DNA from: Atractiella rhizophila
Taxonomy: Eukaryota
Direction of reading: 5' to 3'
DNA length: 47,607 nucleotides
Assembly: GCA_021432655.1 (NCBI GenBank)
Contig: MU271541.1
Span: forward strand, 1-47,607
Below the pieces are notes generated by a model that searched no databases, had not been told where the DNA came from, and saw only the letters and a program-made list of their open reading frames with translations. Shown piece after piece: positions 1 to 47,607 of the stretch (its first letter is position 1; every line of letters begins with the position of its first letter). A program made the position numbers and the translations under genes.

Positions 1-1522
1 TGGATGGAGGAAGTCGGAACACCTTTCACAGCGCGTGCCAGGTGTGGTTGCACAGGTCTGACGCGCGTGGGAACTCGAGGATTGTCACGCTCTACTCTCC
101 GGCGGGACAATAACAACACGGGCTTTCGTGCGGAACGAGCAAGGGTTACAAAAGCCAGGGGGGTTCGGACGGAAGACTCTGACGATCAAAAGCGCTGGGG
201 AGTGACTTCAGGAGTGCAAATATCCCCAAGGGTAAGAGTAGGAAGGGGCGAAATTGAAACGGAACCGTACGTCTTTCCTCGAAGAAGTGGGGGATGAATG
301 AGCTCTCTTCTTTTCGCATTTGATGATGGAGCGATATATTGATGCTCGAGATTATGTATTCAAGAGAGGACATCAGTGATGTCCTTGAGGATATCACACA
401 TTGTGCCAGCCAGCGCAACGATGAGCAGATGAAGCAAGCGAGCAGTCGTCGTGCGTTCTTCACACGCTCTGATTCCCCCCTCTTCCGCTTTTGCATACCC
501 ACTTTGGGTCACGCACTTCCACAGCACAGCAGGCTCACCACATGTATCCACAAGAGAAACTACATCTCGCTTTGTTGCATGACATCACCCCGCCGCTTCG
601 ACCATCCTGTACACTACCTTGCCCTGCCCGAGCTGAATCAAATGATTCTGCTCCACTAACACATAGCATGCACTTCAGGCGATCGAGGAGTCTCTTCCTT
701 TCATCCCGCATCTTTTGTAATCAGCTGTGCAGGTCATCGATTCTGTGTGTCTACATGACAGCTTTTTGAGGATGAGAGCTGGCTTCCTGTGATGTTCCGC
801 GACATTCGCAGAGTATGGGCAACGTGCTACATTAAACCTTTCTGCGATTAGTTCTGGCATCGGTCCAAAGGTAATTCGGCTTGAACGTTTCTTTGAGCCT
901 GTTACTTGATGCTCAAGGTAGACGGACAACTTAAACGGTCCGCTGGCGGTCTGCTTCCTTTGCACCTTCCTTTTTTATCGTATGAGTGTAGTGAAGGTGT
1001 TCAGTTCAACGTAGCAAAGTCTCGTCATGATCTTCCTCTCTAGAGGGAACGGGGATGGACAGGTCGGCATGGCCGGACCAAGCTGTTCTTCTGCATGCGG
1101 CCTTTTATGTGCAGCATAGCTTTGATTTACACTTCAGTTCCCTGCAAACTACCCTTCTGTTGTTTGACTGGTGGTCGCCCAGGACGGCGCTTTCAGCTGT
1201 GCCCTTGACTAAGTAGATTGCAGAGGTAGCATTGTAGGGAGCTAGATTCCTTGATAACTGCGGTAATGGTGTTCATTTATTGTTCTTTTGAACGGAAGTC
1301 TATTGTTTCTCTGGATCTCAATGCTTTTCTCAGGGTTTCAAGTCCTTGAACATGAAGGCATCCACTCATATGAACAGTGAACAAGGACATTAAACATCCC
1401 CTCATGACTACACTTCGCACACGAGATTGAATACATCTTTAAAGACCAGCTGTGTTCCTGTACGAGGACGTCCAATGACTTGGCTTTTAGATCACTTCGA
1501 GTAAAACACTTTACACCCCACA

Positions 1523-4500
1523 ATGGACAACGTTACCCCGGCCTCTTTTCTTCCTCCTCCTCATACCTCTCCACTTCCTTCAGCCGAGATGCCACCAGCC
1601 GTAGCCCCTGGATCCCCTGCACCACGTTCGATGTCTGAGTCTCGGCTCAGGAAACCATCATCCCAACTCTTCTCATGGTCAAGGCTCACAGGCCAAACTA
1701 GTTCCCCGACGCTTCCTCAAAGTCCTAATTCACAACGGCCATCAGTTAGTCCGCAACCACGTCCACACCCAATGTCCCCTCAAACGCGTCCACTGTCGAT
1801 GGCGCCGCCACCTCACCCTCCGCCAACAATGCCGCCTTCAACTACAGCCACTGAACAACAACGAGATGAAGAGCGCCGTCGGTTGTCCATGGAAAAGGCC
1901 GCTCGACAAGCCGAACAGGATTTAGAGGAGGCGATTCGACGAAGCAAATTGGACGCAGAGGCGGAGAGGGACTATGAGCTGATTTTGCACCAGTCGAAGG
2001 AGCAGTTTGAGGCGGACGAAGCGTTGAAGAGGAGCGAAGCTGAGGCCGAGAAACGTTACGAGGCTATCCTGCGTCAGTCGAAGGAACAGTTTGAGGCGGA
2101 ACAAGCTTCGATGAGGAGAGAGGCGGAGGCGGAGGAGGCGGTTCTGATGCAGGCGTTGCAGTTGAGTGCGGAGGAGATGCAGGAATATCAGGCGAATTCG
2201 AGGGTTCAGAAGAATAGGGATCGAGAGAGGGAAGAGATGGAGTTGGCGATGGCATTGAGTAGATATCTATTCTTTTGCTGATGACGAACTCACATGGATA
2301 TCGTAGGCATGCAAGAAAATTATGCGAGACGAATGGCGACAGTGAGACGACCGCCTCAAACGAATGGAGCGAGCACCAGTGCATTGAGAATCACCAACCA
2401 CGATCCCCAGCCTTCAACTTCGCGAGCTCAGACCCGCCGTCGTCCGAGTCGACAGCCGCGACCAGCTTCGGTTGTTGGTTCGGATATTGAAGAGGGAAAC
2501 GAGCCCCCTCCTCCTCCTTATTCCGAGTACGAGGAACCCTCAGGACAACAAAGCCAGTTGGTCCAGAGTCCCGTCGACGGTTCCTCAACATACCAAAGTT
2601 TCGCGATACCCACATCCGAGCCTGAACCCCAGCTTGAAGAGGAGGAAACCCCGAGACCAGTTCCTCCTCAACCGCTGACGGAAATACCAACAGCTTTCGG
2701 CCCACCAGAAGAGCAACCAACGTTTTTTACCTCCGCGCCCATCACGCATCGGCGCACGACATCTTCTTATCGCTCAGCCCACGACCTCGTTAGGCAAAGT
2801 CTGGATAACCTGCAAGCAAACCCCCCACATCGCCCGTCGATGCCTCCCTCGACAAGTGTAGGGCACCCTCACCCGTCCACAATCGCCACGTCGAAAGGTG
2901 AAGGATCAGAAGCAGATGAGGACGTGAATTCCTTTTCAATCAGACGTCGGCCACCAGCAGCAACCCAAACGCCTGATCTTCCGACACCTCCTCGACGCCA
3001 GCCTATTGCAACCATGTATGACAGAGTTTCACCAGCACACGCAATATCGCCAGTGATGCAGCGCCCTGTCATGACTATGTATGAGACTTCGCCCAACAAC
3101 ATTCCCACAGCTCTTGTGGCCGAGCCAGTCCAATCTTCATCCACTCAAATGTCCTCTTTGTCCTCTCTCTCCAAGCGCATCCCTCCGAAACCACCCAGTC
3201 GGAAGTCCAAACCGTCCCTTGGACCGCCCCCTCCCATTCCACCGAAACACAAAAAGCCTCCCAGCAGACCGCTTCCTATGGACCCCGAGACGGAACAGGA
3301 GGCTACGATTCCAGAGGCCAGCCCAGAGATACCCCCGAAGATCGAGCACGACGCAGAGCCTGATCCATTTGGTGATGAGATGGAGGTGGACAGAGGGAGT
3401 TTGTTGGTACACACTGGTAGCAAAGGGAAAGGGAGAGAGTCTGATCTGGATGTCGATGCGTCCTCGTTAGGCCATGGGGATAGTAGGTCGCCGAGAGAAC
3501 AGGGTGATATTCAGGAGTCTTCGCGGGCATCAAGCTCAGAACTCTTGCAACCCGTTCATGACGCTGATTCGCCCAGAACATCGCTCGAAACAACGCGAAG
3601 GTCACGCAGTTCTCTCTCGGTAACATCTTCGAGCCGAGCTTCTCTCATTCCTGACCTGGTCGTTTCCCCATCCAAACCGACCACTACTCTTCCCCCCATC
3701 GTAACTTCCGATATTTCCCCTCCATCTCGACACTCTCTAGTTGTGCTCTCTCCTGCTGATGCACCTGTTGCGGGAGAAGAGATATTACGAGGCGTCAGAT
3801 TTGGCTATTCTGGCAAAGACGAGGGGGAGGGCCAATTCGACGGGAGAGGGAGTCTACCTAGTGTTGTTCCCTTGTCATTTCTGGAGAAGAACACGGATTC
3901 ATTCTGCATTGAATCACGTAGCTGGTCCGTCATTTTACGATACTTGATGTGGTATGGGAACACGAGGATCGAACCCACTCCACACGATATCGCGTTCGTC
4001 GAGTCGGAGGATCCCCTGCGCGTTCAGATCCATGTGATTTTCTGGAGGACGGTCAGGGGAACAACTAGGGTGCGGATTCGAATCTCCCTCCTTCCAGTTG
4101 CTGGACTGTCTCCTCCAAATTCGCAACCGCTCCAACCTCTTCCTCACTCTCCACGCATCCTCCAATCGTTCTATCCGTCCTCCTCCTCTTCCTCCCCCCT
4201 CCCGATCCATGTTATAATTCCAAATACCGAACCACTTCCCCTCAATGCTGGCGAGCTTGCACAGAAACTGTTCATGATTGGACGTGTTGCCAGATTGACT
4301 TGCTCTGGCAGTTCGAGAAACCATTCTACGAACGGAAAGGTGCTGAAGGAGTTGGCTACTGGAATGGAAATTGTGCGAAAGGAAAATCAGGAGCCGGAAG
4401 GAGATGGACATGAACCCGGGTTGTTCGACAGGTTGCGAAAAAGAGTGAAGGGCAAAGAGAAGAATAAAGAAGAACCCAGACCGTTGGCAGAGCAAGCAGC

Positions 4501-4594
4501 GCTAATTACGCCTTTTGATGTCGATGCCTATGAAGAACCGAAGGATAGGGAGGACAATAGGAGGATATCTCAGGATTGGGAAGTTGTAGGTTAG
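1523..4594 (+). CDS. UIM (ubiquitin-interacting motif) repeat, proline-rich protein (~1007 aa); putative ubiquitin/endocytic adaptor
   Basis: ORFs 1523-2281 and 2294-4594 are in the same frame. They are joined by a 48-nt GT..AG intron (2259-2306) that gives EMELAMALS|MQE. UIM-like motifs (LEEAIRRS, VLMQALQLS, MELAMALS), PPPPY, PxxP and DPF motifs are present, followed by a globular C-terminal region. Confidence 0.8.
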
Positions 4595-4918
4595 GCTCTC
4601 ATTACCTTGGCTTGGAACAGCATGAACGTTTGTACTCTTACGACAGTAATCCGTCTACAAACTTGATTTAGTGTATGAGCAGACCTTTGTGTGTATCATT
4701 ATGTGACCTTGAAAATGTTGATATCTTATATTTTCGTTGACCCCAGTCTTCCGCGATTTGTTGCACACTGCTTTGCAGAGGTGAACGAAGCAAGAGGACA
4801 AAGTTATCACACTGTTACGACGAAAAGAAGGAAGCACAAACGGTCCAGAAAAGAACATAATGATAATAAAACACAGGTTTCACAGAAGCTCTTTGCTTCT
4901 TCAACTCCAACGATTAAA

Positions 4919-7318
4919 TCAACGGACAATAGCTATTCCCAAAGTCTCTCTTTTTTGGTGATACGTCGCTTCTTCAGGTGTGAGCGGGAACGAGTCCATC
5001 TTCACTTTGGTTTGTCTTTCTCTCCTTTCCTGTTCTTCCTCCACAGGGATGACATTAACGATGACAGGGACCGACTCCATCTTTGTCGTCGTTCGTAGGG
5101 TCGAGTTTCGCTTATTCGACGCTGTGGCCATTCCAGATCCTCTCCTGCTACCCCTTCCCGAGAACGCCGTAGCTATCGGAACACGTCCACTCCCACGACT
5201 CCCGCTACTTCTGCTACTGTGCGCACTCGATTTACTCGACTTGCTACTGGCCAAGCTCGCGCTTCGTTTAGGTGACGCGCCATCGCCCAGATTTATACTG
5301 ATAAACTTGTCTTGAGTCGGCGTCGTCTGGCCCGCTTCTTCCTCGCTAATATCCTCTTCTCGACCACCCCTTGTTATATTCCCATTGCTAGCGCTCGATC
5401 CAGGTGGAGGAGGGAAGTAGATAGGTTTGTTCAACAACGTGCGATAAGGATTGTACACTTGCTCCGGAGACGCCACAAAAGCCTCAGCATACGTGGGTCC
5501 TTCTTCCCGTGCGAGTTCGGTAAAGATATTACTTCCACCGGATGAGAATTTGGAGGAGATTTGCGAGGGGTTAGCACGATGGCGGCTTATGAAAGGGACC
5601 TGAGGTTTTGCGTTTGGAGGAGGCGTGAGAGGAGCTTGAAGGGCTTGGAAGGATTGAACACGATGTCCAGCTCGCTGTATCACCACTGCTTGACGAGCCG
5701 AACTAACGTTCGAAGTGGTGGGAGTGGTCATCGTGCTGTCTGAAGCTGAAGTGAGCGAACCAAGAGAGAGGGGACGAGAAGAGTCGTCCATGACTATGAA
5801 CGATGCGTCGGGTACACTCGGCAAAGGCGTGGAAGGCTCGTCCATGGTTTTACTGAACGGACCTTTGAAGCTCTTGAGACTTCCTGTCCGCAGTCTCACC
5901 CTCTGCCCCTTCGACACCTTCCTCACCACACTAGTCGCGTCGCTCTCCATAGCCGACTGTCGACTATCCACCAAGTGCAGTTCGTTCAGCGTCCTCGGTG
6001 TATCTGGTGGGGAGGAGAAGCGAAGAAAGTTCCCGTTGGTTGCGCTCTTCGGGACTTGAAGTGTCTCTCGGGCATCAGGGGCGGGGGTATCGCTGAGGTA
6101 TTGCCAGGAGCCGGTACGGTCCGTGCGAACGCTGTACCGCACTGGGCTACGGAGGGTCGCTGATAATCCTCCCCATGATGTAACACGTCCGACTCCCTGG
6201 AATTGGATCTGTGGTACCCTCGCCGCCCCAGCTAGGGTTGTTTGGACGAATGATGCTGGCGTCGATGGACGGGCCAGATGGATGCTGACCGGCGTGAGCT
6301 TCTCCTCCATGGCTTCAAGGTCTGCAGGATCACGCTGAGGTTTATTCCTGCTCGCTCTCCTTAGCACAACAAGATCATAAGTTAGCATGGTACGAGACAT
6401 ACCGCCGAATGGACCCAAAGCAAAACGCAAAGTAAGCAACAAGAAACAGACTCTTTCTGGTGTAAATCAGCGCCTTAGAAGGGTCTATGTAACCCGTTCC
6501 AGCATGTACTGATGCGACCAAACAAGCTAGGGCGACGATAGCCAAATCGGTCTTCTCACTCTTCTGCTTCCATCCCACCTTCGCACACAGGACGAGCAGG
6601 ATAGCCAAGTCTCCAATAGCTACCGCTAGCAGGCCTCTGGTCGTCCTCACGAACACCCTGGAATCCGACACAGATCGGAAGCCAACGAAAATGTTTCCTG
6701 TATTTGAGGCAATGTAAACGACCAGAGAAATGTTGATGATGCATAGGATAGAGATGACGAGAAGGGAGAGGGAGAGAATCGTAAGAATCGTTAAACGGAC
6801 AAGGCGAGAAGAGATGGCGAGTAGTCGACGGCAGATGAGGGTTACGTAGAGTAGGAAGAGGATGAGGGAGGACATGGCAAGGGAGCCGTCAATTCGGTCG
6901 AGGAGGTAGAAAGAGCCGAACATGCTGGAGTTAAACCGACCAGCTAGTACCATCCCAGCATATCTTAACATCCATCACAGTTCTCACAACGCCGAGCGAG
7001 TGCACATACCGGAATCGATGCCGTTTGCTACAAGTTGCAGCACCCCAGCAGCAGGTAAAAACCATTCAAAGCTCTTCCTAAATCCAAGCCTCCGAATCAA
7101 CACTAAAGTTGTCACGAGACCTCCAAACGCTTGGAGAGTGACGATGGATAGCAGGACGGCAAGAGTCGTCCTGTCAAGTCCATTACATCCGACGTCGAAG
7201 AAAACTACACGACGCAGCCATACCATCCTCAACAAGCCATTCCCATCCTCACTTCATGACTAAGAAAAGAGATCACATACCCGAAGTGCAAAAAGGCCTC
7301 GACATCTGCCACAGACAT
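4919..7318 (-). CDS. Multi-pass (about 6-7 TM) membrane protein with long Ser/Pro-rich C-terminal tail, function unknown
   Basis: ATG at 7318 (MSVADVEAFLHFG); first intron 7280-7171 (GTATGT..CAG). Hydrophobic segments lie in ORFs 6984-7235 and 6375-6971, and the low-complexity tail in ORF 4919-6442. Confidence 0.7.
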
Positions 7319-7774
7319 TGGTTGGGCTTAGGAGATGGGACGTTGGAGTGGGTGCGAAGGAGCGAATGTAAAGAGTGGACCAGCCGGGGACCAGCCTGTT
7401 GAAGTGAAAGTCGAAGAAATGAGCCTGAAATGAGCCTCAAGTGATGCCCTCAATTGAACAGGACCGTCCTGCTTCGTCGTCGTGAGGATCTGAATCCATC
7501 GTTTCAACTTTAGTCACGTGTTCATTAAATCTTAATTTAATCCCAAAGTTATTCTTCAACCAACTCCGCTTTATAGTGAGTTCACGCGTCCCACCTTTGG
7601 TTCATCTGCCTCGCAGTATGTGGCTGCAAACAGCATGTAATATAGGTAACAGAGATACAATGCAAATGCGGATGGCAACAAGATTAACGCGGGAGCCACT
7701 TCCCCCGCAAGAAAGAAACCAACCCAACAAACCCTTACAATAACTTCAATGCTTAGGCGCTCATGCCAGCAAGC

Positions 7775-10585
7775 TTAAGCTTTCTCTGCTTTCTCATCGG
7801 TCCTCAAATCCTCCACCTCCTGCTTCCCATTCCTATCCACCTTTTGCGCCGCCCTACGGGGCTTTCGAATGCTGAAGTGATGACGGATGCTCCGACCTTT
7901 GAGCTGGAGGAATGGCACACTGCGAAGATTGTCAGTACCACGTGCGACGAGCATGCAGAGGCAGTAGACGCACATCAAGAAAAACAAGCCAGCTACGACG
8001 GCAGCCTCAACTCCATACGTTTGCACCGCGCCTGGGAGACTAACTCAGCAACAGGTAGTTCAGAGAGCTAAAACGAACCATTCTTCTCAGCCCACTGTGT
8101 CTGAAAGTAGGGAACAGAGAATCCTCCCATCGTTCTCCAGAAGTTGATCATTGCGCTGACCTCTGCACCGTGACGATCACGTGAGCAAGTTGACAGGAAG
8201 ATAAAAAAGACCCACCGCCGTTGTAGTCTGGAAAAGCATTGTTGAGATAGGCATAAATACAGACTGTAGAAATCATGATAGACGATTCTGCTACCTGATA
8301 ACAAAACCGATTAATAAAGCAGTGGAATAGCATTGGAAATGCACTCACTATCCAACCAACGACAAGTCCTCCGACGTTGAGTTTGTATTCGAAGCATTCT
8401 ACTCACTTCTCAGAAAGGCTCCTCCCAATAGGACAATTTAACGCACCTCCTATCGTAATGAACCCGCCGATAAACAATGGAAGAGCGAAATAAAGTGTCC
8501 AGAGCCTACAATCGCTCGAAAAGTCAGAATGTCAGTTTCAAAGGTGGGGCTGTACTTGCCTCATTTCAGCCTCAAACACGCCATGATTCCGCTTGATCTG
8601 ATAGTTGGCAATAAAGTCGTTCAGGTAGTGTCCCAAAATCTCTCCTACTATCACACCGACGACAGGAGAGAAGTAGGTGCCAGCAATTTGATCCCCGGTC
8701 AGACCGTAGCCAGCGGCTGCGCAAGCAAAATTTTCAGAAGAGCAAGATGTAAACAAGAAGAGAACAAACGGGGAGGAGGGAGAAGGAACACCACTTGGGT
8801 GACATTGACTCCGATACCTGAAGGTGGAGTTCTATCACGTGACTATTTAAATAAATAATAGGTACGAACCGAACCCGAATACTAGAGGCACAAACCGTCA
8901 GCCTATATTCACAATGACTCCAAAGGGGATCTTACCAGCCAGGATGTAAATGCTCGGTAGGAGAGCTTGCGGACGCCAAAACACGTTTATGACATCAAAT
9001 ATCACGTGTCCCCAAGAAGGTCGATACTGAGACATCTTAACTCCAGTGATACCCAACAGGTCTTCAATTCTCCTTCTCAGACCAGTCGTGGTCGGGCGAG
9101 GGATGGGGTGGACGTGTCGATCGAACATGCTGTGTTGCCTCAGCTTAAGAATGGAAGAATGAAAGAGACCTACGTCTCTCGCGCTTGAAAGGTTATGAGA
9201 AAAAGGATAAGTCCGTCGAAGATGCATCCTACACCATCTTCAGGCAAACCAGTTGAGCTATCCTCACACTCGAACACATGGAAGCACTCACAGACCCATC
9301 TCCAGCCAGTCCTGTCAACCATGAAACCAAGCAGTGATGGGCCTATGAAAGGCGAAATAATGAACCCCACTGCGCACAAACTCAGCACTCAAACTTCGCA
9401 AGCCTCCAGAAACGGAACGCACTATTCCATAGGTTGATCTTTCTTGCTTGTTCATGAAAAGGGAACATGTCGCAGATGCTAATAAAGCATTAAGCGTAAG
9501 ATAGACATCGATAAAGACGCTCTCACGCATATAGCCCTGTCACCTTTGCAAATGTGTCAATGCTGGTCAATTAAGAAGTATTCAACATACCTGTGGAGCG
9601 GTCTGGAATGAAGCTTGTAGAATCCTGCAAGCTGCGAAGGTCTTAAGATTGGGAGCAACCGTACAGCCGATGGTGAAGCTAGCATTTGTTCAACGGAGGG
9701 TTGCAGGCGTACAACGATGTGACATACCCTAATCCAAAAAGCTGACTCCAGAACAGGACGGGAAGGCGTCCATAGCGTTTGACGAAGAGAATGACGACCA
9801 AACTCATCGTCCCAAGCTGGAAAATTGACCTGCCACGATTGGGAACGGTCAAGACAGTAAAGAGGTCAAATGATTGAAACGAACCAATTTGATGTCAGAG
9901 TATTTACGTGGGTGACAGAAGTGTGGTATTGTTGTGCCAGAGGGAACAGAGATGCGATTCCTGCAGTAATGAGCTTAGTATTGGAAAACATGGCAGGAGT
10001 TTGAAGAAGTACCCAAAGATGAATTGAAATCAGGCACAAAAGCCGCCAGTGTAATGACTATTAGGTTGTCAGGGACCGAAGTCTTAGCCTCAAAGAACGA
10101 AAGGGAGACGCACTCAAAAGTTGCCAGTTCTTCTTAGACCTGCTCCACTGACCAAACTGTCAGGAACGGTAGTTAAATTAAAACAGAGACAAACGTTTTG
10201 AGGATCGTCTTCAAACCTCGTTGGTTGCGGCCAAAGGATAAATTTGCCGTCTTTGCTGAGCTTGAGCCTGGATGCAACGTCTTCCCCATACTCGACCTAA
10301 TAACGCGTATTTCTTCGTCAGCTTACCGCGCTCCACATCAATTACGGAGAGTGAACGTGCCTTTGCCTCTTCAGGGTCCACCACCAACCTTCCGTCATCA
10401 CCTGAGAACCCATGAATCTCTGCCAACTCGGCAAAGTTGATGTCCTCGTCATCCACCAGCGCTCGCTTGCCACTCAGCGTCGGATTCTTCCCTACTGCAC
10501 TGCCTATATTCTCCCCATTCGAATTGGATGTCGGTAACGAAGAATCGTCTCCCAATCGTTCTTGCTTCTCATCGTGCGTCGACAT
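7775..10585 (-). CDS. MFS transporter (DHA1/HOL1-like), multi-exon, paralog A
   Basis: Spliced fragments read WPQPTRFEDDPQN, VKRYGRLPVLFWSQ, SPFIGPSLLGFMVDRTGWRW, ETMFDRHVHP, HGVFEAEMRLW and AEVSAMINFWRTMGGF. Many ~50-nt introns; collinear with the gene at 20696-23633. Confidence 0.9.
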
Positions 10586-10666
10586 GGTCGCGTTTCTGTG
10601 GCTGGCTCAGGTGTGCAAGGATTCAGGAAACAGAGTCGCGCCGTCTCGTCTGGGGCCCCACTGTTC

Positions 10667-10675
10667 CTTTTTATA
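10667..10675 (-). promoter_or_regulatory. Putative TATA box of MFS paralog A
   Basis: TATAAAAAG on the minus strand ~85 nt upstream of the ATG at 10585. Confidence 0.45.
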
Positions 10676-11432
10676 GGATGCATGTTTGTTCTGGCGAAGA
10701 TCAGCGCGCAAGGAACAACTTTTTGGCTGAGTTCTTTGACGAGCTAAATAAAGGATCAGCAAGATCCAAGCCGATCAAACGTCATCCGAATTAGGATCGG
10801 TTTCCGTACAGACTTCGATAAGCGCTGGGACTCGCATTTTTCGAGAAGTCTCTCCTCTGGTACCTCACAAACCTCAGGTGCTTCCAGTTTGGGATCTGAT
10901 CATGTCTCGGAGTCGTGGCTGGCATGTTCACAAGACCACTGCAATGGCACTGGTAAGCAACTTGAAGTGAGAAATTGGACCTGTAGAGTCGCCCCAGCGA
11001 TAAATGCATACAAGCGATTCAAACTGGATGTCTGGCAGAAAGAATCGTGATTGACGACGAAAATGAAAGGCTGCGTGGCGTTCAGCAGCTACCAAAATAA
11101 ATGCAAGCTCAAGATATCAAGCTGGATCAAAGATGCCCGCGGCGAGCGCTCGCCTATTGACTTGCTTCGTGAGCCTAGGATGGCGTTCTCTTTCTCCACG
11201 TCTCATCGGGCCCGCAGTCCAAAGTGGCTTACTTTTGACTACACGTGAAATCCCCAGCATATCTTACACCATGAAGGAGCCTCCATTAACTATCTGACAT
11301 TAGTAGAAAATAGCTCCAGTAGTCGTAACAGAATGCGACAGAAATACGAAGAAAGGAAATCAGTGATAGGTGACAAGCGAGTTACCATGATTGGATTGGA
11401 TCGTCAGGTGCATACAAGCGAAGTTCCATAAC

Positions 11433-12811
11433 TCATGCCTGAATAGAGACGCCCGTAAGGCCTTGAAGCTCCTGGGGGTAGTCACTAGCTGTGTAGTTGA
11501 TAGATTTGAGATATCCGGCCAAGGATTGCATGAACAATTCCTCCTTCGTGACCTAAGGGTGAAACAGTGAGCAATTATATTCTTCCAAGCTCTAACAAAT
11601 GAGGACTGAAGCTACTCACGTTCGAAATATCATAACTGCGATCGATGCCGCACATTTTGAGACAATCATCCGCTCCTGTAACCGGTTGTGTAAGCCTCTG
11701 GGGAACATTCTGAATAAACCTTTACCCAGGTTCACAGTATTTGGAATCTCAGCAGGGTCAAGCATGACAAGGCCGGATGCCCCAAAAGCAGCCTCGTAAG
11801 TCTCTTCATCGAAAGCGGCGTATGCTTGCGACACAAACAATGCTAATCAAAAGTATAGGTCAGCACGTGACAGATTGAAACAAAATGAAGGAATATTCGA
11901 AAGGGGCCTTCGAAAGAATGGTTAGACGTACCTCCGGGAGACTCGTCGTTAAAACCTGCTACAATGACTGTAGGTGTGCATCCCCCGTTCCTTCACGCTT
12001 GTCAGCTAATCTTGACAGCTAATAGAATCGCCCGGGTGCTTACTGCACGAAGTGGTAACTACCCTTAGGAAGCAGAGCTACCTGTCCTACAGCGGCTTTA
12101 CCCATAATGACTAATCGCTCGGTAAGCTCTCAACCCTTTCAACAATTAGAATGCTTACCTTCGCTGCCACCTTGAGGGATTGAGCCATAGATGAGGTCAG
12201 GTCCGACAATATTGATGAGAATTTCGGTAGCGCTAGAAGATCTGGATTGGCACAAGCATGAACGACTGAGAGTAAGATGGAGACGAACCGAGGATGGTTG
12301 TGCGGCGCAATCTTTTTATTAAGTCAGTCAAATACGACTTGGGACGGTGGAGCAGAGCTCACCATTCCACAAGGACCTAAAGTTCCCACCAACATAGCAG
12401 AGCCAGTCCCCACAACACCAGGCCACTGAGTATTATCAGCGAGTACCACGCCACCGTCCTTTCCGCCACCTGTTGCGCCGATCAATCCAAATTTTGTCAC
12501 AGAAGAGAAGGATTTAACAGACCAGCGAAGCTTGGTGCAGCAAAGAAATCGAAGGCCAAACCGTTGGCGCCTAAGATCTCGTATCTCTGATTATTGGTCG
12601 AAGCTGCATAGAGCTGCTTGACCTGATCTGCGATGGCATCCGCGCTCCAGGAAGCGGCAGTCGCCCCCTCATGTCCAGGTGCATGTCCACTTGTGTTCTG
12701 GTTGGAGGTAGAATTCAAGTCCGCCTGTACATGGTAGCTCTGCGAAAGTTGTGGAGCAGCAAACGCGAGCGGAAGCGCGAGGATGAGGTTCGTGAAAGAA
12801 TTGGAGAGCAT
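11433..12811 (-). CDS. Secreted germin-like/spherulin-type cupin, paralog 1
   Basis: Signal peptide MLSNSFTNLILALPLAFA. Spliced germin boxes GPCGM..APHNHPRATE and LPKGSYHF..GCTPTVIVAGFNDESPG. Stop at 11433. Confidence 0.85.
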
Positions 12812-12910
12812 ATTGTGTGGAATCGGACTGGCGGCAAGGAAGAGAGGAGAGAGACAGGGACGGAAAGAGAAGAGGGAAAAAGGGACAGGGGAAATTTCAA
12901 TACGTCTCTA

Positions 12911-12918
12911 TATTTATA
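12911..12918 (-). promoter_or_regulatory. Putative TATA box of cupin paralog 1
   Basis: TATAAATA on the minus strand, followed by a CT-rich leader, ~100 nt upstream of the ATG. Confidence 0.5.
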
Positions 12919-13930
12919 ACCGTGACGCTCTCAGCTCGGAAGGCATTAAAATTTGCAGTTCTAGTGTGTCCATCGACGCCAAAGGACCATCGCCTCGGAT
13001 GTAACAAACTGGTGCCGCTGTATGCGAAAAGTCATCTGGCCGTCACCTTCTGAGGCGGTCAGGCAGGGCTGTTCTGCACCTTGTTCCTGTTCCGGCTATC
13101 GGCGAAGCGATCTTGTGTGGCCTACATTGCGGCCTGTCGACGTTGTCGCTCGATCCACCAACTGAAAGCGTGGAGGTCACGTCAGGTCTTCATTCAAATG
13201 TTTAGATTAACCTGAAAACTTCGACCTTGCCAGAGTAAGGACTCTGCGTAAGACCCCGGACAAAGGAAACCTAGCGTACACGGCGAGGAATCGATGGTGC
13301 TCCTTCAACGGAACCTGCATGCCAGCACAGGTTTCGAACAGGCGAATGAGGGAGTGGAAGAAGCAGGAGCAATATTGCGGGCAGGATGGCTGCGTTGACC
13401 TGTTCCTGTTATTGTTCCTGTTCTAGATCTATCCCCTCTGTCAATCCTGGGTATGATCGGGGATATGATCTGGTCTAAGAGAGCTCTGCATCTCACCATT
13501 CGAAAATGCTCGAAATTGCCCATCGAACGGGTCCTGTTGCATTACATTCAGGACTGGCATTCTTGGAGTCCTTATTGTCACTTTTTCAAGTTCCAGCCCA
13601 CATTCGTGATCCAAATTTCACGAGCTAGCGTGAGGCTTTCATGTCTGGAAAGCCCTGTTTACAGGGCAATGTTTACAGACGCCGCAAGATGTTCAGCTAC
13701 GAGGCGATGCGGCTGTTCAGGTCGTTCCGAATTGCCAGCTGGGCTACTTCTTTGTTCTTGCCGCTGCGGGCACGTGACAATGGTCAATTGCCTATTACAA
13801 GCTACAGCCAGACTAATCATAGAGCCACTACTGGATTCACTGTATGATGTCTTCCATGGGGAAATGGCAAGCCTACGGGTATGAGAACCCAAAGTCTGAA
13901 TTTACTGCACAGCCATATCTGCAGATTCCT

Positions 13931-14922
13931 TCACCTGACTTCACCGATGCTCTTCCTTCTCAACCAATCTAGTACTCTATCAGCAAATTCTTCCGGTTGG
14001 TCAATAAAGACAGCATGTCCCGAATCCAGTGTTACAACCTCCAGGTCCGGGAAATGTGGCTTGAAAACATCCGTAACCGCCTCAGGGCTCTTTCGATGCT
14101 TGTCATGTTGCCCATGAACGAGGAGTGTAGGGAGGACATGATCCAGATTCTGTATCGGTACCGGGTCTGTTGATCCAGCCAGATACACTGATCGTACCTG
14201 GATTTATGTGAGCAGTCTGAAATCCAAAGAAATATCGGCGAACTGCAGGAGGAATGGAATATGCCGCTCCCAGAGCCTCCATCTTCGCCTTCCATCCGAG
14301 CTTTCCACAGTTGATATGATCGCTGTCTCCGTTGAGAACCAAGGACTCGATGAATCCTAGATATCCCTTTTGTTGCTCCACTGGGTCAAGTGATAATGCT
14401 CCTCCTGCGGTAGCCAAGATCTCTGGAGAGACGACGTGCATCGCTTGCATCCATGGAATACCAGCTATCTGGACAACTCCTGCGAGCGGAAAGGGTGGAG
14501 AGGAGGCGTAAAAGTGTGTGGGTATTACTCCAGCAATAGACCTAAAATTCCTTTGACATTCACGAGTGTTCTCGAAAAATTAAGCGAGGAACTGACCACG
14601 GCGCAAGGAAAACCTGGCAGCCTTCAGAGACCCCCACGGCCTCGCAAACCTTCACCAGGTCGCCACTCAGCCTCTTCCCATCGTACATGGAAGGATCGAC
14701 AGGTTTCCCCGACCGTCCATGGCCGCGCAAATCATACCTTACGAGATGGAAACCGCTCTGGACCCAGCGAGGATCCGAAAAAAGGGGATCGAAGATAGAC
14801 GTCGAACACCACAAACCGGGGATGAAGATCACGGTAGGCACGGTGGGAGAAGGCGCAGGTCCAACGTGGGAGAAGAAGATGGAAGTCGAGTCGACGGAAG
14901 CAATGAAGCCAGAGGATTCCAT
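13931..14922 (-). CDS. Alpha/beta-fold hydrolase
   Basis: VIFIPGLWCS, RYDLRGHGRSGKP, a nucleophile-elbow region FLAPWS (split by an intron), PTLLVHGQHD and SGHAVFIDQPEEF (catalytic His region). Confidence 0.88.
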
Positions 14923-15497
14923 CGCGGGCAGGATAGGCTTTGTTTTTCGTCTGCACAGCAACGTCTTGGCCTGGCTATGTTGGGTGGGGAAGCAAGGAGT
15001 GTTAGTTTAAGTACCCATCCAATGGATATGTGTTAGATGGCTACGGCGAGAAGCAAGCAACTACACACACACGGCTCACACGCACACGGTTCCCACACGC
15101 CGAGGTACTAGACTCAATTCAAAGTAACTCTTTCTGCACCTTCACAGCGATACCATCATGATCCTTTAGAAGTTAAGCTGACCTCGGTCCTTGTCTGCTT
15201 CTTCCCTCTACTTCCTAGCATACCTACTTGACGTGACACCCCACCTTAGGCCTCGGTCTGATTCAGCTGAAAAGTGGTAATGCTCCTAGGCATCGCAAAT
15301 CTTTCGGTTAGGTGTGACACAGCGGAGGTAAATTGGATAAGTGCATATACATTAAGCGTACATATGTAACTCAAACAGCGAGACATCGCTCGCTCCACTT
15401 TTGGAATGTTCGAAGTGGTAATTAAACTTAAGGCTCAAAAGTACACAGCCATCGACATAGGAATCGTTCAATCATGATCATGCATTCCTTGCGCGTA

Positions 15498-17045
15498 TTA
15501 TGCCCATGAATAATTCTTGCTCGAAAGATATCCAGCATAAGCGGCGTTGAGGAGCTCGCGGTTGGAAACTCCTTTAAGGTCGAAGCTTGATGCATCGATT
15601 CCGCACTTCGCCTGGCAGGATTTCGTTCCTAAATTAACGGAATTGGGAATTTGGGAAGCTGTTGATCCTTCAGTGTCAAAGGGAAATCACGCATACATGG
15701 CGGGACGACATACGATCGACCATCGTCACTGTCTTGCCAAAAGCAGCGGAGAACGTTTGCTCCGTGAAAGCAGTGTACTCGGCTGAGACGAAGAGTGCTC
15801 CGGGATCTTCAGAGTTGAAAACAGCTACAATGACAGTTGGAGTGCATCCTACAAGAGGCATGTTAGCTCGGAAACCAAAAGAGAACAAGTCATGCCTGAG
15901 TTCTGGATGTAGTGTGTACTTCCTTCCGGTAGGATGATTGCGGTTCCAGGATTGGCTTGGCCAGTCACAGTCGGTCCGCCGCCCTCTGTAATCGCACTGT
16001 AGTCACAACATGTTACTTTTCGCTTCAACAGAATGGGAAACTCTTCTTACCCGAAGGTAAGCGGTGGTCTGCATTCACTCGGTCAGCAATGTCCTTTTTT
16101 CTCTGAAAAAGGAATAAACTTGCCCAGCTACGTTATAGAGAATCTCCGTCGCTCGCATGTGGCTATGTGGTGCGACCTAGTAAGGAATCGCTCTTGGTTA
16201 TTACTAATTTTTGTCGGCAGTAAATAGCTACTCACCATACCGCAAGGTCCCAAGAACCCAACCAACATGGCTTCGCGGTTTCCAATCACACCCGGATACA
16301 GCGAATTGTCGGCCTGGATATCACTTTGATTCAGCTTCAAAACGGTGTGGGAGGAAAAGGACTGACGAGGATGACACCACCGTCCTTTCCACCGCCCGCG
16401 AAGTTGGGCTGTGCAAGAAAATCAAGAGTCGCCCCATATCCGCTGTAAAGGTCACGTCAGTCTTGACGAGAGGGTGTGGTATGAAACCGAAGAGTGAGCG
16501 TACGAGGAGATCAAGATTGCATTCCTATCTCCAGCAGTGCGTGCAGCTTGGAGTTGGTTGAGGGTATCGGTCAACTGCTGGGGGCTTCATAGCAACACCA
16601 ACGCAAAGTTTAGTGAAAAGAAGGAGAAGGCGAAAAAAGGAACGCACTGTGCGATTGCTGTGACTTGAGCCTCGCTGTTTGAATTTGATACAGGCGTGGC
16701 GTGTTTGGCGACAGGGGACCAGATACAATTATTTCCACAATCGGCGTCTGTTTGGTTCCCTGCAGCACCTCCACTGGCAGAAGCTGAATTACTCTGCATG
16801 GCGGAAGAAGCAGAGTTGCTCTTTCCCGCGCTGTTCTGAGCCACAGCATTTCCTAAGAATCCGCCCAAGACGGCTTCTTTGGCACCAGAGTTGGACGCCG
16901 CGACAGAGGGAGAAGAGGAGGAGCCTTTGAGGTCTTCCATAGACATTTCAGGGACCCATCCAGACTTTGTGTCCCATACCATGCGAGCTGGACTCGCTTG
17001 GACGTTAGAGAGGGCGAGGAGAGAGAGACAGAGGTTGAAGAGCAT
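15498..17045 (-). CDS. Secreted germin-like/spherulin-type cupin, paralog 2
   Basis: Signal peptide MLFNLCLSLLALSNVQA and a Ser/Ala-rich linker. Motifs GFLGPCGM, APHSHMRATE and GCTPTVIVAVFNSEDPGALFVS; similar to 11433-12811. Confidence 0.85.
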
Positions 17046-18539
17046 GGTGACTTGTGGAAGTGGAAAGGAAGTGGGAGAGTGGCAAGGAAATGCGGAAAAG
17101 GGCGAGAAGAGGGGATAAAGAGGAAGGAGGATAGCTCGGCAGCTTTATGAGTTTGAGAAAGTTTAAAGGTCTAAGATCATCATCTGGGTCGGAATCTAAC
17201 AGATGACCGCTAGCCAAAGTCCTCCACCGCCAGTACGGAATCATGGACAGTACTTCGCCCCTGAATAAATCCAAGGCGTTTGTGCAACGGCTTAGGCTGA
17301 CAGCGGGAAGCTACGGCTGAGTCGACTGTGCAGGAAGGAAGTACCGTGTAGTCCACTGTCCTGTTGCCGCGGACAGAAACTAACCACCATGACCTAAAAA
17401 TAATGTCACGGTCAGTCGGAGAAGTTTGGATCCTGGACAAACCAAAACACGATTGGTCGCCGCCCTTTCACGACGAGAAACCGCTCGATGCAGCGAAGCG
17501 AAGAAGAAGAGCGTCATGGAACAGATCGGTTTGGACGCTGTTTTCCCTATCACGACAAAATAGTTCGACGAGACATGCTTGCCCAGCGAAGGCACGAACT
17601 TGGAAATACAATGTGACTGTCAACTATTGCTGGTACGATCGGCAGCTTTACCTCCTATTGCCGGCTAAAGGCAGGAGGATGCGCCACTGTCGGGAGAAAT
17701 CTTTCAACAAGTTTTGGCAATAAGACAAAGCCTTTGGACAGTTCGAACCGCAGAACGTCAGGCGATCGTTGATCGCAATTGCGCTCGATTCACTGATCGT
17801 GGCTTGATCAGGTTCAGATTGTGGGTTGGTACAGCCGTCATTATCAAGGGCGGAAGGCAAGGCTCTATGAAGACTGGAGTGGGTCCGCGAACCCCAAGCT
17901 AAAGAATAGGAAGGAAAACAAAGGACATCACGCCCACACAGGGAGGAAAATAACAAACATTACGCCACGTCAATCGCTCGAAGTCGTGTCGCCTCATACA
18001 AGTCCCGCTTCTCCGCAACGATGAGCTGTTCAGGCCGTTCAGGACGTCCATTCTAGCTCTATTGAGCATTCTAGTTGCTCTCGACCCATCCACTTCTCCC
18101 GTCTAACTGGGGTCCAATCTGGTCCAAACGCTTGTTATGACTGAAAGGGCTGTGACAACTCGATCAATGAATTGACGCAAAAATAGGGCCAATGGGCAGA
18201 GGGGGAGCAAAGTGGGTGAAGTCCCCAATCGGTTCTCACCCCTTATCCCACTTGCTGCAACACAACAGCTCGCTTGAGAGTATCATACAACGAAAGAGGA
18301 GAGGTTCATCATTTCGACAATGTGTGTGCCCAGCAGCTCTGAGACGTCGAACCGTCGACAGACGGCTTTGGCTTTCATGCCTTTTTCCTGTACATTGTCC
18401 CCTTACACACCGATGAGCTGGACACACTAGATTGATACAGCTCACGTGACGAGATGGCCTTTTCGGTTCCGGTTCAAACGCCTGTGAGCGCGACTTGCCA
18501 AAGACGACGCACTGCTGACGAGGATAGAATCACGTCTCG

Positions 18540-19954
18540 ATGGCATCTTTAGTGATTAGCGGTGTGAGCGAGTACAATATCAGCCTGTGTGCCAAATGTT
18601 TTCTCCAGCGTGCGTTCGCTGATGCTTCGCTGGGTAAAGTCATCCATTGCCCATCCTCAACATATCGGAGCACTTGACTCGTACACGGCTGCAGTCTAAT
18701 ACAGCTCGTCCTCAAAGTATGTCGCTCCTGTGTGATGGGATGTGAAGTTGAAGATTCTGATGCGTCCGTTTTACGTAGTTTTGGGAGCTTTGCTTGGGAC
18801 ACAGACGGGTCGCGATGTGGAGATAATGAACACTTTTGAGATTTCCTTCCTGAAAAATGAGGCTGGCAAGGCAGAGATCGATCATGGGTTTCTTGACACG
18901 AGGTCGAAACAATGTACGTTCTTTCTCCTTGCAACACGGGATGAACGTTGATATGTTCCGTCTGTGTTCGAAGTCAAACAAGTGTTTCCAAGTTTTATCC
19001 TCCTAGGATGGTATTCAGTTGGCTCAGAGCCTACAGCGGAAGACCAGGATGTGATGCGCCAGGTGTGCATCTCCAGCTCCTCCTATCTTCACGAACCGTT
19101 GACTGAATGTTCGAAGTTGGTAGAATATAACGAGTCCCCTCTCTTCTTCCAACTCTCTCCTCTCCAATTTTCAGGCAAAGACCTTCCTCTCACAATCTAC
19201 GAGCCGGTCGTGGAGATTCGAAACAAAGAGCCTCAACAATTCTTCATCCGAGTAGACTACAAGATCGTTTCCGGAGAAGCTGAACGCATAGCCGTGGATC
19301 ACACAGCGAAACCGGCCCAAAGTGCAACGTCGGAAAGTGCTCGTGCGTCTTCACCCCGCAGTGTGTCTCTTGTGATGCTGACAATGCTACTGTGTGATCT
19401 CCGGGGGCTGGGATGGAACAGTGGTGCAGAATCTAATGACACAGCGGAACGCTATAAAGATGCTTTATGACCGAGTGCAAGTGATCACTCAGTACCTAGA
19501 TGCTCTCACAGCAGGTTGGTTCTCCACCCTTCTGCCTCGTACCATTTCAACGCTTTCCATGCTGCTTCGTTCTTTTCCTCTGTCACACTTGCCGAGCTAT
19601 GCAGCCCATTCGATTCGATTTAACGCGTTGTTTTCTACAGGCAAAGCGCCAGTCGATCCCGAGACACTTCGTCAAATCTCCTCCCTCGTCTCCTCCCTCC
19701 CAGCAACCGACTCCCCCCTCTTCCGCGAAGAGTTTGACACCGAACACGAGGATGTCCTTCTCACATCTTACTTGGCAATGTTGACCAAGACCTTGAATGC
19801 GACGAACGAGCTGTTGGACAAGAACCTGTTCACGCAGCAGAGCGGAAAGGAGGGAGGAGGACCTGGTGGACACGGAGGGCACGGAGGAGGCGAGGGAAGA
19901 CCAGAGAGATGGGGAAGGAGGGGCAAGGGTGGGAGGGCTGACATGTTTTTGTGA
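18540..19954 (+). CDS. CSN6: COP9 signalosome subunit 6 (MPN domain)
   Basis: HPLPILNISEHLTR, VLGALLGTQTGRDVEIMNTFE, KQVFPSFILLGWYSVG, SGEAERIAVDH, QRNAIKMLYDRV and DVLLTSYLAMLTK. Multi-exon. Confidence 0.92.
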
Positions 19955-20695
19955 TGTTGATTGTGATGGTGCGTCCTGTCTTTTGGAGGAGAAATGCACT
20001 CTGTAGCTAGCTTTTTGTAAGCAAAATGTAAGAATTAGCTCTTTGTTGACATAGAACTTTATGTCCCTCTGCGGCCGTCTACTTTGCTACGTCTGTAGAT
20101 TTGATTACATCGTCAGAATTGTTGCCTATAGTGGCTGAAGTATTTGGTTCTCTGATGATAGCTTCCGACGCATATTATTAGGTGACCTGAAGTACATCAA
20201 GAATCAAAGAGAACTGTCAGATGGGATAGCTGTATGGTGGTTCGACGTCCCTATCTAGCATAGATTATGCGGACGGAGACTGGGGACAACTTAACACATC
20301 TAGAGATGTTTCTTCCCTCCTTCCATCTGGACTCCTGAGCGAAGCGGCCGCACTTCCCTAGCCGTCAAGCACCAAGTCATTGATGGTGGCTTATCATATG
20401 GCTTGGCTGATGGTAATCCCCGCCATCTGGGGCAACTTCAATGGAGCTGATATGCGGATGCGTGACAAATTGTCCGATGCCCCTTCTTGATGCTCAAAAC
20501 AGCTTCTTCCCCTCTGACCGCAGCGTCGCCACGGGTACGAACCAATAGAAACGATGCTTTTGACGGTGCATTGGACAACTTCCAAGAATTCAAGCCCGCC
20601 TTCGGAGGATCAACAATGTTCCTGCGACAGACCATAAAAGAAAGTCTATGGCGGAGGCGCCGATGCTGCGTGCCCTGTCACAACATCGCTTGAGA

Positions 20696-23633
20696 ATGTC
20701 GACGGACGAGAAAGCTGAACATTTTGCGGAAACGGATGGTTTGCATTCAGAAGATGGTGAAGTTTCCGCTAGAAAACACTCCACGTTATCAGGAAAGCAA
20801 GCTTTAGTGGATGATGAGGACATCGACTTTGCTCAACTTGCTGAGCAGCACGGATTTTCAGGGGATGATGGTCGTTTGGTAGTGGATCCAGAGGAAGCAA
20901 AGGCTAGTTCCCTTTGCTCCATTTGCCCTATCTAGCTTAAGGACTGGGCAGGTCGAATATGGAGAAGGTGTGGCATCGAGACTCAAATTGAGTGAAGACG
21001 GACGGTTCATTCTTTGGCCGCAACCAACGAGGTATCCAGACGATCCCCAAAACGTTCGTCTTCTCAAGCATGTTCAAACTGTTGCTAATCGACGGAAAGT
21101 GGACCGCAGGGCAAAAGAATCTACAACTCCTCAGTACGCTTTGGCCATGTGTTTACGAGTTGTTCGATTAATTATCGCTGCAGTCGTCACATTGGCGGCT
21201 TTCGTTCCCGATTTCAACTCGTCCTTAGGTCCGTCCCTATTACCCTACTGTGCCTGGCGCTTCCTTTTGGTGTTTACCATGAATTGTAGGTATCGCGTCT
21301 CTTTTCGGACTTGCAGAACAGTACCACAAGTCTGTGGACCATGTGAGTGCCTTTCTTCCCGGCAAACAGGAAACTGATGGTTCACACGCCTCTAGGTGAA
21401 TCAAGTGAGTTTTTTTAAGTTGCCAAAATCTATCTTACTTTCATCTGCTTGCATCTGCCTGTGTATCAAGGTTAGCAGCAATTGGTAAGCCTACATTGGA
21501 GTATCTGTCCATTTTAAAGGCTCAAGTTGTAACAGGTCAATTTTTCAACTTGGAACGTCCGGCTTGATCGTCATTCTGCTTGTTAAACGCTTTGGGAGAC
21601 TGCCTATTCTATTCTGGAGTCAGCTTATCGGTCTAGGGTAATTTCAGACCGTAACAAATCTTTGTCTGACACCATTTTCTAGATTTACGATTGGCTGCAC
21701 AGTTGCTCCCAACTTTTCAACCTTTGCTGCTTGCAGGATATTACAAGCAACGTTTCAGAATGCACCACAGGTACGTAGCTTGGCAGCGATGAACCAGATG
21801 CTAACTTTTCTTGAATAGGTCACAGGTCTCTATACGTCAGTTCAGATTTATTTGAGTATTTCTTGCCTCAGCTTATCGTATCTCAGAATTTGTGACATGT
21901 ATCCTTTCCATCAGCAAGCCCGGAAGATCAATATGTGGAACTGTACGTGATCGCACCTGTCAAATGGCAGGAGCAAAACTCAAGGTGCTGGGAAGCACAG
22001 TTGGCTTCATAGTTTCGCCCTTCATAGGTCCTTCCGTTCTTGGCTTCATGGCTCCTCGAACTGGCTGGAGATGGATTTGTATGCACTGTTATGCCATCTT
22101 TACTCCAGCTCACTTCGATCCAGATGGCGTAGGATGCATCTTCGATGGCCTAGTGCTGATTATTATAACATTGTTCGCGAAAGAAACGTGAGCCCCAGCC
22201 TTCGCCAAGTAGCCATGCTCAATCATTCAGGATGTTCGATCGGCATGTCCATCCTATTCCTCGTCCAACGTCCACCGGTTTGAGGAGAAGAGTTGAAGAT
22301 CTATTAGGCGTTACAGGCAGGAATATGGCGCAGTATCGACCTTCGTGGAAAAGGGTCATTTATGATTTATTCAATGTAGCATGGCGCCCTCAATCTGTTC
22401 TGCCTGGGATCTATATCTTCGGGGGTATGTATAACGCTTTCCATCACTGAAGAAATTGATAAAGTTTATTAGTTTTTGGCTTCAGTTGGTCTCGCCTTGT
22501 TATAACGCGGCCCGATCTGATGTTGTTTAATAGGTATTGGAGTCAACGTCACCCAAGTGATTTTCATCCTCTCTCCTCCTCGTCCGTCCTTTCCCCTCCA
22601 TGGCACGCTCGTCTTGCGGATTGACCATTTGTACAGCTCTGGGTTATGGACTGAACGCGGATCAACTTGCCGGTACCTACTTTTCGCCTGTCATTGCAGT
22701 CGTTATTGGTGAGGCGCTCGGTCATTTTCTGAACGACTTCATTGCAAACTACCAAATCAAACGAAATCACGGCGTGTTTGAGGCTGAAATGAGGTAAGTT
22801 GTTCGTTGTGTGTTGCTGGTAAATGCCAATGTTGCCCAGGTTGTGGACGTTGTATATCGCACTTCCTTTCTTTATCGCTGGGTTCATCATCATCGGAGGT
22901 TCGCACTTTCGCTCCTACAAGGGAGATGTCTGACGCTTGCTTGCTAAGAATGCTTCGAGCACAAGCTTAATGTCGGTGGACTTGTTATCGGATGGATCGC
23001 AAGTCGCGCTCATCGAACCTCCGTTACCATCACTTACTTATCATTATAATCAGCTTGGGGAAAGCGCGGTCCTTGTGTCTACAGTCTGCATTTATGCCTA
23101 TCTCAACAATGCTTTTCCAGACTACAATGGCGGTGGGTCGTATCTCTTCCTTTTAACTCGCTCACATGATCATCATGGTGCAGAGGTCAGTGCACTAATC
23201 AATTTTTGGAGGGTTATGGGTGGATTTGCGAGTTAGTCGTGGATCCACTTTTCCCCATGATGGATATTCTAACTGCTCTTTAGTTCCGTACTATCAAACT
23301 GACTGGGTTGCGAGAAACGGTGCTTGTTTTGAATATTTAGAGAAAAGGGAACTGAAGTAACCAACCAGGAGCCGTTGTTGTGTATGGAAGCGAGGCCGCA
23401 ATCACCGCTGGCCTGTTTCTGTTGATGTGGGTCACACTCTCCGGCTTCAGTCGTGAATAGCTTTGCTGATGGATGCTGTTAGTGTTCCCCTACTTCAAAT
23501 CAAAGGCCGAGCAATCCGACATCGGTTCAGCATTAGGAAAACCCCTGTAACTGTCCAGCGGCCTGGTGAACCAAAGGCTGGAACAAAACAGGATGCAGGT
23601 TCAAGCGCTGCCGATCATGTTGATGAGAAGTGA
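20696..23633 (+). CDS. MFS transporter (DHA1/HOL1-like), multi-exon, paralog B
   Basis: Exon-by-exon paralog of 7775-10585 (shared LSGK.ALVDDEDI.FA.LAE.HGFSGDDGRLVVDPEEAK, etc.). Last exon 23483-23633. Confidence 0.9.
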
Positions 23634-23741
23634 AGGAAGAGCTGTGTAGTGATTTTATGTCCTCCAATCCTTTTGCTCCTTTGTTTGCTGTTTTCAGAAT
23701 GTGTGCTCATCAATTTTTTACTGGGCTGTGTAATGCAGAGA
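23409..23741 (+). repeat. Direct repeat copy 1 (MFS-B 3' end and 3' UTR)
   Basis: Aligns with 43032-43382. Confidence 0.9.
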
Positions 23742-24131
23742 ATGCTTGCCCCAACAGGAGTCAATCAAACAATCATGCTCCTACAGAGTTATCCTGCAAC
23801 AGGAAGCAATAAACTTCCTCTGTTAAAGAATAGGTTTCAGAACAAGCCCTTAGCAAGGCAAGAAACAATGTAATGAGCATGGACAACAATGTTGACAATG
23901 ACAAAGAAGAAGAGTTTTATATGAATGCTTTGGAGCAATTAGAGGATAACAAATATAGTGCCTCAGTGAACATTGTTCATATCCTGGAGCTGACAATCAG
24001 CCAGAGCAATACAGTACAAACCTGGTCACAGCAACAACAATTACCTTCGAAGTCAGAGCCAGTGCATCGTAAACAGATGATTATCAACAGTATAGAGTGG
24101 ATATAGAAAAATAGTCCCTTTCGAAGTTTGG

Positions 24132-24378
24132 TCTTAGGGCTGATACTCTGTAAGGCTATCAACTAGGGAGGCTGCCAAGTAGAGTGGATATCCTAGGAGA
24201 ACTAATCTGGATATCCCACTCCATTGGCAGAAGTATGTATATACAAACAGCCACAAGTTCCAGAATGTTCCAGCATATTCTACTGTTAACTCTATTTGCT
24301 ACCTGCCTGATAGAACCTTCTAGGCCATTTGCCATATATTTCAGAATGTGAGTCATGCTCCATAAGTGAACCCTGACA
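24132..24378 (+). repeat. Probable LTR (family C)
   Basis: Termini TCTTAGGG...CCCTGACA. The first ~70 nt match 32436-32506, which begins TGTTAGGG. Confidence 0.5.
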
Positions 24379-24383
24379 TTCAG

Positions 24384-24560
24384 TGTGCGCTGGACCTGGT
24401 CCACAGCAGATGATGGTCAAATCACTGTCTATAATGCAATGAACTCCCTACCTGGTCCACAGCGGATGGTGGTCAAATGGCTGTGGAACCAGAACATGAC
24501 CCTAACCCTAAGTGTAGAATGGAAGGGGATCAAGTGAATGAGAGAGCTCATGCTCACACA
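24384..24560 (-). repeat. Copia 3' LTR (177 bp, with a 56-bp internal duplication/insertion)
   Basis: Matches 30740-30860 apart from the extra 56 nt; adjacent to the PPT. Confidence 0.95.
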
Positions 24561-24801
24561 CCCCCCCTCACTTGGTCCCCAAAGAAACCAGCACCAGAAA
24601 ACTCCAGAAGTAAAGTAGAACGATAGTGAAGTATCAATGAGAAGCAGATACCATATAATGAAAGTAAACGAAAGACTAATTCAACTGGATAGCAAAGAAG
24701 TATCAATACGGGAATTCAATGAGCTAGAATGGTAATGAAAGTCAACAAATCTGACAGCACAAAAGAACGTGAATATCTATGTATGATGTATATCAATCCG
24801 T

Positions 24802-27800
24802 TCAGGAATCCAGCAATCCTAAGTGAGAGCATAATTTCCAGTGCTGTAAGTGCAATATCCCCTTCGTCATCACATCCACTACCATCTCCTGTATCGGTAT
24901 CCACATCAGTATCACCTCACCGTTGTTTATCCTTTCACAGGTAAAATGATAATGAACATCGACATGTTTCGTCCTGTTGTGGTTAGAGGGATGTTTGGCC
25001 AGCATGAGCGCCCCTTGATTGTCGCCTTTGATTGTCGTCGACGCATTCTGAGGAAGTCTTAACTCAGTCAGCAACACTCGTAACCAAATTGCCTCCCCAC
25101 TGCCGATGATAGCACTATGTATTCTGCTTCTGTAGATGAGATCGCCACGGTCAGTTGCATCTTGGATATCCATGAAATCGCAGGCCTCCCTAATCTGAAA
25201 ACAACCCCTGAAATCGATCTTCTGGAGTCAATATCAGACGCATGGTCAAAGTCGGAAAACCTTCTATAGAAGTGGATCCTGTGCTGTCCCAAATCAGTCT
25301 AAAGTGTAAGGTCGCAGCAAGATATCTGAAAATCCTCTGCACACAGGCCCAATGTCGACGACCACGGTTGGAGTTGAATCGAGCCACCCGGTTTACTGCA
25401 AATAGTATGTCCTGCCTGGTATTAACTGTGGCATCAGTGCTCTAACTGCCTCCCTGTACGGTTTCTCCTGCATGTACTTACGCTCTTCGTTGGAGTTGGG
25501 TATTTTCTCGTTGATATCGCAGTGAGTCTTGACGTGATTGCAGTCAGTCATGCGAAACCGCTCAAGACATTTCCTGATATAGCTTTCCTGATCCAAAGTC
25601 ACTATGCTGTTAGTCTCGTCCCAAGCTATCTTCATCCCCAAAAAGTTACCAACGGAGGACGTGGTGATCTTGAATTGTGATGGAAGCAAATCAAATAACC
25701 TGTCAATCAATGTCCGGGACGATGCTGCTACCAATCTGTCATCCACATGAAGGCATATGATCGTTACCTCCTGCCCCTCCTTCTTGATGTACAACCCAAG
25801 ATCCGCGTTGGTCCTGATGTAGCCTTGTCGCATAAGAAAGGTGTGAAGTGTGTCATTCCAGCCTTTTCCTGCCTGTTGCAGTCTGTAAAGCGTCTTCCAT
25901 AATCTGAATACCTTCGATGGCGAATTGGGGTCCACAAATCCTTGCGGTTGCTGTAAGTATACTTCCTCTTTCAGATCCCCATGAAGAAACACATTGCTAA
26001 CATCAAATTGTGCCAACACCCATTGTTGTGATGCAGCAAGGGAAAGGATGGTGCGAACAGAGGACATACGAACAGTAGGAGCATACGGCTCCTTGAAATC
26101 TTGCCCCGGCACCTGTCTGTCACCTCTAGCAACAAGCCTCGCTTTATACTTAACGATATTTCCATCTAAGTCCCTCTTTATCAGCAAAACTCACTTACAT
26201 CCAATTGCACACTTTCCATGCGGTCAGTCAACCAACTCGTCTTTCCAGTCCCCATGGCACAAAGAGCCGCCATTTCCGCTTGGATCGCAATCCACCATTC
26301 ATCCACGTGTGGCCCTCCTAACGCTTGTTTAAACGTAGGTTCATCTAGATTCCCATTCCATCCTACCCCTGTCACAAATACTTCCCATCTACTTACACCA
26401 ATCCTATTATCTGTGAGAGCTGACTGGTTTGAAGCCCTTAGAGCTGCATTCATTTCCTTCACAGCAATTGATGGATTGAAAGTCTCGTAATCCCGGCTGG
26501 AAATGTGCGTTGAGGTGGAAAGCCGAAATGCGCTCAGAATGAGAGAGGGGTTTTACTGTATGTGCTTGAGGATGTTTCAGATCGGACCTATCCCTGTGAG
26601 CGCTGTCAGGTTGTGGGAGCCTACTGTCAAAGCCCGATAATCGACCCTAGGAATATTCCATCTGGTGTGTAAAGGCAGTGGGTAAGGATTAGGAGAATGA
26701 TTCGGAACCCTCTTTCGGGGAGTACGAGTCCGTGGGAGGGGTTCCTGCCCTTCATTACCAGCAGAAAGCTTCTCCTGCTCCCTGTTATCGTCGCACCTAT
26801 CCAGCTGCCCTGCAGGTAAGATGTGCATCCTTGTCGGAGAAGGCGATCTAGTGGGTGGTTCAGGGTTAAGTTGCACGTTCGTCATCGTCATGGGAGGCGG
26901 TATTATCACATCAGCATCTGGTACTCGAACAGGCATATTGTCAGCAAGATAGTCAAAATCTGAAGGCATGAACTCATTCAGTGACCAACTGGTCAATTTT
27001 ACCGTTTCCTGCTCCCCCCATGTCTCTGTAGAACTGATCTTCGAACCACTGCACCCTCCTTAGATTCCACAAAACGTCTCTGTCCCAGAATCCAGAACAA
27101 CCATCCCTTCTTTCCTTCCAGGTATCCAACAAAGTAACCCAGGATTCTCTGGGGATATGTATAACTACAAGGCATCCAAAAGTGTGGAGGTGTGATACAT
27201 CTGGTACTTTTCCAGTCCAGAATGATTCTGGACAATTCCACAATCCATGCGAGAATGTCAGAAGATGATTAAGAGTATAGACCGCGAACTGCACTGCTTT
27301 CTCCCAAAAAGATAAAGGTAAACCTGATTCAAACAAAATTGTTCATACAACATCAAACAAAGTATACCACCGTCTTTCAATAAATCCCATCTGATTATGA
27401 ATATAAGGAATTGAGGTCTCATGAGATAGACCATTTTGACAAATGAAAGATTTGAATTGTACAGATTGAAATTCTCCACCATTGTTGCTTCGGACAACCT
27501 TCACCTTGATATCATAGCGTCGCTCAGTCTCCAAAATCCAGTTCTTCAGAACCATCGTAGCCTCAGATTTGGTTCGAAGGGGAATCCACCATAGTCTGGC
27601 TATGGACTCCTCAATGGTCCCGAGACTGTATCACACACCGGAATGCATTGACGTGACCGGGGCAGGTCCCACAAATCATAGTCTATCCGTTCACTTTTCG
27701 CGAACGAAGTCGACTTGGTGACTACCCGACTCGGACGTGCTTTCGATTTTCTAGCCACGCATGATGTGCATGGCTTCAACTTAGTCGAATCACAATCAAA

Positions 27801-30663
27801 GCCCATCACACACTTTCCAGTACACAATTCCCTCCACCGTTTTGACCATATGTGGCCAAAAAGTGCGTGCCAGGTTTGAGCAGTCGTAGCTGTATACGCA
27901 GAGATAGGAATATGAGTTGTGTGCTCCTTCGCAGGTAAGAAAGGGGCACTTTGCCTCCAGTTCGATCTGACTTTCGCCAAATTTTGCCATCCGAAAGTGC
28001 AGGCCATTCTCGCGTCGGAAGAGGAGACGATCACGAGTGTTGGTGAACTTGATCCCTCGTTTCATCAAGTCGAGTTGCAATATTAAAGTCACACCAAGAC
28101 CCAGGACATAAAGGCCAGTCCCAAAGTCCGCCTGCATGATGTCGCGGCCCTGGGCGTCTTCGAGGAGCGGTCCTACACGCCCACTGTGAGTCGCGAAACC
28201 TCCGGTGCCAAACGCTCCTACAACGAATAGAGGAGGATGGAGTGGACAGAGATCTTTGAAAAGTTCAGTGGAGCTTGACATGGACACGGTGGCAGCAGAA
28301 TCGACATAGGATGGAAGCGAAACTATGTCGACTCCGGGGACATCACGGGAGAGGAATCGATGGGCCCCGTCTGGGATGATGGCATTGTAGATAGAGGTAT
28401 GCGAGATTGAGGCGGTCGATCGGGGTTGGGAAACATCGTCCAAAGAGACTGAATAAGGAGATTTCGCCGCTGCAACATTTGCTGCAACATCAATAGGAAG
28501 TCGTCTGTCCACAATGCAAGTCAGAAAACAAATGGAAGAAATGAGATGAGAAGGTAATTGGTAATGACGAAAATTGTCATAATATGATGAGAAATCGGTT
28601 GGATAAGAAACTGATAAAGGAGAAGAAGAAGGATTGGAACCATTTCTGGGGCAGGGCTGTTCAGAAGAAATACTAGAAGAAGAAGCAAAACATGATTGGG
28701 AATCATAGATGAAACAAAGACTGCAGATAGTCTTGGATTAGCAGTAGTAGGGGAAGGCGTCCACATGGGGTCATTGTGTGGATGATCAGGATCTTGAAGA
28801 AATTCGAAAGCGATATACTGTTCATCTGTGTACGTGGCTAAGGCCTCTTTGAATGATTTTTCTCCATCAACTGCATATGCAGCTTTTGAGAGAAAGTGTG
28901 GTTTGCTTTCTGGGAGTGGGTTCTCAGCAGTATATATCCTGGAATATAAAGAGGATGTTCCTCCAAGTGTCCGCTGGTAGAAGGTTGAGGACTCTCCCAT
29001 CTACGTTGCTCATACGCCGTTGAACGAAGGACGGCCAATATGCAACATCTCCTTCCGTAATGAGTTTCCCGTTCAAATCCCCATCAAACTTTCCGTCAGG
29101 TCCAGGATTGAGTTGGTCTCGATGAGAAGAAGAGACCCTAGGATTGACAAGGTAGGCTGTAGCAAAGTTCGTGGGATTCGCTATCAATTTGTTGAGGGCG
29201 TGCGAAAGAATGTCGGAGTTTTATCAGTACGGATCCTAATCCAAAGTCACGGAAAGCGTGCAAGTGGGCATGCTCTTGATCACTCTCTGGAATGTTGCAG
29301 GGATGTCCCTCCCAAAGACAATACACACATTGATCTTGTCCAACGACAAAATGACCAGATGGAGAAATTGATCCTGGCCAATTCTGAAGTCCTTCGTAGT
29401 CCCATGCCTGAGATCCGTAGGAATCACGGTCAGGGTGAGAAAAAACATGTCGAGAGAACCGAGGGTATCGTTCGAAAACAATTCCTCAGAGAGGAACTAG
29501 GACACTGTAAGTATCTGAGCGCCGGCGATCAATCGGGGGAAGATCGTGTTGGATAATCTTGGTCCGATTGGGTGAGAAAGGAGCATTGGTCCGGATGTTC
29601 CCAGTGGGCAGAGGGGCATCGTCGTATGAAAATACCCGTGGTCCCGTAGTCAGAGGGCGCTGGTACCTAGGAATGTTGGCATTGTACCGTCGGGAATTCA
29701 TGCATCTAGAGCGTCCTACAGGAGGGAATTGTCGGTCGAGCCCAGTCACAAAAGCGCTAACGATCTGTGCTCTTGAAAATGATGTAGACCCGGTCGACAT
29801 CTCGTCCTCCAGTTGGTGCCGCACTCCATGGGAGCGGGCTACCTTCTTCAGGCGCTCAGAGCACACTGCCAGGTTGTTACGAGGCACTTTCGATTCATCC
29901 AAGGCCACATCCCTCCATTCCGCTTCCAAGCATTGACAAAGATTAAGAAACAAACTGGTTCTGAGTCAACGTATTGGGAGTCTGCTGCCAAAAGGGCAGC
30001 ATAAGAGTTGTTCCACATCGTGATAAATTCCGCCATGGATTGGCATCCTGAGTTCACTTGAGATAGTTTAGCAAAGGTATCCCAGGCAGAGTGGGCAATG
30101 ATGGAGTGGGATATGCCATAAACGGAGCGAAGTTTCACAACAATCGATGTTGCAAGTTCCTCGTCCGGAGCAATTTCGTTCTGAGCCGAAATATCCACAT
30201 TCGCGCGCAGGACAGCAACGGCATTCACATTTCCAGCTTCCCATTCAATTACATTCATTTCTCAAGCTCTTCGCGGCTTCAGACGCATCGTCCCCAGGAT
30301 AAACGGGTTTCTGTCGTATGAATCCATTGTCTGGTTTCTGATCGAGGCAAGATCGATAAACTTTTAGACTCTTGAGTCCAAGAACAATCGCTTTCCACCA
30401 TCGTTCAAACCCGACCCTTGAAATGGAAGGTATGTTGTCGATGATGTGGTTGCCACCACCACTGTACAGAGGCATTTCCGGACCCTCCATGGGGACATAA
30501 GAAGTAGAAGAAGAAGGTACAGACAGAGTTAAAGGCTTGGTGACTGAAGAGATAGCTGGAGAAGGAAATCGTGTGGATGATGATTCGTCAGGTACATTGA
30601 GACTTCGCTGATTACTGATATGGGGAGGCGACCGTCTAATGGGGTGGGGTAACGTTGTGACAT
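24802..30663 (-). pseudogene. Copia gag-pol, broken by multiple frameshifts/stops
   Basis: Successive ORF fragments in different frames carry gag, PR, IN, RT and RH motifs. Confidence 0.9.
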
Positions 30664-30739
30664 CAGAAATTGGAGTGGAAAAGGAAAAAAAATTTGATTC
30701 TTGGAATTGATCCGGATTCCTATCCGGCTCTCGCTACCA

Positions 30740-30860
30740 TGTGTGCTGGACCTGGTCCACAGCGGATGGTGGTCAAATCGCTGTGGAACCAGAACGTGAC
30801 CCTAATCCTAAGTGTAGAATGGAAGGGGACTGAGTGAACGAGAGAGCTCATGCTCTCACA
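30740..30860 (-). repeat. Copia 5' LTR (121 bp)
   Basis: TG..CA termini, immediately followed on the minus strand by a PBS complementary to an initiator-tRNA-Met-type 3' end (...GCTACCA). Confidence 0.95.
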
Positions 30861-31599
30861 TTCAGAACCTAGAATCTATTAAAACACAAGACTTTTTAGT
30901 AGAACCCATTGACTTAAAGCAAGGAAATTGACGTACCCCATCCCGTCTGTACATACCATCATGTGACAAGCATACGCCAAAGACAGGCATGTGCAAGACA
31001 AACAACCTGTGGTGTCAGTGACACACTATCTCAACAAGAAGACCTGAATGTTTTTCTTGAGGCACAAGTGTGTCATGAACTTCGTCCCTCAGGCCCTCCA
31101 ACCTACTTATATGGGGCATAGCCCCTTGAACCCTACTATAACCCTTGTAAGGGTTCGAGGCCAGTATGAAACACATTTTTTGACCTCTGCAAATTAAAGT
31201 TTCCTTGCAGATTCAGAAGGGTGCAAGTATATGCAATAAGGTGGCATAATTTATTTCATTGTACCAGGTGAGGGAGGCACAAATGTTCAAAAGTGTGTTT
31301 TATGACTCATGCCAAGAACTGATGAATCTTAGAGCCTAGGATTAAAGTAGCTTGACATCAACTCAGAGCTAACATCTAAACAAAGGAAAGCAATGCAGCG
31401 TATGATAATTCACAACAGGAAAGCATTTACTTACAGCTCTCTATTCTGTGGAGATGCTAATTTCGTTATCACACAGGAGATAGTCATCCTATCTCTTTGC
31501 CTTCCTATAGAGCATTACTAGCAGGCAGAGAGTTTATAGAGCAAGTAACTCTGCATGGGCAGCTCTAGTTGTTATTATATTTTCCAGTGGAAAGCTACA

Positions 31600-32070
31600 C
31601 TTTATGATAGATTATTGAGAACTTAATGCTGTCACGAAAGCAGATCAATACCCATGGAATGACGATATCTTTGAGCAGTTTCCAGCATGTCATGGCTCAA
31701 ACCATGATACAATGAAATGCTTCTATCAGCTACTAATTACACATCAAGAAGATAGAGAAAAAAAACTGTGTGCTCCTATCACAAAATCACTCAAAAAGTG
31801 GACAGAAGAATATCAACAGTCTTTTGAAAAGTTGCTTCAGGCCCTGTACCAGTACTTGCTCATCCAGACTATGGCAAGTCATCCATTATTTATACCGATG
31901 CCTCAACTATTGGATTGGGAGTTATTCATGCTGTGGAAGGGAAAGAACACCTCGTCATGTATTTCTCTCGGCAGCTTACCTCAGCTGAGACAAACTACAA
32001 CACATCTAAACTTGAGTGTCTTGCGATTATATGGGGATTAAGGGAACTCATACCAGCCATCAAAGGATGA
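31600..32070 (+). pseudogene. Ty3/Gypsy RT-RNase H remnant
   Basis: ELNAVTKADQYP, KWTEEYQQSFEKL, PVLAHPDY..IIYTDASTIGLG and FSRQLTSAETNYNTSKLECLAIIWGL in broken frames. Confidence 0.85.
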
Positions 32071-32639
32071 CAAATAAATTAACCTGACTTACAAGTGGTA
32101 CACTGTCAGAGGGGCAAGAGGTCATAAATTTCTGATCTCTCATCAGCGTAATGGGAAGAATTTTGAACAAGAATGGAAGAGAGTGGTAGATTGTCGATAG
32201 AGGGAAAACAGAAATGCAACCTGTGTTTGTTGATAAGTTTGAGCAACCTTTCTAGTATTGTATCAATAGTGCATATCATTCTAGAGTCCTCTTTTTACTG
32301 GGTTCCCAAAGCAATAACAAACCGGATTATTAGGAGGGAACTGAAAACTGGAATATGTGTTGCAGTAACAAACAGAGTTGGAAGTTTAAAATTGCTTTCC
32401 AGTGTCCACAATGCCAGCAGTGATTGTAGCCTTGCTGTTAGGGCTGACATGCTGTAAGGCTATCAAGTAAGGGGCTACCACTTAGACTGGATATCCTAAG
32501 GGAACCAGAACGTAAGGCAAACGGAATAAATAGATGATCCACCAATCTCGAACAATCTTGGCTTAAGATCGTTCTCCCTCTTGCTTCTTGGATCTTATGC
32601 CATTCCATAAGATGACATATGTATATCGAGTAGTCACCA

Positions 32640-33850
32640 TACAAAACACTAGAAGATTTTCTGATGTCACTTTATGGACTGGTTGATGCTGGACGAAGAG
32701 GAGTCCTCACCCATGGTCTGATCAACAGGAAGAGACAGTTCTTCCCATTCCACTGAACAGACGAAGGATGACTCTGAGCCAGCAACTCAGAGACATGAAA
32801 TTTTACCCTCAGGATAGCAACTTGATCTGGCCTTGCGGATCATTTGACAGATCTAGTCAAGGATGTTGTGATATACCCAGTCATTTTCCTAAAGGTAGCT
32901 TGGTTAACATAAGAGCTGACAACAGATTGCTCCTTGTGTTCCTTTGGGACCTTTTCAAAATACACCTTGTACTGTGCTAACTTCAGATGCATTGAGCAGG
33001 GTAGTAGAATAATATACATCCTTGTCAATGAACGGTATTAAGTCGAAGGTAGAAAGCCTCCAATCTTTCTCTGGTACCCCAACAAAAGTCAGGATGTGTT
33101 CCTTTAAAAGAGAAGATACTCTCACCTACTTTTCCTTCACCTTCACTATGAGAAGGTGTGCACCATATTTAATCTGGACGTTTTCAGGCATATCTGCAAA
33201 TTACAATCTCAGCTAAATAACAAGCTGATTTGGGCTTCATCAATCAGCTGGTCTTCCTCATTAGTGATGACCTCCAGGACCTGAGGTACAATCAATATTA
33301 CCTCCTCTCTTTACCCACGATAAATGATGAACAACTCACTTTGACTGTGGCAGACATATTCATCTTCTTTGTCCTACCCTTTTTGCTCTTCTTCTTGCCC
33401 TTTCTAACATCTTTCCCTCCATCTTTGTCAGATACTTCTAACAAACTCAGCTCATCTGCAGGGGACCTTTAGGTGGACCTTCCATGACAAGGTCTTCATC
33501 TTTGTTGAAGGAAGGATGGTTTGATTTGCCCTCTTTCTCCATCTCGAAGGTGATGTGGTTGGATTCGTTCGACAACCTCTGTTTCTTCAACATCCTATTC
33601 TCGCTCAATTCAATCATTCTTTTCTTCTCCCTTGCTTTGTGAAACGGAACATTATCTGAGTCTGAACTTAGAGGTGTTAGAGATTTAGAAGCTAAAAACT
33701 ACCATCTATTTCCACTCCTTCAATCCAGAGGGAAAGGGTCTATCCTAATTGGAACATGCAGCTAGAATTAGAAACAACCTGACAGGGCAGGCTGGTAGTG
33801 AACTCACATGAGTAAACATGCTCGTATCCTTACTCTGACGAGTGGTTCAA
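32640..33850 (-). pseudogene. Decayed intron-containing ORF, possibly a transposon accessory gene
   Basis: Lys/Glu-rich coding-like stretches with GTGAGT..CAG intron signals and many stops. No family recognised. Confidence 0.3.
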
Positions 33851-35399
33851 ACCATTTTGTTAATCATAAGCCATATGTCTTACAAAGATAATCTTTGAGT
33901 GTGAACTATATCAAAAATAGGAAAATGACTGGAAAATAATTTCTATTGGTGTAATTGTTCTTAGTGAGAAGTTGTACAAGTTGCAAGTGGTGGTGGTGGT
34001 TGATCTCTAATTTTGCCCTACCATATAGGAAGGCAGAGGCAAGGAGGAGAGAATATCTTTTATGTCTTTTCATGCAGTTGTGATGTTTTGAAGTTTATGA
34101 ATGTATAGATGTGCAACACATGACTTACTTACGACTCCTGCCCATCCTCTTTTTCCATCTATGAGCAGCACTCAAGTTCTAATTTTACCCTTGAAATCCC
34201 CCATGGTCAGGATCATAATGTTTCTTTCTTCCGTCGTCTATTAGGAGAAGAACACCCTTCAACCCCGTGCTGACCAAAATCGCCCTGAAGAAATGAGTGA
34301 ACGACTGTTATGAAGCTTGTGAATTTTGGTTCAATCTTTAAAAAGAGTTCTATCGAGAAACATTGCTATCAGTTTTTGATAGCAGCAAGCGTTTCAAAGA
34401 GGCAGCTTGTACCTTAGAAGTGGTCCAGGGCATGTGAGTAGCATGTCAAGCAGTCTTAGCATGGAAAGGACTTAGACGAGACAATATATAAAGGTTAGAA
34501 GCTTTTACGACTAAACTTTACAAAGTTTATATTCTTTGACCTCTTTCATACTAGGTTTAAACAACAATGATTTTGTAAGTAAGCTAGGTACAAGACTTAA
34601 TGCTGCTAGTTGTTGGCAATCCTTATATTATCCAGAGAAGTACTAAAAGATGAAATGTATACAAGAAGAGGTTTGAAGATTGGTTGCAGAGGTATTAGTC
34701 TGGTCTCTGGAATATGCTGAAGGAGTAGAATGGTTGGAATGTCCTGAAAGAATCATTAGAGTGCTCGTTTGAGCTCCTTTTATGTGGTTGTGAAATTGTT
34801 CTAGAATATTCTAAACGCTCTAGGCAATGGCAGTTAAGGTTATTCAGAGAATGTTCTAGGCTATTCTACCATATTTCAGAGTAATGTCCTAGACTGCTCT
34901 AAGATGTTCCAGAAGGTTCCTCTCCTATAATGCATAAAGCCTCGAGCATTAGCCAATAGACAGGTCTTCCATCTTCCTCATTTTTTACCTTACTATCATT
35001 CTGAATGTTGTGGTAGACCTCTGTATCTAGCATATTCTATTACTATTATATTCCATTATAATAACTCTTACAAAGCACTTTTTCTCACTTTTTTCTATAA
35101 AACTGATGATTGGGTCCTAAGGAGGATAGAACCTCTGGATAATGGGAGTCTCAGAGGCTAGTGTTGTCTTAATTACAAAGAGATTATTACCAATTTAAAG
35201 GAAATATCATGGTTTATCATTTTTAAATAATCAGGATATTTTTGGGATTTGTAGTAACATTCTAAGCTTAAGCCAAATGTGATGGCTGAGTAGAGCTCAC
35301 TCAGAGCTTTAAACAGAGCCTTGGATGGCCTTATTCTTGTTGAAATTTGGTGAAATTATGATCAATTTTTAAAAATGGTCTCTGTTGATGCTACATATC

Positions 35400-36600
35400 C
35401 GCTGTTTTTCTTGTTTTACCAACCTTGGATGCATACCAAGTCTTGGCATGCAATAAAACCTTCTTTGTCACAATTTTTGATGTAAAATTGTCATTATTAC
35501 TTGTATTTCCAGAATAGGAAGTTCCAGGAAAGGCAGGTGTGCTGCATTTGACTTCTGATGGTGGATGCTTTTTGGTTGGGAAGGAAGAGGTATATCATCA
35601 TCAATAGAGGGAATGTAGACACTTTGGCAATGGTACACCCCGTCGAATATCAATGAAAGACTCATTCTGTCCTCAGCTTTACCTTTTTTATCTCACAGTC
35701 ACTTTCAATTACGCCTCCCCCTGATCTTACCCTATTTATGTTCGTCCCATTATTGTATGGCAGGATTTATTTATGCTCATCATCTACATCAGATAACTGG
35801 GAGAGTATTTGGGGAGTGAAGCAAACTCTTTGATTGGACGCCATTGAAGGTAATTGGAGCATCCAGGATGCCTTCAGCGGTCCTGTCCAAATTTGAATAC
35901 ATGATGTAGACGATATGACAGATAGTCTTCTTCAAACATTCTTGACCTTCGTGTAGCTTGACAAAATTGCCAAGAAAAAAAGAGATTTCCATACGATACA
36001 GCTCTTGATATCCAATCCCTTTGATATAATAATGTGATACTTTTCCAACTCCCTTGCCGAATGATAACACTGTCAGATAAGGAAGCTTCATCCTAAGGTG
36101 AGTTAGTTGCATCTGGAGGAGGCTGTTCAAGTTTTCCTGAATATCTTCATGAGCAGGAGTAATAAATATAGGAGCCCTGGTCTTGCTTTTTGTATCACCC
36201 TTGCTTGGAAACTTCTAACTCAGCTTTCTTCCCTCGTTGTGCCGATAACTCATTAAAAATCAAGCGGAGCCTTTTTAATAAAAGAATGATAGAATCTATC
36301 TTATTCTGTTGTATAGCAATTCAAAAACACTTTTGAATGGGTCTACATTTTAGAGGGAATTGTACATATCAGAATTGAACTCATCAAACATCTTCTAGTG
36401 TGATGAAAGGGGCGTGATTAGACCATTTCTAACATTGACCTGGTGTTCGTTGAATCTAAACAGGTGTCAACGAAGATGTAACATTTGCTTGGATTGAAGG
36501 TGCCAGTCTGGTCCAATAGATTGAACACTATTGAGATGGTTATCCATCAGTAATAACCTCCTCCCATCCACTAGGTCCATCTGGTCTCACTTGAAGTCAC
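35400..36600 (-). pseudogene. Possible decayed LTR-retrotransposon gag region downstream of LTR family B
   Basis: Lies directly inside LTR-B; only weak gag-like fragments. Confidence 0.3.
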
Positions 36601-36934
36601 TATCTTCTCCGTAAGGTCACCACCACTACATCTTGATATATATATCCATATGTAAAGGCACTACTATAAACTGTAACATATGTTTCTTGAAACACGTAAG
36701 ATAACTAGATCAGGAAAGCAATAAAGGGAATACTTAGAAATAAGATATACTGAGCAGTACTAGTGAGAAAGGATAATAAGGCGAAAATGGGGACAGTGCG
36801 GACCGGCGAAATGTATAAGGTTTGCTGAGCGGCGATTTGTATGAGATAGGGAAAGCGGGGGACAGTGCAGGCATGAGCAAAGCGGTGATAGGTAAGCATA
36901 TGATCCTATGACGTGGTAAAGTAGGTCACGTGAC

Positions 36935-37457
36935 TGTCAGGGTTCGAGCCCCTGATATACCTTAAGTACAGACCAAGATGGGTGTAAACACCCATCATTA
37001 GCTCTTTTAGTTCAGTTGGTTAGCTGTTGGTCTGTAGCCATTCTGACAGAATGATGGGTTACGTGGGTCGTTGGTTCGAATCCCAGTCCCAGCGGCTTAC
37101 AGCTCCCTGGCCCCCGGTCCAGGAGTGGTGACCCTGTAGGGGGGTTACGGAGCTGGGGGGTCAGCTACTTAAGTTAACTTTGTTCTGTTGTATTCTGTTG
37201 TATTCTGTTGTGTGGCTACTTGTCCTGTGCAGGTTGTAAGTCTAGAGAAGAGTAAGACCCAAAAGGGGCTGTCCTAGCAGCCATAGGCTGTGAGTCAGAC
37301 CAGAAAGCACACAGACACAAAGATACAAAGAACAAGGGGGTGATGTCAGGGTTCGAGCCCCTGATATACCTTAAGTACAGACCAAGATGGGTGTAAACAC
37401 CCATCATTAGCTCTTTTAGTTCAGTTGGTTAGTTGTTGGTCTGTAGCCATTCTGACA
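36935..37457 (+). mobile_element. TRIM (miniature non-autonomous LTR retrotransposon) with tRNA-derived sequence
   Basis: 114-bp LTRs at 36935-37048 and 37344-37457 (1 mismatch; TGTCAG..CTGACA ends). TSD GTGAC at 36930-36934 and 37458-37462. 295-bp non-coding interior; purine-rich tract AAAGAACAAGGGGG just before the 3' LTR. Confidence 0.95.
37001..37090 (+). promoter_or_regulatory. tRNA-Tyr(GTA)-like Pol III internal promoter (A box + B box); not a functional tRNA
   Basis: A box TAGTTCAGTTGG 37008-37019, CTGTAG 37032-37037, B box GGTTCGAATCC 37073-37083. The acceptor stem does not pair. Confidence 0.75.
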
Positions 37458-37679
37458 GTGACTTCAGATGGTACATTTCGGTAATGCGTAGGGACAAGCC
37501 TGACAGGAAGCCGCTTACAGCTGTATTAAAAAATCCATCCCTCGGCATCAATTGCATATTCTATGAATATAGTGTAAGTCAAAAGGAAAAGATATCATCT
37601 TGTGACTTTGAGGAAGAAAAAAAAAGAGTGGTAAAAGCTAGAAAAACTACCAGGGTACAAGCATTACTTACTAATAAAG

Positions 37680-38300
37680 AGAGACAGTAGACACTGGAGC
37701 CATTGCTCCTATGATATCTCATCATTTGTTTCAAAATGATGATCAGAAACATTGCATTCATCATCCATTCCAAAAGAAAAGAATCTATATATTCCTGCTT
37801 AAACAACCTGCCAAGCCAATAGTTATCAGAAATGTATTTTATATCCCAACGTTAAAATCGAATCTCCTCTCACTCTTCTCTTTACAGCAATATACAATTG
37901 TTATTCTTGAGACTTTATAAAGTTCTTAAGAAAAGGAAAGATTTGGTTCACAGTAATAATGGAGAACAAGGTCGCCACTTATGGAAGGACCAACACTGAA
38001 TTCTTTAATCCTACACAAATAGAAGCCAAGGCTCAGTTACTTCAGATTCAAAAACAACATTGCGTTTTCCCATATTATTTTCCAGCAAAGGTTTATAAGT
38101 TCTTAAGCTAGGTCATATCAATCTGAAGGAAGGCCCTTTAGGTATTAGAAGAGAAGTCTGATATTGGATGAGATTTGTAGCTGACTATTCCTGATACCAT
38201 GGATTTACCTCTCCTGAAAGAAAAGTAAAGCATATCAAGATTTTTAAGACTTTAACACTATGGCAGATATGTAGACCAGACAGGCTTTGAGGTATTATGG
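37680..38300 (+). pseudogene. Copia protease/integrase-region remnant
   Basis: IRNVFYIPTLKSNLLSL motif typical of Copia pol; heavily degraded. Confidence 0.6.
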
Positions 38301-38613
38301 TTGTAAATAGTCTTAAGGCTTCTTTCATAATCTATAACAGCATTTGGAGCATTTTTTAGGTTTTTCAAGTGTCTCTTGTGAGGATTTGGCACTGCATTGA
38401 GCAGCATTTATGTCACTTCCATTTGGGCTCTTAGTCTTTTACTAGTTTTGCTTCCTTACAGGTTATATACGTCCTGCTGAGCTGCTTAACATATAAAAAG
38501 CCTGTTAATATTTTGTTGTAATACATTTCTTCAGACCTTGGAATCAACAAATGGTAGTGAGAGCAGTTCAATTTACAAGCACCAACCACTTGTAGCCACT
38601 TGATCAACACAAC

Positions 38614-39250
38614 CATGTCCACTCCAACCTTAACTCTCTGATTCACTCTGTTCCCAAGCTTATGGAAACAAATTATTATGACTAGAAATTTGCTGTCTCG
38701 TTGTTTTGAAGAGAGATGGTTGCTAGGAGGAAGTAAGTGGAGTGGTGAGAGCCTTCCATGAGGAGATGAAGAAACTGAAGAACTGGAAAGATGCGAACGA
38801 GGTTGGGCTGACGATCATTAGATTAAGTGTGGATCCTTCACAATTCATCTACATCTGAGATTCAGCTACCAGGATGGTGGCATGGAAGGTTTTGAAAGAC
38901 AAGCATAAGAAAAACAGCTGCACAAACCGTATCACACTTAAACACTGTTTCTATAATGCGAAACACAACCCTCGGAGCCAATTGAGTCCTACGTTTAAGA
39001 AGTTTCTGCCACTGTATCAAATCTCAAATTGATTGGACTCCAGATCTCCAATACCGATATTACAGATGTCCTCATTTTTAACCTCATGGAGTACTGGAAG
39101 AACTTGCTGGATCGTTATTGGCAACTAAGGAAGAGTTGTCCATTCAAGATGTTATTGGTGCTCTCAGGGATGAGGAAGGGAGAACAAGAGGTTCAGGGGA
39201 GTCAAGGGAGGCACTGCTCACAAATGTGGAGAAGGTTCAAGAGGCGCGAT
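38614..39250 (+). pseudogene. Copia gag remnant
   Basis: PKLMETNYYD.KF, WKDANEVGLTIIRLSVDPSQFIYI..S...AWKVLKDKH, which resembles a Retrotran_gag_2-type pattern; several stops. Confidence 0.7.
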
Positions 39251-40009
39251 CACCCAAATTTTGATCCAACCATTGTTCTAAGTATTCCATATCACTAACA
39301 GGGAATATCTTTATGTTGGCCGAAAAGTCAATAAGACAAGAGTTTAATGCTCTTCCAGTCTGAGAAGATGTCAACATTCAAGTTTTCAGTTGAAAACTTC
39401 ATTAAGTCTCCTTCTTTAAACACATGTAAACGTTGAGTAGGCTCCTTATGCTTGGCTTATTGAGGTGAAGCAAGCTTGAGGCTTTCGTGGGCAGTCAGAA
39501 GGTCAAGGTCGAGCTTTCAATAAACTCTTTCATAGAGGCTACTGTAGGTTCTAGTACCTATAATCGCTCCAGTGTAATAGGATGAAACCAGCATCAAGTT
39601 TTAAAAGGTGTTTAACTGATTGAGGCATGTATCACGTTGTTATATGCGAACTCAAGAGAAGGAAGAAGTTCATCCCAATTGTCCTATATATAGTTGGTAT
39701 AGTGACAGAGTGCTTCTTTTAACACTTCCGATTGTCCATCCGTTTGAGGGTAAAAGGCAGTTAAAACTTGAATATGACTCAACATATCTTCTGACATCCT
39801 TTGTCACGTTCTTCCAGTACTATGACTGCGACACCAAAGCACTGTCTTTGTGTACCTAGGTTACCCGATGTTTCTGAATTATGTAATTCCTATGTAGTTT
39901 GAAGTTTAAGTGCTTTGAAGTCTGGAATATATAGTACCCCGTTATCTGTTACTTCATTTTTGTTATAAATTGGCTACAAAGTGAAGCTGATATATCTTCT
40001 GGAGCTGAC

Positions 40010-40103
40010 CATACTCAACGATGGGATGGTGCAGAAGAGTGGTTCCGAAAACGATTCATACTCCACGATGGGATGGTGTATGAGAGTGGTTCCGAAAACG
40101 ATT
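40010..40103. repeat. 47-bp tandem duplication
   Basis: 40010-40056 and 40057-40103 are near-identical (CATACTC..GGTTCCGAAAACGATT). Confidence 0.9.
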
Positions 40104-41509
40104 AACTTGCAATGAAATCTATTTGTCTGTTCAGTAGATTCTCTATGGTAGCAATGCAGAAGAAAACAAATGGAAGGACAGAAAGAATAACACATCTTCA
40201 CCCAGATATGGTCTCAACTATGCTCATTTTGAGAACTATTGCTACTTACGCCAACTGCCACATCACCTGTCAAATCCAACTTGACCTTACCCAACTATGG
40301 ACTTTACCTAGCACTTCCCTCACAATCTTAGCCTTCTCTTTTTCCGTTGACCACACTGAATTGTATGCACAGCCAATTGACAACCATGGTCTTCTTATAC
40401 CTATGGAGAGTGAGGGTGCATGTGAAGAGCTGGCAGAGGTAGTCTCCAACTTTTGTGCCAGTTTGAAAGGAGTAAGAGGAGGAACTGCTGTGGGAAGGTG
40501 AATGTGGTACCAAAGAGCAACTTGAAGGAGCTACTCCATCTGATTGCCATGGTTGATAAGGTTGGCATAGGGATGAATGTGTGAGCGAAGGTAGCTTTCA
40601 TCCTCCCCAAGTATCGTTCACCGCTAAATGTCCAAGTTGCCTATGAAGGTCTAAGCTAGTCTTAATAGTCTACAATGTGGAGGAGAAAGTGAAGAATATT
40701 GGACAGGCTAGAAGGTAATCACATGTGTACTGGTTGTAGAGCACTTGGTACTTTACCACCTAGTTTTTTAGTCCTTCCCTCAACTCTGACAGAGATCTTG
40801 CTTCTCCATTAAATACTGGACACACAGGAGGATTATTGTCCTCCAGTCCAAGAAATGTTGATAGTAAGGCTGCTTTAAATGATCTCAAAGTATAAAAGGT
40901 CCGGTAAAAATAACAAAGTTGGCAAAATCCTCTGTAGTAGCTTTCGAACGGTCATCATGAAGGTGGTGAAAGTGCTGTCCAACAGAGGATGGGATCGTCT
41001 TCATTGCGTTTTCGGTGTCCTTTCCATCAACACCCAATCCTCCTTCGAAATCACATAATCTTCCTTATTATCCTTATCAAACTCCTTCAAGACTCCAAAT
41101 ATGAGCAAGTTCTTAGTCATGTTCTCAATGGCCAGATGCAAAAAGTCCAATATGAAGGACCAGGGAAAGATAATTCTTGTTGTGGCAAGACTCAGTAGGG
41201 TAAAGATTGAGATCATAGACAATCCCAGGCCAGCAGTCGTATTTTCTATATTTGAAGAGCTGGAATCAATCGGAATAGATTTCTGGAGCGATATATCTTG
41301 GGCCTTCAAAATGTTTGTATTTCTGTTTCTCCCCATCAATCACAACATATCTGCTCTTGAGCCTTTAATAATGCTTGTCATCAAGGAGATTAGATGGCTT
41401 CCCTTTCTGATTGTGGTGTTTGCTTCAAAAGGACATTTGTTCACCCATCTCCTCATTGCCCATTGCTGTCCATAGTTGAGGAATGAGAGGGATATACTTC
41501 CACACCTTC

Positions 41510-41724
41510 TGTCAGGCTTGCTCCTACACATTACCGAAATGCACCATCTAAAGGCACGTGACCACTTTACCATGTCAGTGGATCACATGCTTACCTATCG
41601 CCACTTTGCTCATGCCCGCACTGTCCCCCGCTTTCTCCTTTCTCACACAAATCGCCATTACCGTTTATGGCAGTGCCTTTGCATATGTATATATACATCG
41701 AGATGGAGTGGTGGTGACCTTAGA
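41510..41724. repeat. LTR family B, copy 2 (215 bp, internally deleted, inverted relative to copy 1)
   Basis: TGTCAGG...CCTTAGA; lacks the TRIM and ~150 bp of copy 1. Confidence 0.85.
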
Positions 41725-43031
41725 GTATTCACTTAGATTTACCTCCACTACAGGTTTAGTCTTCTCATGCCATACTATTCTCTTAGGTTTACCTCCACTA
41801 AAGATGCATCGCCCATTGGCGACCGCACATAGTGTTTGCCCTAACACCTTCCTTGTATTTGTGTTGTTGTCGTAGCGAGGTTTGTTGTAATAAGGGCAGT
41901 GTGCATGAGACTCATAAAGAGGACAATTGAAATTAACACGAGTATATGCAGCATGCAAACTTTTTTACTCTGAGTTCAGCAAGCTTTCTAAGTTTTCGGA
42001 CTAGCTTAGGTAGGCTTGTAATCTCCAGCTTGTCTGATCATCCACATCTTGCTCATCAAAATATTCTTCTGTTGATGGCCCATTTTCAGGTGGTGCATCA
42101 AACTAGGCCGCTTGGCTAATCTCTGTGGCTTCTTCTGCTTCATCCCATCCATCATCAACTTTTAATGGCCAATGAGTGGCACATGGTCAACATCCATGCT
42201 TTCAAGACCACCTCCTGTATTGGAGCAATCGAAATCATGGCTGAATCAATGAGAGAAAATGTACATTAGAAATAAAGCAATGAAATTCCATAACCAAAAC
42301 TCTTCCCATTGTATCCAAGGAGGCAACACACTTGAGCTAGGTCAAACTATTCCTGCTCATCCATGGACTGCCTCACTCTTGCTCTATCTCTTCTGTTCTA
42401 CTTCACTACTCTCTTGATCTCATCCATCTTCCACTTTGAACTCTTGAACCTGCTAAACTTATGTGCGTCAACATCCTGCATATGTCGAATGATGTGCTTT
42501 TGAGTGAGTGTATGACGACAACCACATGGACAGGTTTCGGAATGCAGGCATGCTTGATCATGTCCTGAGTATTGCCTCTTGGATTTCTTCAGAGCGGTAG
42601 GTGGGCAATGAGAAGTTGGTTCAGGTGCAGGATGAGGTGCCATAGGTGCCATGAGGTTGTTCGTTTGATCACTGAGCTGAACAATTGATGCCCGATGCCC
42701 TATGATGTGTGGTGCACCCAAGTCCATTCATTCTTCTTCACCTGCATTAGCTCCTACAAGGTTATATTTTTCAATGCACATCAATTCCAGTTGCAAACCA
42801 CTATAGCACTAGCCGCTTATTTCATTTCCACCCTACTGCTTTGCATGGAGAAACATGCTGTTTGAAACTGGATTGATTCCCATAGTCTCTACCATGATAC
42901 AGATTTTTCCTGTTTTTCAATCCAGTCACTTTCCAGTAAGTTGCTGTTTTATTCCAGTTCATAATGGCAACTATTACCGTTTCCAACTTGCTTTACATCG
43001 AAGCTTTTCTTGTAAAAAGGGTTCCACAGCA

Positions 43032-43382
43032 TGGTCTGTTTCTATTGATGTCGGTTGCACTCTCCAGCTTCAATCATGAATAGCTTTGCTGATTGATGCT
43101 CTTAGTGTTCCACTACTTCAAATCAAAGGCCGAGCAATCCGACATCGGTTCAGCATTAGGAAAGGGCCTGCAACCGTCCAGCGGCCTGGTGAACCAAAGG
43201 CTGGAATGAAGCAGGATGCAGGTTCAAGTGCTGCTGATCATGTTGACGAGAAGTGAAACACAGGAAGGGCTGTATTGTAGGTCAGGGTGCCATTTTATAT
43301 GTTGCTGAATCCTGTTGCTCCTGTATTTGCTATTTTCAGAAAGGTTGCCATCAATTTTTTACTCGGCTGTGTAATGCAGAGA
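43032..43382 (+). pseudogene. Duplicated 3' end of MFS-B (exon tail, last intron, intact last exon 43106-43256, 3' UTR)
   Basis: The last exon differs from 23483-23633 at 12 of 151 nt, with no indel and the same stop. Confidence 0.9.
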
Positions 43383-43579
43383 GGATAATGCCCTATGCGT
43401 GAGGTGTATTAACTGATGTGACGTTATGCTGACTAGACTTGCAGACACCCTTTGCCCTTCTCAATACATTGCACAAGGATAACAGAACGTTAAGCAATAC
43501 ATCGAGACATCACTCCGTCGAATATGCACACCGAAACTCGAAAAGAAGATGGCATAGTGAGAGACTAGTCACGGTCGTT

Positions 43580-45036
43580 CCTTTAGCTCTCGCAAGGCTT
43601 TTTGGACTTGAACAGCTTGTTCTGCCTGCGTAATTTGAACTGGCAGGTTCTGTGCATGACGCCATCCTTCAGTGGTGGGATATAAAGTGAAAGCGAGTAA
43701 AGCGTACCTTCAATACTGCGTCAACAGTTTCCATGCCTTGCTTAATACCCTCCGCTGATGCCAGGATTCCTTTGTCTAAAATGCCAACCTTAAATCAGCA
43801 ATTCTAAAGTGAGATGAAGGACGAACCATCTTCGACAACTTCCATCATTACGTCGTCCTTTGAGCCCAAGGTTTCTTCGATGGTTCCCAAGAGTTTCTCG
43901 ATGCTGTTCCCGAGCTCATCGGGCAGTCGTTTCCGATCTGTGGTGTTCTTCATCATGACTCCAAACAGCTTCTCTTGGTAATTCTCCACTTGTAGATGCA
44001 GCTCTTCATTCTTCGGTGCGTACAGTTGAGGTCGCGCTACGTGATTAGGATAAATATTTGGCATGGAGTTGATGGTCGTATTGCCTGCGAGGAGCTTGAA
44101 GAGTGGTTCCAGATAGGTCTATTGCAGAACACTGAACGTTAGTGTTAACTGATGGCGCAACCATGCTGTTTCTCAATTTCTGTAACTTCTTAATAAGATG
44201 ATGGCCTTCCAGGCTTGCAGCGGTTTCGTATGGAACAAATATGCCCTCAAGACCAAGTAAGAAACTCGAGGTCCAGTGCCAGTAGTAAACAACTCAACAA
44301 GGAATTTAGGACCAAGAGTTCCCATTTTCTCGAAATAAAGGTCACAGAATAACCATGATCGGTGGCCTGCAACAGTATATTTCTACAGATTTTGTGAGGG
44401 AGAAACGGTAAAGTTTGGTCTTATAATGTTCGGAGGCTCACTGCTGCTTACCCCTAGAAATGTGAATATCGTTTGGATTGCACTTGCAAATGGATGGTGC
44501 GGCAGGCAAGCTAGTATTCAGATTGACACCTTTGTTGGGCGCTTCATATGTGTGAGGTTTTGATCTCCCCAGAAGTCGTAAGACAATAACGATGTGAAAA
44601 AAGTAGAATGTCTGAACCAGTGTTGCCTATTGGCAAGCAAAACGAGCTACAGAGCGTACTACCCCTACTCTTCCTTCGTATTCAAGACCACACACCTTGT
44701 TCACAATATCCATAACCTCGTCTTTTCCTGCAGCAACTCCCTCCTCCAGAAGTGCCTTCTCAACGCACTCCTCCAAATCCTTCCGAATAACATCCAGTAC
44801 GTGTTCCCACTGCTCACGTGTGTCAAAATCTACGCGCTGGGCCGCATTCGAAGATGGAGAACCGGCTAGAGAAAGTGATTGGCGCTCCATCGAAAGTCGC
44901 GTCCTTGATCGCGTCGTTGTTTCCTGTATCAACAAGTTGATGAAGGTTGATGTAGCATATGTCTCCGTCTTTCTCACAAGAGTTTCAGATATGGCAGTTC
45001 TATTGAACCTTTCGACGATTGCATTCACTGAGTCCT
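43580..45036 (-). CDS. Hypothetical multi-exon protein (start uncertain)
   Basis: Coding-like ORFs 44627-45028 and 43804-44064 on the same strand with intron signals between them. No family recognised. Confidence 0.5.
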
Positions 45037-45212
45037 AAAAAGGGCCATGTAAGTGCATCAAAAGCCATCTCATTTCTTCATGTAACATTTCTTCACGTAA
45101 GATAAGACGCCAAACACGCCAATCATCTCAGCCGTTGGCTGACGAGGTATCATTAAGGTATCATTCAAAGCTTTTTGTTCACCACCTACCTCTCCCACGC
45201 AATCTCTTTAAA

Positions 45213-47607
45213 TCAACCCACAGTCTTCTGCTCCGTCAACTCCTTCCTCTGCTCTCTCAACCTCTCCCGCCTCTCGTTTCTCCTCCTCTTGCTCTCCTTT
45301 ACTCCAAACCCGTTCTGGAATAGCGATGGTACCTCTTCGATGGCAAGACCACAGGCTTCAGGGAAGAAGAAGTAGATGAAGACGTAACCGATCGTACAAA
45401 CCGCGGCGTATAGACCAAACGCACCAGAAGGAGTAATCGAGTGCAAGAGCGACAAGAAAGTTGAGCTGACCAAAATGTTTGGCCCCCAATTGAACAGTGT
45501 AATGTTGGAAGCTGCGAATGCCCTAACTCTGAGGGGGAAGAACTCCGACGTTGTCCAAGGGACATTACCTACACAAGGTCATATGAAACTTATACAACAA
45601 AAAGAAGACGGAGACAACATACCGAGACCAGTAGCGTAGCCAGCGACATAGATCAGCATGCTCGCAAGTACCAAATTGCTCGCCCATCCTGAGCCTTGAC
45701 CATTCGAAGTAATTGGATTTCCGCTGTCATCCTGGGGGACGTGATCGAACGCAATTGCAGCGATTACCTTTCATGGTTTCAAAGCAACCGTTAGACCTTT
45801 CCATACCGAAGAGGAGAAAAGCGAGGGTAGCCAAGCGTACAAGGGCAACAGGCATTATCCAAGCAGACCAGAGCAGAATCCGTCGTCTTCCAATACGATC
45901 GACAAGGAGCAGTGAAACATTTGTGAACACAAAGTTTGTTGCGGAAACAGTGAGCGAGATGAGTAGCGGGTTAGAGGTGAAGCCAACTGTCTGGAAGATG
46001 GTCGCCGAGTCTGCAGAGTTGCTCGTATGAGGGTCGCACTGGGGTAATCTAAGGAATCCACTCACAGTACATCTGTGGCGCGGGTTATCAATAACATGTT
46101 CCTCGCTTGTCAGAAGAGGCTTACCAGAGTATTGAACCCACAAAACTGCTGAAAAGCCATAGAACCACACGCTGAAACGAGCGCTCGCAGATTAGGGCCC
46201 TGGTGATTCAACACGTCCTTCAGTTTCGATATCTTAATGCAAGAGACAGAAAGTGGGAAGAAGAACCTTAGTATACATCTCCTTACAGAGAGCCTTCGTT
46301 GAAGTCCACCAACTGCCTTGACCTCCATCTGGGCTAGAGAGGATGACCATTCGCAACAGCTCAATCTTATGGTCCAGTTGCTCGTCGGTTGCGAACGGAA
46401 AAGTCTTCTTGATCACGGCGCGTGCGTCTGAGTCTCGCCCCTTTCGGATGAGATGACGGGGTGTTTCAGGTATCAGGGGAAGCAGGAAGAAAAGGACAAT
46501 CGCAGGGATGGCTGATCTCATAATGAGATGTGCTGACGGACACAGAGGGAAAAAGGCAAACCTCCGAGAGCTACCATGTACCTCCATCCCTAGATTGCCA
46601 TTTCAGCATGTTGCACTGGACAAGAGGAGGAAACGAGATAAAACCTTGTGCACGTGATAGAAAGCCTCGTCAATTGCATACGCAATGAGCTGGCCACCAG
46701 TGATACACAGTACATCTAATTAAAACTGATCAGCAGAGGGTTTCACGTCCACCATATTTCAAAATACGAACCGACTACAACCAAACGACCTCTATATCGT
46801 TGTGGTGCTACTTCCCCAATGAACAGAGGGACGACCATTGACGCCAGGCCCACTCCAAATCTAGTCCAGAATTGAGAGGTTAGATTGAGCATGCTGGAAT
46901 AAAGACAGTAGACGGACCCAACGATCAAACGGCCGATAACCATCTGCCGAAAATTCAGACTCATTGAGCTGGTGCTGGAAGGAGCAAGAACGAAGTATAC
47001 GTACCTGGGCAAAGGAGTACGAAACTGCCTGCAAGACTGATCCTAGAACAAATCTGTATAGGAATATACGTCAGCAAGTGAGCTGAAGGGACCTCAGACA
47101 GGACAACAAACACAACAGTTGAGAGATACATCACGCTCTTCCTTCCCCATTTGTCCGCGAGAAATCCAGCAAGAAGAGCAAATATGAATGCACCAGCGCT
47201 ATATGCCATCCACAATAGATTAACAAGTGTTCATGAAGGAGAAAGTGCATAATTGGGAAGACGAACCTAGTGATTGAGGTCAACAGTTCTTTCTGGCCGC
47301 TTGTCAATTCGTGGGAAGTTCGAAGGTCAAGTCCAACGGTGATAAATACACCATTCATCACACCAGTATCGTCTATCAAGAGCGAGTTTCAGGCAATTAC
47401 TGTCTGGGCATGGAGGACATACAACCAAACAACAATCCATCAGCTGCATTTGACTTTAATCAAACTTTGACGCTGGGAGAAAAGTAAAGGACTAACCTGC
47501 CGATACAGCGAAACAGACGAGCCAGATCCACTTTGAAGGCTGAGTAGCCTCGATGGAATCGTGATAAAACGCAGCATCGAGGTCGCTTGAAATTTTTTCG
47601 CCACCAG
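45213..47607 (-). CDS. MFS sugar porter, myo-inositol transporter (ITR)-like; 5' end outside the window
   Basis: DTGV, LADKWGRK, GRLIVG.GVGLASMVVPLFIGEVAPQRYRGRLV, PETPRHL, FQQFCGFNTL, VDRIGRR, GNVPW..SEFFPLRVR and PEACGLAIEEV. Confidence 0.92.

Follow-up and report, generated by a model that had tools for sequence, protein, structure and literature searches.

A 523-bp stretch at positions 36935-37457 of the window (the whole 47,607-nucleotide stretch of basidiomycete DNA that was analysed) raises the question of what kind of mobile element it represents, and which promoter and primer could have served its multiplication. The original prediction described a young TRIM whose LTR-interior junction builds a tRNA-Tyr-like Pol III promoter. 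The stretch was found to be a small, non-coding LTR retrotransposon, recently inserted into a copy of a high-copy host repeat, with the following surroundings and parts.

36612-36934, minus strand: left-hand portion of the host repeat, a high-copy sequence, that received the insertion (right-hand portion, 37458-37506)
36930-36934, no strand: 5′ copy of the target-site duplication GTGAC
36935-37048, plus strand: 5′ LTR of 114 bp, TGTCAG...CTGACA, 113/114 identical to the 3′ LTR
36937-36955, plus strand: hairpin 1, TCAGGG-TTCGAGC-CCCTGA, T-arm-like, with a perfect B-box match at 36941-36951
37183-37211, plus strand: tandem TTCTGTTGTA, 2.9 units, which in the fold pairs with the purine-rich stretch 5′ of the polypurine tract
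37327-37340, plus strand: polypurine tract AAAGAACAAGGGGG, followed by TGA (to 37343) and then the 3′ LTR
37344-37457, plus strand: 3′ LTR of 114 bp, including the T4 run 37414-37417
37458-37462, no strand: 3′ copy of the target-site duplication GTGAC
41509-41722, plus strand: paralogous copy of the host repeat in inverted orientation, where the site, at about 41544-41563, is unoccupied

The two 114-bp LTRs, the GTGAC duplication and the polypurine tract had all been predicted and were confirmed on the sequence, as was the single LTR-LTR mismatch (C37024 vs. T37433). Short LTRs with TG..CA ends, a short non-coding interior (295 bp), a target-site duplication, a primer site and a polypurine tract occur together here, as expected of a TRIM. 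No ATG ORF of at least 30 aa was present on the plus strand of the element, so that the predicted lack of an ORF held for the sense strand; three short ORFs (30, 63, and 42 aa) run antisense. The claimed youth of the element was supported by the LTR identity and the intact duplication. The inverted copy of the host repeat is continuous across the insertion point, with GTGCC there compared to GTGAC at the filled site, which confirmed the predicted empty site. Additionally, four contigs of run X1 are free of the element and skip exactly 528 bases, corresponding to the element plus one duplication (36929 to 37458 in three contigs and 36930 to 37459 in one). Insertion by an integrase that makes 5-bp duplications was supported.

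The tRNA-like character of the element was assessed on the motifs around the boundary between the 5′ LTR and the interior.

37008-37019, plus strand: A-box-like TAGTTCAGTTGG, positions 8-19 counted from G37001
37012-37023, plus strand: D-loop 12-mer TCAGTTGGTTAG, found also in the LTRs of Helenus-1_AmAr and Helenus-4_SaGl in the accessible part of the Helenus sequences
37032-37037, plus strand: CTGTAG, the anticodon-loop-like string of the original prediction, positions 32-37 from G37001, with no supporting stem pairs
37063-37100, plus strand: 12-bp hairpin with the B box in its loop, from sequence and folds
37066-37083, plus strand: GGTCGTT and B box GGTTCGAATCC, in the loop of this hairpin

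These motifs lie exactly where they had been predicted (A box from position 8, CTGTAG at 32-37, GGTCGTT ahead of the B box); the designation "tRNA-Tyr-like" did not hold. The Rfam tRNA model gave no match at E<=10 on either 1001 nt or 121 nt, and ARAGORN at its normal threshold, with or without introns, reported no tRNA at the element (0 genes with the intron option -i). Read by hand in the predicted register, the acceptor stem has 3/7 pairs and the anticodon stem 1-2/5, and the D stem in the canonical register is unpaired. When the ARAGORN threshold was relaxed to 90%, two tRNA-like folds appeared in the 1001 nt around the element, at a setting that yields any call in 1/200 shuffles and in 2/45 other chunks of the window; the call at the LTR-interior region was in a different register and had another anticodon, Val(GAC). 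An intron-bearing functional tRNA-Tyr gene formed at the junction, for which CTGTAG at its position and GGTCGTT 5′ of the B box speak, is therefore scarcely credible in view of the negative intron-allowing and covariance searches, the unpaired acceptor, D and anticodon stems, and the shifted register. The LTR-LTR junction was also considered as a permuted tRNA and rejected (ARAGORN, 0 genes at normal threshold and a relaxed call only, "Ser(cga)").

A more distant relationship to tRNA is likely from the motifs of this element, whose sequence analysis rests on one copy, because B boxes exceed chance expectation and the 12-nt D-loop string equals one in a described basidiomycete Helenus, Helenus-1_AmAr. 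The perfect B box GGTTCGANNCC has four matches in the 47.6-kb window, three of them in the element, against a shuffle mean of 0.24, and none of 100 shuffles reached four. The loose A-box pattern on its own was at chance level (4 matches vs. 2.38; 24/100 shuffles reached 4). Intact boxes together with decayed stems are the pattern of SINEs and of Helenus (Kojima 2024, PMC10886601, Results 3.5). Separately, the B box of the LTR lies upstream of the A box, an order for which no tRNA layout accounts.

The primer site was examined for its relation to tRNAs and to the LTR itself, and the features concerned are as follows.

36977-36996, plus strand: hairpin 2, GATGGGTG-TAAA-CACCCATC, overlapping the proposed self-primer
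36990-36999, plus strand: proposed self-primer ACCCATCATT and proposed start of R, at a candidate start site with a CA initiator at 36989/36990
37050-37059, plus strand: primer-binding site AATGATGGGT, starting 1 nt beyond the LTR and forming the exact complement of 36990-36999

By hand reading, neither a tRNA 3′ end nor a half-tRNA fitted the primer site (T33 plus purine 37, or a plausible acceptor), nor did a TGG-type reading. Complementarity of the Tf1 type between LTR and primer site was found instead over 10/10 nt, starting 1 nt past the LTR; this was reached by 5/5000 shuffles and 1/1260 window positions (p ~0.001). The duplex between 36990-36999 and 37050-37059 persisted in the minimum-energy as well as the centroid fold, both for 110 nt (z -2.84) and for 428 nt (z -4.42). 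As an observation on the surrounding sequence, GATGGGT occurs at 36977 and at 37053, with its complement at 36989-36996. We consider that the site is rather likely to be one of Tf1/Tcn1-type self-priming, complementary to the LTR itself and not to a tRNA. The first 10 nt of the RNA, ACCCAUCAUU, would then fold back on AAUGAUGGGU, 1 nt past the LTR, and prime the minus strand as in Tf1/sushi and Tcn1-type elements, so that a tRNA primer would be unnecessary.

Self-priming is a trait of Tf1/sushi elements, the Tcn1 clade of Ty3/gypsy and TAR Ty1/copia LTR retrotransposons, which share an LTR-complementary primer site with the present element. In self-priming of the Tf1 type, the transcript begins with the complementary bases, which are released by RNase H. 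Tcn1 was named from a basidiomycete, and SM-Tcn1 and the element have a 5-bp duplication in common. Elements of the Tf1/Tcn1 type are autonomous, coding, several kb long and Pol II-driven, without tRNA-like boxes, and the element differs in these respects. For Tf1/sushi, the Tcn1 clade and TAR, self-priming was predicted in the part of PMC6317226 that was accessible.

Which polymerase would produce the RNA depends on the order of the boxes relative to the candidate start and to the following signals.

36955-36960, plus strand: TATA-like ATATAC, read from the sequence, a putative promoter motif 30-35 nt 5′ of 36990
37005-37008, plus strand: T4 run of the 5′ LTR, between the likely start and the A box
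37414-37417, plus strand: T4 run of the 3′ LTR, proposed as the end of a Pol III transcript

Within the LTR, a B box (36941) comes first, followed by the T4 run (37005) and the A box (37008). The B box that follows the A box lies in the interior (37073), 65 nt away from start to start, and both the LTR end and the primer site fall in between. The predictions that the complete A-then-B order exists only in the 5′ LTR plus interior, and that the LTR end and primer site separate the two boxes, were thus borne out. An RNA start at 36990 would agree with the CA dinucleotide at 36989/36990, with a TATA-like motif located at -35 to -30 and with an A box that begins at +19. In the Pol III scheme, RNA would start near A36990, 30-35 nt 3′ of ATATAC and 18 nt 5′ of the A box, and a type-2 Pol III promoter would arise only where the 5′ LTR adjoins the interior. 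Because the LTR end and primer site fall at the place of a tRNA intron, solo LTRs and 3′ LTRs would be promoter-dead. The plus strand of the element has two T4 runs only, with none between 37009 and 37413; termination at the one in the 3′ LTR would leave an R of ~19 nt. The run at 37005-37008 lies ~16-19 nt past the proposed start, and Pol III would therefore have to read through it. This T4 run, the B-box hairpin at 36937-36955 and the match of the primer site to the LTR itself had been overlooked in the original prediction.

Use of Pol III is plausible. As candidate polymerases for the element, Pol III acting on the split promoter falls a little short of an even chance, and Pol II is a serious though less probable contender. 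The full scheme of a Pol III-transcribed and self-primed TRIM, with its start at A36990, a weak T4 run that is read through, TFIIIC on the A box (U5) and on the B box past the primer site, and an R of ~19 nt, is a possibility that we regard with some doubt. An ordinary Pol II-driven TRIM (the "TRIMp2" of Kojima), self-primed or not, in which the boxes would be an old tRNA or SINE relic or have another role, e.g., in RNA structure, has an appreciable probability, although well below even. It would account for the TATA-like ATATAC 30-35 nt 5′ of 36990, with a capped transcript from ~36990, and for the failure of the covariance model to find a tRNA, and the T4 run directly past the proposed start would impede Pol III. 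Pol II drives most TRIMs, and Cassandra is the only TRIM of the small-RNA-promoter kind with shown Pol III transcription, according to Kojima (PMC10886601, Discussion). The survival of a perfect B box and a D-loop string, in the right order and spacing amid otherwise decayed tRNA sequence, is left unexplained by an ordinary Pol II TRIM, and no poly(A) signal was noticed. The TATA-like motif does not discriminate between the polymerases, since in S. pombe and A. thaliana tRNA genes, too, have a TATA motif ahead of them (-34 to -28), as given in the accessible part of PMC11547032.

Sequencing runs gave evidence on the presence of the element in RNA libraries. RNA runs from several studies make up 11 of the 20 rows of libraries holding the element, and the RNA-seq contigs that cover the interior come from root and soil samples. 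Contigs matching with 0-3 other letters were found in X4 (37033-37260 and 37231-37375) and X5 (37043-37340). These contigs indicate presence, without RNA ends or strand, and RNA libraries may contain DNA. The analysis of contigs covered four runs, all in the form of Logan contigs. Their ends vary (37020/37033/37043 and 37340/37375/37380) and are not readable as RNA ends; no contig of X3, X4, or X5 covers the LTR core, and the contig ends in X3 fit assembly breaks at the repeated LTR.

On the same data the element could be an inactive leftover, the one-off copy of a dead family, its RNA resulting from read-through, DNA carry-over or the transcription of a relative, and its primer match a by-product of the thrice-occurring GATGGGTG motif. 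The roughly single-copy interior in X1, the recurrence of GATGGGT and its complement, and the possible presence of DNA in RNA libraries agree with this. It is nevertheless improbable: the LTRs differ by 1/114 with the duplication intact, runs labelled as two organisms, as well as two RNA studies, contain the interior at 99% identity, the eleven RNA rows stem from several studies, and the complementarity sits exactly at the place required of a primer site.

Copy number differed between the parts of the element. The interior was approximately single-copy in X1 (depth 481-564 vs. 310-511 for unique flank), whereas LTR-like sequence was ~15-25 times deeper, and in one X1 contig the LTR was joined to other sequence on both sides. 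This excess fits either solo LTRs or a long autonomous element that has the LTR in common with this one. Sharing would make Pol II necessary, and both the depth and the contig therefore count in favour of a Pol II-driven TRIM. Comparison of the element with the window by blastn revealed no other copies (matches of 11-28 nt only). A metagenome scan with a 19-nt string of the LTR end and primer site returned 11 loci (L001-L011), each matching over 19-20 nt only; these were taken as chance matches because nothing else of the element matched.

We infer that the element was mobilised in trans by a partner element. No partner was found in the window, where a Copia element (24381-30860, minus strand) is the only autonomous element. 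This Copia was rejected as partner: its LTR ends are TGTGAG...CACACA, its duplication is CTGAA, and its primer site TGGTAGCGAGAG is of the tRNA-iMet 3′-end type, unlike that of the element. The string TGTCAGGGTTC at 24368-24378 is merely flank of the Copia element, and 24040-24400 and 32340-32720, considered as an LTR pair, showed no pairing.

Close known systems are the fungal Helenus families (Kojima 2024, PMC10886601), e.g., Helenus-1_AmAr of Amylostereum areolatum and Helenus-9_PSt. Like these, the element is a basidiomycete TRIM with a 5-bp duplication (for Helenus in fungi, Table S1), tRNA-type boxes without a working cloverleaf and a T4 run; its LTR of 114 bp compares to 112-116 bp in Helenus-9_PSt and Helenus-1_HemVas, and its polypurine end GGGGGTG resembles the ...aagggggtg of Helenus internal parts in the accessible portion of the supplement. 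Its LTR contains a D-arm/A-box-like string and a T-arm-like hairpin as possible tRNA-derived sequence, with no tRNA by Rfam or normal-threshold ARAGORN. In the Helenus LTRs compared, again from the accessible portion, box A, box B and the T run follow one another inside the LTR. This layout was not found in the element, whose LTR ends between A and B, with the T4 run before A and an extra B box at the LTR 5′ end. The primer sites of Helenus correspond to the anticodon loops or 3′ ends of tRNAs, and the Helenus internal parts available begin with ggttatgagccc, gatttacagtct, tggtagc..., cgattaacagt, or cattatcagt, all tRNA-type sites; in the element, hand reading found no tRNA-complementary primer site, and the site matches its own LTR. 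Complementarity between LTR and primer site was sought in Helenus by Kojima and not found (PMC10886601). Helenus families also comprise tens to hundreds of copies, compared to the approximately single-copy interior here.

Four strings of the element (9 to 18 nt) had no occurrence in the accessible part of the Helenus supplement DataS1.fa, a file with lines wrapped at 70 nt; AATGATGGG has no match there. It is thus very improbable that the element truly belongs to a described Helenus family with an entry in Repbase, despite the shared host group, duplication length, D-loop string of Helenus-1_AmAr and polypurine end: the strings are missing from the part of the supplement covered, and the Helenus LTRs compared hold both boxes and the T run ahead of internal parts that begin with a tRNA-type site. 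Within these limited motif checks, which matched no described Helenus, the element seems to be an unusual relative of the tRNA-bearing Helenus and not wholly new.

Cassandra and Ajax ("TRIMp3") are likewise TRIMs whose internal Pol III promoter derives from the gene of a small RNA (PMC10886601, Discussion). Their 5S-type promoter (box A, IE, and box C) lies wholly inside the LTR, unlike that of the element, and 5S rRNA gave no Rfam match at E<=10 in the element region. tRNA-derived SINEs (SINE2) are similar in their decayed tRNA head, retained A and B boxes, and short non-coding RNA mobilised in trans; they differ in lacking LTRs, primer site and polypurine tract and in being copied by non-LTR elements at the target. 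A retrozyme was also considered, and no hammerhead match was obtained at E<=10 in 36700-37700.

TRIMs whose promoters derive from small RNAs (Cassandra, Helenus, and Ajax) are the LTR counterpart of SINEs. As a whole, we tentatively favour, at slightly less than even confidence, a recent insertion that combined trans mobilisation, self-priming and a split Pol III promoter. In this combination, an integrase making 5-bp duplications would have mobilised the element in trans into a copy of the high-copy repeat, and the tRNA-derived sequence would have decayed except for its promoter motifs, an A box within U5 and a B box located 24 nt beyond the end of the LTR. Should the element be Pol II-driven, it would simply be a self-primed TRIM of low copy number that carries a tRNA relic, and its value would lie chiefly in repeat annotation and in the prevention of false tRNA calls. 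If the favoured combination is true, the promoter would be split by the LTR boundary, with firing restricted to full elements, and self-priming, the feature that Kojima sought in Helenus and did not find, would replace the tRNA primer. The element would then be independent of both a host tRNA primer and a Pol II promoter, and would link SINE-like transcription to Tf1-type replication in a compact RNA of 428 nt. An arrangement of this kind would point to a SINE-like RNA of tRNA origin that turned into an LTR element once it had gained a self-priming site together with a polypurine tract recognisable to a reverse transcriptase of the Tf1/Tcn1 type.

The anatomy of the 523-bp TRIM at 36935–37457 was borne out in the sequence: two 114-bp LTRs, a GTGAC target-site duplication, a polypurine tract and no ORF. 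The LTRs differed at a single position (C37024 vs. T37433), and the purine tract AAAGAACAAGGGGG ended 3 nt upstream of the 3′ LTR. ATG-initiated ORFs of at least 30 aa were absent from the plus strand of the element, and the antisense strand contained three short ORFs. The tRNA-like motifs were located by pattern matches and in the sequence itself, exactly at the positions originally predicted.

Features of the element and its insertion site
36935–37048: 5′ LTR, 114 bp, TGTCAG...CTGACA
37344–37457: 3′ LTR, 114 bp, direct repeat of the 5′ LTR
36930–36934 and 37458–37462: target-site duplication GTGAC on both flanks of the element
36612–36934 and 37458–37506: host repeat of the TRIM; second copy at 41509–41722, the copies inverted and about 4 kb apart
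36937–36955: perfect T-arm-like hairpin TCAGGG-TTCGAGC-CCCTGA at the LTR start
37008–37019, plus strand: A-box-like TAGTTCAGTTGG
37032–37037, plus strand: CTGTAG
37066–37083, plus strand: GGTCGTT and B box GGTTCGAATCC

The inverted host-repeat copy at 41509–41722, in which an empty site had been predicted, was indeed uninterrupted across the insertion point and carried GTGCC where the filled site has GTGAC. Four contigs of X1, a DNA run matching the element, skipped exactly 528 bases (the element plus one duplication). The exact gap and the intact paralogue together identify a genuine insertion of a 523-bp TRIM, made by an integrase that generates 5-bp duplications. The host repeat was very abundant in X1, with a summed contig depth of up to 161,510 vs. 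310–511 for the unique 3′ flank. It begins LTR-like, with (C)TGTCAGGCTTG, but the repeat has no CA end; both copies terminate in ...GGTGGTGACCTTA, and the left copy contains approximately 150 extra bp of internal repeats. The region between the copies also contains a tandem duplication of 47 bp at 91% identity and a 28-bp repeat with 50-bp spacing (40010–40103, 41726–41803).

The tRNA-type motifs exceeded chance. The strict B-box pattern GGTTCGANNCC had four matches in the 47.6-kb window, compared with an average of 0.24 over 100 shuffles, none of which reached four, and three of the matches (36941, 37073 and 37350) lay inside the element; the loose A-box pattern was at chance level (4 matches vs. 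2.38 expected; 24/100 shuffles reached 4). Boxes A and B followed in that order at a spacing of 65 nt. Two described Helenus LTRs, including one of the basidiomycete Amylostereum areolatum, carry the 12-mer TCAGTTGGTTAG, which here lies 3′ of the A-box start, unchanged within their tRNA-like portion. ARAGORN at 90% of its threshold gave two calls in a 1001-nt stretch spanning the element, against a background of any call in 1/200 mononucleotide shuffles and 2/45 other 1001-nt chunks of the window. The sequence is thus very probably tRNA-derived, but it is not a tRNA, and the proposed assignment to tRNA-Tyr could not be upheld. At the normal ARAGORN threshold no tRNA was returned at the element, whether or not introns were allowed, and the Rfam tRNA model had no match at E ≤ 10 in either 1001 or 121 nt. 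Stems read by hand in the predicted register paired poorly (acceptor 3/7, anticodon 1–2/5, T stem 3/5), and the relaxed ARAGORN call at 37015–37094 used another register, in which the LTR end (CTGACAG) falls within the anticodon loop and the reading is Val(GAC). The hairpin at 36937–36955, unremarked in the original prediction, means that in each LTR the A box is preceded by a B box, an order that we know of in no tRNA gene. Intact boxes with decayed stems are the pattern described for Helenus, TRIMs whose LTRs carry tRNA-derived sequence (Kojima, 2024; PMC10886601, Results 3.5). The one B-box match outside the element, TGTAAGGGTTCGAGGCC at 31146–31162, resembles the TRIM LTR start TGTCAGGGTTCGAGCCCC and is followed on the minus strand by AGGGTTATAG, reminiscent of the half-tRNA-iMet site ggttatgag of fungal Copia/Helenus elements; possibly another LTR element ends here.

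Complementarity at the primer site is to the LTR rather than to a tRNA. One nucleotide past the LTR, AATGATGGGT (37050–37059) is the exact complement of ACCCATCATT within the LTR (36990–36999); an LTR match of at least 10 nt to the following 25 nt arose in 5/5000 shuffles and at 1/1260 sampled window positions. The duplex was present in both the minimum-energy and centroid folds of 36991–37100 (z −2.84; 1/200 shuffles as stable) and of 36990–37417 (z −4.42; 0/100 shuffles as stable). A self-priming site of the Tf1 type, at which the first bases of the RNA itself serve as primer, is therefore probable. The available text of PMC6317226 predicts self-priming in the Tcn1 clade and in TAR copia elements.

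Pairing of this kind would set the RNA start near 36990, which is preceded by C, with ATATAC (36955–36960) 30–35 nt upstream and the A box 18 nt downstream. This geometry is as compatible with initiation by Pol II as with a tRNA-type Pol III start; tRNA genes of S. pombe and A. thaliana are preceded by TATA motifs at −34 to −28 (PMC11547032, available text). The two readings are nearly even. Judged from the sequence, transcription by Pol III is a tentative proposal, held at somewhat less than even confidence: it would explain the preservation of the boxes only, their A-to-B order, the 65-nt spacing and the start-site geometry. T4 runs on the plus strand of the element occurred only at 37005–37008 and in its copy at 37414–37417, directly preceding the A box rather than following the B box. 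Pol III would be terminated by the run in the 3′ LTR and would have to read through that in the 5′ LTR, 16–19 nt past the start. The stretch 37009–37413 is free of T4, which says little because only about 1.1 runs are expected in the interior. Helenus LTR consensuses contain boxes A and B, then a short T run (mostly T4) 3′ of the boxes and then the LTR end (PMC10886601, available text), and from these sequences read-through in the 5′ LTR seems inherent to the Helenus layout. Transcription by Pol II, which we consider possible though slightly less credible, agrees with the TATA-like motif and with a possible sharing of the LTR with a long element, but leaves the intact boxes without explanation.

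The window contained no second copy of the element, and a metagenome scan gave 11 loci, all with matches of only 19–20 nt that were judged to be chance. A search of sequencing runs returned 20 rows with part of the element, from 15 studies; 11 were RNA libraries, including root and soil metatranscriptomes. Contigs of four runs (X1, X3, X4 and X5) among the 24 listed were aligned to the element. Interior depth in X1 (481–564) was close to that of the unique 3′ flank (310–511), indicating about one copy of the interior. LTR bins ranged from 840 to 10,376, or roughly 15–25 copy-equivalents for both LTRs summed, a rough figure as contig depths were summed. In a 263-nt X1 contig, the LTR, with five other letters and one gap, was flanked by unrelated sequence at each end, which points either to the existence of solo LTRs or to an LTR carried by another element. 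A further X1 contig (depth 156) fused position 37046, at the LTR end, to position 37506, where the host repeat ends, the two lying on opposite strands, and may represent another LTR copy against another host-repeat copy. X3, from another coded organism, matched the interior over 361 nt except for two other letters and one gap. The RNA runs, with 0–3 other letters, covered 37033–37375 (X4; two main contigs and a short third inside that span) and 37043–37340 (X5; one contig). All four runs had G at 37202 and 37218, where the window has A, and X3 and X4 had one extra G in the run near 37335; the window copy thus matches no aligned run exactly. Since contigs are uninformative on RNA ends, strand and level, and RNA libraries can contain DNA, the RNA evidence amounts to presence in libraries across both LTR–interior junctions.

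Other features of the window
24381–30860, minus strand: degraded Ty1/copia element, LTRs at about 30740–30860 and at 24381–24560
18952–19951: COP9-signalosome-subunit-6-like (CSN6/MPN-type) protein with a MitMem_reg domain (ORF 19382–19951)
13934–15006: alpha/beta-hydrolase pieces in short exons
45216–47230, minus strand: sugar-transporter pieces in short exons

The Copia element has a CTGAA target-site duplication, a stretch of roughly 56 bp duplicated inside the LTR at 24381–24560, and a primer site TGGTAGCGAGAG of the tRNA-iMet 3′ end type, as in Helenus-5_PGr-I; fragments of its RVT_2, gag_pre-integrase and SH3_retrovirus domains are spread over several frames. The CSN6-like ORF had seven matches, six in Basidiomycota at 32–38% identity (Cronartium, Cryptococcus twice, Kwoniella, Cryptotrichosporon and Cystobasidium) and one further at 43%; the host was placed no more narrowly than among the basidiomycete fungi. 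Window genes are split into many short exons, as in the sugar transporter, and the long ORFs at 2285–4591 (769 aa) and 4922–6466 (515 aa) had no Pfam match.

According to the available text of Kojima (2024; PMC10886601), fungal Helenus elements occur in Pucciniales and three Agaricomycetes, make 5-bp duplications, have primer sites mostly complementary to tRNA anticodon loops and are seemingly mobilised by Copia elements. Their internal parts start with ggttatgagccc, gatttacagtct, tggtagc..., cgattaacagt or cattatcagt, and no complementarity of the primer site to the tRNA-like sequence of the LTR was found there. As far as that text goes, the element resembles Helenus in kind, duplication length, LTR size, T4 run and a polypurine tract ending GGGGGTG, but differs in that its LTR stops between box A and box B, its T4 run lies upstream of box A and its primer site is complementary to its own LTR. 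Four strings of the element (9 to 18 nt) had zero occurrences in the Helenus supplement sequence file, a limited comparison as its lines wrap at 70 nt. A limited survey of the literature on Helenus, TRIMs, TRIMp3 (Pol III-transcribed TRIMs), self-priming and Pol III LTR elements yielded neither a TRIM whose tRNA-type promoter is split nor a TRIMp3 that primes itself.

The original observation was thus confirmed and its interpretation partly supported: the Pol III promoter remained one of two readings and the Tyr identity fell away. In the mechanism we propose, the first 10 nt of an RNA starting near 36990 would anneal to the primer site and initiate the minus strand through U5, the strong-stop product would be transferred via a short R, and the plus strand would be primed at the polypurine tract. 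An unseen autonomous element would supply the proteins, with a self-priming one of Tf1/Tcn1 type the likeliest candidate. With a single copy as the sole basis, the element is best filed within the known small-RNA-promoter TRIMs, as Helenus-like.
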